In this document: positions 1 to 64,000 of the stretch, piece by piece
Numbering within the stretch: the first letter of the stretch is position 1
Layout of the letters: each line of letters starts with the position of its first letter
Origin: Botryllus schlosseri
Taxonomy: Eukaryota
Assembly (NCBI GenBank): GCA_051294905.1
Contig: CM119372.1
Span: 31,188,001-31,252,000 of the forward strand
Direction: 5' to 3'
Length of the DNA stretch: 64,000 bases
Position numbers and translations under genes: made by a program
The notes under the pieces: generated by a model
Seen by the model: only the letters and a program-made list of their open reading frames with translations
Database searches by the model: none
What the model was told of the DNA's origin: nothing

Positions 1-3000
1 TATCGAACGAAGACCCACCGTTTGGTTTCATTACCAGGTAAGTGAAAATTGTTTTCTGTTGGCTAGGTATGATTTGCATTTAGAAAAAAACGAACTACAC
101 CGATTAAGCGACGCTGTTTAATCTCATAATCCGATGAGTGAGTGAAATTTCCTTAGGGTTTGATTTACCGAGTTAATTACCGGCGATTCAATCGCATACA
201 AGTAAGATCTTTTACGGGATGAGTATTGTGACGACCTTTACTTTGACGAATGACAATGGGGAAAATTTCCGATTTCTTTGGTCGTGAGCGTTCTACAAAT
301 ATTTCCGGCATACATTTTGCAAGCAACCTACAATATTCTTTTGTTATGGTAATGACTTCCGCAAGTTTGGTTTTATGATTACAATTACTTTAGAAGATTC
401 AAATGATAATTTATGATCACTACCTCGAGCAACAATACAAACACATTTTGTAGATTTCAGTGTAGTGCCTATTGCGATTTTGTCAATGCTATGGGTTTTG
501 CGTATACTCAAGTCTAGTAGAATAGGATGGTTCAGTAAAGATATTCCAAATTGCTTCTGTGTTGATCATAGTCTTGAAGTGTTAATCTGTAGACTTCACA
601 ATGTCTTAGAGAGTGCGACCGGAATTATGTATTGATCGCGCGCTTCAAAGGGTACTAGATACCCAAAGTGATATTTTCACACTCTGTAAGTTGTGTATGT
701 TTCAATTCCTGTCACAACTCCGACAACAAATTGTATCAATTGCTGGATTCAATAGTAAGGACGTGTCATTGTGTCACTGACTCTACACTTAGTCGTTTCA
801 ATTATCCGTTGCGAATCGGGATAATAAAGCATTTTGCATCGGGTGTTTAATGTATGAATAATGGAATAATTGCATCTTTCGCTGTTGTTTATCGCAAACG
901 ATAGATTTTAATAATTGTACTGGTTGTTGAATGTAATAATACCGATATTGCTGTTTCATCTTTAGTCTTGGTTACTGGAAACAATTACATTTGTAAAATA
1001 TTTCCTGATATCGCGATACGCAGAGTGATTTTTATCGAGGGGGAGTAATTCTACAATCAAGAACATTTCAGACACGTATAGTTTTACAACTTAATATGTC
1101 AAGAACAATGGCACTGAAAAGTTTGTTGCTGTCATAACATTTACCACAACGCCGTGTCTAATTACCGCGAATAATTTAATAATCAAGTCTTGATCAACTA
1201 TTACATATGTCAAATCACTGTGTCAATCCTTATGTTTACATCATGATAATTTTCAATATAACGCCTGCGTTTGATCGTGAGAAATGGATTCTTAACTACG
1301 TTGGTCAGACTTTCAAATGTCGTATATTCTCAACATATGCCAATCTCAAGTTGCGTGCACCGATTAGTAATTACTTTATGTTACACGGTATACCGAGTAG
1401 TAATTACTTTCACAGTTGAGCAAAAAAGACGAGTTGGCGGTATATGACTACAACCAAACTTGCTATGGATTTTAGATTGTAGCGATTACTTGCGTAATCT
1501 TGACTACTTTCCATTCGGATACTGTTGAGTTGTAAGTTACAAACGGATTTACGTGACAAGGTTTTCCTTGTTGACTCTTTGGAGTATGGTAAGATGTTAA
1601 AATGTCGAGACGTAATACTATTTCCGTTAACTCAATTGCAACAAAAAAAATAACCAGACAGCTTGTTCAAGGTATCGACAAATAGATAGTAATATTCCGA
1701 TTTAACTCATCGCGTCACAACTCGATCGCGGTATGCACAAGTGGTTGGCAAGTTAGAAATGTTTACAACAATGGGCGATATTTCATTGACTGACTCGATT
1801 GTGTGTAGTAACACATTAAAATATCGCGATAGTAATTACTGAAACTCTCTTTGACAAACGTAAAGACAGGTCGCGAATAGAGTTGTAAGGTTTCATTACT
1901 TGTTTCAAATCTAATTCTAAATATGACTGGATTGAAAGTTGGTAGTCATGTTTGTCAATTTATTTCAATTCAGACTATGTCAAAGTCCAAATATTTCATT
2001 CTGGATTATTTTGATTTACCTTTAGTACATCCCGCGAATGGATTCCGACACCACACTATAACATTCTCAATAATAAGGACTCACGGATTTTCAATCAACA
2101 ATACCTGCATTTTTTGGTAAAGTTAGAGTTGGCAAATGATTAGTTGCGTGTTTTTGTTAAGCGTTTGATTTCTCAGTATTAAATACAATTATTGTATACT
2201 TGTTATTCCTGATTCTCATTGAGCTAGTTGGTATTGATTCTATAGGTGTGAAAACAGCGATGCGGAATGTGTGAATAATGCGATGCGGACGAAAGTCGGC
2301 GTCAGGAATATTCGGGTTACGTTCGATTCAACAGATCGCGTTAATAGGATTTGTCAAAGGATTTGAGTTGGGTCGAATCAATACATTCAAATACGAATCA
2401 ACTTGAGTTGTGTAGTAAGTTTCATTTCAAGTTGACAAACTAACGCATTGATTGAATATTTTCATGATTCTTATCATACAACTGAAGTCAGCCACTGTTC
2501 CGAAGTGTCAAAACATATAGCGACCACCAGAAAGTGTCAAATTGTTGGTTTTCGAATCACCGTCTGCGACGGCTCTGTGACAAACTTATTGCGGAAATAT
2601 TACCTTGTGAGCGATCGGTATGTCTGTAACACCAAATCATGAGCGATCTCTATGTCTGAAGCATTACCCTGTGAGTGGTCGTAGGATTTTAAAAATATTT
2701 CACACCTTTTTGAATAAGCGTTCACTTCACAAAGGATTAGGGTTAGAGCGGAAATAAGTGACAATTTGTCGCTATTCAAGTTACCGACACTGACGGTCTG
2801 TTATTCGTTACTTATTAAATCTTACGAGCGAAATCAAGTTCTGTGACAAACTGCTTACGAAAATTTCACCGCGTGAGCGATCGATATGTCTGTAACACCA
2901 AGTCGCGAAAGATGGTTATGTCCGAGACATTATCTCGTCAGCGATGGCGGGGTTTTGCAAACTATTTCACACCTTTTTGAAGTGTTAGTATGTGAACGCG

Positions 3001-3482
3001 GCTATTATTGATATTCGAATCGCCGTCTACGCCGGCTCTGTGGCAAACTAATTACCCAAACATTACCATGCGAGTAATTCCTAGATTTTGCAAACTATTT
3101 TGACGCCTTTTTTGTTGAAAGTACGACATTCCGCCCGCAGCCTATACCCGAAAGTACGAATCATCACCGCATCCATAAGAATAACGATATATCGAAGTGG
3201 CGCTCACCGTAAACGTTGGGATTCTCTCGAATACCAGACGGCAGGTCATCACCGCAGCCTATACCCGAAAGTACGACTCGCCAACACGAGTTTTCACGGT
3301 ATATCATCACCACAGCCTATACCTGAAAGGGTGGGGTCATCACCGCGCCCATAAGAAACAATGGCAGGTCACCACCACATGGGTGGTCTAAAAGGGTGGG
3401 GTCATCACCCCGGGTTTTCAGGCAGGTCACCGCCGCACCCATAAGAGCCCCTGCCAGGTCACGAGCGATCTATACTACTACT
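1..3482 (-). mobile_element. Non-autonomous Polinton-derived element, divergent copy; one arm only, truncated by the window start
   Basis: Ends ...GATCTATACTACTACT at 3482 (AGTAGTAGT on the minus strand). Colinear over its whole length with the reverse complement of 12659-16148. Carries the same ~30-bp GTGAT/CATCAC subterminal repeats as the Polinton end at 51751. No credible ORF. Confidence 0.9.
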
Positions 3483-5417
3483 CACGCCTAACGGTCTATA
3501 GGCCAGACCGGACAATGTATTCAGCGTCTGACTATGCTACATTGATATTGAACAGAGTGTAAAACGGGTTTCTACCGACATTACCGATATAACAAGTTAT
3601 ACAGTAGCCAAAACCCCAATCGCACGGATTTGATTTTTTATGATATAATAAACATATCAAATCAAGATGGATCCCGTAGCCTACGCCTGCTAGATTTATT
3701 ACATTAGACAACGGTGTTTTCTTTATAATAATTTCATTGATTGGTTGAAAAGGCATCATTCGCCGACTACCTGCATGTAGTGTATTTTGTACTTGATTTG
3801 GCATGATTGCGGGTCAAGCTCACAGCAATAAGTCACCAAATATTCACAAACGGAAAGCTGAATATTTCGAGCAAACTTTATTAACAAAGCAAGTAAAAAT
3901 TTTGAGATTGGCAAGGTGCGTGCTCGTTTAGTGTTGATTTTTCATGCTACCAGTGCCATGCCTAGAGTGGTCCGATGTTGAAATACAAGTAGAATTTCAT
4001 CCAAAGATGTCTCAATGACGTGAAAAATTGTATTTTATGAAAGAGGTTCACAGTACGGAACCTACCAAGGTTCGTTTGTTAACGTGAACCTCTAAATTTC
4101 TGAGGTTCACACACAGAACGCGCACGTGAACCACGCGTTCACAACATCCCGATTATAGGAGTCATTGTTGGTACACAAGTACTATATATATGGAAGTACT
4201 GCCGCAAATCTCTATTAAATGACAGGTAGGAGATGTAATTTTTGAGACACAGAACAATGACTCTAAGTAGAAATAGATATCGATGGGTCCATGAAGTACT
4301 CCAATAATTAGTTTGTTGGAGTAGCTTGGCTTTTCTTAATCAATGGACCGTATTAGTATTCCAAATTGTAAGATGCATCTTTGCAAGCAACGCACAATGA
4401 ACGTCGTCGAGAAAAATTGAAAATTATAAAATTATTACATGATACCGTCATAGGCCTACAATTACATAGTCTGCCTCGAGCATCTGTCATGACAATTTCA
4501 CTAGTGGTAATGATGCGATCATATCCAAATGCTCCTTCATACTTAAAACATTGTCAAACATTGATCACCTTGATAGTTTTCTCAATATTTTTCAAGTTTA
4601 CAGTCGAGTGTCAAGTCACTATGGTATATGAGCTGACTTTAGAACCGTGTGTGGAGAGAGTCAATAGGACGATTGCGTTTGGTTAACATATAGGTTATAT
4701 TCGTTATCATGTGGTATTCGTTTCATGTGTAAACCAGTTGCAACAATTTCTCACTCAGTACCTTTCACATTTTTAGTCAAATGACGTGTTCCTGAACTAA
4801 GAGATCACGTAGCCTAGTTACTACATGTTGCACGAAGATGAATCACTGAGCCTGATATCTTGACCTGCCATCAGCTCACCAAGCATATAGGGCCTTAGCA
4901 CTAACGGTAATTAAACATTAAATCAAAAGAAGGTATAATAATGTCACCACTAGTAAATGACCATATTCATAATAATATTGATCAGGGGCTCTATTATTTT
5001 CATCCTCTTGAGACACACTGTATATACTATGAAATACATCAAGACGTATTGCGATGCATAATGGACAAATAGGAGGCTGTCGAAGCGACCGAGTACGCTC
5101 TCTCAATCAAATATCTACCCCTGCCTAATGCCGGGTAACAGTGTTCTTTCTTGAACTTTTTCGGTTGTCTTTTAATATGTTTTTCCGTGCTCTATTAATT
5201 CGCTTTCCTTGTATTCGTCCTTCAGCCAACTCCGACTCTATGTAGTTTTGTACAGAGGTCGTAAAACAGCACATAATAACATACATTTATCGATCCTATG
5301 CTTCAGTAGAAGAACCCATTTTGTTATGAATTTTGCAAAACGGGCCTGCTATTATGGAGAACATATAGATAGCCTGTTCAGGAAACTAGGGAGGTGTCAG
5401 ACGTAAACGTCAGCACA

Positions 5418-5848
5418 TAGGGTTGCATTTAAAACAAAAATCTATTTAAAACAAACATGTTTAAAATAAGGCCCTTTTTAAACCATGTTTTTTATTTTAT
5501 TTTTGTTTAGTTTTTTAAACCATGACGTCACGAATGATCAATTGTGACATTGAACATTGACATTGACAATCGAAAATATAGGGTCACTATAGCTCCTTTG
5601 ACGAAATGTCTTTACGTAGCTGTTGAACCGACTATTTTGAGGGTTTCAACCATCCCATACCGTATACGTCGGCTTTATCTGTTGGCAATTGTCAGTAGGC
5701 TCATGCAACATGTTTTTTGGAAAGTATTTACACAATTATAGGATGATTTTAGTACTTTGAAAAAACACAATTATTTGAAAGGCCTTTTAAAACAAAGTGT
5801 TGTTTAAAAAAGTGTTTAAAACAACCATTTGTTTTAAATGCAACCCTA
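5418..5848. mobile_element. MITE (hAT-like)
   Basis: TIR TAGGGTTGCATTTAAAACA / TGTTTTAAATGCAACCCTA; flanks TCAGCACA / TACAGCACA (imperfect TSD); subterminal TTTAAAAC repeats. Confidence 0.75.
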
Positions 5849-7578
5849 TACAGCACACTATTATTATAGGAAATAGTTCTTATAGTAAATAATTATTTAC
5901 CTGGGGAGGATGTTGGCGATGATGTGGAGTCGCAATCCAAAACGCCTCGGTGTAGATCGCTACCCTTGTCGTCCATGATGCAGCCTACATGGTGCAAAAT
6001 AGCTCTGGCATATCGTACAATAGCGAATAAATGCATACTGCATATACACATACTCACAATAGTAATTTTTTTTTTAGATTTGGTCAGTTGTCCTGTTAAA
6101 AGTCTCCTGTGAACTATAGATCTAAGGGACAATAATCGTTTGACATTGCAACTGCGAAACGATAACAACAGCCTTTTCTGAAAAGAAATGATGTAGTGGC
6201 GGAGTGAAAGAGTATTTCCTGAATCAAGGATACACAATGGACAATGAGCAATGAACATGTATACTAATACTTTGTATATGATGCCTTGATTTTATGATTT
6301 CTGAGCTGCCGATATGTATCACGGCACACTATAGATTCACCCTTATGTATGAGAACGCCGACACGGATCTTATGGCGACGAGGAGTCTAAAACACATCAA
6401 ATATTCCCAACCGCGGACACAAGCTAGCCTCCTTGCTGCTCTCATTAACGACTGAATATCCCGCAAGAATATGATAGACAGTTGTTATTTGTTTCTGTGA
6501 ATAGTTATCGTCTATTTCCGTATCTGAATGCTATAAAATAACGGATATTAGTATTGTCTAAGCCGGTTCTGGGAATCGAGAAGAGAATTCATGCAGATAG
6601 CGTCAAACGCATGGACGAATATCCGGCCGGCACATAAGGATATATCATGGGTTCTACTGGTGATATGACCTTTATAGATAGTCTCTGTGAATAGCACATG
6701 CCAATGCAACTTTACCAACATCAAAATACCGGCTATTACTCAAGGCCACTATTATACTCAGCATATATTTCCCGCAAACCTGTGCAATAGGAAAATGTAT
6801 TTCTGAAACTGACGACATATCACATAATGACATATATATCATGTATGCAATAAAAATATGCAGTAGCAGTTTGTTTTAGTGGATAGAACTCGCTCATCTG
6901 TATGTATCAATGCTAAAATTCCCGATATAGAATCTATAGAAGTCCATGTGTATTGTCTATGCTTATGAATTGGCCGGATAGTGGGAACCAAAGGTACATG
7001 CTTCAAAATGTTTATCATGATTATACTGAGTATTTCCATGCAGTTCCATACGTACTCTGAGGTTTGAAATGAAACTCCGACACTAAAAAGGTTGGGAACC
7101 ACTGGTCTAGTTAAACCTCGAAAACTAAGGAGGGATTTCGCACTCGAACCCGCGACCCTTTTGTGTTGCAACGCTGATACATATCACTAAGTTCACGCCA
7201 TCAGAGAATTGAGAAATAGAATCTCACTTTACCAATAGTATATGTGATACACCTGCCGCGTGCCTGCCACTACCCGTTTCTTCCACACGGTATATCAACC
7301 AGCAGTTTCATGAATTCTCTGATTACGCCAAGTATCCCATGCGCTATAAAGCTCTGCGAGTACTATGACTTCATTTCCTCACGGTGACCGCTACTATTGA
7401 ATTTGACGAGCGCCGATTACTTACTGCATATGAAATTCGGTGGAACTAGCAATGTCTACTGACAACGCTGGGCTTTACTGTCGGCACGGTCACATCTCTC
7501 ACATTTCCATATACCCTAGACATGTAACCATACATTACATTTGTCTGGTATAGCCATTAGTTTTACATTCGGTTAATG

Positions 7579-8693
7579 CAGGGGTATCAAACTCAAATAA
7601 TTTCGCGGGCCGGATTCAAACCTTCAAATCGCTCGCGGCCCACACCAGTCAACTGATTCGAAAATGTTACCTCATGCCTCTGCTTTTCAATTGAATACTT
7701 TATTATCAGGCATATATAAACTAACATCGCATCATGCACCATATCGGTTTTATTCGCGTGCAATGGAATTGGTTAAAATACGATGATTGGCCGGTTGAAA
7801 ATATACATTTAACCGTTAAAACAGTGGCGGTAACGACGATATACGTCGGCATATTTTTATGCTGCGCTTCCTATAGCCGTAATCTGGCGTTAGCCATGTG
7901 TGTGCGACGTGCGTTGTGAGGACTACAAGATATTCATCGTAAACTCGGACGTTGGAATTTGGTTTATTATTATTAAATCGGGATTCGGGTTTCTCTGGAT
8001 TCCGCGGATTTTTTGAGTTCGAAGTGACACAGCAGTACGACCACATATATTTGTATATTTTTGCATAACTAATATATTCTCTATGTAAACTGCGTATTAC
8101 GGTTCCGCATTGGTGGTTTCGCTTCTGTGAATAACTACATATTGTTCCATTTTCCCATAAGACTCTGAACACGATGTGCACTTTTTTGTCTTCTCGAATT
8201 GGGTGTCGATGTTCCCGACTTGTTCCTAGCGGCAACTAGAACTAGAGTAAATCCATGCACAACACCACGGTCGGGTGGTTTTAATGTGGCTTATGAACAT
8301 ACTCTACATTTGCTTTATTAGGGGATTATTTGATGGAAGTGTTTCCTTAAAAACATCTCAACATTTGTTACAAATGTGCAGGATATAATAAGTATTTCTC
8401 AATCTACCGAAAATCGCTTCGCGGGCCGGATGAAATCGTCTGGCGAGCAGGATGCGGACCACATGCCGTATGTTTGACACCAAAGTTCCATTGAACCTCC
8501 GTGTGTGTGTGCGCGCGCGCACACACTGCTGACAACTTCTGCGTGCACAGAAAAATATGTGGCGCGCACAAAAAAAGCCGAAATGATGACTGGTTTTAGT
8601 CGTTACGCACTGTTGTCCAAGGGACCGCACAATGAGTTGGTGAGTGCGCGCAGACTCATGAAAAATTTGAGAGAACATTGTTTGACACCCCTG
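7579..8693. mobile_element. hAT-like MITE carrying a nested 200-bp MITE
   Basis: CAGGGGTATCAAAC ... GTTTGACACCCCTG termini with GCGGGCCG subterminal motifs; flanks GGTTAATG / GGCTAATG (TSD register uncertain by 1 nt). Confidence 0.6.
8481..8680. mobile_element. Small MITE with GCGCAC repeats
   Basis: Perfect 8-bp TSD TTTGACAC (8473-8480 and 8681-8688); termini CAAAGTTC / GAACATTG. A related right end occurs near 34410-34470. Confidence 0.75.
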
Positions 8694-10209
8694 GCTAATG
8701 CGACAAATGACATATCATTGACGCTATATTTTTTTGCATGTCAAAATAAGTTCAAATTTTGTCGAAATTGTAGCGTTAGGTCAACAAATTGTCAAAATTA
8801 TTTACAAAGTCAAAACTATTTTGCCACCAGCATTTCGTTTATATCGTAAATGTTTGCACTGTCGGTGAGCTTATCCTTTGGCATTTTACAGTTTTTAGCC
8901 CACTGTGAATCATAAATGGCCAAATGAAACAAATAGGTTGGCATTGTATTATGCTGAACGCACCGCAATATTCTAATTGAAGCAAGACCGCGTGGGCATC
9001 GGTTCTTAGATTTATCAAAAAGCGCATGAGGAAAATTGTGATGTGGACAACATTGTCAGAATGAAGCAACACGCTATGCCACCAGCAGTGTACGCACAAC
9101 TTCAGTGTTGCCAACCAACAGGAGCTGCTGCTGAACGTCCTTCCTCCATTCTTGGCAACCTACTTCGTAAGGAGAGATACTTTGTACCCACTTTGTCCAG
9201 ATTTCGTGAAACTAAAGTTTTTTCATGTAAAAATTTGTCAGTTTTCAAGTCAAATAAGTTTTTCCAGGCCAAACTACTTCGTAAGGACAGACAGTTACAA
9301 AAAGACATGACGATAAGTAGTACAATTCTTACACTATGTTGGAAAACACCTAAAGCACATAGGGGCCTACATAAGGTCAAAATCTGGTCAAAATTGGTTT
9401 TTTTAAGGTAAAAAAATGTCAAAATTTTGATTTTTTTCGGTACAAAAATCGCCCTACTAAATATTTTTCGACATTTACCGTATAAACACTCATCTTGTTT
9501 CAAAAATGTTGTTTTTGTAGTTGAAGGAATATCATTTGATTCAGACATTCAAAATTACCAAATTTAATTGCAATTAGAACTAAATGAAAACGTAGCAATG
9601 GCATATGCGTATGGATTCCTGGAATGAATATCCAATGAAAAGACAGAAACTATTAGCACAGTGATCCGCTTGTTTATATCGTCGGTGAATTTCGGAAACT
9701 TGGAAGTAAGGCTACGTTTCCCATGGAACAATTTATGTTTCAACTAATTACCAGTCATCTGCGGATTCAATGCGCGACGACGCAATGTCGCTCCAATTAT
9801 TGCAAACCTACTCTGGGGTGGATAACAATTGCCGATGTCAGTGATGTCGACGATGTCAGCATCTACTAAAATACTTCGGCAATGTCACCTTGGCGACGTG
9901 ATCCATACATTTCGGCCATCCCATTGATTAAATTACTCATATATTTTTGGGATCTCATAATGTAATTTGACGATGTCACTATTTGCTAGTGTCGAAGGAT
10001 TAATAAGTTTTTTAAATTCTAAAATATTCTTCCTACATACCAGCACGATGAATTTGTTCTCCTGCATGGTGTCCGTATCTCATAATTTTGACCAATTATG
10101 TTTATTCTATATTATAGTATTATATTATACAACAACAGTTTTTTCAAATATTTATACAGCTTCTTGGAGGCACAGAACTTCAATATACAATTTAATAGTA
10201 TATTCCTAT

Positions 10210-11045
10210 TGATTTGAGCCCAAATACTTTCGGCTGACACTCGTCAGGGGTAATCGTCAGCAACTAGGTGAGAAAGTTCATGTACCATCTAAAAATAGTA
10301 CATTGAACGCTCCCGTATTCGACATTTGATTCTCGCGACGTCATATTTTGCACGGTTGTAACCAATTCACTAGGCCCCGAGTCACAAGTCAATCTCACTT
10401 TTATAGTTTTGACTTGAGTCAAGTCGAGTCATTTTCAATTCATCACCGAGTCAAGTCCGAGTCCAAGTCATCGAGCAGAGCGTCGAGTCCAAGTCATGGT
10501 TTTATGACTCGAGTCCTAGTCCAAGTCATTGTGGTGACTGCTCAGTTTCCAGCTAAAGTCTTGTTAAACACACTTTTTATAACTCTGTTTGGTGATATCG
10601 AACCTACGGCATTTATAATATACTACTTTCCCTTACTTTTAACAGGTTTTGGTCGCATTTTCAAGTACCAGTACCAATAGACGAAATCCCAATGGTGGGG
10701 TTACTTTACTATTTTTCGAAATTATAGTGAAATGTTGGTCTTGGTCGTCTGAGTCTCGAGTCATATGACTCGAGTCCAACTGTCCAAGTCGAGTCAATAC
10801 ACGTATTGACTCGAGAGGAGTCGCGTAATTTCCGTATTTTGAGAAAATGACTCGAGTCAAGTCGAGTCATCAGAAAATCGTGACTCGAGTCTGACTCGAG
10901 TCGAGTCATGACTCGAGTCATTACAACCCTGATATTTTGCGATGACAATGTCGATATACGATGTTCTTTTGAATTCTTCACTAGTTGCTGACGATTACCC
11001 CTAACGAGTGTCAGCCGGAAATATTCGGGTTCATTTCAATATGAA
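10210..11045. repeat. Inverted-repeat element hosting the 10351-10931 MITE
   Basis: CGGCTGACACTCGTCAGGGGTAATCGTCAGCAACTAG (~10231-10267) is inverted at ~10981-11017. Another copy of the left arm lies at ~28513-28622. Confidence 0.65.
10351..10931. mobile_element. hAT MITE with GACTCGAGTC subterminal repeats
   Basis: TIR CACGGTTGTAA / TTACAACCCTG; perfect TSD ATATTTTG (10343-10350, 10932-10939). Same family as 25756-28265, opposite orientation. Confidence 0.9.
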
Positions 11046-12658
11046 TGTACTATTTAATCAAATATTTATAAACGTGACTTTTTTCTTGCCCGATGAGAAT
11101 TGTTATAATAGTAAATGGCCTTTTCACAACGGGTGTGAAACGTCAGCCAACTAGGTCGGCTCACTTTGGGCAATTCCATCCTGTCAAATAGGACCTACTT
11201 GGAAAGACAATGAATACCCTTGTTAATTCGGCGGCCCGTGACGCTATCAAAAACTAGGAAATTGGTCATTAGCACATTTGAGTTTGAGACCCCTGATCTA
11301 ACCTATCCTCTAGTTCTGGTTATCAACTTCCTCTTACCGACAAAATAATTACGTCACCACAACGCTTGCAGTACTTAATAAGCCATACTGTCTGGCTACA
11401 CTTTACCACAAAACCATCGATCTCCATTGACTTTCGTTGATATCCAACCCGCCCCTTCGTCTCTGCTTCCGCGGACAGCGCAAGCTTTAACGAGATGCTA
11501 TATTTATAGAAATATAGTACCTCAGTGGTATGGCTAGCAACTTCAGGTCATGATAGATAGACCCATAACAGCTGACTCAAGGTAAAACATTAATTTGAAT
11601 CGCTTTCACAATATTGTAAAAAAACAACCTAGTTTCACAACCCAAACACCATACAATAGTGAACCCTTAATATTCACGTTATGAGCTAACTGGAATTGAC
11701 AAATAATGATTGCTCTGAGCGCAAACTATACCGGTGCGGATGCAATAATCGAGGAGTAATTAACGTGCACGAAAAATATTAACCCGGCATCGGTGGAGCC
11801 CTGTTGCAGAAAATTCACACGAAGAACCGAATTCCTAACGACATACTGAGAAAATTATTGCCTACTAGCACGAATTCCTGAATATTGTTAAGTTTAACTC
11901 TACTTCAAATCCAATTTAATGGCAACTTGTTTTTTTTTGAACAAAGCATGCTTTCAAATCGAACGGATTATCTTCGCGTCTTAGCATCACTGCAGTAAAT
12001 CAGCAACTACGGAGCCGCAGGCTCCATCACTGTAGAATAAGTCATCGGGAAGTTACAGTCACTACGGATCAACTTACTGGCTCATAATATTTCAATAGGG
12101 GATATTATGCACACTCAGGCATCGCCGCAGAAAAGTAGGCAGCATACGGTACCGTGTTATATTCCGTATTGCTATCTTGACTTCTTCCAGGAAATAGCAG
12201 CCACTCCCGTGCTGGTTGAATTTCAGACGTCATACTCCTTTCTATGCATGACCGTCATATCCTTGAAGCAGTGAAATGTGTTTTTTAACATTACATCCCT
12301 GTGTTTCATAGTTCCCCATATTCAACATAACACCGCAATCTCAACAAGCGCAAAGTGTTGAATAAATTCCTGCGCGTGGTTTGCAATTGCCAGAAAGTCC
12401 TCTGTCCTAGCCCACTGGTTCTGAACCTTTGTGTCTACGCGACTGCACATTTTATTTGTTAATCTTCAATTGCGTTCGTTAGCAATCATTTATAATGAAG
12501 CCTTCTCTGATAGGTTGTTCCAACTGCTTTATAGAGCGGCAGCGAAGCACCTATTGTTGGTTATTTTCGTTGTCGCAAACTTAATTGTAAATCCTACGTT
12601 CTTTCTTACTTAGCTTAGGCCGACTTTCGTCTTACGTTATTACGTTCACTAGGTTGTT

Positions 12659-15600
12659 AGTAGTTAGTATGATCGCTGGTGACCTGGCAGGGGCTCTTAT
12701 GGGCCCGCTGGTGATGTGCCTGGAAACTCGTGTTGGTGATGGTACCCTTTTGACCCCCCCTTCCGCTCGTGATGTGCCATGTGTTCTTATGGGATCTCTG
12801 GTGATGGTACCCTTTCAGGTATAGGCTGCGTCGGTGATGTGTCGTGAAAACTCGTGTTGGTGATGATACCCTTCCAGACACCCTATCGCTCGTGATGTGC
12901 CATGTATTCTTACGGGATCTCTGGTGATGTGCCATTGTTTCTTATGGTATCTCTGGTGACCGCATCCTTTCAGTTATAGGCTGTAGCGATGTTGCGCCCG
13001 CGGATTCTTGTGTGATAATGTACTACCGTTATAGGTATAGGGATCTCTGGTGAAGTGGTGTTGAATATCAAGTATAGTAAACAGTGACGCCATTACTTAG
13101 TATGTATATTCAAAAATATTATATATGACCGATTCGAGGGAATCCCAACGTTTACGGCGAGTACGACAATGATATATCGTTATTCTTATGGACGCGGCGG
13201 TGATTCGTACTTTCGGGTATAGGCTGCGGGCGGAATGTCGTACTTTCAACAAAAAAGGCGTGAAAATAGTTTGCAAAATCTAGGAATTACTCGCATGGTA
13301 ATGTTTGGGTAATTAGATTACCACAGAGCCGGCGTAGACGGCGATTCGAATATCAACAATAGCCGCGTTCACAAACTAACACTTCAAATAGGTGTGAAAT
13401 AGTTTGCAAAACCCCGCGATCGCTGACAAGATAATGTCTCGGACATAACCATCTTTCGCGGCTTCGTGTTACAGACATGTCGATCGCTCACGCGGTGAAA
13501 TTTTAGTAAGCAGTTTGTCACAGAACTTGATTTCACTCGTAAGATTTAATAAGTAACGAATAACAGACCGCCAGTGTCGGTAACTTGAATAGCGACAAAT
13601 TGTCACTTATTTCTACTCTAACCCTAATCCTTTGTGAAGTGTACGCTTATTCAAAAAGGTGCGAAATAATTCTAAAATCCTACGATCGCGCACAAGATAA
13701 CACCTATAAGACATAACCATCTCTCGTGACTTGTGGTTACATACATCGCAATCGCTACAATGTAATATGTTGGTAGTTGGGTGCAGAACTGGATTTCACG
13801 AGTCTGATATAATAAGAATATTACCTATTAAGTAATAAGCACCGAATAACAGAACCGTCGCAGACGGCGACTTGAATATCCAAGATTTGATACTTTTCGC
13901 GATCGCTATATGTTTCACGTTGACTTTGGTTGCGTGATGCGAATCATGAGAATATTCAATCAATGTGTCAATTTGTCAACTTGAAATGAAACTCACTACA
14001 CAAACCAAGTTGATTCGTATTTGAATGTGTTGATCCGGTACAACTCTAATCCTTTGAGAAATCCATTTACCGCGATCAGTTGATTCGAACGTAACTTGAA
14101 TATTGCTGACTCCAACTTCAGCCGCATCGAATTATTCACACATTCCACGCTGCTGTTTCACACCTATAGAATCAATACCAACTAACTAAACAAGAATCAA
14201 GAATCACAAGTATGCACATACAATAATTGTATTTATTACTGAGAAATCAAACGCTTAACAAAAACACGCAACTTAGCATTTGCCAACTCTAGCATTACCA
14301 AAAAAATCCAGGTATTGTTGATTGAAAATCCTTGAGTCCTTATTATCAAAAATGTTATAGTGCGGCGTCGGAATCCATTCGCGGGATGTACTAAAGGTAA
14401 ATTTGGGTAATTCAAAATGAAATATCTCGACTTTGACATAGTCTGAATTGAAATAAATTGACAAACATGACTACCAACTTTCACCCAGTCACATTTCGAA
14501 ATTATACGCATATTGATTTGAAACAAGTCATGAAATATTACAACTATATTCGCGATCGGACTTTTCGTTTGGTAAAGATAGTTTCAGAAATACTATCACT
14601 ATGACATCTCAACATTTTAACATGTTGCCATCAACAAAAGAGTAAAATACAAAAAACCTTGGCAAGTCAATCCGTTTGTAACTCACCCAACCAAAACAAA
14701 ACGTATCCGTATGAAAAGTAGACAAGACTACGCGAGTAATCACTACAATCCAAAATCCATAGCAAGTTCGGTTGCATTCATAGTCCGCCAACTCGTATTT
14801 TTTATTAAACAGTAAAAGTCGTTACTATTCTGCAACCTAAAGTAATTACTACTCGGTGCGCGCAACTTGAGATTAACATATGTTTTGAGTATATGATATT
14901 TGAATGCCTGACTAAGGTAGTTAAGAATTCATTTCTTGCGATCGAACACCGGTGTTACATTGAAAGTTATCATGTTGTAAACATCCTTATTAACACATTG
15001 GTTTGACATACGAGATTTTGTAATAGTCGATCACGACTTGATTATTAAATTATGACGTAATTAGACCGGGGTTGTGTTGAAAGTTATTACGATACCAACA
15101 AACTTTTCAGAAACATTGTTATTAACATATTGATTTGTAAAACTAGACTTACATGTGCGAAATGTTCTTGATTTGAAAGATATTCCATGTTGGTACAAAT
15201 CACTCTGCGTTACGGATATCAGAAAATATTTTTACAAATGTAATTGTTTCCAGTAACCAAGACTAAAGATGAAACAACAATTTCGTTATTAAAACATTGA
15301 ACACCCGACGCAAAATGCTTTATCGGTCGAATTCGTGACGGCTAATTGAAACGACTACGTATAGAGTCAGTATATCACAATTTCATGTCGTTACTATTGA
15401 ATCCAGCAATTGATACAATTTGTTATCGGAGTTGTGACAGGAATTGAAACATATGCACTTTACAGAGTGTTAAAATATCACTTTTGGATATCGAGCGTCG
15501 TTCGAAGCGTGCGACCAATACTCAATTACATCCACACTCTCTGTCGTAGGCGCTAAATGTAAAATCATTACAAGGTAACACTTCCAGGCTTTGATCACCA

Positions 15601-16088
15601 CAGAAGCGATCTGGAATATCTTCACTGGGTGCACCTTATTCTACAACACTTGGGTAATATACAAAACTCATAGCGGTATTAAAATCGAAATATGTCCTAC
15701 ACTGAAATCTACAAAAATCTGTTTGTATTGTCGTTCATAGTAGTGATACCGATTTGAACCGCCTAAAATAATTGTCATCATCTAACCAGACTACTGAAAG
15801 TCGTTGTCATCACAAAAACAATTCGCCTGCCGTTTGTTAAATGTGTCCTATAGCTAGAATTATTTGTAAAACACACACACACGATCAGAGAAATTAGAAA
15901 TCTTCCTATTGTCATTCGTCAAAGTAGATGTAATTACAGTCACTAAAAGACCTCACTTGTATGTGATTGAATCCCTAGCAATTACCCCACTAAACCGGAT
16001 TCCAAAGAAATTTTACTCACTCGACGGATATGAAACAGCGTCGCGTAATCGGTGTAGATCGTTTTTCTAAAGGTAAATCATATATGTC
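12659..16088 (+). repeat. Left TIR arm (3430 bp)
   Basis: Reverse complement of 17000-20223 apart from scattered substitutions and 206 extra bp (14332-14537). Confidence 0.95.
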
Positions 16089-16182
16089 CAGCAGAAAACA
16101 ATTTTCACTCACCCGGAAAGAAACCGAAGTGTGGGTCGACATTCGATATTTTGTTTGCGAGAAATACTTTGTAATAAACACA

Positions 16183-16537
16183 CTGGAGTGGTTGAGCTTT
16201 AACATCGTCAAGCTGTCATTTGTATCGTTTAATTAACCGACATTTAGCGATTGGTGAACATACCGAACGATACACAGTCACTTCGAAATGTTCCGTTGAT
16301 CGTAATTTCCATCATCGTAATAATCGAAGTACATTTGTTTCAAATCGCTGGAGTGGTTGAGCTTCACATCATCAGACTGCCATCTGTACATCAAGAATAC
16401 ATCCGACTTGTAACTGTATCGTTTACCTAACCGAGTTGTATGCACAGTTTGATATTTAGCGATTGCTGAACATAGCACTTCGAAAGACTGCGTTGATCTC
16501 AATTCCTTTATCGTGATAATCGAAGTACATTTGTTTC
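16183..16537. repeat. Two degenerate tandem units (~165 and ~190 bp) in the central spacer
   Basis: CTGGAGTGGTTGAGCTT at 16183 and 16348; TAATCGAAGTACATTTGTTTC at 16321 and 16517; TTAGCGATTG(G/C)TGAACATA twice. Confidence 0.85.
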
Positions 16538-16999
16538 GATTTCATAAAAACCAACTTTTCTATGACATGATAAATTTTTGAAAAGTTATGCTTAGAAGAT
16601 TGGTTCATCTCGCGAAAAAATAATATACCACTCATATTGATACTGTTACTCCATTGACCGATATTTTCAAACGAGTCGATTTTCAACCGAGCAAAATTTT
16701 TACTTGAGTTGTCCCGCTTACTATATTTAAATGTAAACTCACCCGTCTATCAAAACCACAACAAACAATGATAAAAAGTACACAAGCAAACACAACAAGT
16801 TTTACTTTTGTTGGACACTAATTATTATTCCAAGCATCTCATTTCATACTAAGTGTATATGAAAGATATTCACGACACACGAAAATATTCGATATTCCAT
16901 GCTACGAACATACGCAATGATTGGTGACGCTTTCACACTATTTCGATTTAGTGTAACAAAAACAACAACCTGAGAATCCAAACAATCTTGCAAAATCAA

Positions 17000-19900
17000 G
17001 ACATATATGATTTACCTTTAGAAAAACGATCTACACCGATTACGCGACGCTGTTTCATGTCCGTCGAGTGAGTAAAATTTCTTTGGAATCCGGTTTAGTG
17101 GGGTAATTGCTAGGGATTCAATCACATACAAGTGAGGTCTTTTAGTGACTGTAATTACATCTACTTTGACGAATGACAATAGGAAGATTTCTAATTTCTC
17201 TGATCGTGTGTGTGTGTTTTACAAATAATTCTAGCTATAGGACACATTTAACAAACGGCAGGCGAATTGTTTTTGTGATGACAACGACTTTCAGTAGTCT
17301 GGTTAGATGATGACAATTATTTTAGGCGGTTCAAATCGGTATCACTACTATGAACGACAATACAAACAGATTTTTGTAGATTTCAGTGTAGGACATATTT
17401 CGATTTCAATACCGCTATGAGTTTTGTATATTACCCAAGTGTTGTAGAATAAGGTGCACCCATTGAAGATATTCCAGATCGCTTCTGTGGTGATCAAAGC
17501 CTGGAAGTGTTACCTTGTAATGATTTTACATTTAGCGCCTACGACAGAGAGTGTGGATGTAATTGAGTATTGGTCGCACGCTTCGAACGACGCTCGATAT
17601 CCAAAAGTGATATTTTAACACTCTGTAAAGTGCATATGTTTCAATTCCTGTCACAACTCCGATAACAAATTGTATCAATTGCTGGATTCAATAGTAACGA
17701 CATGAAATTGTGATATACTGACTCTATACGTAGTCGTTTCAATTAGCCGTCACGAATTCGACCAATAAAGCATTTTGCGTCGGGTGTTCAATGTTTTAAT
17801 AACGAAATTGTTGTTTCATCTTTAGTCTTGGTTACTGGAAACAATTACATTTGTAAAAATATTTTCTGATATCCGTAACGCAGAGTGATTTGTACCAACA
17901 TGGACTATCTTTCAAATCAAGAACATTTCGCACATGTAAGTCTAGTTTTACAAATCAATATGTTAATAACAATGTTTCTGAAAAGTTTGTTGGTATCGTA
18001 ATAACTTTCAACACAACCCCGGTCTAATTACGTCATAATTTAATAATCAAGTCGTGATCGACTATTACAAAATCTCGTATGTCAAACCAATGTGTTAATA
18101 AGGATGTTTACAACATGATAACTTTCAATGTAACACCGGTGTTCGATCGCAAGAAATGAATTCTTAACTACCTTAGTCAGGCATTCAAATATCATATACT
18201 CAAAACATATGTTAATCTCAAGTTGCGCGCACCGAGTAGTAATTACTTTAGGTTGCAGAATAGTAACGACTTTTACTGTTTAATAAAAAATACGAGTTGG
18301 CGGACTATGAATGCAACCGAACTTGCTATGGATTTTGGATTGTAGTGATTACTCGCGTAGTCTTGTCTACTTTTCATACGGATACTTTTTGTTTTGGTTG
18401 GGTGAGTTACAAACGGATTGACTTGCCAAGGTTTTTTGTATTTTACTCTTTTGTTGATGGCAACATGTTAAAATGTTGAGATGTCATAGTGATAGTATTT
18501 CTGAAACTATCTTTACCAAACGGAAAGTCCGATCGCGAATATAGTTGTAAGGATTTTCAATCAACAATACCTGGATTTTTTTGGTAATGCTAGAGTTGGC
18601 AAATGCTAAGTTGCGTGTTTTTGTTAAGCGTTTGATTTCTCAGTAATAAATACAATTATTGTATGTGCATACTTGTGATTCTTGATTCTTGTTTAGTTAG
18701 TTGGTATTGATTCTATAGGTGTGAAACAGCAGCGTGGAATGTGTGAATAATTCGATGCGGCTGAAGTTGGAGTCAGCAATATTCAAGTTACGTTCTAATC
18801 AACTGATCGCGGTAAATGGATTTCTCAATGGATTAGAGTTGTACCGGATCAACACATTCAAATACGAATCAACTTGGTTTGTGTAGTGAGTTTCATTTCA
18901 AGTTGACAAATTGACACATTGATTGAATATTCTCATGATTCGCATCACGCAACCAAAGTCAACGTGAAACATATAGCGATCGCGAAAAGTATCAAATCTT
19001 GGATATTCAAGTCGCCGTCTGCGACGGTTCTGTTATTCGGTGCTTATTACTTAATAGGTAATATTCTTATTATATCAGACTCGTGAAATCCAGTTCTGCA
19101 CCAAACTACCAACATATTACATTGTAGCGATAGCGATGTATGTAACCACAAGTCACGAGAGATGGTTATGTCTTATAGGTGTTATCTTGTGCGCGATCGT
19201 AGGATTTTAGAATTATTTCGCACCTTTTTGAATAAGCGTACACTTCACAAAGGATTAGGGTTAGAGTAGAAATAAGTGACAATTTGTCGCTATTCAAGTT
19301 ACCGACACTGGCGGTCTGTTATTCGTTACTTATTAAATCATACGAGTGAAATCAAGTTCTGTGACAAACTGCTTACTAAAATTTCACCGCGTGAGCGATC
19401 GACATGTCTGTAACACGAAGCCGCGAAAGATGGTTATGTCCGAGACATTATCTTGTCAGCGATCGCGGGGTTTTGCAAACTATTTCACACCTATTTGAAG
19501 TGTTAGTTTGTGAACGCGGCTATTGTTGATATTCGAATCGCCGTCTACGCCGGCCCTGTGGTAATCTAATTACCCAAACATTACCATGCGAGTAATTCCT
19601 AGATTTTGCAAACTATTTTCACGCCTTTTTTGTTGAAAGTACGACATTCCGCCCGCGGCCTATACCCGAAAGTACGAATCACCGCCGCGTCCATAAGAAT
19701 AACGATATATCATTGTCGTACTCGCCGTAAACGTTGGGATTCCCTCGAATCGGTCATATATAATATTTTTGAATATACATACTAAGTAATGGCGTCACTG
19801 TTTACTATACTTGACATTCAACACCACTTCACCAGAGATCCCTATACCTATAACGGTAGTACATTATCACACAAGAATCCGCGGGCGCAACATCGCTACA

Positions 19901-20223
19901 GCCTATAACTGAAAGGGTGCGGTCACCAGAGATACCATAAGAAACAATGGCACATCACCAGAGATGCCGTAAGAATACATGGCACATCACGAGCGATAGG
20001 GTGTCTGGAAGGGTATCATCACCAACACGAGTTTTCACGACACATCACCGACGCAGCCTATACCTGAAAGGGTACCATCACCAGAGATCCCATAAGAACA
20101 CATGGCACATCACGAGCGGAAGGGGGGGTCAAAAGGGTACCATCACCAACACGAGTTTCCAGGCACATCACCAGCGGGCCCATAAGAGCCCCTGCCAGGT
20201 CACGAGCGATCATACTAACTACT
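17000..20223 (-). repeat. Right TIR arm (3224 bp)
   Basis: Inverted copy of 12659-16088. The ORF track shows mirror-image ORFs (14609-14791 minus = 18297-18479 plus; 12657-12935 minus ~ 19947-20339 plus). Confidence 0.95.
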
Positions 20224-20555
20224 GTTGTTGCTGCAGTAGGCCTACTACGTGTCAGTTATCTTCATCCGATTGTATATGTTACTGTTGCTGTTCTACGAGT
20301 CAGCTATCCTCATCCGAATCGAACTTTAGCATTTATTAAACTCGTGGAATTAGCTACATGGATGAATTACAACGATTAGCATCCGTATGGATAGCCCATT
20401 AGACAGGCTTCTGTGCCTATAACACTGAGTAACAATTTTGAACGAAAAATTTGTTGACTTTGATTTTGCGCTTGACTTGCTAATTTTGATATGCTGATTC
20501 CAAAAATGCCGCTGGTTTTCTAGTATCATGTCAAGTTTTTCTCTACAGTCTACGA

Positions 20556-22132
20556 CAGGGGTCGGCAACCTTTTGCTACTCGCGGGCCAAATTTTGGGTG
20601 TACGACTATTTGGCGGCCGGAATTTTTTTTAGTACTATATTTTACCTTCACTTCGGTATATTATCCTACATTGCTGCAATCTCAATCATACCATTCAGAA
20701 GACACATGTATTTACACTTCAACAACACAGAATAAATGTGGCAATTGACGCAGCTTGCTTTGTGAAGGGTTTTCAACTTCTGGTAACAAGTCAGATAAAA
20801 CAAGAATCAGACCCTATTCAAAATGGACGCCCGAAATACGTGCTTATAGCTTGCTCTTCGTGAATTTCATTGATCAAAACTCTTGTTCACATGCGTACTC
20901 ACTTCCAAAAATCGATGCAATTTCTTTTGCATTGTTGGTTAAGCTGGGATAAAGACCAATTTCAAGAACGTTCTCTTCGGCAAAGTCATGCAGCGATATG
21001 CTCTTTGTATGAAATATGTCATTCAATTCAACTGCATCGCATTTCAGAAAGGCATATTTGAAATTTAGAGGCAATGGTATTGGCTTCCACATTAAACGGA
21101 GTACTGAATAGTCAAAATTCATTTTATAGAGAAGGCATGTCGGAAAAGCGGGTGAATTCAGTAGTTAAATTTCGTATCCCAGTTACAAATGTAGTGCTGG
21201 TACTAGGTTTTCTCTCCTCCAGTATAGGAAAGTGAGCATAATTTTCTTTGTACTGTTGACATTTCCAGAGTCACAGATTTGTTTTGAATGCGCCTCAACA
21301 TCCCATGTAACTTGTTGTTTTCACTCTGAAGTTGCAAATTCAATTTGTTCAGATGTGACGTTAGATGTACCAGGAAAGCAAGATGAGATACCCATTTTCG
21401 ATTACAAGATTATGAGTCGGCGATATTTGTGTTTTCGAGGAAAGTTGCTATTTCATTTCTCAGTTCATACACTCGTGTAAGCATAGCTGCTCGACTTGAT
21501 GCGCGAACATAACAGATATAGGCCTAAATGAAATCGCCATATTGATTTTCTGCCTGTAGTAATATCTGGCGTTACTGATTCAGTTAATGAGACAAAAATC
21601 ATATTGACAGTTTTCACCATTGTGGCCAAAACACTATTCAGGTTTGTTGTCTTGGCACACAATGCCTTCTAGAAAATTAAACTATAGATAGGCTAACTAA
21701 CATACGGAGGCTAGTTATCTATAATTGAACGAGATTCCGTCATTGCGTCTGAGATGTTCCAAGCGTTTTTGAAGCAAAGGAAGGACATCTTAATGGTCAC
21801 GCCCCATTAGAGTGATAAACCCTTTTAAAAAGTATGGAGCACCTTCGGTTGCGAGATACACCTGATTGATAAGCACTGATCCAGTCTAGTTTATCTCCAT
21901 CTCCTTCTTCAACCACCTTCGTTTTGTGGCGTTACAATAGACTAATACGATGTAGGCTACTATTATATCGTAGCAATACCGCATTTTTTTCATGCAGTGC
22001 TGCACTGCAGATTGAAACTCATCATGAAACGGCGGGCCGTATTCTTGTGATAACTAATTATTATGTCGCGGGCCGGACGATTTCGCTTGGCGGGCCGGAT
22101 CCGGCCCGCGGGCCGTAGGTTGCCGACCCTTG
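20556..22132 (-). mobile_element. Internally deleted hAT (Buster/SPIN-like) transposon with transposase remnants
   Basis: TIR CAGGGGTCGGCAACC / GGTTGCCGACCCTTG; perfect TSD GTCTACGA. Minus-strand fragments CAKTTNLNSVLATMVKTVNMI, RVYELRNEIATFLE and AKEIASIFGSEYACEQEF match hAT motifs (VVKxVNxI; FGSTYxCEQxFS dimerisation domain). Confidence 0.9.
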
Positions 22133-22299
22133 GTCTACGACATATGCCCAAAATATGCAAATTTTCACGAATTCAGCCACGTTGCTTCTCCCTACCATAT
22201 AGAAATCCACCCTTTTATCATATAATAAGTTGTGTAGCCAAGGGGTAAATCGAATTATTAGGAAGGTACTGGTATCGATCTAGGCCGATGCTTTCACCC

Positions 22300-24856
22300 A
22301 TTTTTGGTTAGAGAATGCAATCATCCAAGGTTATTTCAGACACATATGTGATGCAAACTGCAGGATATGGCAAAAAAAAAATAAACATTACATTTACTAT
22401 CAGCTAATGGTCCTATTCCCCATTCAGCTTATCCAGTGTAACTTGAAACTCCCATCAGATCGATAATTTGGACCAAGATGAAGATTTGAGGGATGGCAGG
22501 CCTAATGATGAAGCTTTTGCCATCGAAGGTGATTCAGAAAGTAATAGAGTAGTCCATCAACTAACTAAGTTAAATGATCTGACATAGGCTTTGGGACTTG
22601 GAAGAGAAATATTAGGAACTCGTATCATCCTTGCGAATTGAGAAAAGATTACTTGCCAAGAGAGCGAAGATAGCTCACTTTCGATCATGAGAAACGGCGT
22701 TTTCATCGTAGGGCTACTTTCGGTAGATTTTTGTATTGCCGTAATACTGGCGTTGGCATGATACTGAGGAGATAGGAGTCCAGATTTACAACTCGAGTGA
22801 ATGGCCAATGTATATTGGAAGCTCAAAAAGGATCCTAAAGCGTGACATTATCCCAAATGGTAACGCCTTAGGTGCAGTAACAATTGCACACTCAGTTAGT
22901 TTTCGTGAATAATATAGAAACATTAAGAATAATACAGAAACATTGAATTGTTGCAATGTCACAAGTACTATTGGGATTGCATCATATGTGTCAGCTTTGA
23001 ACTATTGTGTTTCTTGGTCAGACAATAAGAATGCACATGTAACAATGATACACTTGGGCCAATGCCACATGTTTATGTCGGATTGCAGATATTCAAAAAA
23101 GCTGAAATATCTAAATTATTTCTCGGAAAACCTTGGCGTAGTCAGCGATGCGCAAGGAAAAAGCATCCCCCAATATCTGGAGATGATGGGGTAAGATAAT
23201 ATAGTAGATTGGAGCTTACATATGCTAGCTGAATATTGCTCGAGTGTCAAACGAGACAACCCACAGAATTATGAGTTATCAGCGTACATTTGGACCTTGA
23301 AACTCGCACTTATTTGTTCTGTAGAAGCAATATCAGTTTAAATCAGTGGTTCTTAACCTTGCCTCCAGCGCCCCCCCCAAGGGCCGAGTTTGATTTTGAA
23401 GGGGGCGGAAACGCTCAGGGGCGATATGGGGGGCGCTAGGCTCAGGGGGGCGGTACGGGGGGCGCTGAAGCAAAATCGCTTCGCAGTAGATGGTGTAGTA
23501 TAGTAAAACATATCAGTAACGAGTTTTCAGAGCAAATTAAGATTCGACAAAACATGTCAAATCTCGAAATTTTTCGACGATATTTGCTACATATATGTTC
23601 TCTCAAAAATTACACATTAATTTCTGACGGTTCATACAAGTTTTTCACTTTTGTTTTCGCGCCGCGCGCGAATTACCGTTGCCAAATTTTTAATTATTGG
23701 GTACCATCCTCCACGAAAACATACGCATTATTTATCGAAAACAGTAATAGGCATTTCGGCGTAGGCCATTACCACACCACAAGGCACGGAGACATATGAA
23801 GTTTCAGCCAATATGGGACTCCGAGAAATATGCCAAAACATCGTCAGCGAAAAAACATTTCCTGAAAAGAATTGCCCTCGTGTTGACCGTAAATTTCCAT
23901 ATAAATATGTCTGATTGTCCACTTTAAATATCCCGTGCCGAATTGTCATGTCGTGACAATCTGAACCCCACAGGACAAATAACATCCAATAAAGAAAAAT
24001 TATTTGCCATTGAAGAAATACCAATTTTGAATCGTGTGCTTATCTTGGTTTAGTACGTTTACGAGATTTTTTGACTATAATAGCCAGCCGATAACAGCTC
24101 ACAAAATAACAGCATGCAACGAAGTAATTCTACCAACGGGCCCGCCCGAATATATTCAATTATTAATTACGTGCATGCATTGTCCAAGACAACAGCTCAT
24201 TCAAAGATATCGGTAAATCTTTTGGCGTGGGTTGACAGGATAGGAATTGATAGCGATATATATGCAATTACCAATATTCTTGTCCGATTCATTCATCCCT
24301 TATAAAGAAAAAATGTCGCACCTAGGCAACAAGGCCTCATAAAACTTGGCTCAACATCAAAATCACGCGACGCTGGGTCTTGGGGAAAGCTCCACATAAG
24401 TTATGTTTATCACCCTATCGGGGCCCAAGACCAAGGTTTTTGAGGGTGCAAGTGAATTGCTGTTACGGCCTGTCCTTTTACCAATTGATTTTATCACAGT
24501 CTTTAAAATATGGTATGGGGGACGCTAGAACACTGAAAGTTTTGAAAGGGGGCGCTGGAGGAAAAAAGGTTAAAAACCACTGATTTAAATCAACCAAATA
24601 AAGCAGTTGAAATGTTTATTTGGAATCTATTGATTTCCTTTCGACTGCTTGTGGTTTTGAAATGTTTTATACAATAAACGAAAGATATTAAAAGAAGTAC
24701 TTATATGTGAGTTATGGGACAATGGGGTGAGTGCCTAACCCAAAAACTTGTCGTGATGGAAGAAAACGGAAGTAATTTTTTAATTCTGCGTTCAAAAATT
24801 TAGTAAAAATCAAAATTGTCTGATCAAAGTCACCAAAAATGGTGTTTTTACCATTG
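22300..24856 (+). pseudogene. Decayed DNA-transposase remnant, probably CMC/Chapaev3-like, interrupted by a hAT MITE
   Basis: Near 23110-23260 the frames give YFSENLGVVSDAQG... and MLAEYCSSVKR, resembling the NLGxVSDExGERFHQ...MxADYCWxxxR motif. Family assignment is from memory of the motif; boundaries are approximate. Confidence 0.5.
23344..24582. mobile_element. hAT (Charlie-like) non-autonomous element
   Basis: TIR CAGTGGTTCTTAACC / GGTTAAAAACCACTG; TSD GTTTAAAT / ATTTAAAT; GGGGCG subterminal repeats. Confidence 0.85.
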
Positions 24857-25755
24857 TAATCAGCACAGCAGGATTAAATCTGCCGTGCAGCAACAGTTTC
24901 AACAGTTATTGAAGCGAAAATACCTCACGATTTCTCTGGTTACAAATTACAAATTAGGTTACCAACCATTTTGCAAAGCTATCAATCGTCTATATATAGG
25001 GTAGTAATTTTTTATCGGGCGTGTTGTATACGATAGGGTGCACCATAATATTCAATGATATATCACTTTGAGTGTACTTATATAGGGTGTACCAGATTGT
25101 GCAATACAATCGACCAATGACTATGGAAAGGTGAGCTCGCATCGCATCAACCAATCGCAAAATATAAGCTTACTAAATGCTTACAACCGAGGAATTACAT
25201 CATGCCTTGCATTAAATTAGGCTTTGTGCGATTGTGCTGGACTTTGATAGAGGGCCTGCTGAGTCTATATTGCTAATCGAGTCAGAAATAAATCAAAATA
25301 TTCATGCTGATCATATCGATGTTAATTACAAATCAAGACTTTCACTGGATCTACTATAGGCTGATTGATCCGTAATCAAATTTTATAGTAAAGCCTGAAA
25401 CGGTGTAACATTTACAATAAGGTTGACAAGCACTTCTAGAGATAATATTAGCAGTCATTGTTGGAGTAGTTTTACTTGGCATCAGTAATTCTGATATATT
25501 CGGCAACGTCTGGTTTTTACGAGAGATGAACCGACTTAGTGTATATATGTCCAAATCTTTCCCCGATGTAATGTCTAGATCTAAATCATCAAATTTCTTC
25601 GAATACTGCACTGCCCATATCAAAGTTCAAATCCATTTTTTCCAATCCAAATTCATTATCCGGATCGGAGTTTAGACGTTGTCATTCGAAAAATCAATGC
25701 ACCAACTATAAGTTAATGAGGCGTAAAATATGGGTATGCAATTGATGTTAACATG

Positions 25756-28265
25756 CAGGGTTGTAATGACTCGAGTCACGATTTTTTTGTGACTCGACTT
25801 GACTCGGGTCATTTTCTTGAAATGGGAAAATGACTCGACTCGACTCGAGTCAATATTTGGATTGACTCGACTTGTATTCGAGTCATTACGCATGACTCGA
25901 CCCAAGTCATTGACTCGGCTTATTTTATATGACTTGAAGATGAAGAAATTTGCGAATCGTAATGGCTAGATCAACGCATCTGACGAATTCTGCCGACATC
26001 GCCATTTGTCGCCACTGCTTTCGTTGCACTCGTCTGATATCAGATATGCAGCCGTGGAAAACAACAGACAATGGTATATATCAGGGGCTGGCAACATACA
26101 GCCCGCGGACAGTTTTCCGTCTTATATGATAATGCGGCCCGCAGCTACAGTCTGCCGAGATTCCCCGCTACTTGCTTACTACGTCAAATTTTAGTGACTG
26201 CATGTAATTATATACAATACATGTATGCGCAGTTTGCGCACTGCCTAGCGTGCGAGAGTGGAGCTTACTCGTAAGTTCGTCGAAACGGGATGAGTTGCAT
26301 TATCGGCATTTACGATATACTCATAACCCTAATATCGTTTGTGATAATCCTGATGTTTGTCGAATGGTCATTTACACCAGGCCGATATTCCTTATTTTTG
26401 ATTCCGTAGCCGCCGACTTGTAGCACGGAAAAACTACTAGGTTTTGTAAGACACCGCTTATGCCAGGGGTCGCTAACTCAAAACGGGTCGCGGGCCACTT
26501 TTCAGATGTCGTAGAAGTCGCGGTCCGCATGGATTCAATATCGAGATAAAATAGGCCGCACAGTTGAGCAACGACGTTATCACTTCACCTATTCAGCCCC
26601 AATGAATTTATATCTTGGTAAATTTGGGGTACTGGGCTTATCGAATGCCTTGAAATCTTAATTAGTGATTGCTGCGTGTGTTGATTGATCAGAGAGAAGC
26701 AGACATGGCGGCGCCTGTATGACAATGCTGTTCTCAAATTCACATTTTCTACGACATTATCGGTGAGACATGGCTTTGAAGTGATATTGCTGTCGTTAAA
26801 TACATTCATTAAATGCGATTTACACCTCGTATATGTGGATAAATGGGTGAATAATGTATCGATTCAGCAATCCGGCCCGCCAAGTACATAATTTTCCTAT
26901 ATCCGGCCCGCCGACTGGAGAAGTTGCCCGCCCCTGGTATATATAGTAGCAATGCATTGTTCAAAATCATCATGTGATGAAGAGGTAATAGATCCTCCGC
27001 AATCAAAGTACTCAAGACTTTTCAATTATACAAACAACAAGCAAAGTTCAATTAGAGCCATGAAATGACTCAGATGGTCAAATACTTAGAAGAGAGTGAT
27101 AAGCTCGTGTGTGGATTTGAAGGCGATGATTCTTTGCATTTTCAGGCGACTAGAAAGAATTGAGTATCCAATGCTCTTCAACGAAGTTCAAAAATGCTTG
27201 TCAATTCATGTATCTAGTGCAGCAGTGGGACGTGAATTCAGTAGATGTGGATTTATTCCAAGGCCATGCCGCTATAACATATAAGAGGATCTCCTTTCCA
27301 CTTTAGTATTTTTGAAGTGTAACTCAATGATTTGATCTGCTGTCAGTGAAAACACACAATACCCTCCGTCCGTTTGACGTTTTGTTAGGTATGTGCATTG
27401 TGCACGTGAATGAATGGCTAATGTTGTGTGATGTTTGTACAATAGGGCTGTTCAAAAATAATTTCTTTTTTATTTTACTGGGTGGCTACTTGATAAAATT
27501 GTTATGTTGCATAAAAAGAACACTGAATCTGGCTTAATTTTTAAAAGTTGAATCAATGATATAAGAGGAGAAAATTTTTATATTTGAAAATAAATGGAGT
27601 GTTTTTAGTGAGAAATTCTTTCATGTAATATAATTACATACTAGTAGTAAGACTACTACTTTTTTCATATCCATCCAAAATATTTCACTCTAATAAATTC
27701 GCTTTTTCTAGTTGGAATTGAGCAAATTTCGCTAATGAATCATATTTTTACACAATATAATAATATGATGCGGTAGCCCGTAAACTTCGAAAATCTCTAT
27801 TTGTAGTTAATCCAAAATTTTCTCTCATAGTAGTAACGCTCCGGCGGCTATTTCGGGAGCTGAGCAGGAAAGCTGACCTTTTTTTAGTTAACACCTGATA
27901 ATGTGAAAGAAAAACTGTACGTCTACATAAACATGCATCTGTTGATTCTCTATATATCAGCTGGTATCTAGACGTGAATTCGTTGGTTCTATATCAGATA
28001 GTAATGTAGACGTGAATTCGTTGATTCTCCACAAGCTATAAGCTAATTCAGGATTGAAAACATGAGTTGAACATGACTTCAATGCAGTGACTTGGACTCG
28101 GACTCGAGTCATAACACTATGACTCGGACTTGACCCTTTAAACAGTGACTTGGACTAGGACTCGACTCGGTGATGAATTGAAAATGACTCGACTTGACTC
28201 GAGTCAATACCACAAAAGTAAGATTGACTCGTGACTCGGAACCATGTGACTTGGTTACAACCCTG
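25756..28265 (+). mobile_element. hAT deletion derivative with GACTCGAGTC repeats and a dimerisation-domain remnant
   Basis: TIR CAGGGTTGTAA / TTACAACCCTG; perfect TSD TTAACATG. Near 27160-27325: YPMLFNEVQKCLSIHVSSAAVGREFSRCG...LVFLKCN, the hAT C-terminal motif SSAxVERxFS. Confidence 0.9.
26082..26936. mobile_element. hAT MITE nested in 25756-28265
   Basis: TIR CAGGGGCTGGCAAC / GTTGCCCGCCCCTG; perfect TSD GTATATAT. Homologous, in inverted orientation, to 36450-37925. Confidence 0.9.
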
Positions 28266-29452
28266 TTAACATGTCACCTTTAGAATATACCCTCTTCTTA
28301 CTTCTTCCTGAAGTATGCTTTGCTCCAACGGAGTAAGGACATTTCGGACACTTAAAAGGCGAAGTATCTAGACCTGACGATTACAAGGTACATCATTATC
28401 GTAGTCACGTTATATTACATTTGCAACCACCACACTATTATGAAACAATGCATAGTATTCCAGTCAAAATCCTGAGACGAATCTTTGAGCACATTCTAAT
28501 ATATGTTTAAGAGCTTCTTGGAGGCACAGAACTCATAATACAATTGTATAATTTATTCAATTCATATTTAAATGAGCGCGAATATTTTCGGCTGACACTC
28601 AGGGGTAATCGTCAGCAACTAGTAGAGAAATGGAAAGAACATTAAACATCAACAATCGTATTTCGTATTTCGTATTTGGATATTCGGTTCAATTAATATT
28701 TAAATATTAATCGCAAGCTATTGGTGTAGTGCTGTCCATATTCACTCAGACCGGAACTCTTTGGTTGGTATTATACTGTCTTGATAGATTGGAATTGATA
28801 TATATTCAATATTATGTAAACATCTCCTATACATGAAACAGAAAACTTTTGATGGAAAATTTTGATTATCGTCTCCGATGATTTTATTAAGTATTCCGTG
28901 ATTGTCGTGGGATCAGGCTGAAGCGATATTGTGGTAATCATTTATCGTTACGTCATACATTGGGAGGAACAAAAAAGCATTAAACAGATTTAACACATCT
29001 AACACCCACGCCTGTAATGCGCGCTCCATACACACGGCCCTTTGTATTCTGGAATAAGAATCGAAGTCGTGCTCTACAGGGATAAAAAACATATTTCCAA
29101 TTCAGAATACCACGAATACAGCGATCGGAACTTAAAACAAAGTGTCGAATACCTCGTTAACAAATTAATAATTCATATTCAGATATGAAGTCATTGTAAC
29201 ATTAGTACAAATGCATTCAAGACCGATTCATGACAAAATTGACTCAAATATCGCGGTCATCGATGGATTCGTCAGTTCCATCGAGCACTGAATGCTACTA
29301 TGAATGTAAAAGTTCTAAGAAATTTATAGTGCGATCAGTGCTACTATGCCACTGCAATGATCAAAAATATAAAGTCCAAGTAACGAATAAGTTGACATTC
29401 ATTTGTAAGTCAAATGCCATGATGGGATAAACATTTTAAGGATTTTCCTTTT

Positions 29453-29548
29453 CAATGATGAGGATGATGAACCTTATCATTATGACGATGCTTATCATGC
29501 TGCTGCTGCTGCTGATGATGATGATGGTGGTGGTGGTGGTGATGATGG
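29453..29548. repeat. Compound trinucleotide microsatellite (TGA/TGC/TGG), possibly the 3' tail of a truncated LINE on the minus strand
   Basis: The repeat is directly visible; the LINE-tail interpretation is inference only. Confidence 0.7.
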
Positions 29549-31754
29549 TCTGATCTCTTATTCATCAATCCACTGTCAAGATACCACCAGATATCAAATG
29601 TACGTTTATAGTCTGAGAAGAAAATATGCTTGATCAATTTTAGTCCTCCACTGTAAGGTGAAAGTTGACGGGGAATCACACAGATGTATGAAAAATAGGG
29701 TGCTACCTTCTGGTTAGACCACCAAATTAATGAATGCATCAGTAAATTCAACGTAATATTGCCCGATCTGCCGTACAATTTTAATGCTTTCTCCATTTCT
29801 CGTGGATATAAGTGTTTGAGTCACGCGATTTTTTCGCGGTTGGCAATGTGTGGACAACAGAATATGTTTGAGTACATTTCTGGGACCAGCAAGAGCTGGC
29901 AGAATTTTTGCCTAGTTCGGAGGAAGGGCGATCTCAATAATAGGCAAGAGTGACGGAATGTGGACGAAATCTTCTTTATCTCAACCGTAATTTATTTGAT
30001 AACGAATTCGTGGCTATTATACGCATTCTGTAGATGTCCTTGTGTGGGTCGAGACACGTCTGTCACCCAAACACCGAAAGGGCCGAAAAGGACATAGTAC
30101 ACGAAAACAGAACCCAACTCAGAATTATATCGCGGTCATAATTCCTACGTGCCTACGTACATGCATAATTTGGATTAAAATGTTGTACCCAATGTATACC
30201 GCGGTATAAGTCTGAGGTAGGTTCTCGTTTCATGTGCCATGGGTGTATATTCACACCCGCATGAGGGGTTTTACACGGATGGACATACACACTTTTTTCT
30301 CTATATTAGTGACACATGTGAACAGCATCGACGATTTCATGTCTAAATAACGCTATTGATTGGGAAATGATTTTAATTGTGCACTTTCGCGATCACCAAC
30401 TTGGGATCATTTCTGCTCCTGGAAATACCGAAACTCTTCTTCAGATCGCGTCTGATACCAGCATCATAACACGCTTTGTAAAGATATATTAAATAAATAT
30501 GGGTATCGCGATAACCCGCGCCTACACGGTCCCAATATGACAACACATAAAATCGGCACGCGAATGATACTTCGTAGTATAAGCACCCACCTGCTTGAAC
30601 AATAACCTGAGCAGCTTAGCTAACAAGTTAACGTAACGGTCTATCGCAAATTTATATCTTGAACAACTTTTGAAATCCCAGTTCTAGTTCAACATACGTC
30701 GCTGCACAAATGATTCTCGATAACAACATACCGCACTGTTGTTTATTGTTTATGCTGTTTGGAAAGATATGGTAATTTTACACTATGTAGATCTTGTTAT
30801 TATGATTCCTGAGACTCGGACTTATAGCCACGCCCACTTCCGTTCCGGCTTTTTGTAAGGCATCACTATGAGGATCTCATGCGAAGTCGGAGTCTATATC
30901 GTTGTCAACTAATCGGATTAGATTGTGGGGTGGACGCGGTCCGACTCGAACCTGCAACCCATTGGAACGTAGCACTACTCTACTCGCCACCGCCCTTCTT
31001 ACACTGCCGCAATTATTTGTCCCGTTCGCTCAGTTTATTATCTCATGTAACATCCATATATAGTTTGAAATTTCTCAATAATCCGGACCTATAGTATAAA
31101 AATCCGATCCTAGAGAGCACCTTATTGATCGTGGCGCACAAAGCCGGAACGGCGACAGCACAACTTAAAACTCACGATTAATAATACCGATAATAATACT
31201 CGCCACCGCGAATAATAATAGCATATGTTTGACGAGAAGTAATCAAGTGCTTCACTCACGTTCTATAATGTTGATATCGATATTTTGACCGGATGAATTC
31301 ACTTCAATCGTTTTCAAAGCCTCCTCACTGTGCTTGTATTCCGATTTCTCGTATACCAAAGTAAGCACTGCCGGTTTACAATTCATCGTGAGCGAGCGAA
31401 GGTCGTCGATGGAAGCCTGGTATTCCATTATGCATCTGAGCAAACCAACCTGTGGAACGAAAACTATCTCAAAAACAATAGCGACTACATTGCTCCGACA
31501 TGAATTGAGAGGAGTCAGCGATGCATTCGAACGTACCGTCATTGTTTCCATAAAATATAAAATGTGTAATTTTTGTTTGGATTTACCTAATATATTTGCT
31601 ATCTGCTGAACTAATTAAAAATAATCAGATGATATTTACCTATTTTCTTCCATCAATATAACGTAGGGGTCACCAATCCGCGACTGGTTTTTGATTTCGG
31701 AGAAAAATCAAACATTCCATAATCGATATGGGTTATTTTTATGATGAGGATTAA

Positions 31755-31830
31755 GGAAGCGAGTGGCGCAGTTGGTTAAGCGCTAGCGTCAGGATAATAG
31801 TCACGACACCGGTTCGGATCCTAACTGCCA
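31755..31830 (+). mobile_element. tRNA-derived SINE head
   Basis: A-box TGGCGCAGTTGG (31764-31775) and B-box-like GGTTCGGATCC (31811-31821); no complete cloverleaf. Confidence 0.6.
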
Positions 31831-34800
31831 TAGCAGTGTCTCTTGAAGCCCATAATGATGGCGAATCGAGCCAGTAAGAAGTAGCCGACAAAGAACAAGT
31901 CTGGGTGCATGAAAGGGAGAGAGACTGATGTTGGGAGCGCGCGAGTGTAGATGTCGTCCGTTACTAAAACAAAGATCCTGAACATTGCGAAATCATTGTC
32001 CTAGTGCACACGACCTCAATAGGCGATAAGCACTATACTGTTTTATGTGTGGATGATTTCAGTTTTCGCCATACCTATCGGTATGCCCTTATCAGGAGTG
32101 GCGGACTGGATGATAGCAGCGAACTGGTTGAAGGGAGATGGACAAATGACCGATCCTCCCACAAAAGCACGGTGCAACTGCTCTTATTGTGTGTATTGCA
32201 CTGAAATGCCAGCATAGTCCCTCCCTATACTTGAGTTGAGCGTATTTATTGAATATCGATGAAAAGCGAGTCCACGGGTTAAAACTGGTTACATTAGAGA
32301 ACACGGGGGTACTGTTTATTTTTCGAGAGCAATGACAAAACCTATGTCTCATCAGCTTAGAAACTATTACTTTCGAAAGGAAATGTAGTGTTTGTGTGTA
32401 TTAGACAAGAAGGGTATACATCAAAAAATTCTCAGTTACAACAGATATGGTCAGAAGTATTGTCCCAGGAAGATTTTGATGTGCAACGCAACTTTTTGCC
32501 GAATCTCAACGAATTGACCGTTGATACGGCTGCCATACGCTCGCCAGAGGTAGACAAACATTTGTAAACGACCTTAGGATAAGCCATGATATATTCCAGC
32601 CAATATTAGGTTTACCATGTTTTGGGCTCCGGAAAGAAGGAAACTTCTCACAAATCACATTCACTACTGAAACTATACGAAGTATCCACGTAATTTACTG
32701 TCGAAACGACATACTTTCATTGTTTTTAGGCTCCCATTGTTAGTTAGATTAGAATTGGCACATGTTTGTTATCACTACGTTTACATGTAATGTTTCTGCG
32801 CGGCACACCAAATCAGCGTGGGGCGACTACAGGCGCAGAAGCCTGTGTAATCTATACGGTATAATGTAACGCCGGTGTAAATCAAACAACCTTTTATTCA
32901 AATTGGTGCTTGATAGAACGTAAACAGCACTAATAGTAGCACGTAGGTACACGGGAATGTAGGAAGATAAGGTAATAAAGTAGGATTTACAACGACGCTT
33001 TATCCCAAGAATCTTCCAACCGTTTGTTCAGCAAAGTAATTATTGAAAAGTTATCTAGCATTGAATATATAGAGAACGAAAACGAGACTAATAATGACGA
33101 TGATGATCAGACGACGGGACAATTAAATTGAAATACACAAGGATTCACGAAACAATGCAATGCCACACGCGCGCGCTAACATGTAATTGAGTATACTATA
33201 GAAATATGTGACATATCTCTCCTATTTCTACTTACGTATCGATGTTGAAGAGTTTTACTGCCTCCGAATCCCCTACTTTGATCAGATCTCCGAATGTGGT
33301 AATTCGACATATGCATCGAATACATTATAACGTTCTAGTCTAAAATTGCCCACCTTATTTTGTTGACTAGCTTCCAGGATAGATCTGAAGTCACTTTCAT
33401 CCTTAACCCGGAACATCCGATGTATGTTAACACGGATGTCCAAATCGGGGATTTCATCACTGGTGAAATTAATACCAGACACAGCAATATCCAGGTGTTG
33501 CAACTGCAACATGAACCAAAGTGTATTATTTCAACATCCAAAACACTGAGAACTGAAAAAATCTAACTTGGTGTTGCTGAACAGAGGCTTTTATAGATAA
33601 CCAGTCGATGCGTTCTTCTTTTGTGCAATCAAGCAATATGCTCTTCATCTGAATACAAAACGAGGCATGTGAGACAACAATCACCAGAAAGAATGTCGGG
33701 CACAGTCTTCTATCAATCCAAATATGTCATAATGGTTTAATTTTTTATCCAATTTATGTAATTTCAGTAGCGGGTAACGGAATCCCTCTAAAGCAGAAAA
33801 TTCTTAGTCATCTTACAGACCGATAGCATATATGTCCAACTTTTCATGCTTAGAAATAATGTCCTCAATGCTGACCGCCAAGATGGCATGCGAGAGCCAA
33901 AATAGATGTATTAGATGTGGTTGTCATGTTTCGATCAAGTTGTCAACTTCGTATGTATGCGATCTCTTGACAATAGCATAGCCAACCATCTCCAGAGATA
34001 CTGAACCTGATTAATGGTCTTGTATTCCAAGTCTGGTGTGTCACTTTATCTAGACGTACTAGGGCTAGAGATATCCCTGACTTCCTATAACAAAGGCGTC
34101 ATATTAGTAAATTGTAGCGTTACTAAAGTCTGCTTGGAGCGTATAGTCATCTCGATGTAAAATGTGTGCCGCGCACAAAACAAATCTACCTGTGGTTCGA
34201 AAAACATATCAGACGAAGCGATACAATCTCTTTTTGTAGAAAATGTATTAAGATGCGATAAAAAAAACTCGCAGCGAACCTCATAGTTTTTTGAGGAGAT
34301 CGGGAGTCCAGTAAAAAATACGAACTTTTATTTATTTTTAGTCGAACTACACACATTACCGGAAAAATTGTGGGTAACTCGGGATTCCAGCCGTGGTGGC
34401 TACGCAATCTTTTCCAAGGGACCGCGCAGTGAGTTGGTGAGACCGCGCAGACTCGTGAAAACTTGAAAGATACATTAACCGGAATGGTATCGTATAGGTC
34501 AAGTTATAAATTTATAGGATTTACTCTGTATCTCTGTTCTATATGACTACGCAAAAATAAGTGACCGCGGTCTAGTCTCCAGTGATGAAGTCCACTAACC
34601 TTTTCTAGTTTAATTTCACTTGTCTCCCGTAAATCATCCGAAGTCGCGTACAGTTGTTCATCGCAGTTTATTTCGATCAATGCCGGCTCAAATAGTTGTC
34701 CGAAAAATACCACGACATCGAGCATGTGAACTTTATTGAAGCGAAGATCCATTAGCTGTGAAATCAACGTTTGTTATTTGACATGATACAACGTTCGCTG

Positions 34801-36449
34801 ATGTTCTATTCTTTTTCAGGACGTAATGAATCGAACAATGAGTAGGCGCAGCATAAAATTACATGGGAGCTGACATCTTTTATGAATCTCAAAATTCAAC
34901 AACTGAGACCCTAGTTTGGTTGCGTTTATTTGCTGTTAAGAAGGGCGTGATCTGAGTTGCTTTTCCAAAATCAGATTGCTGTCTCAACTTGAAGCAAGTT
35001 GAACGTCGTGATCAATTGTCACAATGTGAGTGTCTTCATTGAATATTCATATACGTGTCTTTTTGCGTTACTGTATCGGTATATCGTTTTCTTATAGTGC
35101 ACACTGTTACGACTTGGCAGAATACAACTCTATCTATTGGTTAGTCAATACCATTAAAACATTTATATGTTTAAAAACTAAATATATGATGTTTCAGGAC
35201 AAATGACTAGATTGCAAAATGAGATTTGCCGTTGAGATATATTTCCACCATATAATCGTTTCAGTATTGGTATACACAGGCCTGTTATTAAGCATGCACG
35301 TGATATCTCACCTTTTTATTGTAAATTGCCACGGTATTTCCGTCGGTGATGATGGAGTTTATTTCGTTCTTCAGTGTGATGCTACAATTATGAGATTTGA
35401 CTCGTACTTGTGCGATCTGAATATTTCAACGATTAGATTATTACTCCAAAAACAATAGCAAATATTATGGCGTGAGACATATAGGCGCCGACTTTTATTT
35501 TTACATGGGGTGGCGAGATGAAAAAAGGGAGGGGTTTGAATAAAAAGGGAGGGGTTTAAAATTGTTTCAAATTTAACAAGTTAGCATCAATTTGTTATGG
35601 TTAAGTTCATGCGTAAATGCTCATAACACATGAATAGAACAAGCTTGATCGTGTTTACGAATTTACGCATACAAGTGCGCGTAAGCTTGCCAACGAATCC
35701 AGCGGTTAATTAGCGATTCCTCGATCCCGCTTCAATATCAACTATTCACCAACGCGCGCGCGAACAATCGAATACGCAACCTAGGTGACGACGACGAACT
35801 ATTTCACAAATTAATATGATTGAAGTCTGCTGTGGAATCTGTTCTGTGATGGCACCAATTTCAGGTGATTCAGAGCTGTCGTATCTTTTGATAACTCGGC
35901 CTTAACACACATCTTCTGATGTTTTAGTATTAGCACTAATTAATTACGTCCGTTCGAGTCTGTTCGTGGCCAATTGCGCCGATACGAAGTTATTCAATTC
36001 CACGCTGTCAGCCTTAAGCCAATATGACATGACAATCGCATAAGTAGAGATAGGCAATTCATGCAAGGCTGGTAGCAGACGCTATACTTTAGGCCAGCGA
36101 TGTTATCACTTCACATGTGCCAGACCAGCTGTAGACTGGATAGTTCAGGCTGGTAACGATATCAGGGCTAGCCTGGTGCACGTGATAGTTCATGCCAGCG
36201 ATTATAGCCTGCAGGCCTGCATGCGGACGCGCTAAATCAAACCAGAGACGATATCGCATAAAGTCAATGACCGATTTCGCATACAATGATTCTCGCTAAT
36301 TTGCAGTACGCAGCATCGATAATTCACGAATTAGTGAATTGGCATTTCAAAAGGACGGGATTTCTAGTTTTAAATGAGAAACTCCCTGGCTACGCATGCA
36401 GGTGCAGGGCTTTAATACCGACAACGCGCTGATTAATATCCGCTTGGGG

Positions 36450-37925
36450 CAGGGGCGGGCAACTTCTCCAGTCGACGGGCCGGATATAGGAAAATTAGGT
36501 AATTGGCGGGCCGGATTGCTTGCTGAATCGATACATTATCCCCGTATACAAGGAATAAATCGTATATAATGAATGTATTGAAACGACAGCAACGTCACTT
36601 CAGAGCCATTTCTCGCCGATAATGACGAAGACAATGCGGATTTGAGAACAGCATTGTCATACAGGCGTGTACATGTCTTCTTCTGTCTGATCAATTAACA
36701 CATGGCGCAATCCTTGACTAAGATTTCAAGGCGTTCGACAGCCCGGTACCCAAAATTTACCAAGATATCAATTCATTAGGGTTGATTACAGCGCAAATGC
36801 CGATAATGCCAGTCTTCTCGCTTCTACGAACTTACGCGTAAGCTCCACTCTCGTACACTGCGCACACACGTAACAGTCAGGAGCGTAACACCACTTCGTC
36901 AACCCTTCCCCCCGAAACGTTGATAGTGGGCCCCACTAAACGATAAATGAGCGAAGCGCGCAAAAATTTCTATATTTCATGATTGAATCGGTCAATATGA
37001 TCGGGGATTGCATAAATATTGCTATTATTTTTTATCCTCTCTCTGTGTTAACGTAATCATTTTTACCGGTAATAGAGCTGAGTGAGGTGTCTTGGAAAAT
37101 AATAATTAAACATCTTCGGGCGGACCGTTGGATCAATGAATTCGTTACATGATGCTATTTCGTGGCCGCCCATAGCTGCTATGTCAAAAGATATTGAAAT
37201 CGTCCAAACTTACAAAACTAAATGACGCACACGATTTCAAATTGATATTTCTTTACTAGCTAATGATGTTTCCCTGCTGTATGGCATTTGTCCTGTGGGG
37301 TTCAGAGCGCCAGGACAGGGACATTCGGCGCCAGCCATTTAGACGCCAATGGACATTTAAAGATATATGTCTAATAGTATATGTATATCGAAGTTTTCGG
37401 TGAGCACAAAGGCAGTCCTTTTCGGCCAAGGTCTTCTCGCTGCTGATCGTTCTGGCACACTTCTCGGAGTCGCATGTTGCATCATGGCGTATAACTTCAT
37501 ATGTTTCGGTGCGTCGTGGCGTGGTAATGGCCGACGCCAAAGTGTCCATTTCTATAAATCATGGGTATTTTGTTGGGGGAAGGGTAACCAATAATGAAGG
37601 TAATTGTCATTAAATCGTGCCCAGCGCAAATTTCGTTTGAAAAAGTTGCATACATTTAGGAAGAAATACTTCATAATTCATTTAAATTCGCGAAATAATT
37701 TTGACCCCCTTCGAGCTCGGCTGCCCTCAATTCGGGGGTTTGGGTGCGGCAGTTACGGTCTTGCATACAGTCACTAAAATTTGACGTTTAAGCAAGAAGT
37801 GGGGAATCTCGGTAGACTGGGACCGCGGGCCATATTATCATGTAGCACGGGAAACTGTCCGCGGGCCGGACAAAATCCCGTCGCGGGCTGGATCCGGCCC
37901 GCGGGCCGTATGTTGCCCACCCCTG
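36450..37925. mobile_element. hAT MITE
   Basis: TIR CAGGGGCGGGCAAC / GTTGCCCACCCCTG; perfect TSD GCTTGGGG. Confidence 0.9.
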
Positions 37926-38649
37926 GCTTGGGGCCTACGGCCTACGTAGGTCCCGATCAGCCAGTAGAATTTGATCGTGAAATGGTGCGATTTTAATTAT
38001 CCGAGTGTTATGGCTGCAAGAGCAATATGGGCGAATGCCGCGACCTTATCAATAGAAATACAAATGCCGATGGTTTCGAATTCGATGCGCCTATGGTTGC
38101 ACCCGATAGAGTCCGTCCAGCAATGAAGTTTTGGAACATAGAAGGTTCCCCTTCCAACTAATCGAATAAATTGAGAATTTGCGCCACCGAGAATCTCGTG
38201 TTTCATCAATATTTGACAACGTAAGTCAACGCCGTACACTGCACAATGCGCAGTATTAATAACAAATCAAACACTGACAAGTGACATCGAGTGAATACAA
38301 GTTTATAGAGTAGACGAGAGTTAGCAGCCTGCAGATGATAGCAAACGAGAAAGCGCGCATCTAATCAGTAATTTCTCAACTTGCGTACAGCACAATGGGG
38401 TTCCTAGTCTGACATCGCGACAATTGTTCGCTCATTCTAACGACGTTCCAGCTGCATTGCTTCATTTCCCGATAAAAATTGGCAAAGCCTTGTTAAAGTA
38501 ATGAATATGCGCACTTTGCACAGGAATGACTTTCAATTCGCACACTCTCCAATTTCTCGCTCTATGCCTCCAGTTAAACAGAGATTATCGCGAAACTAAC
38601 TCAAGAATTGTTTTGTAAACGAATATGCGCGCAAATACAATTTATTTAA

Positions 38650-41116
38650 GGGGGGAAGGTACACCTGCGTTACGTAAAATTTCAAATTGCTATATTTTCT
38701 ACAATATAGAGTCTGGCGTCTTAAAATTTGGTGTGTGAGTTCAATGTACCATTCTCCATATTCTATGTAAATTTTGGTTTCTCAAAATAATTCCTTGGGC
38801 CCAAATTGGGGGGGAGATTTTCAAATTGAACACTTCGCACGGCGGAAAGTCTGTCTCTTCAAGGAATGCTTATAAACTCCAGATAATGATTGATTAGGTA
38901 TCCATATACCGCTAAGCACCTGCTAGAATGCTCCAATTATGCAGAAAAAAAATCATCTGAAAGTGGATTTGACACTAATACGTTACCGAAATTTCCATTT
39001 TTTTTCATAAAACAAAACAAATCATAGCTAGCAAACTGAAACTCTGACTCTAACTCAAAATTCTATCATTCTACCAGGTAAAACACATCTACTTCTGTAA
39101 TTGAGCCAAGTTTAATCAAGATTGGAGATCATTTGATACCAAAATTTCCTTCCGCAGATAAACCAATCCAGTGAAAATCAAAAAGCTGAGAAAATCAACT
39201 TTGAAAATTGAAAATTGTATTTGTGAAAAATTAAAACAGATATGCGAAATGCAATGTTCTCTCAGTAATCAGGCATGCTTGAATTAGGATATAACCAAAT
39301 TTGAAGGAGATTGAATGTACATAAATGCATAATATGTGATATAAAGTATGACGGGTTTTACAGTTTTTCACTCAAAACTGCTATTTCATATGCGAACATT
39401 TTCCGAACCTTGAATTGGACAAGCATAAGATCACAGTTGGATTTAGAACAGTTGATATGACATATTTGGATCCCTGCGACACTGTCAAGATGCATTACAG
39501 TTGTTACTGATTGAACAAATGAACATATTATGGCAACATTACACTGGATTCCTTCAACGATACAATTTTATACCATCAAATTTATAATGAAAATAAGGCA
39601 TGAAAAATTAGCTGATGGAAGAACGGTATAACAGTGAGAGCCCAGAGCCAAGGATGCAGCATGGATATGACTAAAACTTTCCTGCACTGTAAGTAGTGCC
39701 TTCCTTCTCAAACTCTCTTTCACTGCATCAAATTTTTAATTTCCTTCGTTTTCGATCACAGGTTGTGTCAATTTGGGCGTAAGAATTTTTAGGTTCGAAT
39801 TGCGTTGTCTCTAATTCCTGCATATCTGTGACTCTGGGGCTCATTGGAATTCCTACCGATTCTAACACATCGACGAGACCTGTTGCACTGGTGTTCTATC
39901 TTATTACTGCTAGAGCTACCGCAAATTCCAGGTAGTCTCTTTCAACGCAAGTCTCCTCGGAGCATCGCTTCCATAGGGTGCTATGGGGGCACTCGTTGTC
40001 GTTAGCATTCTACGTTTGCAAGTTCATGCACTGTGAAAGAAGATCAATACTTGCAAGGTCCTTGAAGACGGGTTTGACCCCTCATTTTGGCTGTCAGCGG
40101 ATACTTGCGGATTGGATCGGTAGCACCTTCAAGTTTAGCTTTCAAGTAAAAGCACCACTTTTCATCACAATTACCGTGCATCGGTTCTTCTGGAGTTGAA
40201 CTGTTAGGCATCAGTATTGCCCACACTTTAGTCGATGCATTCTGTGCATCTGGTGCACCATTTACGATGGCATTATGATAATACTGGCTCCACTTTGGTA
40301 TTGATCTGGTCATGACAATGCTTTTTGCCTTCCTCTTCAACATCATCTCTTTTTGACGAGGTGAACCAACGAAAAATTTATTTTTTGTAGCACGACACTC
40401 CGATGCTAATCTCTGTAGCAAAGCCTTGCTGGATATTTTGCCAACATCCCTTGTTTGTTGAAACACAGTCAGGGCAAGTCACAATACATTGAATGACTGC
40501 ATCAAAGATACATGACTTGCTAGGAAAAAGGTTTCTTCAGAATTTCATCAACCACCATCAGACTTCGAAGCAGATAAAAGGTCCAATCTTTTCTCGAATG
40601 ACTTTTTCGGTTTCTTAGAAACTTTTCTTTTACCATATTATACCTCCTTCTCTTGCTAAATGCCTGCTTTGTTGTTATCTTTGTCCCGGCCATTGTAAAA
40701 TCACCACTAACTACCAATTTTCTCACAATATCATCTTGAAAAGTATAATAATTGAGAAATTTCCTCCCGACAAACAGGATAGCTAATGACACATCTTGTG
40801 AGAGCTCACAACTGCTTCGGCAGCCAGATAATGTTATGATATTCATGCTTGAGTGATTACAGATATGGCTCTATGTTATAACTATCTAAATTACAAGGAC
40901 AGGGTGTTTGGTGATAATTTTGAGCTAGTTAAAAAATATGGGGGGGGATTCTCGATTTTTCACGAAAATGAGAGATTTTAAATGGAATTTTAACCTACTT
41001 ATAACTTGAAATCATGCAAGATGATTATATTTTATGAAAGAGCCAGTCTCATACTTTGTAATTCTGCAAGAAAAAAATTATGAAAAATTTTGAATATCTG
41101 GGTGTACCTTCCCCCC
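38650..41116 (-). mobile_element. Kolobok-like DNA transposon with a decayed transposase
   Basis: Perfect 16-bp TIR GGGGGGAAGGTACACC flanked by TTAA on both sides. Minus-strand fragments QYYHNAI...VWAILMPNSSTPEEPMHGNCDEKWCFY and NDNECPHSTLWKRC resemble Kolobok/Mutator-like transposase motifs. Confidence 0.85.
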
Positions 41117-41238
41117 TTAAGAGAAAGAGAACGTGAATTCGCTCGTCTGGCCGAGCGAGACGATGGTGTTTCTCAGCGCAAACGTGTAGAAGTCGACGAA
41201 GTAAACGAGGTCGCTTCGATTGCCCTATTACTAATCAC

Positions 41239-41828
41239 TAGGGCAAGTTTTTGTTGCACCAAAAACCTGAGAAAGTTGCATTTATTTTTTTAATTTTAAC
41301 AAAGGTTGCAGAAGTTGCATTTATACAATTTTTTGAAATCATAAGGGTATGAGATACTCGAAAGGTTCCAGCAGTTTAAAATCTGCCTGGTGTCTGCTTG
41401 TTCCGTTTCTTCCTTCGCTATTCAATCGATCATGGTTACATTTTTATTTACGTAGGGTTCGCACAATTTACCAGTTAGTTCAGGGAGTTTCATGACTAAC
41501 GGAATAGTGGGTATGCCGCATACCCGAAAAAATTGCTAGGTAAACACCGCATATCCAGTATACCTGCGTCCGGCGCCTATGGTGGGCCGCATTGTCACTT
41601 GAAATCCATTAATTTAGTCTTTATTATAGTTTTATAGCATATTTTGCGCAATACTTGATCAGAGTTGCAGAAAAAATTTGCATGAAAAATATAGACAAAA
41701 GTTGCAAAAAGTTGCAACATAAAACTCCTTCAAACAGATTAAAACACCATACTACATACATTATGAGTATTTACGAAGCTTCCAGAAGCTGTAAAAAAAA
41801 GTTGCAAAAGTTGCAAAAACTTGCCCTA
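41239..41828. mobile_element. MITE with GTTGCA repeats
   Basis: TIR TAGGGCAAGTTTTTG / CAAAAACTTGCCCTA; perfect TSD CTAATCAC. Confidence 0.85.
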
Positions 41829-43571
41829 CTAATCACGGATTCCAATTTATTGGGGCGTTTTAAGCACTAGTTCGCCGTCGCCGACAAAGCTGCGTATTCA
41901 ATTAATCGACGCGCGTATTGGTTAATGGTAAATAATTCGCATTTACGCGCTATCACGGACTCGCCAATTGACAGCTCTGATGATTTGAAATCGCAGACGG
42001 CGGGCGTTTAATCATGTTATATGGGGTGGCCGCCACACATGATCATGTACAAATGAAGTGTGCTCTTGAAACTGCAATTTCATCACTTTACAGTCTAAAA
42101 ACCAAAATCAAACAGCTACGAACGAATTCTCCTTGAAGCAAACTTTCAAGATCGTTTTTTCCAAAATATTTTAATATGTCTTTGAGCAATCAGCAGTCTA
42201 AATCGTGTAACGCCTGACTAATTTTAGATTTCCCCCTCAAATTAACCTTTGGCCCTAACCTACAGGGCATCAAATTTCTCTTGGAAATGTGGACAATCAG
42301 ACAAGCTTCAGATAAATCCAAGTGCCGTATTTCAACTGTCGTCCAGCATCTAGCTACACCTTCTTGAATATTTCATTGATAAAACCTGAGGTGTGCAGAT
42401 CCAAAATGAGCAGAAAATTGTCAATTTTTAAAGTGGCGTAACTTTTGACCCCAAAGTCCAATTTTCATAAAATAAAGTTCACCCTGTTTGAAATTAGCTC
42501 CTCTATGTGTGTACCAAATTTCAGGAGATTTGAAGAGGTAGTGATGTGAACATCGGTTGTCTGTGTGTGGAATGGCCCTATGACGAGCACGCGCCGAGAA
42601 ATTCCATATCATCGTTGCTGTAAATCGGATGAGCAGATACACGTTCTATCGTGATAGTTTTTTAATCGGGCCGCGAAATTGGACAGTGTTATTGTGTATG
42701 TTACTATGCATGCGAATTGGAATTCATTACTGCGCATGCGCATGATCGTCATTCACTCCAGGAAGGATTTTCGAGCGTAAATAGGGCATGGCAGAAGAGT
42801 GGCCGAAAATGCAGTTACACTCAGCAAACAAATGTCGCGGTGCGTACTCAATGCGATGTCAGAACCCCATGGTAATTAATGTTGGAGATAAATTACTGAT
42901 TTGATACGCGATTTCCAATTTGTAATCATCTGTTTCGTGTATTGATTCTTGATGTATGTTGGATACTCTAGTATTCCCGAATTATCGCGTACTGTGATTT
43001 GTAAATGTGCAATGTGCATAGTTTAATTCGTTACAGGCACGGCGAAATGTGCATGGCACATTGTTTAATTCGATTATTCGATTCGTTTTAACGGGAAAAT
43101 TAATTAATTAATTACTTATTCCGATAAGCTTGATCGACACCGGATGGACTGGTAACGAGTGCACCAATATCGAACGTCAAACCATTGGCTATTTGGTACA
43201 AATCGGATTTCTATTGATCAGGTCATGATATAAGCCCATATTGCTCTTACTGCAGTTACAGTTGAATAAGAATCGCGCATTTAAAAGTTGAATTCAGCTG
43301 TATGACTTAATGTTAACGAGTACAGTGCCAGTGTTAAAACACCACATCAGAATTTCAATGTTGTACACAGCAACGGCTTGGAGTAAAGGGCGTTCTAGTG
43401 TAACTATGATGGTAATTGGTATCAACATACACAAGTATCCATTATGACGTCACAAACCGGCACGGCGGCACCTATGTCTTCATTGCTGCATCCGATGTTA
43501 CTGACGGCTGACAAACTCTAGATTACTATAGATAACTAACCTACCGGTATAGATTAGTAATCTATATAGAC

Positions 43572-44273
43572 CAGGGGTGGCCAACCTTTTCGGATAAGGG
43601 CCACATGCAATTGACGAGCGAGTACGCTGTCCACTAGACGCGTCAATCGCGTAATAATTCCAAAGTTTACAAATCAACTAGGTCAATAATATTAATACCT
43701 GACAATATTGCGGGTCTACTGTATACCGCCCGCTTGGCTCAGTTTGGAAGGACAGGACTATTCGGCATCTGGACATATCGATATCGAAGGTTTCCGCTGA
43801 TATGTGGCAATCATTTTGTGCCTACATTTCATCGTTGACGATCTTTCTGCGAGCGCAAACGCGAAAAGACTTTCTCTCGAATTTAGTTGGACTCAATCGG
43901 CTAAATTAGGCGTTTTTTTCATTTTCAGGAGGGGGTAGGCTACCAAGCATTAAATTGTGTGATAATTCAACACGGGTATCGTCAAGAAAAATTCTACTAT
44001 TTAGTTGACTGTAATGTACGACGACTTACTAAAAATGTGACTGAACCCTGGATCTGCCAATGCGTCGAAACTGATATTTTAGTCATCAACATCCCAAGTG
44101 TCGCGGCCAGACTAATCACATTTTTGGTTGGTGTTGCAAGTTCACAATCTGTGCAATTCATTTTCAATAATATAACATGATTTCGATAATATAATAGGAA
44201 ATTACCTCGCGGGCCACTCAAAACCCTCTCGCGGTCCACATTTGGCACGCGGGCCGCAGGTTGGCCACCCCTG
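43572..44273. mobile_element. hAT MITE
   Basis: TIR CAGGGGTGGCCAACC / GGTTGGCCACCCCTG; TSD ATATAGAC / ATATGGAC. Confidence 0.85.
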
Positions 44274-44281
44274 ATATGGAC

Positions 44282-44423
44282 AGGCCCATTCGATAGTTTT
44301 CAGAGCCGGAGCCGGATCTGGAGCCGGAGCCGTGGTAATAATGCGGCTCCGGAGCTGGAGCCGGAGCTAATGTATGATAGAAGAAAGCTCCGGAGCCGGA
44401 GCTGGAGCTGCTCCAAAGCCCTG
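44282..44423. mobile_element. Short MITE-like element with GGAGCC/GGAGCT hexamer repeats
   Basis: Tandem GGAGC(C/T) repeats ending in ...AAAGCCCTG; left boundary approximate. Confidence 0.55.
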
Positions 44424-45417
44424 GTTGGCACATTAGAGCTCGCTACCTTATGATACGTTGCTCCAACTTCTGTCTCGCGAGTATATGAGAAGAACAAATA
44501 AAGTTACGATACTCTGTGTTCCGCTCTTTAGCTCAATCTAACTTAAGAATTCATAACAGTTTAATAACGGTAAAGCAGCTTAGACTACCACCAAAATCTG
44601 AGTTTTTGTGGAATCTCGCGACCCGAACCTCACCCATGAAAAGGAATTAATTTTTAATATTATAGTTGAATGCTAAGATTTTACGGATATGATAGAACGC
44701 ACACACGAACGGGAATATTCCGTGCCGGCAATGGAGCATATCCATATCGAAAAGTTTGGCAATTCAGCATCGGTCATTTGTAGACCAAGGTCTGTCGCCG
44801 CTTATGTTTTTGTCATCGCATTTTCTCCGCGGTTTGTTGGCCAAAAACTTTACGTCGTCATGTGCCCCGACGCAGGAGGGGTTGGCCTTGAAATTATTGA
44901 GTGTCATAGGCCTGAACTCGCTCGTTGCACACCCCAACACTAGTTCATCCCTACGGTCTTCGACCATGTTTTCCAGAAAAAACAGTCGGACAAATCTTAT
45001 CATGAATTCTCATGATCAAGCCATATTTTCTGCGTGTTTCGCTTATTGGCTACAGTACCCAACACAGTGACCTGAGATATGTATAAACTATTGCAGAATA
45101 TTTTGCAGTAAATTCAACAAATATGACATACATATTAACAGATAGCTCTAGCACCCTGTCGACCCAAAATTATACCCTTTGGAGTCCATACTTTAATAAA
45201 CCTTGAATGGGTAAATATTTACGTTACAGTAACTTACAAATGTGAGTCTGTAATGATGGTAACTACTACTATCCTCGTGCATCGCGCTAATCGAACAGTT
45301 TTAGTAGGAAAATATGATGATTGTTCAGCGAAAGAAAGCAGAAAGCCCATTTGACGTCATTTTTCCAGTTTATCACAGGCTCAGACGGGCTGATATACTG
45401 TATGTCTGCCACTACAC

Positions 45418-46593
45418 CAGCGGTCGGGAACCTATGGCTCGCGAGCCATACATGGCTCTTTTGGGTATGAGATATGGCTATTTTCCAAATATTTATTTTT
45501 GTACTGAATTGATCAATATAGCAGCGACTTGTTGGTAAATTTTGATCACGACCAGAATAATCATTCCCGTGGCAGTATAAACATGTCTTTAAGAGGTAAT
45601 GGCAATGCCGCCTTCAGGTTTAGGGGCTCGAACTCTTCAAAATCATCAAATTAAAGTAACTGTTGCGCCGGCGACCAATATCACTCGCGAATTCGATGTA
45701 GCCTACTCGACTCGGAATTTTGCATTGCGCGATACGTTGATTGATCAACGAGATCAGCAGACATGATGCCAATATGACAATGCAGTTTTCAAATACACTG
45801 TTGTCTTTCTGATCTACGGCTCGAAATGAACTGCCGTGGACAATTACAAACTAGAATTACAAACAACATCATAGCTATCCACGTTCTTGATTGGCAAGTA
45901 GCTCTACCGGCTATTAAATGTAGGAGTGGAGCGCAACGATGTATGTTACCGCCGAATACATGAAGAATTGAGAAGTCGATCAGTATTTAAATTTTCGGAA
46001 TCAGTGCGACAGTTACATTGGATTAATACCAAATGTAATAAATTCTAAGCTATTTACGATTAATTGCGTTATCAATGGTGAGACTTGGCTCGTCTGTGCC
46101 TTACCTCTCGTCCCGCGCTTTATTTTCGAACAATAAAAGGCAAATCGTGTGAATTTGGGAGAAAAATCTTCAGAATCTAGTCATTCACGAACATCAATAG
46201 AAAATAGCAATACTAATTGAAGGTTTCACAATTTTCGTTACCAGATTAGAGTGGCTAGGCCTATAAACTGCTGTAGTGACCACGTTTGGCTCCACCTACG
46301 CATGTGATCATGGGTTCTCGCATTTAAAAGGAGCATCGCGACGAACTTAGTTCTCGTTACTCAAGTTTCGCATGCTCAAGTAAGGCAACCAGCGTGATTA
46401 GTTCGAGTTTTTATCAAGAAAATGTGGCGCACACGACGAGTCCCATGCAGTGAGTTCGAATTAGTGCCACCATGACGTCAGAAATTTTCAATTGTGACGT
46501 AACAGCTGATTGACATGTATGGCTCTTTGGGAGATAAAATGGAAAAAATAAGGCCAATATGGCTCTTCGGACAAAAAAGGTTCCGGATCACTG
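45418..46593. mobile_element. hAT-like non-autonomous element
   Basis: TIR CAGCGGTCGGGAACC / GGTTCCGGATCACTG; TSD CACTACAC / CACCACAC; ATGGCTC subterminal motifs. Confidence 0.75.
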
Positions 46594-47829
46594 CACCACA
46601 CCAATTTTCAAATCAGGCTTTTGGTTACGTAATAATTATAGTGCGAAATATTAATTCACTACGGCTTGTGAGAGCTACGGTCAGTGGTGCGTAGTAAGTT
46701 AAACAAGTTTTCACAATTGCGTCGTCACTACAAAAGTTACACTGACCTTAAATTTCCTATGAGGTATATTTAAATTATTCCACGTCAGAAAAATTAATAA
46801 TTATTCACGATTTTCATTCGCACTATTAGCACCACCTTAGTCATCGCACTGCAATTTTTTCATTCGCACAAGTGCGAACCGTCACGCAAGTTGAAATGCC
46901 CTGACTTAGAATAAGGTACAAGTGGACCATTAACTAAGTTTATTGTCTTCTAGGATAAATTTTTAACGTGAGAAGCTGAGATAATTTCGGGTATGTATGA
47001 CATTACTCACTTTCCAATCAAAATATCCCATTTTGCAGTCATTCCCATGATATCCAAGAAACGGACGGAGTGTAACCGAGGAAAGGGAGTTTTGTTGCAA
47101 ATCCACATTGTCGACCTGAATAGATGTCAAATATGGGTCAACGGAACGTTTCTGGCTACTTCCCTACATACAACGTTTTATGTGTGTGCGAAGATTCACA
47201 TCTTGCGTTAGAGATGGGGAGCGCATAGGACGACAGCGGTGGAAATACCAGAGATTTGATCATTTAAAACTAATTCAAGAGTTTGCAGCATTTTTAAACG
47301 ACAGTAATAAGGTAGATTGTTTTTTATAACACCGCTAACAGCTCTAGTATTTATTCTACATCAGTGTTCAATGACATAAAATAAGTCGTCGTGGTCGAAT
47401 ATTTATACATAACATGAAATAATCAAGCTTAAATCAGTCACCATTTCGAACGGCTTCTTTGTTAGTGGTATAAAGGGGTGGATAAAGTTAATAGTAAACT
47501 GGGTGTAGTGAGTGGAGACAATGCCGCCATGTGTATGTCACCAACAAGACAAGTTACAGTTGTTTTTAAAAGAATGCCACCACCATCCAAGTACTTTGCG
47601 CGATGAAACAAAAACGGTGAATGCGGTCGGAAGACGTCAGTTTGATTGAAAATGGACACGCTGCAAGACAATTTAAACTGCAAATTCCCACGTCAATTGC
47701 GTCTTAATACAATTATCAAACGCTGCTAATAAATTATTGACCATCTTACCATTGCGATCCGTTACAAATGCATGTTACGAAACGTATTGTTATTTCCTGT
47801 CACCTAGGCTAATTCACGATAAGACTTAC

Positions 47830-48143
47830 ACGAACTCGGCGACCCTCCATGCTTCTTGCTATAATCTCCATCAGCTCATCAGACATGTTACAGTTGCAGA
47901 AGTTAAAATCGTCGAGACCGTCGCTTCTTGCAGTTAGAGATCCAAGGATGTGGGCTTCGTCTCGACTCAGCGGAAAGCTAGACGCGTTGATGACGGAGAG
48001 ACCTTTTATCACGTCGTCACAGTTAGATTCGCATATTGAAGTGTATAGCTCCATGCGAATATATCTCTGAGCGAAATCGTTTTGAGCGCTGTCAAGCTGA
48101 GAGAGAATCGAGAGTGCAATAATTGTTCTTTTCTTCTCCCGAT
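47830..48143 (-). CDS. NLR-like gene, exon after the NACHT exon (helical domain / start of LRR-like region)
   Basis: Acceptor TTTTTCAG| at 48144 and donor |GTAAGT at 47829. Phase-1 join with the NACHT exon gives ...ELVK-DREKKRTII...; contains LDDFNFCNCNMSDELMEII (LRR-like). Confidence 0.8.
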
Positions 48144-48995
48144 CTGAAAAACATATACAATACCGCATTAGTTACATATATGTGTATCAAACTATATAAA
48201 TCTTGCGAAGCAAAGCTGTAGGTTGTATGGTTGGTGACACTTATAATCGGGACCAATGCCAGCACATGACATCGGATAACTCCGGACACTATCAATACAT
48301 AAATACTTGATTAGTCAAATGATACAAAAACCAGGGTATTAAGATATCGCACGTCGAATTTATTCCGCTTCGCACTATTCGAGTTTCATTTGGAGGTAGC
48401 CAGTAACGAATTACTTCCACGTTTTCCAGATAATTCAGTAGTTTCACTACGGAGGCTGTACTTAAGGCGTCATCATCATTGGTTTATTAGCAATATTATC
48501 GGTTCAATACACCACAAAAATGCGATACAAAGAAAAGATAGGAAGTTGTCGAAGCGACATGGAGTAGTCTATTGAATCAGATACCCACCTTGGCCTAGGC
48601 AATGTAAAGAGGAGGCATGCACACTCAATGAAAAGTAAAGAAGATAGTATAAAAAGGGCAAGTAGCAAGAAATGGGGTGGCATGTCATGGAAGGCGAGAT
48701 CGATAGGTTAGTCGTGGTCCGGTAATGTTGAGGATGGACTAATTAATATTCACTGAGTTGAGTTTTATGAGTGAAATTATCAAAATACCCGCGTCAAAAT
48801 CTCCTATATCCCGGCAACGAATATGTACTCGAGAATTGAACGTATTTTGGTCATTTTGTGTGTCGCCAACATACACCCTGCCATTCCAAGTATAGATGAG
48901 TAGCCGTCATGTGTCGGGCATTTGTCATAAAAGATGTTCCTATAACCCTCCTATCATTTTCAATCTGCAGGTTATTATAGATGTCAAGATCAGAC

Positions 48996-50396
48996 CTTTA
49001 ACAAGCTCAGAGGATGTTTCCATGTATACCGCGCCAGTAGCGAATCGTCGAACCACTGACCATCGTTCCGCATGAAGACCTTCTTTATTAAAGTCCCGGA
49101 ATCTGCTAATCTCCATCTCAGCTACAAATCTCGCTGCCAGATATTCTTGAATGCTTTGGTGGCAGAAAAAGAATACGAAATCCCCTTGCATCAAACTGCG
49201 GCTGAGCAGATTTTCACCCGGAACCTTTGCCATTAAATCTTTAACGTCATCGGCGGACAGTTCAAAATGTTGTAAATCAGATATCTTGAAGACAACTCTT
49301 CCTTCTTGCATGCCTCGAAAAGACATCTCTTTCAGTTTGTTCACTACCGACGAGATGTCTTCTGATTTTCGTATGTTTTCTACGCCTTCAAGAGCTGCGA
49401 TGATCCTATCGTACAGTTCTGTGATTGTAGCCGGAGGAGGCCTACGTGGATCTTTTCCCATTACAATCGCGGTTAAAATTAGGAAGACCGGTTGGGATAT
49501 TATATGGAGCAATCGTGGCGACATCCTTTCAATTCGTTTCCAAAGGCAGACTCCGTTTTCTCCAAGAAGGGAAGTGAATAGTCCCTGTGCGTCTGGTAGA
49601 GTGAAACCATGCAGCATAATAATATCATGGGGTCTGGCTTTCTGCGGTAGCTCAGAGATCCTGAATTCCCTTGAAGTTATGAAAATTTTAACGTGCCGAA
49701 GGATATTCCGTGCTAAAATATTGTATAGGATTGTCCAGGTGCTTTCTATGTCATGATTTTTGATGGTTCGAATGTCTCTATGGTAAATATTGAACCTTGC
49801 TTGATCGAGCCCGTCAAAAAATATAACCGCATCGGATTGATTTTCAACTAACCATTTAAATGCCTGATTTTCTTCGCAATCAGTTTCGTAAAGACCACCG
49901 AAAAGAAATTTTGATGGCTTGATAAGGTTCTCGTCTTTAACATCCTTCAATTCAACATAAAGTATCATCTTCTTTTCGTTGAACAGTTTATGTATGTTTT
50001 CCCCAGAGGATAAACCCAGAGATTTTTTTACTAGTCTACGTGTAAGTGTCGTTTTACCTGATCCCGCTGACGCGACTATGGCTGTAATACCGACCGTTCC
50101 AGACGGCTGTAATTTTTCTCTCTGCCATATGGACGCCATTACCTCGTCAATTTGGATCGGTTTGTTTTCATTCTCATCCTGGTAGTTGAATCCGACTTCA
50201 TTTACCAGTTGATTTTGTACAGCTACATCTCTTTCATAGCGACCTTTGTAGTAGTGGGCAACATCAACCTTTCGCATTTGCGGGTGAACTACAAAGTCTG
50301 TCTCTTGCAGCCCGTCGAGCTTGAATTCATCAAGAATACTGACCGAAGAGCGTTCGTCAGCACTATCGTTGACACTCTTTATAAGTCTGTCGACGT
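48996..50396 (-). CDS. NACHT-domain NTPase (NLR-like innate immune receptor), large internal exon
   Basis: Walker A ASAGSGKT, Walker B VIFFDGLDQ, sensor FITSRE, winged-helix FCHQSIQEYLAA. The frame is open upstream of the annotated ATG to acceptor TTTTGTTGCAG| (50397); donor AAAG|GTCTGA at 48995. Confidence 0.92.
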
Positions 50397-50423
50397 CTGC
50401 AACAAAATATTATGCGGTTTTAA

Positions 50424-50625
50424 AGAGTTGAATCAATTACAATATTTTAATTCAATTACAATTACAATTACAATTACTTCCTTGGATGTTTCAATTACAT
50501 TACAATTACAATTACTCAGTGCTAAAAATATCAAATTACAATTACAATTACAATTACTGTTAAACATGTGCTTAATTACAATTAAAATTAAAATTACAAT
50601 TACTTTTTTAAACAGGTAATTGATT
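50424..50625. repeat. AATTAC-repeat subterminal region of a MITE-like element
   Basis: Tandem CAATTA/AATTAC hexamers just inside the NLR intron. The other end is not seen and is probably displaced by the downstream insertions. Confidence 0.6.
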
Positions 50626-50896
50626 CAGTAAAAAGGTGTTCCTTGACAACCGTAGTGTGGTGATTTGTATAGTCTTTTGTATTCAAGCCATCGTGCATCA
50701 TGTAATCATTGCTTTTCTAATCATTAGTTTCCAATTCCTCTGTTACTTAAATCGCTACTGTTACTGGTACTGTTGTATTTGACGCCGAGATTTAAGTTAG
50801 TAAAAGCCAACGAAACAAGAGTCTTCTGTTTACTGGTACGACAATTTTACTAACTTAAATTGTATCTCGCTGCTTGGAGAAAGATCGCCTGTAGTA

Positions 50897-51750
50897 ATGT
50901 CTGGAGAGAAGTATATTAAAGTTCCAACGTTGGACGTGTTACCAGACTCTGCAGATAGTGTGAAGATATTCTCTCATTGGGAGCGGATGTTGAAGAGTTT
51001 AATCGAAGCTATATCTGCTCTTTCAACTGATGTAAACAAGCTCGCTATATTTTCAGGTTATTTATCACCTGAAGTCTCCTCATTTATTGAAGAAATTGAT
51101 GATTACGATGCTGCTATCACCGAGCTGCAGTCCCTTTACAAAAAAAAGAAAAACGAAGTCTACGCCCGACATCTGCTAGCAACTGCAACGCAAGAGGTTG
51201 GAGTTAACGTGTCAGAATTTTCTAGAAAACTGATGGCGTTGTCTAAAGATTGTAACTTCTTGGCCGTAAATGCTCAAAAGCATAAAGAGGAAGCTGTAAG
51301 AGACGCTTTCATCACTGGGCTGAGGTCCCCGGCAATTTGACAGAGATTACTGGAATGCGATGAACTAACTATGCAAAAAGCCTTCCAGACTGCGGACACG
51401 TTAGAAAGAGCCTAATTGTTCGCCAGCTCGTACAATGTCAACCCTCCTTCGTCTGATACCATCGCTTCTGCGGAAATCGCAGCAGTTCGGCAAAGCGATC
51501 CTGAACACGGGACAGATTTTACCGCGGCTGTAGAAAAGCCTGGAGCACCGAGATTACTGCGCAAATGCTTCTTCTGCGGCGGATCTCATGTGGCAGACAA
51601 GCCCGTTTGTCCTGCAAAGGACGTCGAATGCCTGAAATGCGGAAAAAAGGGGCATTTTGCAAAGGTATGTCGATCCCCTCGTTCATATGACATCCGAGCA
51701 ACCGCCAGCATGCTTCTAGCAGGAGTTCCAAATTGTCTCTGGCGTGAGTC
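50897..51750 (+). pseudogene. gag: Gypsy/Ty3 LTR retrotransposon gag, with two in-frame stops, cut by the Polinton insertion
   Basis: NEVYARHLLAT...RDAFITGLRSPAI*QRLLE gag motifs; zinc knuckles CFFCGGSH...CPAKD and CLKCGKKGHFAKVC. Stops at 51338-51340 and 51413-51415. A possible LTR at ~50651-50843 has no clear PBS. Confidence 0.85.
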
Positions 51751-52075
51751 AGTAGTATATACGATCGGTCGCGAACTAACGTTTTTTGCATGGGGTAGTA
51801 TAGGCGGGGTGGTGACGCGCCTGAAAACCGGGGGTGGTGATGCGCCTTTTTAGACCCCCCTCTCGGCGGTGATGCGCCATGTGTTCTTATGGATGCGGTC
51901 GTGATGCGCCATTGTGGCTTATGGATGCGGCGGTGATTCGCCGTGAAAACTCGTGGTCGTGACTCGTCTTTTTTGCTATAGGCTGCGGCGGTGATGCGCC
52001 ATGTATTCTTACGGGATCTGTGGTGACTCGCTATGTGCTCTTATGGGTGCGGTCGTGATTCGCACTTTCAACCAT
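51751..52075 (+). repeat. Polinton left terminus: subterminal array of ~22-32 bp GTGA(T/C)-core repeats (part of the TIR)
   Basis: About ten copies of (G/C)GTGA(T/C)(G/T)CG... e.g. GTGATGCGCCATGTGTTCTTATGGATGCGGTC. Full TIR length cannot be set without the right end. Confidence 0.85.
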
Positions 52076-52548
52076 CTCTCGCGTGGTGTTGAATAGTCAC
52101 CAACAATAACCGCACAAACGGAAACGTGGCTTGCAAGAGGATTAAGTAGTGCGTGCGACCTATATTCCGAATGACCTGCGCGCTGAATTATTTCCCGTCC
52201 AGCTGTGTGCTACTATCGATTATTACACTAGACCAGTCAGTGTGAAATAGTTTGATCGTAAATTATGATATATGATGTCGTAGTTTAGTCGTGTCGAATG
52301 ACCGATCGTGTTCTCTTTCCTCGCTATTGATTGCTAGCTGAATAATACTTTCAGATCGGATTATTCACACCTTCGCTGTTTCGCGCCTACAGAATAGTCT
52401 GCTGTTCACAGTCGCAACTTCATCGCGATAGCGCAATTTTCACACCTCGATCAGTAGAACAACACCGCGCTAACCCAGTTGTCGAAACACATAGGTCATA
52501 CATTTTACGTGAAATGAAATATTGTATTGTGGTATACAAATATGCAAA

Positions 52549-53160
52549 CTATTCTTTCAATTCAACAAGTCTAGTTAACGGATCGATTTTCAAGCTGCCG
52601 ACACAGTTTTTAACACGAGTGAGTTGATATTTCTTCCCGGGTACGAGCGAGGCTTTGTTCCATTGATCCAAAACCACCTCGCCAGTATCATCCTTCAATG
52701 TAAAACTGTATAATTTCAACTCCTTTCCGGCACCAGAATTGACCATCTTCTCCTCTCGAGAAACACAAGTAGCGGCGATCGAGACGTATTCATCTTTATT
52801 TCCGTATACCGATTCACAGGTCAATAATGGGTATTCTTCAGTCGTATGTCTCGATTTTCCATGCAGAGTTACTGACGAAGCCCGACCAAGTAATACAGCG
52901 GGTTTTCCAGTAAATTTATCAATTTGAACCCAACCGGATTTGACCATGAGTTTTTTTCGTTTGGTGAATGCTTTCTCAATGTTCCCGAACAAATCACGAT
53001 TGAAACACGTGAAAGATATCTCTTCGTTATTGCCATCGATGAATATACCTTTGAGATATTGGCTAACGCCACCTCTTTTGGGTGATGAGACGAATTTGAC
53101 GCCGACGTGAAAATTTGAAGTTGCTCCGACTTGCATAGTGTTGACGCTGTTCGATGCCAT
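52549..53160 (-). CDS. Tandem OB-fold, RPA/SSB-like ssDNA-binding protein
   Basis: Two OB-like repeats: FIDGNNEEISFTCFN and FTLKDDTGEVVLDQWN...LVPGKKYQLTRVK (LxDxTGxIxLxxW motif). TATAAATA at 53207-53200 favours the ATG at 53160 over 53196. Confidence 0.75.
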   Translation of the reverse strand: MASNSVNTMQVGATSNFHVGVKFVSSPKRGGVSQYLKGIFIDGNNEEISFTCFNRDLFGNIEKAFTKRKKLMVKSGWVQIDKFTGKPAVLLGRASSVTLHGKSRHTTEEYPLLTCESVYGNKDEYVSIAATCVSREEKMVNSGAGKELKLYSFTLKDDTGEVVLDQWNKASLVPGKKYQLTRVKNCVGSLKIDPLTRLVELKE

Positions 53161-53322
53161 ATCGTTTGATAAAGTGGGAGTCATCAACAAACCCATCGAT
53201 ATTTATAGAATTAGGCACGTGGTATTGAGTGAGTTAACAGTCTTTGTATAATCCTGATGACGCGCGTGAATAGACTTGGATTGAAATAAACTTTACAGGA
53301 GTTCTGTAAGAAAGGATGCCGT

Positions 53323-53676
53323 TCACAAGTGACAAACGACACGAATGAATTTTCTTCTTACCCAGTCAATTATCAATGTACTGTAGTGAGTATTCAAGAT
53401 GTCTGTTGCTAAATCTCTGTACACCGCTAGGGTACGTATGTCACTTTTCATCGCCGCAGTGCTTATGACACTAAAAACCCCATTCCAATCGACTCCGTAT
53501 GATCGAATCTAGTTAACCAATGCGGTAAAATCACACTTTCGAACACGGCTCACGTTTTGTCCATGTACATAGAAATCTAGTACTCCGTGGATGAATTTTT
53601 CCGTTTCGCTCAATGTGGGGGTTGTCAAGTTATGATAGTAGAGAAGGTAATTCTCAATAATCGCGCTAGTTGCCAT
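53323..53676 (-). pseudogene. Bcl-2-like protein (117 codons) with one in-frame stop; absent from the ORF track
   Basis: MATSAIIENYLLYYHNL...FTALVN*IRSYGVDWNGVFSVISTAA...LATDILNTHYSTLIIDWVRRKF; BH4-, BH1- and BH2-like segments in the right order. TAG at 53511-53509. Confidence 0.55.
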
Positions 53677-54048
53677 AACGAGTATATGTAACTATCAACT
53701 GAAAAAGTAAACCATGAGAATGACACCACAATGTGTTAAAATGGTGAAATACACCGCTCAGATTTCGAAAAAACAGATGTTGGCGGGTGCGTTTGACATG
53801 TGTGACACAATAAAATCGCCCGTTTCGCTAAACAGGAAATTCACTAAAGCGCAGTGCGCTGTGCGATTTTGAAAAACCAGATATCTGCGGCCGCGTTTTG
53901 ATCTGTGACACACTAAATACGTCCGGTTCTGAAAGTTGGAAACGCGATCGGTTCTGGGGATTACGCAGTGCGTGCGCGACCTATATTTCGAATGATCTGC
54001 GCGCCGAATTATTTTCCATCCAACCGCGTGCTACTATCGAATTAAATC

Positions 54049-54056
54049 TATAAATA
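54049..54056 (+). promoter_or_regulatory. TATA box upstream of the terminal-protein gene
   Basis: TATAAATAGCCA, 82 nt before ATG 54138; an identical 12-mer occurs at 60294. Confidence 0.65.
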
Positions 54057-54137
54057 GCCAACACCACGATCAGATTGTTATACTTCGCTGTCGCAGACAT
54101 AAACATTGGTTGGAGCAGTTAGATTAATTATTGTACA

Positions 54138-54843
54138 ATGGCCGAGGCTCAGATAGATAATCTTGATAAATTTGGTTATGAACCAAATGCATTTGAATCG
54201 CAATTTGAAGAGAATGCGGATATCTTTGATGCGATTAATTCTGGTGATCTGATGACGTCTGATTTAAGAGTTGAAGCCACAGAACGCAACTCTACGACAA
54301 CGATCGAAATGCAACCAAACCACGCAGATATAGCGCGTCAGGTGGGGCTGAAGTCTGTGAGTCGACGCAGACGGAGTCATGTTCGCGAGGAAGAAGACAC
54401 ACCACCAGAGACAGGCGACCAATACCAAGAAGTTGTATCCCAGAACTGGTAAGTGATAAAATCATATGTAGTGAATCAGAGTCGGCGCGTGTATAATATC
54501 CGAGTCATCGATCGTGAGATACCGGATGTTTTCCGCGATATCCAAGCGATATTTTTCTCAGAGTCGACTCGTTTCAAAGTGAATTTTGCGTATGGAATCA
54601 TTTTACATAACATCGCGGCTGGGAGATTTCGGTATTTTCATGCGTCGGCGAACATCGATAGCGTATTAGAAGTCCCAGCAGCGATTACATCACTAGCTGA
54701 ATGATGAATTTGTTGAATCTTTAACGTTGGAAACGGCACTAGATGTGTTACAAGACTCTCGACCAGATACAAAATACAGGGCAGTCTGTCTGGCTAATGT
54801 ACAGTTTTACGTATACCCCACTGACGGTTTGTTGATTGGTTGA
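54138..54843 (+). pseudogene. Terminal-protein-like region (N-terminal module of Polinton pPolB) as a separate gene, with a stop at 54450 and a frameshift at ~54702
   Basis: SQNW*VIKSY...YNIR...FKVNFAYGIILHN...FRYFHASAN..., then in +1 frame DEFVESL...SRPDTKYRAVCLANVQFYVYPTDGLLIG*. These motifs are typical of the segment preceding the vOTU domain in Polinton PolBs. Confidence 0.7.
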
Positions 54844-55499
54844 GCTGATATCGAAATACGATGCCGATGTGTCTTTTCATGATCTCAATCATTTTCATAG
54901 CGACCCAAGAAAATAATCCTGTCATTGAATTTTATTGAGATGTACTTGTATATATTGTGTGTGTGGTGTTATTGGGGTTTAATTGTACATTATGTTTGTT
55001 TAATATGATTTTTTTTGTATTGTGTGTTAATGTATCATTTGTTTTCCAGGTGGATAACATTATTTCATATCTCAAGTCGGTTATGTCATTAGATTTATAT
55101 AGTTTACATATAGAGATCACATTGACACAGGGATTAAGGGTTTAATAGGTAAGTTATTCGGTGCGAATACTTTGATTTATGAATATAATTTGTTATTTAT
55201 TTATCCACCAGACAAAACAAGCGTGGGATTAAAGAATTGAAACGGTGAGTTATTACTGTGTAGAACTATTGAGCATGATGTAATGATTTTGTTGTTGAAC
55301 AGACAGAGCAAGCTCAAGTGGGATTCACAAGTCTACTGGTGAGTTATCTGTTATATTACTATGTTAGCGACATAGTTTGACGTGTTACTTGTTTAGTATA
55401 AAGATCCAAGGAAGATACCGAAAAAGAAACCCCATTGTAAGTAACAGTAGTTTAATATTCCCAAGTGTTGAATGTAGCCACGCGGTATCAATTTTACAG

Positions 55500-58400
55500 A
55501 TGACTCGACACCTTTGGAATCATGAAGAACACGCACCGCCAGAGATCGATAACCAAAAGCAACAAATTACATCTCAGATCTGGCAAGCGGTGAAATCGTA
55601 TGTAGTAAACAGTAGCCACGTGCGCAATACTAGCGTCAGCAATCGTAAGCGGTCGGATGTTTTCTAAGATACCCAATCGGTCTATCTGATCAACCCCCAG
55701 TTATTTGTATATCCTACCGATGGTTTGTTGATCGGTTGTGTCGGTATTAAACTCCCGATATGGCTTGCGAGAGCGAGATGTATCATGACATTTACACGCC
55801 GAAAGAATAATACTAAATACAAGGACAATCTGTGTGCTTTTCGCTGTATTGGTCACACGCTAGGTAAAGACACCAAAGCAATGGCCCAACAATTCACTTC
55901 GACATATGGTGTAAATGCAGAATCTGGCGTGACACTTGACATGCTGGATAATATTGAGGATTTGTTTAATGTCGCCATCTTCGTGTATACTAAGACTGAG
56001 GGTAAAGCTGTCGCACTCCGTCGTAGTACGTTTGAAGCGAAACCTGTGTACTTACATTTAGAAAATGCACACTTCTGTCTCATTACTGACATGAGGCGAT
56101 ATATGGAGAGCTATCGATGTGATGTTTGTCAAAGATTTTTTTATGAGCAGCACGAATTGACCAGACACAAATGTACAACAGAGCCTGTTGAAGTGTTTCC
56201 CGGTGGCGTATATACACCTCCTCTGGCCATATTTGAAAAGCTTGATCTAGAAGGGATGTTTGTTCCTCACCAGCTTCGTTATTTCAAATACCGTATCGCG
56301 TTTGATATTGAGAGCATGTTCGAGAAGTGTGATATTCCAGATTCCTCCAAAACTTCGTGGGAGTGCAAACATATTCCCATTTCTGTTAGCATATCTTCTA
56401 ATGTGGAAGGGTTCTTGGAACCGTATGTAATTGTCTCGAACGGTGACCCAAACGACTTGTGTGCGGAAATGGTTGATCATTTTCATGATATTCAAAGTGA
56501 GTCATTTAGGTTGTTACAGATGGAATATCAACACTACTTGGACATGCTCGAAACTAAAATTGCCGAAATGAAAGCACTCGATCCTTCCGAGAAAAAAATA
56601 CCACTTGAACGTTTACAGGAGGAGTTTATGCGATATTTAAAACAAATCCCTGTTTTGTCGTTCAATGGTGGTCGGTATGACTTGAACTGTCTCAAAGAGT
56701 ACTTGATGGGTTTACTCGTTGACGAAAATGTGAGTGTATTGAAACGGGGTAACAACTTCCTCTCTTTGACAACCAACAGACTTAAACTTTTGGACATTGT
56801 AAATTACTTGGCACCCGGGTTCTCGTACGATGCTTATTTGAAAGCCTTCAAATGTAGCGCCGCTAAAGGTCATTTTCCGTATGAGTTTCTGACTAGTTTG
56901 GAAAAGCTGGATTATACGAGTCTACCTAGCCACGATGAGTTTTACAGCTCGCTAAAAGGTCGTAATATATCCACAGCTGAATATGAAAACTGTTTGAAGG
57001 TTTGGAATGATAACAAAATGACCACTTTACGTGATTATCTCAAATGGTACAACGCAATCGATACTCATTACTTCATTGAGGGGTTAGAAAAACAATTTCA
57101 ATCTTTCAAAAGTCAATTCAGTGTGGATATATTCAAAGAAGCTGTCTCCCTACCCGGGGTTGTATCGAGGCATCTTTTCAATAGCATTCCGCGTGATTTC
57201 ACCTTGTTCAATGATAAACACCAAGATCTGGTTTCGCTATTCAGAGACAATTTAGTAGGCGGACCGTCGGTCATTTTCCATCGATATCAAAAACAGGGTG
57301 AAACTCGAATCAAAGAAGTTTTTTATAAGGAAAACGCACAGATTACCCAACATGTAACAGGGCTGGACAGCAATTCGTTATACTTTTTTGCTTTGAGTGA
57401 ACCTAGTCCAACCGGTTTCCCGGTACATTGGCAACCACTCGATGCTGAGTGTACTAAATTCAAACCGGTGAAGACCGCACCGAAATGGGGGGAGACAGCA
57501 GCTCAATGGCTAAACTGGTATTCGTATACCCACAATGTACATGTCCACCATGCTTTTAATGGACCTGAAATCCGCGTAGGAGCTCGTAATTACCCTGCTG
57601 ATGGGTTCTATCGTAATTCAGCTGGTCAAGGGGTAATCTTGTCTTTTCTTGGATGTCATTTCCATGCACATCAGTGCAGATTTGGCTGTGATGATTTGGA
57701 ACGTCGAGAACGGACTAAACGTGTTCATGATTATTACAAAAGCCTCAATTACCAAGTCATATGTAAATGGGAATGCGACTGGCGCACGGAGAAACAGGAA
57801 AATCCTGATATTGTGCGATATCTTAATGGTATTCAACCACAATTGACTCGAGCCAAGTCTGTCACCGCACAAAAATTGATGGAGATGGTAATGACTGGTA
57901 CATTCTTCGGATGTTTATCAGTTGATATTTTTACGCCAAAACATTTACAAAGGAAGTTTGTTGAACTATGTCCTATATTCAAAAATACGATGGTGTCTCG
58001 CGAGCATTTGACAGGTCACATGAAACAGTTCGCTATTGATCGTAAATTACTCCCCAAACCCACGCGCATGTTGGTTGCTTCATACTGGGGCAAGAAAATC
58101 TTGTTGACCTCCGACTTGATCAAGTGGTATGTAGAGCATGGGTTGATTATATCCAAAATTCATGAGGCGGTCGAATTCACAAAAAAGACCTGTTTTGACA
58201 GCTTTGCGAAAAATGTCTCAGACTGTCGACGTGCTGGGGACCGCGACCCCAGCCTAGAGATCATTGCCCTAACGCAAAAATTAGCTGGAAATAGCAGTTA
58301 TGGCCGCGTCTTGATGAACCCACGTAAATTCAAACGAACGTCCTACTGTGATAAAAGCGAATTGGGCACCAATGCGAAGGATCGTTTTTTCGTGAAATGT

Positions 58401-59092
58401 GACGAATTGAACGCTGATCTATTTGAAATAACGAAGCGACCTAAAACGATCAAGTGGGGTAACTGTATTCAAGTGGGATTTTGGGTGTATAACAATGCTA
58501 AGCTCAAGATGTTGTCGTTTTTTTATGACTGCTTGTGTAAATATTTCCGTGACGAGTGCTTCATGCTATTAATGATGGCCACAGACTCCCTCTATCTTTT
58601 GCATTCAGCCTCATTCGACGATATTCTTATCCCTGAGAAAAGAGATGAATTTTATCTTGAATACGAGAACTGGTTTCCACGCTATTTTTGTGATGAGCAC
58701 CGAACTGAGTTTTTGGCTGACCCGGTTTCTTTTGATCGCTCGAGGCAGTGTTGCAAAGATGCGTATGCGTATTACCTTCGTCAACCGGGTTTGATGAAAG
58801 TGGAGTATGAAGGTGGTACATCTTTCTGCGGTCTCCAATCCAAAAATTACTTTTGCGATGGACCAAAGAAAAAATTAGCTTCCAAAGGGCTCCAGAAATC
58901 CAATCAAATTGACTTCGAAAATTTTCTGGGTGTCTTGACATCTAAGGAAGCTACGGGGGGAGTGAACAAGGGGTTTCGGTGCAGAGATGGGGTGTCTATA
59001 CGTACAAACAACAGCGTAAAACATTGTCCTATTTCTACGCCAAACGTCGAGTGCTCGAGGATGGTGTGTCAACCCTACCATTAAATGTGTAA
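55500..59092 (+). pseudogene. polB: Protein-primed family B DNA polymerase (vOTU-like protease, Zn finger, exonuclease, polymerase with VSR-like nuclease insertion); near-intact but with lesions
   Basis: DNLCAF...ENAHF (vOTU Cys/His); ExoI FDIES, ExoII FNGGRYD, ExoIII YNAID; motif A DSNSLY, motif B KLAGNSSYG, motif C MATDS. In-frame TAA at 55665. A frameshift in the G-run at 58989-58992 hides the canonical end YTYKQQRKTLSYFYAKRRVLEDGVSTLPLNV* (stop 59090-59092). Confidence 0.93.
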
Positions 59093-59689
59093 TTGTGTGT
59101 TATTGTATTTTATTTGTATATTCTGTGTGTTTGATTTACTTGTTTATTACTTGTTTATATGTTTGATTTACTTGTGTGTGGTAACGTGTCATTTGTTTTC
59201 CAGATTGATAACGCTATCTAAAGCCTGTCATGTCATTAGATTTATACACTTTACATGTAGAGATGATTACCTTGGAGTGGGAATTACCACAGTTCATGAT
59301 TCTTGACTCTACCAACAACTCGCAACACCGATGATACCCGATTGATGAAAAGCAGACCACCAAAACTTGTGCTCCGTGGTGAGGTCTATAGTTTGTTATA
59401 GAAACACTATATTTTAAAGCGTTATGACCGTATTATGAATCCTCTTATGTGATTTATTATTTTACAGCTTGGGGTCAGCTGCTTGACGACCTGAAGCGTT
59501 CGTAACACTACAACTTCCATTGACGATGAGGAACAGATGAAGATTTCATAACCCGTGGAAAATTGTTAAATCGAACTCTACTGGGATTATATATTCCACT
59601 AGAACAAGATGACTACAACAGTGGATATTCCCAACCTTGTTGATATATAAACACATACACTTTATCGAGTTTTCAATAAACAACAAACA

Positions 59690-60298
59690 ATGGAATTGAT
59701 CCACCCATTCGCGTGTATTGTGAGTGGTCCTTCAAGAAGTGGGAAGACTACTTTTGTTGCAAAGCTGATTAGGCATGCCGCATCCATGATTAAACCAAGT
59801 GTATCCAGGGTCGTATATTGTTACAATAATTATCAGGAGGTTTTCAAGACGATGCATAATGTAGAATTCCACGCTGGTCTAGATATTTTAGAAGAGTTGA
59901 AGGTTTGCTCTGAAGACACCTTGATTATAGTGGATGATTTCATGACTGAGACAGCGAAAATTGCAGACTACTTTACAAGATTTTCTCATCATTCAGCCAA
60001 GACAATTTGTTACGTCACACAGAACCTGTACCACAAGGGTAAAGGGGCACGTGACTTGAGTCTTTCAAGCTCGTATATGGTGATTTTCAAGAATCCGCGC
60101 GACCAACAGCAGATCAGTTTTCTTGGTCGACAAATGTATCCAAACTCTAGATTTTTAACAGAGGCTTATCGTGACGCTGCTAGGCAACCTCATAGTTATT
60201 TATTCCTCGATCTCACGCAAGAAGCGCCTGAAAATCGACGAGTTATGACCAATATATTTCCTGGTGAAACCATGGTGGTTTATAGCCCGATGGTATAA
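59690..60298 (+). CDS. A32/FtsK-like DNA packaging ATPase
   Basis: Walker A GPSRSGKT, Walker B LIIVDD, and TQNLY / FKNPRD / YLFLDL motifs typical of Polinton ATPases. TATATAAA at 59644-59651. Confidence 0.95.
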   Translation: MELIHPFACIVSGPSRSGKTTFVAKLIRHAASMIKPSVSRVVYCYNNYQEVFKTMHNVEFHAGLDILEELKVCSEDTLIIVDDFMTETAKIADYFTRFSHHSAKTICYVTQNLYHKGKGARDLSLSSSYMVIFKNPRDQQQISFLGRQMYPNSRFLTEAYRDAARQPHSYLFLDLTQEAPENRRVMTNIFPGETMVVYSPMV

Positions 60299-60331
60299 AT
60301 AGCCAAGCGCAGAGACGACTTTAAACTCAAA

Positions 60332-60679
60332 ATGACCAAGGTACCAGCTCGGACACGGCGGCATATACCCACACTAGAGTTCCTACATAAAAGTAAACCC
60401 GAGATACGCAAGCAAATTATATCGGGGGCCAGCAAAGAATTGATCGAGTGTATATGCGATTGTACAAAGAACATTTTATACGGTAACATCCCTCTTTCAA
60501 AGTATAAAAGAAAGCGACTATCAGCTCATAAATGTAGTTTACGTCGACTTCTCAGGAAAGACATCCCTATTCGACATAAAAAACGTATGGTTAACCAGAA
60601 TGGTGGTATGTTTATGACTCTATTATCAAGCATCCTACCCGTCGTCACTGGCTTACTCGGTAATCTTTTCAAAAAATGA
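60332..60679 (+). CDS. Conserved small basic Polinton protein with a C-terminal amphipathic helix after a GG site (putative core / membrane-active virion protein)
   Basis: K/R-rich body, NILYGNIPL motif, QNGG-MFMTLLSSILPVVTGLLGNLFKK tail; usual position between ATPase and integrase. Confidence 0.8.
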   Translation: MTKVPARTRRHIPTLEFLHKSKPEIRKQIISGASKELIECICDCTKNILYGNIPLSKYKRKRLSAHKCSLRRLLRKDIPIRHKKRMVNQNGGMFMTLLSSILPVVTGLLGNLFKK

Positions 60680-61080
60680 CTTCTTTCAAAAAAATCTTCA
60701 TAACTCCGAACCCGATCAACGAGGTTGAAGCTCAGAAATTGAATTTGGATATCGATAAATGTATGAGCGACATATTACAGATGAACATACCCCAAGAACG
60801 AAAATTAGCCTTATATAACGACGCACTAAATCGTTATCAAACAAAACACGACACATTGAATCAACCGATGAAAATCGATATATCAGAACAAAGGAATCTA
60901 TTTTCGGCTAGTGAGTTGGACGCACTGCGACGCCTGATCAAGGGTGAACCATCAAGGATTCCTAAACCTCACTCACCATCACCGAGTAGCCAACGAAGCA
61001 AAGTAAAGACCCAACATGCCAAGACGAAAAGTGGTCGTACACCCAAGACCCCGAGACGATACGGATGGGAGCCATACTAA
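60676..61080 (+). CDS. Polinton hypothetical protein (helical N-terminus, basic P/S/K-rich tail)
   Basis: ATGA overlap with the upstream gene; LDxxMxDIL...KLALYNDALNRY segment; overlaps the integrase start. Confidence 0.75.
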   Translation: MTSFKKIFITPNPINEVEAQKLNLDIDKCMSDILQMNIPQERKLALYNDALNRYQTKHDTLNQPMKIDISEQRNLFSASELDALRRLIKGEPSRIPKPHSPSPSSQRSKVKTQHAKTKSGRTPKTPRRYGWEPY

Positions 61081-62086
61081 ATATTTCACGCCAGGGCTAC
61101 CTGGTAGTTTCCGCGGCGCATACGTATTCTCTAGAGGGCGGAATAGAACCAAAGTCAAGGAGTTTCTTTCGAGCAAGGACGCGTACACAAAACATTTTCC
61201 CTATCGAAAGAAATTTAAGAGACCTAGGGTGATTACGTCCGGTCTCGGTGTTCAGTATCAAACCGATCTCATGCATATGCAAAATCTTTCAAAAGAAAAC
61301 GATAATTTTAAATATGTGTTGGTGACGATCGATTGTTTCAGTCGATTTTTATATCTGTATCCACTCAAGAACAAAACCTCGCAAGGTATTATTCGCGGAT
61401 TCAAGGAAATATTTAAGGATCGTATACCTCATGTTATTCAAAGTGATCAAGGTTCTGAGTTTACTAATCGTGCGTTTCAGACTTTCTTAAAAGAGAACAA
61501 TGTGCGACATTTTCATACAAATAGTGAACTGAAAGCATCGATATGCGAGCGTGTTATTCGTACTGTGAAGCAAGTGTTATACCGTTATTTCACGCATAAT
61601 AAGACTTTGAATTATGTCAGTGTCCTGTCTGAGATATGCCGGGGGTATAACACTACTTTTCACGTGGCTATAGGGTGTCCTCCAGCGGATGTTAATTATT
61701 CGAATCAAGAACAAATTTTCCATAGGTTATACGGTGACATGACCCCTAAAAAACCCAAACTAACTATCGGCACACCCGTCAGGATTTCGAAATCACGTGG
61801 TAATTTTGTAAAAAGCGCCTTGGCGAGTTGGACCGAAGAAATCTTTTTCGTATCTCAATGTCGTAAAGGTGACCCTCCTACTTATCAATTGAAAGACTAC
61901 CATGGTGAAGTTATAGACGGTCGCTTTCAGCGTGAAGAGTTACAACCAATAACTAAAAATAATAATATTTACAATATCGAAAAAATCCTGTCTACTCGCA
62001 GGAAAGGAAAGAAAACGCAATATCTTGTAAAATGGTTTGGTTATCCGTCTAAATTTAATTCTTGGGTCTCGGATTTGTATAAATAG
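61016..62086 (+). CDS. int: Retroviral-type (rve) DDE integrase with C-terminal chromodomain
   Basis: YQTDL / IQSDQGSEF / ASICER catalytic triad; YNIEKIL...YLVKWFGYPSKFNSWV chromodomain; uninterrupted. Confidence 0.96.
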   Translation: MPRRKVVVHPRPRDDTDGSHTKYFTPGLPGSFRGAYVFSRGRNRTKVKEFLSSKDAYTKHFPYRKKFKRPRVITSGLGVQYQTDLMHMQNLSKENDNFKYVLVTIDCFSRFLYLYPLKNKTSQGIIRGFKEIFKDRIPHVIQSDQGSEFTNRAFQTFLKENNVRHFHTNSELKASICERVIRTVKQVLYRYFTHNKTLNYVSVLSEICRGYNTTFHVAIGCPPADVNYSNQEQIFHRLYGDMTPKKPKLTIGTPVRISKSRGNFVKSALASWTEEIFFVSQCRKGDPPTYQLKDYHGEVIDGRFQREELQPITKNNNIYNIEKILSTRRKGKKTQYLVKWFGYPSKFNSWVSDLYK

Positions 62087-62095
62087 ACACCGAAA

Positions 62096-63172
62096 ATGTT
62101 GTTCAACCTAATTATGGATTCTGATTCCGTCTCATCTCGCATGTGTCAAGTCTCGAACAGTCTGAAAAACCAGATTGTGTTTATTGTACAGATTTGTATG
62201 TTAGTGTGTGTAATCGTGTTTTCATTATATCAAATTTCTGTCGGGGTGGATCGTGAGATATATTTAACGCTACTGTCTTCTTCACTTGGGTATCTATTAC
62301 CGAATCCATCACCAATCGTATATGTTGAAAGAAACAATAAAATGTTGTTGACTCTACCTTCGAATGCGAGTTTGGATAAATTTCCGAATACTAGCACAGA
62401 TTTTCAAACGGAACTTTACAAAGAATTAGAAATGAATCGCCATGAGCTAGGATTATGTGAGCTAACCTTCCCCAATGATTTTCAACCGCGAATTGAAGTG
62501 ACAGCGAAAAGTATCGGTTTTGAATTTGTCGATGCGAATGGATACACCGATCGGTATTATATTCCCGAAGGCTCGTATTACAGCATCGGTGAAATGTTAG
62601 AATCGTACGAGAAATATTACATGGGGGACATTTTCATTTTACAAGGATTCGGAGACTTTAGAATCACATTCAGAAGATTAGTCACGAGTAAAAAAAGATA
62701 CAAGCGGGGTGTACCCATAAATACCGATACCGCAGACTCTAGCGTCAAACACATACCCCGTACCACGCATGATTCACCCGAACCTTACGGATTGATACCA
62801 CTTGGTTCTGTGTTGGATACAATAACATTTAGACGCGTTGTATCTCGTCGTCGCGGAGTGGTAGAATTTATCTTTACACCCGCGATAAAGTTGGAACGGA
62901 TTGATAAGGTTTATGTGTATTGTGATCTGATACAACCAAGACCACACGGTAACAAGCTGCAACAACTTTTACGGGTGGTTACTGTAACCGCTAAACCGAA
63001 TGAAAACCAAATCAACATATTCTCAAAACCATACTTCTTTGCTTTAGCGAGAAACAATTTTAGAACAATACGAATTTATCTACGTGATGCGGCAGGCAAC
63101 CCTATTAAATTTCGAAAAGCACCAGTGACAGTAACCCTACGCTTCCGTCGTAGAGCTGTTGATTCAATATGA
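62096..63172 (+). CDS. Small transmembrane module fused in frame to minor capsid protein (penton) 1; penton Met at 62342
   Basis: Hydrophobic IVFIVQICMLVCVIVFSLYQI...LLSSSLGYLLPNP, then MLLTLPSNAS...ELGLCELTFP...VYVYCDLI...LLRVV...IRIYLRDAAGNPIKF...VTLRFRR (Polinton penton motifs). Confidence 0.85.
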   Translation: MLFNLIMDSDSVSSRMCQVSNSLKNQIVFIVQICMLVCVIVFSLYQISVGVDREIYLTLLSSSLGYLLPNPSPIVYVERNNKMLLTLPSNASLDKFPNTSTDFQTELYKELEMNRHELGLCELTFPNDFQPRIEVTAKSIGFEFVDANGYTDRYYIPEGSYYSIGEMLESYEKYYMGDIFILQGFGDFRITFRRLVTSKKRYKRGVPINTDTADSSVKHIPRTTHDSPEPYGLIPLGSVLDTITFRRVVSRRRGVVEFIFTPAIKLERIDKVYVYCDLIQPRPHGNKLQQLLRVVTVTAKPNENQINIFSKPYFFALARNNFRTIRIYLRDAAGNPIKFRKAPVTVTLRFRRRAVDSI

Positions 63173-63840
63173 GTTACATCACGTTGTCTGGCACCAAAGG
63201 CGAATTCTCGGTGGTGTTACCGAATGAAATTATTTGTAATGAGCTTGCGTTGGTGGATATGAGTTTTGTCAGTGAATCTCTTGATCGAATTATAATCAAT
63301 CGTGATCAAGCACTCTGGGAGCTACATAATGAGAAAGATCGAATAGTAGAAGCGTACCTAACACCACTTGGGAATTATGCAAACAACCTCGAGTTGACGC
63401 GAAGAATATTATCTGAAAGTTTCAAACACTGTTTCACCGAAAGAATCAACGATGAACTTTTCCGAATTCGTTACTCGAAACGTATCACACTCCACCCCAC
63501 GGATATATTCACGAATTATTTCAGTGTAGTTGATCAAGTGTCGACACCAGTATGTAATGTCACGTCGATCAAACCTAAACCAACTCAACCCCACCACAGA
63601 TATCTTTTTGTGTATATGAATGTACTACGACATCATCCGGTGGGTGATTACATGAGTCAATTGCTTTGTGTGATCCAAGTAAATAAAGAGACGTGTATGA
63701 GACAAGAAGTTGTATATGAAAAACCGTTTTATTTCCCAGTGTCGATTAACCACGTCCGCGATATAAAAATCACCATCCGGGACCAATACGGTCAGTTAGT
63801 ACATGATATAGAGACCACATTGACACTCCACGCACGATGA
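63169..63840 (+). CDS. Minor capsid protein (penton) paralogue 2
   Basis: YITL...ELALVDMSF...YLFVYMNV...VGDYMSQLLCVI...YEKPFYFPV...IKITIRDQYGQLV...TLTLHAR; ATGA overlap. Confidence 0.85.
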   Translation: MSYITLSGTKGEFSVVLPNEIICNELALVDMSFVSESLDRIIINRDQALWELHNEKDRIVEAYLTPLGNYANNLELTRRILSESFKHCFTERINDELFRIRYSKRITLHPTDIFTNYFSVVDQVSTPVCNVTSIKPKPTQPHHRYLFVYMNVLRHHPVGDYMSQLLCVIQVNKETCMRQEVVYEKPFYFPVSINHVRDIKITIRDQYGQLVHDIETTLTLHAR

Positions 63841-64000
63841 AAATAGTGACGTTAACCACTTCTATGCTTGGTGTTGATTTTGAACACAGACTACTCACCA
63901 TCAACAACATCCCGACGAGGTATTGTGAATTAGCCCTCATGGAGATCGATTTCTCTTTAACCGAACCGGTGATTGGTCAATATTTGTTTGTGTATTGTGA
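63837..64000 (+). CDS. Minor capsid protein (penton) paralogue 3, partial; absent from the ORF track
   Basis: ATGA overlap; MKIVTLTTSMLGVDFEHRLLTINNIPTRYCELALMEIDFSLTEPVIGQYLFVYC(D), sharing the ELAL..F and YLFVYCD motifs. Confidence 0.8.
   Translation, partial: MKIVTLTTSMLGVDFEHRLLTINNIPTRYCELALMEIDFSLTEPVIGQYLFVYC

Follow-up and report, generated by a model that had tools for sequence, protein, structure and literature searches.

What is a 7.6-kb piece of DNA that is almost its own inverted copy, bears Polinton ends at both extremities and holds no credible gene, and how could it have moved? This question is raised by an element in a 64,000-nucleotide stretch of the Botryllus schlosseri genome (assembly GCA_051294905.1, contig CM119372.1, positions 31,188,001 to 31,252,000 of the forward strand), which is called the window here and to which positions refer unless another locus is named. 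The element spans 7565 bp (12659-20223) and consists of a left arm on the forward strand (12659-16088, 3430 bp), a right arm on the reverse strand (17000-20223, 3224 bp) and, between them, a 911-bp spacer (16089-16999). It starts with AGTAGT (AGTAGTTAGTATGATCG), ends with ACTACT (CGATCATACTAACTACT) and is flanked by an exact 6-bp target site duplication (TSD), GTTGTT, found at 12653-12658 and, upon comparison with the right flank, again at 20224-20229. Self-alignment resolves the arms into two collinear inverted blocks (12659-14333 with 18549-20223, and 14538-16088 with 17000-18550), which differ by 18 mismatches over 3226 positions, that is, 99.44% identity. The right arm lacks 204 bp (14334-14537, forward strand) that the left arm and relatives of the element possess, and the inverted arms therefore make up 88% of the 7565 bp. 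As for coding capacity, there are five ATG-initiated ORFs of at least 60 aa; the longest lying wholly inside the element has 92 aa and runs over terminal subrepeats, and a 130-aa ORF extends beyond the element boundary. An Rfam family scan and a tRNA scan of the element were both empty. The termini, the duplication, the arm and spacer lengths and the lack of a credible ORF, all listed in the initial annotation, have been re-measured and are confirmed.

Long-read libraries are known to produce spurious palindromes, which makes it legitimate to ask whether the present one is a fold-back error of the assembly, or an inverted duplication of local host DNA, with no mobile element involved. Among the public contigs of three DNA runs, whose pieces are just 60-240 nt long, none is listed that bridges the junctions; on the arms, the word depth of these contigs adds up to very high values, and the left flank is covered in run X1 only. 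No empty site and no extrachromosomal form came to light. However, the flanks are unique and the duplication exact, the arms differ by their 18 mismatches and the 204-bp deletion, the spacer is asymmetric and many relatives with their own TSDs sit on other contigs, so that an artefactual or host origin is barely credible. The element is a genuine TSD-flanked insertion, as had been proposed.

Which mobile elements do its ends belong to? Termini of the AG...CT type with an (AGT)2//(ACT)2 motif are those of Polinton/Maverick elements (polintoviruses), reportedly treated by Kapitonov and Jurka in 2006. The same end motifs, together with 6-bp duplications, are described for vertebrate Mavericks (Barreat and Katzourakis 2021, PMC8097293). 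Besides the motif, the terminal region of the element (12659-13199, forward strand), which includes 2.3 copies of a 32-bp subrepeat (12885-12959), is common to coding Polintons of the same genome. One of these is present in the window, as annotated: it starts at 51751 on the forward strand, measures 15,271 bp and extends 3021 bp past the window end at 64000, with terminal inverted repeats (TIRs) of 668 bp at 99.1% identity, flanks reading TGAGTC/TGCGTC, and genes for a protein-primed DNA polymerase (pPolB, 55725-59084), an ATPase (59690-60298) and an rve+chromo integrase (61016-62086); its capsid-side ORFs matched neither a Pfam family nor a PDB sequence. The annotation had matched the terminal repeats of the element to this Polinton, and the 29-mer on which it relied is indeed found at 12892 and 51991 with a T/C difference (five matches in the window at no more than two mismatches, versus none in 100 shuffles), but the overall resemblance is just 70.8% over 243 bp (12687-12927 against 51788-52026) and a closer partner lies elsewhere. 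This is the coding element K (C10:15432336-15449746, 17,411 bp, TIRs of 756 bp at 99.3%, duplication CACCTC), a terminal 504 bp of which is 89.7% identical to arm positions 38-541, while its first 37 bp differ from those of the element. K encodes a stop-free integrase 96% identical at the amino acid level to that of the window Polinton, and a pPolB at 93% with one in-frame TGA. The terminus is thus homologous to that of carriers of both pPolB and integrase, and no coding Polinton with termini more than 90% identical over the whole arm was found among the best 40-150 candidates of each genome search.

These ends also recur among relatives. In the ten elements surveyed (E and H, whose ends were not reached, stand outside the survey), the 6-bp duplication is exact in seven (the window element, B, C, D, F, G and K) and matches at five of six positions in I, J and the window's coding Polinton; nine start with AGTAGT, and J with (A/G)GTAGTG. 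Duplications are 9 bp long for Foldback (FB) elements and 7-8 bp for P/Galileo elements. FB and Galileo of Drosophila belong to other superfamilies, differ from the window element in these duplication lengths and have no similarity to Polinton ends. What they have in common with it, in the account given of them in PMC3573991, is very long inverted arms with internal repeats, often non-coding and structurally unstable. This likeness, and the absence of Polinton genes from arms and interiors, would suit a fold-back element from a different superfamily (Mutator/FB-like, P/Galileo-like or a further family with 6-bp duplications) that merely resembles a Polinton at its ends. Against it stand the 6-bp duplications of all ten elements, which are not of FB or P length, the (AGT)2 motif, the long terminus shared with K and a terminal 19-mer that relative G has in common with the window's Polinton, and we regard such an origin as quite improbable. 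A MITE identity was also considered and rejected: MITEs are smaller than about 0.8 kb, whereas this element measures 7565 bp and most of its relatives 12-15 kb.

The element therefore shares with Polintons the end motif, the 6-bp duplication, TIRs and a terminus common to coding copies of the same genome, but it differs from them in two respects. First, it lacks the pPolB, integrase and capsid genes: autonomous Polintons encode pPolB and an rve integrase, plus ATPase, protease and capsid, whereas no internal ORF exceeds 92 aa here, and a tblastn search of arms and interiors with the window Polinton ORFs of at least 70 aa returned matches to the terminal subrepeats only. Second, its inverted repeats fill 88% of its length (about 94% in G), versus TIRs of 46-1447 bp in the intact vertebrate Mavericks described in PMC8097293; the account of one butterfly Polinton gives gene-bearing TIRs of about 2 kb (bioRxiv 10.1101/2025.02.07.637071).

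Arms of this length had been presented as exceptional. They are real, but they are the norm for the family to which the element, judged by its sequence, belongs, a large and abundant palindromic (fold-back) family whose members mostly measure 12-15 kb. Inverted pairs of its arms are found on many contigs, and 11 of 13 paired terminal matches lie 12.1-15.1 kb apart. Arms reach 6.9 kb in this family, as in G (14.7 kb), where they are 99.9% identical and enclose an 827-bp loop. A neighbouring relative of 15,382 bp (C2:31176101-31191482, TSD CACGCC) reaches into the window, where part of its right arm occupies positions 1-3482 on the reverse strand; this part and the arms of the element show 74-91% similarity, and a second palindromic family member is thereby only 9 kb away. 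The genome searches scored the best 40-150 of 376-3187 candidates, and copy counts, like the junction uniqueness discussed below, are therefore lower-bound statements.

The claim that the element is gene-less holds for the window copy and not for the family, because full-size members bear a conserved ORF of about 91 aa (dN/dS 0.20-0.39) in a unique middle of about 0.8 kb, and homologous loops are found in B, C, F and G. This loop ORF has no Pfam family, the four database relatives found are unnamed and 90-91 aa long, and an AlphaFold model is all-beta with a mean pLDDT of 57.6. Matches in a protein atlas (0.92-0.93; bacterial hypothetical, WYL and WCX clusters) were discarded, recognition being under the stated threshold.

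Comparison with full-size relatives reveals what the window copy has lost. Most of its spacer (16089-16969, forward strand) is simply the continuation of the left arm, which both arms of longer relatives carry, and a contig of run X5 has a loose end at 16969 from which it reads on as in relative D. The homologous centre of the family and its small ORF are missing, the right arm being truncated at the equivalent of 16088, and the break is marked by a 30-bp filler (16970-16999, forward strand) with no second copy, and no match of at least 13 nt that would explain its origin, in the window or the loci compared (52 for the second copy). The element is a shortened, centre-deleted form of a 13-15-kb palindromic progenitor: a deletion has taken 2.5 kb from the inner side of the left arm, 3.1 kb from that of the right arm and, between them, the unique centre that bears the ~91-aa ORF. 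The break itself would reflect repair of a long and unstable palindrome by end joining, in situ or shortly before the element integrated. Only one other palindrome was found, in element H, that turns at the equivalent of 16088 and has a short spacer.

The initial annotation had instead seen a distinct 7.6-kb mini-Polinton, and this form could in principle be a propagating satellite, akin to a defective-interfering genome, that is replicated, possibly packaged, and integrated as such. The ends of the element are intact and its TSD exact, its arms are young at 99.44% identity, and D, which was broken independently, has nearly the same length (7608 bp), both being near half of the 15,271-bp Polinton. 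However, the 16969/17000 junction is spanned by the window alone among the best 40 of 1674 candidates scored, D has other breakpoints (arms of 2.4 kb, spacer of 2.8 kb), and the spacing of the 11 paired terminal matches makes the short form an exception. A search for further copies, which had been called for, yielded many relatives with their own TSDs on other contigs and no second such junction among the candidates scored. With a spacer that continues the arm, a missing centre and ORF, filler at the break and a junction unique within that sample, a distinct mini form is not upheld, and propagation of the 7.6-kb form as such is unlikely.

How, then, did the element get where it is? Of the satellite scenario first put forward, the part that stands is that the element was most likely moved in trans by the coding Polintons of the same genome, which we infer from the shared ends, the 6-bp duplications and the many stop-free copies of pPolB (36 of 41 matches scored) and integrase (102 of 114). 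The element retains cis-acting ends only, in the form of its (AGT)2 termini and some 0.5 kb of terminal sequence with subrepeats that is common to coding Polintons, and it was inserted with a 6-bp duplication, the mark of the Polinton rve integrase; the many apparently intact Polintons of the genome would have replicated and integrated it in trans. Whatever its origin, the element might now serve as a hairpin-RNA locus giving small RNAs against Polinton termini. A read-through transcript would be predicted to form an intramolecular duplex of some 3.2 kb, and some 0.5 kb of the arm is common to coding Polinton TIRs, but what coding elements share is confined to this terminal part, and such a role is a long shot. 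Thirty reads of the raw RNA run X24 aligned to the region, each only in part.

As for the palindrome itself, the arms provide two clues. In nine of nine elements, the nearest relative of each arm is its own partner (99.4-100% identity, versus 83-98.8% between elements), which points to homogenisation by copy-back or via a panhandle. The sister-arm pattern could equally stem from chromosomal gene conversion. The other clue is an arm segment (14080-14360, forward strand) that matches, at about 71%, sequence of two coding Polintons which reaches 164-168 bp past the TIR, in each of them at a single end; the matching regions straddle the inner TIR boundary (left end of K, L051:783-1059; right end of the window Polinton, L047:2190-2417). 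A copy-back origin, whose basis is this similarity of about 70% over some 240-290 bp, would have one Polinton end give rise to both arms in the course of protein-primed replication, through a strand switch or because the displaced strand folded back, and the likeness of the arms may have been maintained along lineages by the same copy-back process or by panhandle repair. Taken together, the element is probably a non-autonomous, gene-less member of an abundant palindromic family derived from Polintons/Mavericks, that is, a centre-deleted, trans-mobilised copy whose arms would have arisen by copy-back.

Similar molecules are known from viruses. Adenovirus is a linear double-stranded DNA replicon with protein-primed replication, whose displaced strand can pair its ends, allowing panhandle repair of the inverted terminal repeats, and its replication and packaging extend to sub-genomic molecules in which one end is duplicated. 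Long inverted repeats in defective adenovirus DNA were reportedly studied by Daniell and Mullenbach in 1978; unlike the window family, such DNA neither integrates nor is inherited. Snap-back or copy-back defective genomes, in the account of PMC13506859, are likewise almost wholly palindromic and non-coding, stem from one parental end, keep the replication ends and depend on a helper; the window element has the palindrome, the lack of coding capacity and the replication ends in common with them, and would share the one-end origin and the dependence on a helper. The difference is that theirs are RNA-virus genomes arising anew in infections, whereas the window family is DNA, integrated in the germ line, diversified and high-copy, with a conserved small ORF in its full-size members. 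Fold-back or palindromic derivatives of Polintons did not turn up in a full-text literature search.

These parallels invite a bolder proposal, which we advance tentatively. The palindromic family may be a lineage of snap-back defective genomes, derived from an endogenous Polinton virus and fixed in the germ line, and in effect a heritable satellite (i) whose hairpin or panhandle intermediate would renew both arms from one in each cycle, (ii) which would have its own conserved loop gene of about 91 aa and (iii) whose length would be held near that of its helper (12-15 kb versus 15.3-17.4 kb); the window element and D would then be half-length forms.

To our knowledge, replication of Polintons/Mavericks has never been directly shown. 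A near-wholly palindromic, gene-poor family with Polinton ends and sister arms is the pattern expected from copy-back or panhandle intermediates of protein-primed replication, and it offers a sequence-based handle both on the mechanism of Polinton replication and on the dynamics of a parasite of a parasite in an animal genome. To this, the window copy contributes an unambiguous example of a lost centre, a coding element closely related at its ends and a second family member nearby. Were the snap-back satellite proposal to prove true, these elements would be a fossil record of the protein-primed strand-displacement replication of Polintons in an animal.

The palindromic 7565-bp insertion at window 12659-20223, which the initial annotation had described as a gene-less 7.6-kb "mini-Polinton", has the structure reported for it, with its inverted blocks, ends, duplication, ORF content and 29-mer all located. 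A repeat search finds 12659-14333 inverted against 18549-20223 (1675 nt) and, collinear with this block, 14538-16088 inverted against 17000-18550 (1551 nt). Counted base by base, the arms (12659-16088 and 17000-20223) differ at 18 of 3226 positions (99.44% identity), and the element sits between two copies of GTTGTT, the left one followed by AGTAGTTAGTATGATCG and the right one preceded by CGATCATACTAACTACT. The 204 bp at 14334-14537 that are missing from the right arm are carried by relatives, and were therefore deleted from that arm. Five ATG ORFs of at least 60 aa are present, the longest of which (92 aa) runs over the terminal subrepeats, and Rfam and tRNA scans of the element returned no family and no tRNA.

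This element is one member of a large family. In the 495.5-Mb assembly (219 contigs), there are at least 78 matches to the outer arm, 70 to the inner arm and 41 to the "spacer" between the arms (the best 40 of 3160, 3187 and 1589 first-look candidates, respectively, having been scored), most of them forming inverted pairs within one contig. Palindromic relatives B to J and a coding Polinton, K, were compared locus by locus, together with P, the coding Polinton that starts at window 51751. Copies with their own target duplications, which had been sought, are present, with different and exact 6-bp duplications in B (CACGCC), C (TACAAC), D (CACGTA), F (ACCGTT) and G (CACGGT). B (C2:31176101-31191482; 15,382 bp), whose right arm is window 1-3482, has arms of ~6.5 kb (98.5-98.8% identical), a 794-bp loop and ~1.5 kb extra in one arm; it lies 9 kb upstream of the studied element (stretches L031/L032). 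C (contig C16; 19,847 bp) has ~6 kb inserted in its right arm (C16:19888257-19894219; L033-L035), probably a nested transposon, with ORFs of 209 and 284 aa. D (C10:7988884-7996491, L036; 7,608 bp) has 2.4-kb arms and a 2.8-kb spacer, F (contig C15) has arms 96.7-98.1% identical, and G (contig C7; 14,691 bp) has arms of 6,932 bp at 99.9% around an 827-bp loop. I (contig C2; 12,649 bp) is flanked by TACACG/TACATG (5/6 match), and the stretches examined for E and H (contig C6) end inside the elements. J (C15:1292694-1308636, L049/L050; ~15.9 kb; CTCGTA/CTCGTG, 5/6), which begins (A/G)GTAGTG, belongs to a different palindromic family with other arm sequence (at least 7.6 kb at 99.7%). Leaving E and H out, the duplications are exact in seven of ten elements and match at 5/6 in three, and nine of the ten start with AGTAGT; each palindromic member has few ORFs of at least 100 aa.

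How these palindromes relate to coding Polintons is best seen in K (C10:15432336-15449746; 17,411 bp; exact CACCTC duplication), which has 756-bp terminal inverted repeats (TIRs; 99.3%), a stop-free integrase 96% identical to that of P, a pPolB that is 93% identical and interrupted by a single TGA, and an interior 89.6% identical to P. Arm positions 38-541 of the studied element are 89.7% identical to the K TIR. A terminal 372-bp query gave 13 pairs among the best 40 matches scored, 11 of them spaced at 12.1-15.1 kb, the others being the studied element (7.6 kb) and K. The arm segment 14080-14360 matches the left end of K at 70.9%, spanning the inner TIR edge with 168 bp outside the TIR, and no counterpart was found at the other end of K; in P, the arm likewise matches across the inner TIR edge, at the right end only. 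Both arms thus hold sequence that coding Polintons have at one end only, as a copy-back origin predicts, the similarity being modest (~70%). Stop-free copies account for 36 of 41 scored genome matches for pPolB and 102 of 114 for the integrase; candidate helper Polintons are thus numerous in the genome. With these stop-free genes, ends close to the K TIR and 6-bp duplications, the reading that the element is Polinton-derived and would be mobilised in trans is well supported. Intact vertebrate Mavericks, as described in PMC8097293, end in the motif (AGT)2//(ACT)2, carry TIRs of 46-1447 bp and are flanked by 6-bp duplications; full-text literature searches found no palindromic or fold-back Polinton derivative.

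The resemblance to P itself is limited. P (15,271 bp, ending 3021 bases past the window end) encodes pPolB (PF03175), an ATPase and a chromodomain-bearing rve integrase, between 668-bp TIRs (99.1% identical) flanked by TGAGTC/TGCGTC (5/6 match). The 29-mer is indeed shared (12892 and 51991), and the subrepeated termini are alike over 243 bp (70.8%), while arm 14126-14360 resembles sub-terminal sequence at the right end of P over 239 bp (~70%). Beyond these, tblastn with all P ORFs matched nothing in the arms, which are therefore not decayed Polinton genes. P itself appears to be inserted into an LTR retrotransposon: to its left is an ORF with a gag-like zinc knuckle, and to its right one encoding aspartyl protease, RT and RNase H (window 51416-51853 and L047:2981-4780, L047 being the stretch that covers the right end of P). 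Directly upstream of P lies a 445-aa ORF with a NACHT domain (E 1.2e-13; window 48940-50277, minus strand). Two more inverted pairs in the window (10351-10531/28085-28265 and 26641-26797/36582-36738; 157-181 nt, 84-85% identity) are probably copies of other repeats.

The reading as a 7.6-kb mini satellite gives way to that of a centre-deleted member of a giant palindromic family. The "spacer" sequence 16089-16969 sits in both arms of relatives, where it continues the arm; the loops of full-size B, C, F and G are mutually homologous (70-86%) with no homologue in the window, and those of E, I, D and the studied element are arm pieces. Past 16969, D continues with sequence also seen as a loose end in one public run; the studied element has 30 bp, with no second copy in the window or the relatives' loci examined, and then the right arm from the 16088 equivalent. 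Compared with G, it lacks ~2.5 kb of left arm, the loop and ~3.1 kb of right arm, and a 241-bp junction query matched full-length only itself among the best 40 of 1674 candidates. Together, these observations are most simply explained if a long palindrome lost its centre in a single deletion event that left filler behind, which would have occurred in the chromosome or shortly before integration. The right arms of H and the studied element stop at the identical nucleotide (C6:30523678-30523691, L044; window 16088/17000), H having a 12-nt spacer; the closer relatives E and F read through this endpoint, and the genome search found no short-spacer centre there besides H. A hot spot or shared ancestry could account for it. 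The studied element and D, two short copies broken independently, are each about half the length of P, which could be a coincidence (n=2).

Nor is the family as a whole without genes, although the studied element is. The unique loops of G, C and F carry a conserved open frame of ~91 aa, broken in B and absent from the studied element; it lies at L042:7691-7966 (minus), L033:7621-7896 (minus, in C), L039:9434-9709 (plus) and L049:4770-5045 (minus, in J). Genome-wide, 143 of 150 scored matches are stop-free (best 150 of 1190 candidates), and many are paired in inverted orientation within arms of another palindromic family, for example in J, which has only this ORF module in common with G. Its dN/dS is 0.20-0.39 in all six pairs. 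The protein collection holds only four relatives, unnamed and of 90-91 aa, a Pfam search gave no family, and the predicted structure is, with low confidence, all-beta.

Whole-arm identities within elements are 96.7-99.98%. In a 481-bp segment compared across 18 arms of nine elements, the nearest relative of every arm is its own partner (99.4-100%), against 83-98.8% between elements, and arm homogenisation therefore outpaces lineage divergence. Homogenisation would take place either at each replication, by inferred copy-back or panhandle repair, or by conversion in place.

Follow-up and report, generated by a model that had tools for sequence, protein, structure and literature searches.

Within the window analysed here (64,000 nt of Botryllus schlosseri contig CM119372.1), the left accessory region of a Polinton/Maverick element carries on its minus strand what is probably a two-exon accessory gene of about 135 codons in intact copies, in which a near-open frame previously noticed by eye corresponds to exon 1 and the splice is predicted. 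Our reading is that the gene descends from Bcl-2, in a compact and degenerate form, and was taken up as DNA from a host gene (probability about 0.72); uptake in the form of genomic DNA is indicated because the family intron after the BH2 Trp has apparently been kept. It is probably best filed as a degenerate descendant and not as a canonical pro-survival Bcl-2. The copy in the window is dead, with a stop at codon 56. The gene model comprises the following features:

53699..53710, minus strand: strong acceptor site that precedes the ATG by 22 nt and belongs to a 5' UTR intron or a trans-splice site (sequence signal)
53362..53676, minus strand: first coding exon of the Bcl-2-like gene, 105 codons (translation; helices predicted at low confidence)
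53509..53511, minus strand: premature stop, codon 56 (read directly; state compared in sister-copy contigs)
53304..53361, minus strand: predicted 58-nt phase-0 intron right after Trp105, GTAAGA ... CCTTTCTTACAG (splice-signal sequences)
53211..53303, minus strand: predicted second coding exon, 30 codons plus stop, with a helix-8-like segment and a basic amphipathic tail (open frame, profile scores)

The minus-strand frame 53676-53323 runs from ATG to TGA over 117 codons with a single internal TAG, as the original prediction had described for 53323-53676; the TAG is codon 56 (53509-53511). The three segments singled out in that prediction as BH-like (AIIENYLLYY, F..LVN-I.SYGVDWNGVFSVI and LIIDWVRRK) are all present in the translated frame, and the acceptor-like TTACTTTTTCAG that it noted has 53699 as its last position, 22 nt ahead of the ATG. 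The frame proposed for 53323-53676 is therefore real, but read-through into the intron probably accounts for its 12 final codons (VRRKFIRVVCHL), the second exon probably lying at 53303-53211. Exon 1 consists, in order, of a BH4-like helix 1, helix 2, a short helix 3/4 region, a degenerate BH1 (GVDWNG) with helix 5, helix 6 and a degenerate BH2, of which Trp105 is the last residue. In-frame stops lie between the acceptor at 53699 and the ATG, so that any upstream exon joined there would be non-coding. An acceptor like TTACTTTTTCAG is found within 45 nt ahead of 33 of the 2482 ATGs in the window, and the minus strand of the surrounding 2.2 kb (52400-54600) has only two strong acceptors, namely this one and that of the predicted intron.

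Sequence searches, which used the frame with an X at the codon-56 stop, gave little by themselves. No Pfam family (poxvirus families included) was returned for the frame at E up to 1, a PDB sequence search gave 0 matches, BLASTP against a Bcl-2/Bcl-xL chimera gave nothing, and a 5.8-billion word search yielded three candidates, none of them significant. HMMs built from three reference sets (two bat herpesvirus vBcl-2; 120 proteins, mostly vertebrate; 26 metagenome loci) scored the frame at -0.8, 1.3 and 0.2 bits, values matched by 112, 34 and 134 of 2000 shuffles, respectively, and our own Bcl-2 profiles overall gave p of about 0.015-0.07. With hhalign (probability 0.5%, E 0.11), residues 49-104 were aligned to helix 4 through BH2, with LNTHYSTLIID placed on the helix 6-BH2 stretch. 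Semi-global profile alignment brought BH4, BH1 and BH2 into order and set Trp105 on the last BH2 Trp. Of three gap settings, two gave z of 2.6 and 2.1, with 9-10 of 352 natural decoys equalling the frame, and the third gave -0.04; true divergent members reached z 14-29. This register of Trp105 was set by the alignment before the DNA was inspected for splice signals. When exon 1 was anchored at Trp105, its score was equalled by 15-53 of 1000 shuffles and by 14-17 of 249 natural Trp-ended decoys, and against the Bcl-2 profile it ranked first among the 83 near-open Trp-ended frames of the window (22nd-24th among all 1600). A scan for the GINWGRI pattern returned 60 loci and no additional Bcl-2. 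Judged from these comparisons, the BH-motif likeness would on its own stand only marginally over chance. The Bcl-2-like character claimed in the original prediction is consequently marginal where it depends on motif likeness alone, while descent from the family is likely, mostly on grounds that the prediction did not have: the intron signal and the match of exon 2 to helix 8.

Structural modelling, which had been suggested along with a fold search as a check on the prediction, gave models of low confidence. Two AlphaFold models (pLDDT 49.7 and 46.2) each have six helices in an order compatible with the Bcl-2 fold, sitting, at low confidence, where helices 1, 2, 4, 5, 6 and 7 belong. The fold searches matched no Bcl-2 fold, and models of pLDDT 46-50 are too poor for such searches to mean anything; they neither show nor exclude a Bcl-2 bundle.

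The individual motifs are preserved to different degrees. A BH4-type first helix follows a pattern of two hydrophobic residues, two of any kind, an aromatic and a hydrophobic residue, and IIENYL conforms to it both in the frame and in P0002, a Logan protein described below (+4.5 bits ungapped, weak alone). In the BH3-like stretch of helix 2 an Asp is in register and is retained in P0002, the stretch scoring -0.6 bits. The 25-residue stretch from helix 4 to BH1 scored +8.7 bits; GVDWNG keeps the Gly-Val and the Trp but loses the Gly and Arg that follow in NWGR. For BH2 (W-I-x-x-N-G-G-W), only the I, the D and the last Trp align, and three residues are absent. The BH1 Trp is residue 64, against 85-106 in full-length references, from which it follows that helix 3 seems lost, and the tryptophans of BH1 and BH2 are spaced by 41, where 19 references have 46-53. 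The 13-mer of highest hydrophobicity begins with the BH1 Trp; helix 5, although the most hydrophobic stretch, reaches 1.08, compared with 1.70-2.48 in the references. Basic and amphipathic in character, the predicted tail has a hydrophobic moment of up to 2.2 and a maximum 17-residue hydropathy of 0.82, as opposed to 1.7-2.3 in transmembrane tails, and does not form a transmembrane anchor. Lacking NWGR and such a tail, the predicted protein would be a doubtful candidate for classic anti-apoptotic binding.

Gene structure is stronger evidence for Bcl-2 ancestry than sequence likeness, and the gene is recognisable mainly by the position of its intron. In pro-survival Bcl-2 genes, according to the part of the source covered (PMC8998228), the boundary between exons at the BH2 Trp is highly conserved, the tail is encoded on the next exon and the first exon is usually untranslated. 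Among the 26 metagenome Bcl-2 loci, GT stands right after the BH2 Trp in 20, which represent only a handful of distinct genes, and the remaining six continue into helix 8 and are mRNA-like. In the window, Trp105 is followed by a GTAAGA donor; GT[AG]AG comes after TGG in 4 of 1612 cases, and since the other three sites have 5-10 stops in the 105 upstream codons, that of Trp105 alone has a near-open frame. The first AG more than 30 nt past the donor is a strong acceptor at 58 nt, opening 30 codons, and a comparable acceptor with an open exon occurs at 7 of 169 GT[AG]AG sites. The conserved phase-0 intron is thus present as sequence signals (GTAAGA donor, acceptor 58 nt on), the splicing itself being predicted.

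The second exon is consistent with this assignment. Its first 10 residues scored 4.9 and 5.8 bits on post-BH2 profiles of 16 and 10 cleaned rows, inside the leave-one-out range of true members, and 15 and 7 of 3592 controls reached these scores, compared with about -14 for the read-through; the test settings were chosen after a first look, and 24 rows with mis-annotated or alternative ends were removed for the cleaned profiles. With 40 uncleaned rows, 368 of 3592 controls reached the score, and with 7 residues 264-393 of 4176 did so. One could suppose that the frame does belong to an accessory gene of the Polinton, but that the product is a small helical protein of unrelated type (e.g. an alpha-solenoid or a CID/VHS-like bundle) and that the donor and the resemblance to BH words are coincidental. 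This would, however, require three in-register coincidences (the donor, 4/1612; the exon start, 7-15/3592; the exon 1 score), the models being too poor to favour any fold, and we consider it rather unlikely.

The state of other copies indicates that the stop is confined to a minority of them. The original prediction had proposed looking for an open frame in sister copies, and the codon-56 stop was missing from most sister-copy contigs: codon 56 is not a stop in 39 contigs of run X1 (depth 7373/7991) or in six of run X11 (56.4/58.6), and TAG is therefore a minority state. Three contigs about 87-89% alike, among the contigs listed, pass through the frame without gaps, and the one sister-copy difference listed in predicted exon 2 falls on a third codon position and is silent. 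Deletions of 1 nt inside the frame occur in some sister contigs, at two places amounting to 6% and 16% of X1 depth, which would be expected of dying copies. A 1.84-billion HMMER search gave two matches, of which the Logan protein P0002 (51 aa) shares 60% identity over residues 3-47 (E 2.4e-08) with conservative changes; the second, the repetitive protein P0003, was rejected as spurious. A search of the ESM Atlas with P0002 gave a best value of 0.81 to an unnamed entry, under the evidence level, and no result for the whole frame. JGI metagenomes gave 0/142 for the frame, one of seven stretches of the frame passed tblastn in IMG/VR and no locus resulted, and no sister elements turned up in IMG/VR when pPolB, the integrase and the OB-fold protein served as queries.

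The same data bear on the suggestion that the TAG, instead of being a stop, serves as acceptor to a further in-frame intron of 45 nt that starts from a GTGAGC donor at 53553, in which case the copy would be intact and the protein shorter. The donor at 53553 is the only other minus-strand GT[AG]AG in 52400-54600, and the span is divisible by three; yet codon 56 differs in more than 90% of sister-copy depth, which argues against a conserved signal, the similarity to P0002 persists to residue 47, within the would-be intron, and the pyrimidine tract is poor. We regard this alternative as improbable, and treat the TAG as a premature stop.

Single-cell RNA from run X23, sampled to about 3 in 100, covers 53251-53532 at a depth of about 2.5 in the orientation of the OB-fold gene, with opposite-orientation RNA at depth 1.6 over 53533-53673, and the depth at the 3' end of the OB-fold gene is 120; run X21 yielded 0 reads and is no test of expression. 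This is weak evidence that the Bcl-2-like gene is transcribed at a low level from some copy. Among the 15 of 48 joints listed, there was no RNA read spanning the predicted intron. The low depth, the shortness of the frame and the 1-nt deletions in some sister contigs might be taken to mean that there is no gene here, only a chance near-open frame in non-coding accessory DNA. Against this stand a 60%-identical protein relative with conservative changes, the lack of the stop in most copies, gap-free divergent contigs and the fact that the only two strong acceptors of the region flank the gene, and such a reading is hardly credible.

The element that carries the gene was delimited as follows:

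50897..51750, plus strand: insertion target, a decayed gag-like frame with a CCHC knuckle, truncated by the Polinton end (motif read directly)
51751..52063, plus strand: Polinton left end, with AGTAGT terminus and 32-nt subterminal repeats (right end outside the window)
52139..52219, no strand assigned: first copy of an 83-nt direct repeat (85.5%; self-comparison, contig joints)
52549..53160, minus strand: RPA-like OB-fold gene (ssDNA-binding type), the downstream neighbour, expressed (ESM Atlas feature matches of 0.93-0.95 to OB-fold/RPA clusters)
53958..54040, no strand assigned: second copy of the 83-nt direct repeat, the two copies bracketing the OB-fold and Bcl-2-like genes
55785..59084, plus strand: pPolB (Pfam DNA_pol_B_2, E 5.4e-08)
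59690..60298, plus strand: P-loop ATPase, probably the packaging ATPase by gene order (Pfam AAA-type, E 3.5e-05)
61016..62086, plus strand: retrovirus-like integrase with chromodomain (Pfam rve, E 2.8e-16; Chromo, E 7.9e-09)

The combination of pPolB, ATPase and chromodomain integrase identifies the element as a Polinton/Maverick, and two minus-strand genes, the OB-fold and the Bcl-2-like gene, lie between its left end and pPolB, i.e. in the left accessory region. The 98% relative P0004 starts at 53160. The gag-like frame at 50897..51750 is presumably part of an LTR retrotransposon. The AGTAGT-type end motif matches that of intact vertebrate Mavericks, as given in the portion of the source covered (PMC8097293). 

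Several other features of this setting were observed. Summed over X1 contigs, depth came to 75,000-124,000 for the OB-fold gene, compared with about 8,000-13,000 for the Bcl-2-like gene and about 1,100-1,400 immediately ahead of pPolB. Although depth is not a copy number, this suggests that far more copies carry the OB-fold gene. Some X1 contigs join both copies of the 83-nt repeat and so omit about 1825 nt, or lack a 543-nt stretch that spans the Bcl-2-like gene; the OB-fold/Bcl-2-like cassette may have been gained and lost as a module, and the joints may equally be assembly effects caused by the repeats. Between 54138 and 55785 on the plus strand, a 104-codon ORF together with the DNA following it has the look of an N-terminal pPolB portion that has decayed and been partly duplicated (54390-54548 is similar to 55524-55679); several short GT-AG intron-like spans of 58-113 nt also occur. 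The ORFs at 62096-63172 and 63169-63840 (plus strand), which follow the integrase, had no significant Pfam or PDB match, are alike near their C-termini by eye and occupy the position that we take to be that of the minor capsid gene. Over the subterminal repeats (51841-52404), single-cell RNA of depth 6-14 has the orientation opposite that of the OB-fold gene, which suggests transcription at the element end or from its many derivatives. Near the insertion site, 48940-50277 (minus strand) is a 445-aa ORF for a host-type NACHT NTPase (Pfam E 1.2e-13), which probably belongs to an NLR-like gene. Elsewhere in the window, 12659-20223 forms a near-perfect 7.5-kb palindrome, with arms 99-100% complementary, a 911-nt spacer, ends about 70% like the Polinton left end and a diverged partial copy at ~662-3488; the Bcl-2-like gene has no relative there, and long ORFs are absent.

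Taken as a Bcl-2 descendant, the gene would have arisen when a host Bcl-2-family gene was captured as genomic DNA by the Polinton, later to be shortened and eroded. Host RNA polymerase II would transcribe it and the spliceosome would remove the intron, giving a helical protein of about 135 residues with a putative Bcl-2 fold, which may associate with membranes through its basic amphipathic tail, not a transmembrane helix, and could damp cell-death or innate signalling during replication or movement of the element. With the Gly and Arg of BH1 lost and only a short helix 3/4 wall left, action through an altered groove or another surface, as is partly the case for poxvirus N1, would be likelier than that of a classic BH3 sponge. 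For a placozoan protein, the part of the literature covered links loss of the BH1 Gly to a non-functional groove (PMC8998228). BH3 binding and a groove-independent role are inseparable on present evidence, and we lean slightly towards the latter. A more specific version, which we put forward tentatively and think possible but not probable, is that of a minimised, profile-invisible Bcl-2-fold protein, captured with its intron and still spliced by the host, which has given up its BH3 groove, for example for the inhibition of innate signalling. If true, it would be an independent parallel, in an endogenous virus, to poxvirus N1-type proteins, and the intron would be a relic of its origin.

The original prediction had further concluded that the element had a true viral phase needing host-death suppression. 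That conclusion does not follow from the gene: BCL2-like and BIR motifs also occur in Burro LTR retrotransposons of planarians, as stated in the part of their description covered (PMC6431247), and the NWGR Gly and Arg are missing here. Capsid genes are unconfirmed in the window, beyond which the element extends.

Should descent from a host Bcl-2 gene hold, capture as genomic DNA is a possible route for Polinton accessory genes, which can then retain a spliceosomal intron, nuclear, host-spliced expression is implied, ORF-based annotation undercounts the host-control genes of Polintons, and the gene offers a case of intron position identifying a protein once sequence similarity has faded. The gain is moderate, as Bcl2 on Polintons is a published category and the function is a matter of inference. 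What appears to be new is the compact, motif-poor form together with the retained host intron. Within the openly accessible papers and the part of the adintovirus supplement covered, no intron-bearing Bcl-2 gene in a Polinton was found. 

Bcl2 and IAP homologues have been published for adintoviruses (Starrett et al. 2021, PMC8502044), and in the portion of that paper covered these viruses and animal Polintons share with the window a Bcl-2-type accessory gene beside pPolB, ATPase and integrase. The adintovirus Bcl2 was, however, found by database search, whereas the window gene is invisible to Pfam and phmmer, and the section and supplementary map labels covered mention no introns for it (PMC8502044). 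Intact vertebrate Mavericks are alike in AGTAGT terminus, core genes and an accessory region beside the core; in the part of their description covered, no introns were seen in their genes (PMC8097293), while the accessory gene in the window appears to carry one. With cellular Bcl-2, Bcl-xL, Mcl-1 and A1, the window gene shares the order of BH4-, BH1- and BH2-like segments and, as predicted here, the phase-0 intron after the BH2 Trp and the tail on the last exon, its acceptor before the ATG being compatible with an untranslated first exon (PMC8998228, in the part covered). It differs from the pro-survival proteins in that NWGR has become DWNG and GGW has become W, the BH3 is unrecognisable, the protein is about 25-30 residues shorter and the tail is amphipathic.

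A1/Bfl-1 retains canonical BH1 and BH2 motifs, and we know of no introns in poxvirus genes. The C-terminal helix of A1/Bfl-1 is, like the predicted tail of the window protein, amphipathic and not plainly hydrophobic, and can aid mitochondrial localisation according to the part of the account covered (PMC8961529). Vaccinia N1, as described in the portion of the source covered (PMC11209288), is a tail-less Bcl-2 fold of 117 residues that can work mainly on NF-kB signalling, with fold and binding both solved, whereas both are predictions for the window protein. N1 and the other sequence-divergent poxvirus Bcl-2-fold proteins resemble the window protein in being small, in having no significant identity to cellular Bcl-2 and in having no transmembrane tail (PMC11209288, same portion).

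What the first reader, a model, noticed from the sequence alone, without database searches (positions are those of the whole stretch)
54138..55745. Terminal protein apparently split from the polymerase by an old duplication with reciprocal loss (adenovirus-like arrangement)
Seen: the PolB N-terminal region occurs twice. Copy A (54138-54843) has the full module and stops exactly at ...VYPTDGLLIG-TGA. Copy B (55500-55745) is a well-diverged paralogue (EEHAPPEIDNQKQQITSQIWQAVKSYVVNSSHV vs EEDTPPETGDQYQEVVSQNW*VIKSYVVNQSRR) that lacks the module core but continues ...VYPTDGLLIG-TGT(C) into the vOTU domain and polymerase. The divergence implies the duplication predates this insertion. Known: Polinton pPolBs are generally TP-vOTU-PolB polyproteins, OTU-type proteases cut after Gly, and adenoviruses encode pTP and Pol separately. 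Inference: a stop at the likely cleavage site gives a free terminal protein that can be expressed in excess of polymerase, which could also supply satellite elements.
Basis: partly seen in the sequence, partly recalled or inferred. Interest (0 to 1): 0.8.

Follow-up and report, generated by a model that had tools for sequence, protein, structure and literature searches.

The report
Polinton with separate terminal-protein gene
A virus-like transposon in an animal genome makes the protein that primes its DNA copying from a small gene of its own, created by duplicating the polymerase gene and deleting opposite halves; the layout was noted once before in a coral element, but here the starting, split and primer-less forms sit side by side in one genome.

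Summary
Observation confirmed. The window holds a 15.3-kb Polinton whose TP-vOTU-PolB gene was duplicated in tandem. Copy A kept the terminal-protein (TP) module and lost vOTU-PolB; copy B lost about 80 codons of the TP core, including the predicted priming Thr. Of 40 family copies examined, 25 are split (stop at the same codon in 25 of 25), 8 are fused and 7 have only the TP-less polymerase. A is open in 22 of 24 split sisters and under purifying selection (dN/dS 0.20-0.27); B drifts faster (0.52). The window's own breaks are private. Corrections: A's first 73 codons come from another gene; fused sisters exist and show the ancestral state; vOTU keeps its catalytic pair, unlike adenoviruses; the cleavage site, TP excess and satellite supply are inferred, not shown. 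A separate TP gene with active vOTU is already published for a coral polinton (PMC11161782), and this scan found the same split twice before on other copies in this genome. New: the route, the coexisting forms, and a hint that free TPs are common (29 of 149 homologues end at this junction).

The parts
51751..52418 (+). Left terminal inverted repeat of the Polinton (668 nt, starts AGTAGT); the element runs about 3 kb beyond the window's end (15.3 kb in all)
   Evidence: 99% match to the right end at G000:C2:31254354-31255021; 6-nt flanks match at 5 of 6
54138..54356 (+). First 73 codons of another gene (292 aa in L009-L011, no Pfam match) fused by a deletion to the TP module; gives A an acidic N-terminal extension and that gene's start codon. 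TATA-like box at 54049-54056
   Evidence: TATA box read; fusion in 16 of 25 split copies
54357..54843 (+). Copy A: stand-alone terminal-protein module (162 codons) ending at the fixed stop 54841-54843. In the window it is broken by a stop at 54450-54452 and a frameshift near 54702
54769..54771 (+). Thr of the R-P-D-T-K loop between the last helix and the last strand: predicted priming (linking) residue; inference
   Evidence: secondary structure; Ser/Thr in 79 of 80 alignment rows; Thr in 32 of 32 sister modules; position of linking residues
54844..55117 (+). Remnant of the vOTU start (very short in the window, longer in sisters) joined to a paralogue of the PolB 3' end and its GT-rich downstream region
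55149..55499 (+). Non-coding leader region with four intron-like stretches of about 60 nt, the last acceptor directly before the ATG; one copy precedes B, fused TP-PolB and (in 9 of 25 split copies) A
55500..55736 (+). Copy B: 79-codon stub of the TP module lacking about 80 codons of the core (equivalent to about 54552-54786); supplies the polymerase start and keeps the LIG-C junction. Private stop at 55665-55667 in the window
55737..59084 (+). vOTU domain (predicted catalytic Cys 55833-55835, His 56070-56072) and protein-primed PolB; the C-terminal tail is frameshifted near 58990 in the window
   Evidence: PF03175, E 6e-08; 40% identity to fused P0003 over 1120 aa, ending at residue 1108
59088..59264 (+). 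3' region of the PolB gene, the paralogue of 54920-55117
   Evidence: 70% over 198 columns, E 6e-20
59651..60298 (+). Packaging-type ATPase ORF
   Evidence: AAA/P-loop hits; Pox_A32 only E 0.043
61007..62086 (+). rve integrase with chromodomain
   Evidence: PF00665 E 3e-16; PF00385 E 8e-09

Best explanation
An ancestor of this Polinton subfamily duplicated its whole polymerase transcription unit in tandem (leader, TP, vOTU, PolB, 3' region). The upstream copy gained a stop at the TP/vOTU junction and lost vOTU-PolB, keeping the 3' region as its terminator. The downstream copy lost the TP core in frame, including the priming Thr (shown by sequence). The element thus makes a free TP of 162 aa (235 aa where it is fused to another gene's start) and a polymerase with a non-priming 79-aa stub, which the still-intact vOTU most likely trims off at LIG|C (inferred). 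The free TP primes replication at the terminal repeats in trans with the polymerase (inferred from the family's known biology). Recombination between the two leader copies, or with fused family members, gives TP-less elements that must borrow TP (inferred). In 16 of 25 split copies a further deletion put A behind another gene's promoter and ATG, which uncouples TP from PolB expression (inferred).
For: Stop at the same codon in 25 of 25 split copies (24 TGA, 1 TAA). A open in 22 of 24 split sisters. dN/dS of stand-alone A 0.27 (95% 0.20-0.35), fused TP 0.23, B stub 0.52 (0.35-0.78); 0.20 (0.13-0.30) inside a clade of 11 stand-alone copies only. No length change between the module's ends in 23 sisters, against 10 different lengths just behind the stop. 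Same B deletion junction in 30 of 32 non-fused copies. Eight fused copies give the ancestral state. Near-identical split copies sit in unrelated flanks (3 of 4 and 3 of 3 left ends located), so the split form was mobile. Model of A: pLDDT 90.7, alpha/beta; best viral match an adintovirus protein (E 6.7e-4), weaker ones to MELD-virus, bidnavirus-like and mavirus polymerases; Y-family little-finger domains in 9 of the first 25 PDB rows, as published for PRD1-like TPs. Full-length homologues carry the module at the N-terminus of PolB (P0003, P0008).
Confidence: 0.8

Rival explanations
1. A is a passenger. Split elements are defective and are copied with TP from fused family members; A looks conserved only because recombination keeps overwriting it with TP sequence from fused copies.
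For: Fused and stand-alone TP cores are intermixed in the tree; copies are mosaics; TP-less copies exist and have element ends, so help in trans seems available; no RNA on A.
Against: dN/dS stays 0.20-0.23 inside a well-supported clade of 11 stand-alone copies; conservation ends sharply at the stop; split copies outnumber TP-less ones 25 to 7 in this sample, although the search was seeded with a split copy.
Confidence: 0.1
2. A and B are rejoined at the RNA or translation level (splicing from A into the end of B, or stop read-through), so that a normal polyprotein is still made.
For: The element is rich in conserved splice signals. In another lineage two cluster members end two residues into the junction while a third continues into vOTU (P0032, P0152 vs P0153), which could be an intron.
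Against: Read-through would meet a remnant of variable length with further stops; one copy has TAA; B has its own leader and ATG in 30 of 32 non-fused copies; no A-to-B joint in three RNA runs, though coverage was too low to exclude one. I did not test donor sites inside A systematically.
Confidence: 0.05
3. The free protein has been co-opted mainly as a regulator or structural factor (for example a competitor of fused TP, or a DNA-end cap), and B's stub still has a job such as docking the free TP or serving as the vOTU substrate.
For: B stub dN/dS 0.52, below 1; LIG-C kept in 30 of 32 non-fused copies; A lacks the helical extensions that the paper suggests stand-alone TPs use to bind the polymerase.
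Against: The predicted priming Thr is invariant in 32 of 32 sister modules, stand-alone ones included; split elements have no other TP core.
Confidence: 0.05

Closest known systems
Stylophora (hood coral) polinton / coral adintovirus with a separate TP gene (Krupovic et al. 2024, PMC11161782, section 10 read in full; its Fig. S8 map is a picture and could not be seen)
   Same: TP on a separate gene; catalytically intact vOTU fused to pPolB; the paper says the split arose independently in different polinton groups.
   Different: The text gives no route. Here the route is visible (tandem duplication of the whole unit, reciprocal deletion, a TP stub left on the polymerase), and fused, split and TP-less forms coexist and recombine in one genome.
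Canonical polinton pPolB polyprotein TP-vOTU-EXO-PALM (same paper; bioRxiv version sections 6 and 8 read)
   Same: Eight family copies have exactly this layout; same fold class, Ser/Thr loop before the last strand, Cys/His pair.
   Different: In 25 copies the functional TP is not part of the polyprotein; in 7 it is absent.
Adenovirus pTP and Pol
   Same: Separate TP gene next to and upstream of the polymerase gene.
   Different: Adenovirus vOTU is inactivated and its TP has large helical extensions and an insertion; here vOTU keeps Cys and His with unchanged dN/dS, the TP is minimal, and the element has an integrase and terminal repeats with a target duplication.
Beta-type adintovirus PolB (Starrett et al. 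2021, PMC8502044, passages read)
   Same: Divergent PolB with N-terminal OTU domain in an animal element with integrase and packaging ATPase.
   Different: Class assignment was not tested by phylogeny; the passages found do not mention a TP gene or splicing.

Membership tests
Polinton/Maverick (polintovirus) | [quoted passage not shown] | tested here: met
   PF03175 above its cut-off; 40% identity to a full-length homologue
Polinton/Maverick (polintovirus) | Retroviral-like (rve) integrase | tested here: met
   PF00665, E 3e-16
Polinton/Maverick (polintovirus) | Long terminal inverted repeats and a 6-bp target duplication, 15-20 kb | tested here: met
   668-nt repeats at 99%, 15.3 kb; flanks match at 5 of 6. 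The size and TSD norms are recalled
Polinton/Maverick (polintovirus) | [quoted passage not shown] | tested here: met
   432-aa ORF beyond the window's end: Atlas score 0.98 to clusters with PF21738 on 14-30% of members; no Pfam hit, so a lead-level pass
Polinton/Maverick (polintovirus) | Packaging ATPase and adenain-like maturation protease | tested here: inconclusive
   P-loop ORF present, Pox_A32 only E 0.043; no protease identified in the parts scanned
PRD1-like terminal protein (D1 domain) | Four- or five-stranded sheet with two helices, related to the Y-family little-finger domain | tested here: inconclusive
PRD1-like terminal protein (D1 domain) | Hydroxyl linking residue in the loop between the last helix and the last strand, near Gly or Pro | tested here: met
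   Thr139 of the module, two residues after a near-invariant Pro; Ser/Thr in 79 of 80 rows. The paper found Ser or Tyr there in D1 domains and names Thr as a known linking residue elsewhere
PRD1-like terminal protein (D1 domain) | Homologous to the N-terminal domain of polinton pPolB, upstream of vOTU | tested here: met
   8 fused copies; P0003 and P0008
PRD1-like terminal protein (D1 domain) | Covalent attachment to the 5' end of the DNA | not testable with these tools
   needs biochemistry
Adenovirus-type replication module | TP on a separate gene | tested here: met
   25 of 40 copies
Adenovirus-type replication module | vOTU catalytic residues replaced | tested here: not met
   Cys and His motifs kept in 39 of 39 copies with the region; vOTU dN/dS 0.21-0.24 in all three classes
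Adenovirus-type replication module | Large helical extensions and insertion in the TP | tested here: not met
   162-aa minimal module against the description

The most novel reading that the evidence does not exclude
Release of the TP from the polymerase is not a one-off but a frequent, repeated step in this polinton clade (about one in five homologue representatives end at the junction, and most of those have lost the junction Gly). This family is a live snapshot of it: fused, split and TP-less elements form a recombining helper network in which free TP, under its own promoter, licenses TP-less Polintons and the gene-less palindromic satellites, at the stage just before vOTU decay that is proposed for the origin of adenoviruses.
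Probability: 0.3. Interest if true: 0.7.

Novelty: new variant of a known kind. Interest (0 to 1): 0.45.

Why it matters
The 2024 scenario for adenovirus origin needs a polinton whose TP had already left the polymerase while vOTU was still active, and names one coral example without a route. This family shows one route (duplication and reciprocal loss) with ancestor, product and by-products in a single genome, so the cleavage site, the priming residue and priming in trans can be compared between natural fused and split proteins that are 80-95% alike. It also gives a sequence-level pointer to the vOTU cut site. The layout itself is not new, and function is untested.

Tried and rejected
Assembly artefact or a decayed one-off duplication: rejected, 25 copies on 12 contigs share it. 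Leader micro-exons as a coding N-terminal extension: rejected, in-frame stops in 44 of 46 and lengths that vary by non-multiples of three. Direct splicing as the origin of the 73-codon fusion: the junction does not fit the acceptor exactly. Pfam on A, B and the 292-aa ORF: no match; Atlas on A: no usable hit. DNA context for stand-alone TPs of other lineages: two metagenome scans and one viral scan found nothing, one scan could not start, so the 29 of 149 figure rests on predicted proteins whose ends may include contig edges or introns. Complex prediction of TP with polymerase residues 205-1040: no answer, no evidence either way. Sequencing runs: no RNA holder listed; run X3 covered all 30 bins and may be DNA. 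Literature: five searches listed no paper describing a duplication route; most subscription papers and Repbase reports are not searched. Whether TP-less copies moved as such or collapsed after insertion is open: they are only 85-93% alike and scattered in the stub tree. The polymerase beyond its first 551 codons was not examined in sisters.

Full report
Setting. The finding lies in a Polinton that starts with AGTAGT at window 51751, inside a Gypsy-like gag region, and ends about 3 kb beyond the window: 15.3 kb, with 668-nt terminal repeats 99% alike and 6-nt flanks that match at 5 of 6. It encodes a pPolB (PF03175), a P-loop ATPase, an rve integrase with chromodomain and a probable double jelly-roll capsid protein (lead-level).

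The observation. A and B match at 70% over 159 nt and 80% over 41 nt. The DNA after A also matches the DNA after the PolB stop (70% over 198 columns), so the duplicated unit was the whole transcription unit.

Sister copies. A search of the window's genome scored 40 of 227 candidates and gave 91 matches, which I grouped into 40 places, the window included; this is a lower bound and is biased towards the window's form. I held DNA for all 40. Twenty-five have A and B, 8 have one continuous TP-vOTU-PolB frame, and 7 have only B-PolB. In the split class the stop is at the same codon in 25 of 25 (24 TGA, 1 TAA). A is open in 22 of 24 sisters; one has an early stop near the end and one is decayed. 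B is open from its own ATG into vOTU in 23 of 23 split sisters that have the region, and in 5 of 7 TP-less copies. The window's breaks at 54450, near 54702 and at 55665 are thus private; its PolB tail is also frameshifted near 58990. The B deletion has the same junction in 30 of 32 non-fused copies, which points to one origin. Behind A's stop the sisters keep up to about 25 codons of the vOTU start, then the PolB 3' region; this stretch has 10 different lengths among 23 sisters while the module before the stop has none.

Correction to copy A. In 9 of 25 split copies A has its own leader (partial in one) and starts at its own Met. In 16, the window among them, a deletion joins the first 73 codons of another gene (292 aa in L009-L011) to the module. 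A then depends on that gene's promoter; a TATA-like box lies at 54049. This is a plausible route to separate control of TP and PolB, but it is inference.

Selection. Pairwise counting with codon bootstrap (identical rows merged; the window's broken A and the decayed L046 left out of the A sets, frameshifted L044 left out of the TP-less sets, copies whose vOTU anchor motif was not matched left out of the B and vOTU sets): stand-alone A 0.27 (0.20-0.35, n=20), fused TP 0.23 (n=8), B stub 0.52 (0.35-0.78, n=17), vOTU 0.21, 0.22 and 0.24 in split, fused and TP-less copies. The TP tree mixes fused and stand-alone copies, so recombination is active and the signal could be partly imported. Inside a supported clade of 11 stand-alone copies dN/dS is still 0.20 (0.13-0.30). 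Pairs share history, so the intervals are optimistic.

Mobility. Four split copies with identical TP cores lie on four contigs; for three, similarity of 99-100% begins at the element end and flanks differ (the fourth end was not in the fetched stretch). Three further near-identical split copies behave alike. Four of seven TP-less copies were checked and have element ends in unrelated flanks, but they are only 85-93% alike, so movement in the TP-less state is not shown.

Is the stop at the cleavage site? The paper places the cut between TP and vOTU without naming a residue; that OTU proteases cut after Gly is recalled. Among 149 homologue representatives from other lineages (the best 150 of 589 hits, less the family's own), 12 had an incomplete module and 4 ended early. 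Of the rest, 29 end within three residues of the junction, against 33 ending 4 to 60 residues later or so, about a seven-fold excess per position. The junction Gly is kept in 89 of 100 that run on more than 10 residues but in 9 of 29 that end there. Three members of one cluster from separate assemblies end on the same Gly. This fits a cut site that is needed in polyproteins and relaxed in free TPs, and suggests free TPs are common. Caveats: positions are projected from alignments, no DNA context could be fetched, and some ends may be introns (P0032 and P0152 against P0153) or contig edges.

RNA. Three RNA runs (3-13% of each read) gave depth under 5 across A, B and most of PolB and no joint there. 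Expression and TP excess are therefore untested. A spliced, polyadenylated RNA maps behind PolB. The leader before each ATG has invariant splice-like signals (donors 45 of 45, 48 of 48, 48 of 48, 48 of 48; acceptors 44 of 45, 48 of 48, 47 of 48, 48 of 48) around non-coding exons.

Literature. Krupovic et al. 2024 (bioRxiv 10.1101/2024.03.18.585575: passages and sections 6, 8; PMC11161782: passages, section 10 and a supplement search) define the TP-vOTU-PolB layout and state that the TP/vOTU split arose independently in different polinton groups, with a coral example that keeps an active vOTU. The word 'duplicat' does not occur in its main text; its genome map could not be seen. Starrett et al. 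2021 (PMC8502044) and bioRxiv 10.64898/2026.10.13.758929: passages only. Five searches listed no paper on a duplication route. Two earlier reports of this scan describe the same split on other copies in this genome; they are not independent evidence, and I had found the coral precedent before reading them.

Verdict. Real, well supported as gene anatomy and as a selected trait; mechanism of action inferred. A new variant of a known kind: the layout is published, the route and the coexisting forms appear not to be. Interest 0.45.

Noticed in passing
window 12659-20223: A 7.6-kb palindromic element (arms 99-100% complementary, 911-nt loop) with AGTAGT ends like the Polinton's and a 6-nt target duplication; a related partial copy at about 660-3480. 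A candidate satellite that would need TP and polymerase in trans; its coding content was not examined.
   Followed up: partly
window 55149-55499: Non-coding leader with four intron-like stretches of about 60 nt and invariant splice signals, the last acceptor directly before the ATG. Cis-spliced leader or trans-splice acceptor not resolved.
   Followed up: partly
window 59236-59710: The most expressed part of the stretch laid: RNA reads with a splice joint 59378 to 59470 and poly(A) tails near 59672-59707, between PolB and the ATPase; no long ORF; reads come mostly from related copies.
   Followed up: partly
window 52549-53202 (-): 217-aa ORF inside the element, with RNA reads in three runs and no Pfam match; by eye it resembles an OB-fold single-stranded DNA-binding protein (untested impression).
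   Followed up: no
window 52139-52219 and 53958-54040; 53761-53826 and 53865-53929: Short direct repeats upstream of the two divergent genes, possibly promoter elements.
   Followed up: no
L009-L011 (292-aa ORF), L031/L034/L040 (about 105-aa ORF): The slot upstream of the leader holds different genes in different copies, none with a known family for the one scanned.
   Followed up: partly
window 50804-51750: The Polinton is inserted in a Gypsy-like gag region with a zinc-knuckle motif; sister L053 also lies in similar-looking DNA.
   Followed up: no
window 48940-50409 (-): Host NACHT-domain ORF next to the insertion.
   Followed up: no
P0022, P0157, P0158: A sea-slug polinton family has both a 1422-aa fused zinc-finger-TP-vOTU-PolB and a 259-aa protein ending at the junction; split or decay not resolved.
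   Followed up: partly

Follow-up and report, generated by a model that had tools for sequence, protein, structure and literature searches.

A multipartite spliced 5' leader ahead of the TP/polB genes in a family of Polinton elements

Results

Genes and features of the locus

The window, a stretch of 64,000 nt from Botryllus schlosseri, contains much of a Polinton of ~15.3 kb, which runs to about window-equivalent position 67021, beyond the window (Table 1). The element is bounded by terminal inverted repeats with AGT ends and by a 6-bp target duplication with one mismatch, and it encodes a protein-primed polB with TP and vOTU domains, an integrase and an ATPase; on these features we class it as a Polinton. 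A double-jelly-roll capsid protein lies beyond the window (L051:1106-2377); its Atlas score of 0.98 is to clusters in which 14-30% of the members carry PF21738, and it has no direct Pfam match of its own. A 167-aa ORF with the motif order H, D, Q, C, judged by eye, is an adenain-like protease candidate without a Pfam or PDB match, and Pfam and PDB sequence searches gave no identity for the minor capsid candidates or ORF1.

The Polinton is inserted within a gypsy-type LTR retrotransposon (window 50656-51750, L051:3522-6511), with the gag-like part before the Polinton and protease-RT-RNase H after it; the 188-bp repeats of this element are 98% alike. On the minus strand, a 215-aa ORF with no Pfam match lies within the Polinton (52549-53196), and an intronless 445-aa NACHT-domain ORF lies outside it (48940-50277).

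Table 1 Features of the Polinton in the window, with positions counted from the first letter of the window
Feature	Position	Strand	Observations
Left terminal inverted repeat	51751..52418	+	668-bp inverted match, 99%, to L051:2854-3521; AGTAGT end
TATA-like box upstream of ORF1, putative	54049..54056	+	From sequence
ORF1 5' part, fused by deletion to TP-like cistron	54138..54355	+	ORF1 is ~292 aa in other copies
Stand-alone TP-like cistron	54358..54850	+	Broken here: stop at 54450, frame change near 54700; domain assigned by another copy's fold
T/G-rich spacer and acceptor TTTTCCAG	54920..55049	+	Duplicate of post-polB spacer/acceptor (59088-59203); predicted SL trans-splice acceptor
Chimeric first exon	55050..55148	+	55050-~55134 duplicated post-polB exon; ~55135-55148 end of native exon 1
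Leader intron 1	55149..55211	+	63 nt; GT in 54/54, AG in 53/54 copies; donor-acceptor joint in one X3 contig
Micro-exon 2, non-coding	55212..55244	+	33 nt; 33, 34, 39 or 40 nt in relatives
Leader intron 2	55245..55302	+	58 nt; GT and AG in 57/57 copies; excised in X1 contigs
Micro-exon 3, non-coding	55303..55338	+	36 nt; 35-43 nt in relatives
Leader intron 3	55339..55396	+	58 nt; GT and AG in 57/57 copies; excised in X1 contigs
Micro-exon 4, non-coding	55397..55436	+	40 nt; 33-41 nt in relatives
Leader intron 4, acceptor adjoining ATG	55437..55499	+	63 nt; GT, AG and ATG in 57/57 copies; X1 contig at first leader of L041
polB cistron, short form without most of the TP domain (vOTU + polymerase)	55500..59084	+	PF03175, E 6e-8
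Internal donor GTATGT	55598..55603	+	98 nt after ATG; GTATG in 53/57 copies
Post-polB acceptor	59196..59203	+	Takes host 24-nt SL; 15 X23 reads with SL loose end
Downstream intron	59379..59467	+	89 nt; equivalent joint on L041 in 34 X23 reads, 2 X21 reads and an X3 contig
Packaging-type ATPase	59690..60298	+	P-loop; weak, generic Pfam AAA_14 and RNA_helicase matches
rve integrase with chromodomain	61016..62086	+	PF00665, E 3e-16; PF00385, E 8e-9

A rearranged TP/polB region in the window

The simplest copies of the family carry ORF1, an exon 1 of ~180 nt, four introns and a full TP-vOTU-polB. Four layouts of the region were distinguished (window 54138-59084, L004-L030): the leader followed by full TP-polB; the leader followed by polB without ~86 aa of TP; separate ORFs for TP (162 aa) and for a polB that lacks it, with one leader copy before each; and the layout of the window, in which ORF1 is fused to TP. 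A deletion at 54355/54358 made this fusion and removed the rest of ORF1 together with the first leader. In L028 and L029, which belong to a subfamily without ORF1, a TATA box similar to that of the window stands ~150 nt before the first leader donor.

The 162-aa TP-only ORF ends at the TP/vOTU boundary. Folding the N-terminus of a long-form copy other than the window gave an OTU at 167-283 (Z 8.3, rmsd 3.5, 102 aligned) and a Y-family little-finger-like domain at 40-158 (Z ~5, weak), and the best viral matches were adintovirus/MELD polB. As judged from this fold, the assignment of the TP domain is weaker than that of the vOTU; the pair of domains matches what the available part of one description gives for Polinton TP and vOTU (bioRxiv 10.1101/2024.03.18.585575).

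The original prediction placed the start of the leader at the acceptor at 55050, with a 99-nt first exon, and this start had to be abandoned. Window 54920-55134 duplicates the spacer, acceptor and exon that follow polB (70% identity over 198 nt), which makes the 99-nt exon chimeric; the native exon 1 has been lost from the window by deletion. The chimeric exon holds a 20-codon uORF from 55083. Such a duplicated acceptor precedes 24 of the 57 leader copies described below, all 24 of which stand before a short polB, and its AG is kept in 24/24.

Four introns end on the polB start codon

Four introns of 63, 58, 58 and 63 nt, with their donors and acceptors, were confirmed in the letters of the window, as were the exon sizes of 99, 33, 36 and 40 nt and the GTGGGATT that exons share. 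The ATG at 55500 directly follows the last AG and is in the polB frame as predicted, but full polB cannot be read from it, since a stop at 55665-55667 ends the frame after 55 codons. This stop is absent from the other 28 short-form copies. Going by its letters, the window copy is unable to make full polB from 55500.

The cluster of GTRAGT donors had been put forward as unlikely to arise by chance. Four such hexamers in 288 nt on one strand have a P of ~0.03 if the 39+24 hexamers of the window are placed uniformly, a value that does not yet demand an acceptor 58-63 nt downstream of each. With this P for the donors, the case for the introns rests on comparison and RNA, and conservation and spliced contigs are the stronger evidence. 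A further donor proposed at 54449 was discarded. The hexamer is present there, but GT occurs at only 1 of 71 aligned equivalent positions, that one being the window, so it is a private change and not a site.

Conservation of the splice sites across copies

Searches of the same genome (495 Mb host genome) gave at least 40 matches each, and the copy sample comprised 30 loci from one search and 20 regions picked from two others. Sixty leader copies were found, three of which were removed as the same genomic place. In the remaining 57, 449 of 450 GT/AG ends are intact, which answers the call for conservation among copies that came with the original prediction, and an ATG directly follows the last AG in every one of them. 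The family layout is an exon 1, four introns of 57-68 nt and three micro-exons, then the ATG. Intron 1 is missing from three copies (L024, L026 and L030); these also lack the ORF1 body, and the upstream promoter region continues directly into the remaining leader.

The 46 distinct leader sequences are 75-99% identical in pairs (median 84%). At least 95% uniformity was seen in 35 of 36 splice signal columns vs 172 of 327 other columns (Fisher P 1e-8, a value that overstates the difference because the alignment rows are related). Background conservation is high: many GT and AG outside the sites are likewise kept in most copies, and the mean majority was 0.89 in intron interiors and 0.86 in exons, the exons being the more variable. 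We conclude that the leader is kept by selection on its splice signals.

For diverged families, three upstream regions were compared. L057 and L058, a diverged subfamily, have three introns of 69-75 nt that again end on the ATG, and their leader is not alignable with that of the window above shuffles (alignment score 95; shuffles up to 101.5). In a distant Polinton family of the same genome (L056) the intron chain is absent upstream of polB, so the leader is not universal. At L056:770-815 a stop codon, a T/G-rich spacer and a single acceptor two bases 5' of the polB ATG have the look of a direct trans-splice site. No related loci were found in viral contigs; protein homologues, 26-36% identical, came without DNA context.

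The leader exons are non-coding and avoid ATG

A stop in the polB frame occurs in the exons of 51 of 54 copies, the other three being open, and the open frame of the window's exons is therefore incidental. The lengths of exons 2-4 also differ among copies by non-multiples of three. ATG is rare in these exons, with 9 in 6201 nt vs 91 expected from composition, and absent from native exon 1 (0 in 4291 nt, 24 copies), while the leader introns hold 349 in 13393 nt, six of them in the window. Seven of the nine exonic ATGs are one and the same in-frame, stop-free ATG of one subfamily, 69 nt upstream. In a single copy the avoidance has a P of 0.19, and because the copies share ancestry it represents few independent events.

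Splicing of the leader in presumed transcripts

Four sequence runs were mapped on L041, a two-leader copy whose second leader is 95% like the window's. X1 and X3 are contigs of presumed RNA runs, their RNA status being our guess; of two certain RNA runs, 6% and 3% of the reads were examined. In X1, the window-type leader had lost introns 2 and 3 (one contig each) and the first leader introns 2, 3 and 4 (1-2 contigs), one contig carrying the intron 4 joint onto the ATG. The joint from the first donor to the exon-2 acceptor was seen in one X3 contig. These leader joints map to exact GT-AG ends.

All four positions are spliced in presumed-RNA contigs, but no leader joint is listed in the certain RNA runs, where the depth is 0-2.5. 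No read or contig crosses all four introns, and none is assignable to the window's copy. An intronless genomic copy was considered as a source of the spliced contigs and rejected, as none was found: intron 4, the intron that this genome check covers, gave 0 intronless matches vs 62 leader matches with the intron (5 of the 67 rows were unrelated). Excision in X1 and X3, presumed to be RNA, the non-coding exons and the absence of an intronless source for intron 4 together characterize these introns as spliceosomal GT-AG introns of a 5' UTR. One joint, 1240-5400, we attribute to paralogy of the duplicated exon and treat as an artefact.

Splicing past polB and trans-splicing of the host SL

A paralogue of the internal donor, 107 nt inside the TP ORF of L041, is spliced over polB to the post-polB acceptor (equivalent of 59203), as seen in 2 X23 reads and one X3 contig. 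After this joint the polB ATG and the next ORF are in different frames in 19/19 cases, and the frame opened by the ATG closes after 7-10 codons in 18/19. In many relatives the post-polB acceptor adjoins the ATG of an ORF of 164-182 aa; in the window this start is lost and the ORF is broken. Certain RNA runs have a depth of 20-56 over the region after polB of L041, and the donor GT of the downstream intron is present in 17/17 aligned copies. Another exon variant at this intron (L041 388-492) was found in 47 reads. L041 has, at source 675 downstream of polB, a second acceptor with an ATG that the window lacks; it carries the SL in 78 reads.

At acceptors of the 59203 type the SL stands at the 5' ends of reads, joined at the AG, and is not encoded there: its motif occurs 0 times in the window and in 0/50 Polinton loci. 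Insertion of an SL-headed retroelement was considered as a source of the SL ends and rejected, given the same count and the joining of the SL to two different acceptors at AG. The letters that precede the SL in reads resemble the end of a template-switch adapter. A 22-mer of the SL has 254 dispersed matches in the genome; two of four examined (L052-L055) continue with AG and GT as in an SL RNA gene, and two otherwise. The SL in the host RNA is the 'Chordata 1' SL given in Table 1 of PMC3795323, in the available part of that paper, a match that suggests a host of tunicate type. At the 55049-type acceptor, where the depth is under 2, no SL end was among the loose ends listed; by its likeness to its post-polB paralogue, this acceptor is probably an SL site as well.

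Discussion

Evidence from conservation, exons and contigs bears out the central claim of the original prediction, a multipartite, non-coding spliced 5' leader that ends on the TP/polB start codon. We think it likely that selection maintains the chain as a cis-spliced, non-coding 5' leader for the TP/polB transcription unit, in a Polinton that encodes a capsid and whose host is of tunicate type. In such a leader, splicing would remove the approximately six upstream ATGs located in the introns, and only fully spliced RNA would be translated well, as any retained intron would leave upstream ATGs. Splicing from the internal donor would divert RNA from polB, and the two processes together may keep the replication protein low or limited to certain tissues. 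Since retained introns would leave upstream ATGs and the internal donor would discard polB, splicing could set the amount of replication protein; between this and introns that merely enhance or shield, our judgement is evenly divided. The window is a derived form. Tandem duplication separated TP from polymerase and gave each a copy of the leader; afterwards the first of these leaders was deleted, and the second is fed via the duplicated post-polB acceptor, probably by SL trans-splicing.

A chain of motifs that arose by chance in a spacer rich in AT and spread through recent amplification would fit the modest donor cluster P and the many GT and AG kept outside the sites, but exact excision in contigs, splice signal columns kept far better than their neighbours and the same layout in an unalignable subfamily make this the most improbable of the readings considered. 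It is also very improbable that the micro-exons are coding, either as an N-terminal extension of polB or as a captured fragment of a host gene. Exons 2-4 of the window are open in the polB frame and seven copies have the in-frame ATG 69 nt upstream, but with only 3/54 copies open, length changes off frame and exons that vary more than intron interiors, the stops and the off-frame lengths led us to reject coding for the family.

Introns can protect RNA from the silencing directed at intronless RNA. The leader might act by raising expression, or by marking an otherwise intronless polB RNA of 3.6-3.8 kb as host-like for export or escape from silencing, with no switch involved and with ATG avoidance as ordinary leader hygiene. 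Every intron is packed in the leader and none in the ORF, and the number and sequence of introns turn over (four vs three) while the architecture stays, as this reading would have it; one intron should nevertheless be enough, and the polB-skipping donor conserved in 53/57 copies is left unexplained. We regard it as quite possible, though not what we expect, and it is compatible with the selected leader preferred here. An adenovirus-like shared leader, with the same exons joined to several downstream genes (TP, polymerase and late genes), seems unlikely to us. The polB-skipping joint would suit it, as would the X3 contig in which exon 1 of the first leader is joined to exon 2 of the second, the TP cistron being skipped, and adenovirus pTP and pol mRNAs have three common 5' exons, with a tripartite leader on late mRNAs, according to the available parts of the sources (PMC11304566, PMC9499273). 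But the X3 joint fits equally an unsplit copy with a 33-nt exon 2, a common form; the polB skip is out of frame in 19/19; and downstream X23 RNAs carry the host SL, in 93 reads vs 2.

The analogy with adenovirus leaders drawn in the original prediction is partial: it holds for a multipartite spliced leader ahead of TP/polB, but in the reads the downstream genes receive the host SL and not this leader. As far as the available parts of the adenovirus papers go, the arrangement is like that of E2/E2B in having several spliced 5' exons before the protein-primed TP/pol genes of a double-jelly-roll DNA virus and in splicing alternatively past one ORF to a downstream acceptor. It differs in that adenovirus introns are of kilobase size, whereas those of the Polinton measure 57-75 nt and directly adjoin the ORF, and in that downstream Polinton genes use a host trans-spliced leader, no evidence having been found for a single leader that serves many of them. 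Homology at the level of sequence is not to be expected. Acceptors that take the same SL exon after an upstream stop and a T/G-rich spacer are also features of tunicate SL operons, as described in the available parts of PMC3795323 and PMC3691228; here, unlike in those operons, it is a virus-like element that is trans-spliced, and a donor inside polB is joined in cis to the same acceptor.

In its gene content the element is like other Polintons/Mavericks (polintoviruses, adintoviruses), for which the available parts of two sources give TIRs, a 6-bp target duplication, TP-vOTU-pPolB, ATPase, rve integrase and DJR capsid, and report TP split from polB once, in a coral element (PMC8097293; bioRxiv 10.1101/2024.03.18.585575). 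For vertebrate Mavericks the available part of PMC8097293 describes ORFs without introns and gives no transcript structure, whereas the present family has leader introns. In the literature on Polintons/PLVs and adintoviruses, as covered by openly available text outside supplements, Repbase and subscription papers, we found no spliced leader, and group I introns at most. Polintons are regarded as free of introns, hardly any work has been done on their transcripts, and annotation of ORFs only misses this leader. A four-intron leader, an ORF-skipping splice and a host SL in one 15-kb element make the first concrete and testable Polinton transcript map that we found.

Control of a key enzyme through RNA splicing has a precedent in the third intron of the P element transposon, a probable on/off control. 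The P element uses one coding-region intron, whereas the Polinton has four leader introns and an ORF-skipping splice, for which control is only our suggestion. The layout nonetheless suggests how an integrated virus may limit its polymerase in a living chordate model. A more far-reaching reading, which we consider doubtful, is that this Polinton lineage independently reached the logic of adenovirus E2B: a leader would gate the replication genes; where TP and polymerase are split, alternative cis-splicing or SL trans-splicing of a single transcript would select between them; and intron retention and polB skipping would form an off switch for tissue or stage. Adenoviruses are thought to descend from Polintons, according to the available part of bioRxiv 10.1101/2024.03.18.585575, and if the E2B-like reading were true the family would be a living model of how the adenoviral spliced leader and TP/pol split arose from Polintons.

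Within the leader of the window, intron 1 and exon 2 weakly resemble intron 2 and exon 3 (55149-55338), and on this likeness a unit of ~95 nt may have been duplicated in tandem to extend the chain.

Follow-up and report, generated by a model that had tools for sequence, protein, structure and literature searches.

Why would a single mobile element carry three genes for the protein that occupies the corners of its capsid? The question is raised by the end of a 64,000-nt stretch of Botryllus schlosseri DNA (GenBank assembly GCA_051294905.1, contig CM119372.1, forward-strand positions 31,188,001 to 31,252,000; hereafter the window), where an initial annotation, made from the sequence alone, had described at least three tandem, highly diverged penton paralogues. 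Re-examination confirmed three consecutive plus-strand ORFs at the coordinates given there. Penton 1 (ORF1, 276 aa) occupies positions 62342..63172, penton 2 (ORF2, 223 aa) occupies positions 63169..63840, and the window ends inside penton 3 (ORF3, 63837..64000), of which the first 54 aa are visible. Both junctions read ATGA (overlaps 63169–63172 and 63837–63840). The segments between the shared motifs, which had been put at about 145, 110 and 9 aa, measure 146 aa in ORF1 (62471–62908), 112 aa in ORF2 (63268–63603) and 10 aa in ORF3 (a loop at 63954–63983, at the position of the insert; the length was taken from the ORF3 sister protein P0172). ORF1 is the least diverged of the three, and ORF2 is devoid of the N-terminal PSN loop.

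Judged by its predicted genes, which include a polymerase, an integrase and a packaging-type ATPase, the element that carries the trio is a Polinton/adintovirus. Its likely left end is the hexamer AGTAGT at 51751..51756 (plus strand), next to an array of ~32-nt tandem repeats (51806–52063). AGTAGT is the Polinton end motif; the hexamer is also found elsewhere in the window (50250, 52145 and 55446). What the window shows of the element's ends is AGTAGT and the repeat array (51751–52063), the right end lying beyond it. The protein-primed DNA polymerase B gene (55785..59084, plus strand; PF03175, E-value, 5 × 10−8) is broken in this copy: its N-terminal part is fragmented (~54138–55780), and the frame is lost near 59.0 kb, as judged by eye against the related locus L001. 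Further downstream on the same strand are a putative genome-packaging ATPase (59690..60298), a 115-aa basic core-protein-like ORF (60332..60679), a 134-aa ORF of conserved position (60676..61080), and a retroviral-type integrase (rve) with a C-terminal chromodomain (61016..62086; PF00665, E-value, 3 × 10−16; PF00385, E-value, 8 × 10−9). The ATPase agrees with that of L001 in place and motifs, and in Pfam it matched P-loop families only, with no match to a packaging-ATPase-specific model. The two small ORFs have no Pfam match; the first shares its position and C-terminal GG motif with a 113-aa ORF of L001 (by eye), and the second is the positional counterpart of a 127-aa ORF in the same locus. 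An rve integrase with a C-terminal chromodomain is a feature of Polintons/adintoviruses as these are defined by Buck et al. 2024 (PMC11071296). In L001 and another related locus, L077, the gene order is the same; a small ORF comes next, followed by the genes for the major capsid protein and the protease, so the latter two probably lie past the end of the window.

A small hydrophobic ORF (62096..62341, plus strand) precedes ORF1 and is in frame with it here, giving a single 358-aa frame (62096–63172); an indel in this stretch distinguishes other copies of the element. P0155, which represents an unrelated cluster (six members, several of ~361 aa), has a comparable leader, likewise with the motif SLGYLLP, fused to its penton. 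Taken together, the fusion in P0155 and the continuous frame in the window suggest that a membrane-anchored form of the penton may exist in some polintons.

The element is multi-copy: whole or in part, it was found in 20 of the 24 sequencing runs listed (nine studies), and in one run alone 7302 contigs align to 3 kb of it. No RNA run was listed among the 24 as containing it. A sample of about 3% of a single raw RNA run yielded 22 reads on both strands, which are too few to interpret, and a further run provisionally taken as RNA may contain DNA. Among the 20 largest repeat families, the penton block is touched by short matches only. No rearrangement joints were listed over positions 61000–64000 in four runs, the contigs of which show presence, not absence. 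A retrotransposon fragment of gag-like type, with CCHC knuckles (50897–51853), adjoins the likely left end and may have been the target of the Polinton's insertion, and a host NACHT-domain gene (48940–50277, minus strand; PF05729, E-value, 1 × 10−13) is located just outside the element. Inside the likely left end, a 215-aa ORF (52549–53196, minus strand) has no Pfam match and by eye resembles a two-OB-fold single-strand-binding protein. Three pairs of diverged direct repeats (64–88%) were also observed within the element. An AT-rich pair (54929–55117 and 59097–59264), with a splice-acceptor-like TTTTCCAG at its end, flanks the polymerase; a second pair (54784–54851 and 55680–55747) repeats part of the beginning of the polymerase; and a third, of 65 nt (52155–52219 and 53976–54040), flanks the minus-strand ORF.

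Pfam searches gave nothing meaningful for ORF1, ORF2 or ORF3, and sequence searches of solved structures returned only three and four weak matches (best penton match, E-value, 1.7). A profile search of sequence databases retrieved 11,492 proteins at E-values ≤ 0.001, the best 150 of which were listed. From 134 of these 150, with the window's own proteins excluded, a penton profile was built, which scores ORF1 at 137 bits, ORF2 at 60 bits and the ORF3 sister P0172 at 52 bits. These scores lie well beyond what chance would give, and all three proteins belong to the penton family. The 54-aa piece of ORF3 visible in the window falls below score in the same profile. Because ORF3 escapes both Pfam and, as a fragment, the family profile, bare pentons of 130 aa are easily missed. 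P0172 (131 aa) was the sole protein returned by a search for longer ORF3 relatives; it is 94% identical to ORF3 over 54 aa, with differences at three places. The longest contig is 7972 bases for each of the sister proteins P0004 (ORF1), P0024 (ORF2) and P0172, which suggests that the three belong to one sister element.

The fold of these proteins was assessed on predicted structures. The AlphaFold model of ORF2 (117-row alignment) has a mean pLDDT of 74, with values above 90 in most core blocks and below 50 in residues 89–140. All six Foldseek matches of this model at E-values ≤ 0.001 are mavirus penton chains (E-value, 4 × 10−6), and adenovirus-derived chains come next. Comparison of the model with 48,161 chains placed capsid or penton chains of PBCV-1 (two entries, ranks 1 and 4), mavirus, Sputnik, EhV-201 and fowl adenovirus in the top six (Z 8.7–12.4), and the seventh match drops to Z 7.1. 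The alignment covers 120 residues of the PBCV-1 chain (Z 12.4, rmsd 2.7) and 172 residues of the mavirus penton (Z 11.7, rmsd 6.2). The predicted fold of ORF2 is that of the mavirus penton (6G41), Sputnik (3J26, chain N) and the adenovirus penton base, with sequence identities of 7–17% to the pentons of PBCV-1, mavirus, Sputnik and adenovirus. The Atlas model of P0172 has a pTM of 0.77, and its residues 1–131 align at TM 0.82–0.83 to predicted proteins of 237–340 aa, the pattern that a jelly roll minus its insert gives; on this model, ORF3 is a bare jelly roll. The AlphaFold model of ORF1 is poor (pLDDT 42 on 20 near-redundant rows), and the fold comparison is based on ORF2 and P0172. Loss of the single jelly roll in ORF2 and ORF3, which the initial annotation had named as one finding that would speak against its reading, was not seen: the models of ORF2 and P0172 both keep this fold, and the two ORFs do not have the look of decayed remnants.

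Searches with these structures also brought up short or paired proteins elsewhere. Clusters of 120–140-aa look-alikes of ORF3 exist, with 73–87 members. Among the BFVD matches to the ORF2 model, Tetraselmis viridis virus S1, Cafeteria roenbergensis virus and Hokovirus have two penton-like models each, and Drosophila-associated adintovirus 2 has one of 161 aa. These double and short models suggest that annotation may widely overlook additional as well as short pentons.

The inserts had been described as showing no evident similarity to each other. This holds for pairwise comparison of inserts 1 and 2 (best BLASTP E-value, 0.14), but not for comparison with the family. Against a profile of the insert alone, from which the window's proteins had been left out, the first half of insert 1 scores 12.8 bits, a value that none of 500 shuffles reached, and insert 2 scores weakly, at 5.4 bits (1 of 500). 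The common motif in the first half is P-x-G-x-Y followed by a helix. The second halves of the two inserts show no match to one another or to the family. Since the family profile matches both inserts in their first halves, these are, at least there, diverged versions of an ordinary insertion domain. Insert lengths in relatives range from 101 to 272 aa, with a median of ~128 (108 of the 137 full-length top profile matches), a range biased against bare pentons because the selecting profile contains the insert. Foreign swap-in domains of unusual length were accordingly rejected as an explanation, given the ordinary lengths and the family motif in the first halves. The basic KKRYKR-G site reported in insert 1 is present in the window copy (62690–62710); two of its positions are changed in both sister proteins, so it is not a conserved site, and its reading as a conserved site of cleavage or binding was rejected.

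For comparison of penton numbers across related elements, a core-only penton profile was used, which detects P0172 at 57 bits. Of 81 related loci, 79 have one penton, two (L076 and L077, which are one element) have two, and none has three. The 80 metagenome loci used here ranked highest among at least 391, and many of them are near-copies. When only loci with at least 900 bases on both sides were considered, 1 of 41 had two pentons. Viral-contig scans with the queries A1, ATPase, P0172 and ORF2 gave no locus, and query A5 returned L001. In L077 (1258–2726), as in L076, the two tandem pentons are 45% identical, ATGA-joined, and both carry inserts; the second is devoid of the N-terminal PSN loop, like ORF2, and in the tree the pair represents a separate duplication. 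Four predicted chains of 540–581 aa (P0027, P0028, P0031 and P0169) contain two penton domains each, the halves being 24–52% identical; these may be genuine fusions, or tandem pentons that gene calling joined by read-through, and they were left out of the penton counts. An ATGA overlap follows the penton at 13 of the 83 penton ends examined (13 were too near the contig end, and 20 had no following ORF found), so it is an ordinary junction and was dismissed as a special feature. The statement that polintons typically have one minor capsid gene is sound as to frequency, extras being uncommon (1 of 41), but duplicates had already been published.

According to Buck et al. 2024 (PMC11071296), duplicate pentons occur in a few adintoviruses, and the DE loop may have no, one or several inserts. 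In the protein file of that study, Penton2 is named in seven genomes, and in the 4 MB of the file that was examined no Penton3 is named. Two of the seven, botryllus10012 (BK066506) and botryllus11189 (BK066579), are adintoviruses from B. schlosseri RNA-seq data. They share with the window the order PolB, ATPase, two small ORFs, integrase, Penton1 and Penton2, after which their capsid block follows. By eye, their Penton1 shows the unusual FP-x-DF and F-R-x-A-P motifs of ORF1, and their Penton2 has a short N-terminus without the PSN loop, as in ORF2. Unlike the window, the annotated gene lists of these two genomes contain two pentons, both with inserts, without a third, bare one, and no small hydrophobic ORF ahead of Penton1. 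As two Botryllus adintoviruses carry a resembling Penton1–Penton2 pair at the same place, the ORF1/ORF2 pair appears to be old, and as neither lists a third penton, ORF3 seems not to be needed in close relatives. The other two-penton genomes in the file are Adinto18043, Adinto23690, AdintoBK011010, Adoma5526 and Adeno7806, the last of which by eye combines a long Penton2 with a Penton1 that is short and seems to have no insert; insert-less pentons are also found in Adinto14876, 14448 and 7556. The Polinton penton (PX) was defined by Krupovic et al. 2014 (PMC4028283), and the trio belongs to the same family and occupies the same gene slot as the canonical protein (L001, L077).

Nothing on several pentons per polinton was found in the parts examined of PMC11161782, 10.1101/697771, PMC11131425, 10.64898/2026.10.13.758929, PMC9952930, 10.1101/2023.08.22.554363 and 10.1101/2022.07.28.501842. 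On polintons with three pentons, or with minor capsid genes that are paralogues, the literature search yielded Buck et al. 2024 only, with partial coverage of its supplements, where a trio could be recorded. Within this scope, we found no report of a third, bare penton in one element, which would be the new part; duplicate and insert-less pentons are already published. The trio is thus a real, uncommon arrangement of known parts.

How the arrangement arose was examined in a tree of 91 core columns and 48 rows (the three sisters, 42 of 112 other aligned pentons, and three from loci). The three pentons form one clade (support 99/84); their mutual identity in the core is only 30–35%. The end branches are 0.73 for ORF1 and 1.69 and 1.76 for ORF2 and ORF3, with a median of 0.5 in the tree. 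In leave-one-out trees, ORF2 joins ORF1 when ORF3 is removed (100/81), and without ORF2, ORF3 is nearest to ORF1 with no support. It is likely, as far as a tree in which the long branches of ORF2 and ORF3 meet can tell, that the three genes come from an old tandem duplication; this would have taken place inside the lineage, copies 2 and 3 having changed faster. The sisters of ORF1, ORF2 and ORF3 keep 32, 25 and 19, respectively, of the 61 positions conserved in the family, the last figure being depressed by the missing insert and the poorly aligned N-terminus, and single pentons keep at least 42. Part of this motif loss is lineage-wide, because ORF1 too keeps only 32 of 61, and the low retention in ORF2 and ORF3 is as expected of subunits that share work.

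The frames of ORF1–ORF3 are open in the window and in the sister copies. Differences among copies were drawn from four runs aligned over positions 61000–64000; 40 of the 94 differences were listed, 38 of them inside ORFs. Among these 38, the segregating ones (share below 85%, deepest run) comprise 11 silent and three replacing changes (28% silent expected; p = 1 × 10−4), with 10 of the 11 silent ones in the integrase and ORF1. The near-fixed differences, which are likely private to the window copy, comprise nine silent and 15 replacing changes (p = 0.21 versus neutral). ORF2 has eight of the differences listed (seven replacing, one silent), all near-fixed versus the window copy and none segregating, and ORF3 has four (two replacing, two silent). 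None of the six indels among the differences listed falls in ORF2 or in the visible part of ORF3. Open frames at 30–35% identity, the kept fold and the absence of listed indels suggest that ORF2 and ORF3 are probably retained under selection; the codon-level signal comes mostly from the integrase and ORF1.

The question of what three pentons would do in one particle can be approached through viruses with known vertices. In PR772, a tectivirus, the penton consists of three P5 and two bare 126-aa P31 subunits, an arrangement proposed to avoid steric clashes (PMC6750898). The P5–P31 pair of PR772 and PRD1 resembles the trio in that a bare jelly roll of ~126–131 aa stands beside decorated paralogues; it differs in that P5 carries a C-terminal trimeric spike instead of a DE insert and belongs to a bacterial virus. 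In PBCV-1, P1 fills 11 vertices, and P1v1, which is ~10% identical and carries a DE insertion of far greater size, occupies the unique one (PMC9617893). As in the window, the PBCV-1 paralogues differ in the size of the DE insertion and have the fold of the ORF2 model; unlike the situation proposed below, they form separate homo-pentamers, in a giant capsid. Insert-less pentons also occur in PBCV-1 and marseilleviruses (PMC13119691).

The explanation that we favour, with a probability of roughly 0.45, is that an old tandem duplication gave rise to a fixed set of corner subunits, most likely assembled in mixed pentamers, in which ORF3 would serve as a spacer. The proposal is modelled on the PR772 P5/P31 vertex, where a bare jelly roll sits beside a decorated paralogue. 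The three ORFs would lie on one message and be translated through stop–restart coupling at the ATGA overlaps. ORF1 would provide the main penton subunit, ORF2 a second decorated subunit at joint vertices, and the ORF3 product a bare spacer between the two subunits that carry outer domains. All steps from gene to particle in this model are deduced here from the genes. Against it speak the broken polymerase of the window copy itself and the PBCV-1 paralogues, which show that separate homo-pentamers can form instead (PMC9617893). A stricter form, with three-component vertices made of the main penton, the second decorated penton and the bare spacer, in which each corner would expose two different outer domains asymmetrically and insert 1 would evolve fast as the host-contact surface, is unlikely.

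PBCV-1 also provides the precedent for the alternative that survives best, in which the paralogues would form separate homo-pentamers, one filling most vertices and another a special vertex for packaging, entry or fibre attachment. The P1/P1v1 pair (PMC9617893) and the top ranks of the PBCV-1 chains in the structural comparison favour it, and so does the packaging ATPase that the element encodes. We nevertheless consider it unlikely, since the parts of the literature examined describe no unique vertex in polintons, placing three types is more difficult than placing two, and ORF2 and ORF3 are without motifs that are kept by most pentons working alone.

The motif loss and the long branches of ORF2 and ORF3 (1.7–1.8, compared with 0.73 for ORF1 and the median of 0.5) would also be consistent with another job, ORF1 being the only penton and ORF2 and/or ORF3 being kept as cement, fibre anchor, assembly aid or non-structural protein; the clusters of ORF3 look-alikes fit such a role as well. 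The whole jelly roll appears to be kept in both predicted proteins, however, and the genes are coupled in the penton slot, between the integrase and the capsid block, which makes this reading quite improbable.

The tropism or immune-evasion module with alternative receptor-binding inserts, as put forward in the initial annotation, is similarly doubtful. The DE insertion points outward in solved relatives, the second halves of inserts 1 and 2 are unlike each other and the family, and one hint comes from sequence variation, which was compared at the protein level in three copies only. In ORF1, 9 of 10 amino-acid differences from the sister fall in the insert (53% of the length; p = 0.017), five of them in residues 120–138. 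The same comparison showed no clustering in ORF2, where 2 of 7 and 3 of 9 differences fall in the insert, and relaxed constraint on a surface loop fits the ORF1 pattern equally well. The inserts share the family motif in their first halves and are of ordinary length, the basic site is not conserved, and ORF3 has no insert to bind with. Moreover, a set of three that is the same in each copy does not amount to a switch, and antibody pressure does not arise if the host is an invertebrate.

Least probable is that ORF2 and ORF3 are redundant duplicates being lost: seven replacing changes to one silent among those listed for ORF2, long branches, motif loss and the absence of ORF3 from the Botryllus gene lists would fit such decay, but neutral drift to 30% identity would leave stops, whereas the window and two sister copies have open frames, the ORF2 core is predicted with high confidence, an ORF2-like gene persists in the Botryllus elements, and the ORF2 changes are near-fixed versus the window copy, like its other private ones (9 silent to 15 replacing, p = 0.21).

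The proposed shared set of corner subunits bears on a structure for which the vertex make-up has so far been assumed from single-penton relatives, no Polinton particle structure having been found in the literature examined. Its parts have been published separately: duplicate pentons, bare pentons and, for other viruses, vertices that are mixed or specialised. With one long-insert penton, one short-insert penton and one that is bare, a single element provides a natural three-way comparison for the role of the outer domain and for the mixing of paralogues. If true, the three-component vertex would be a re-invention, by a eukaryotic virus, of the tectivirus mixed penton.
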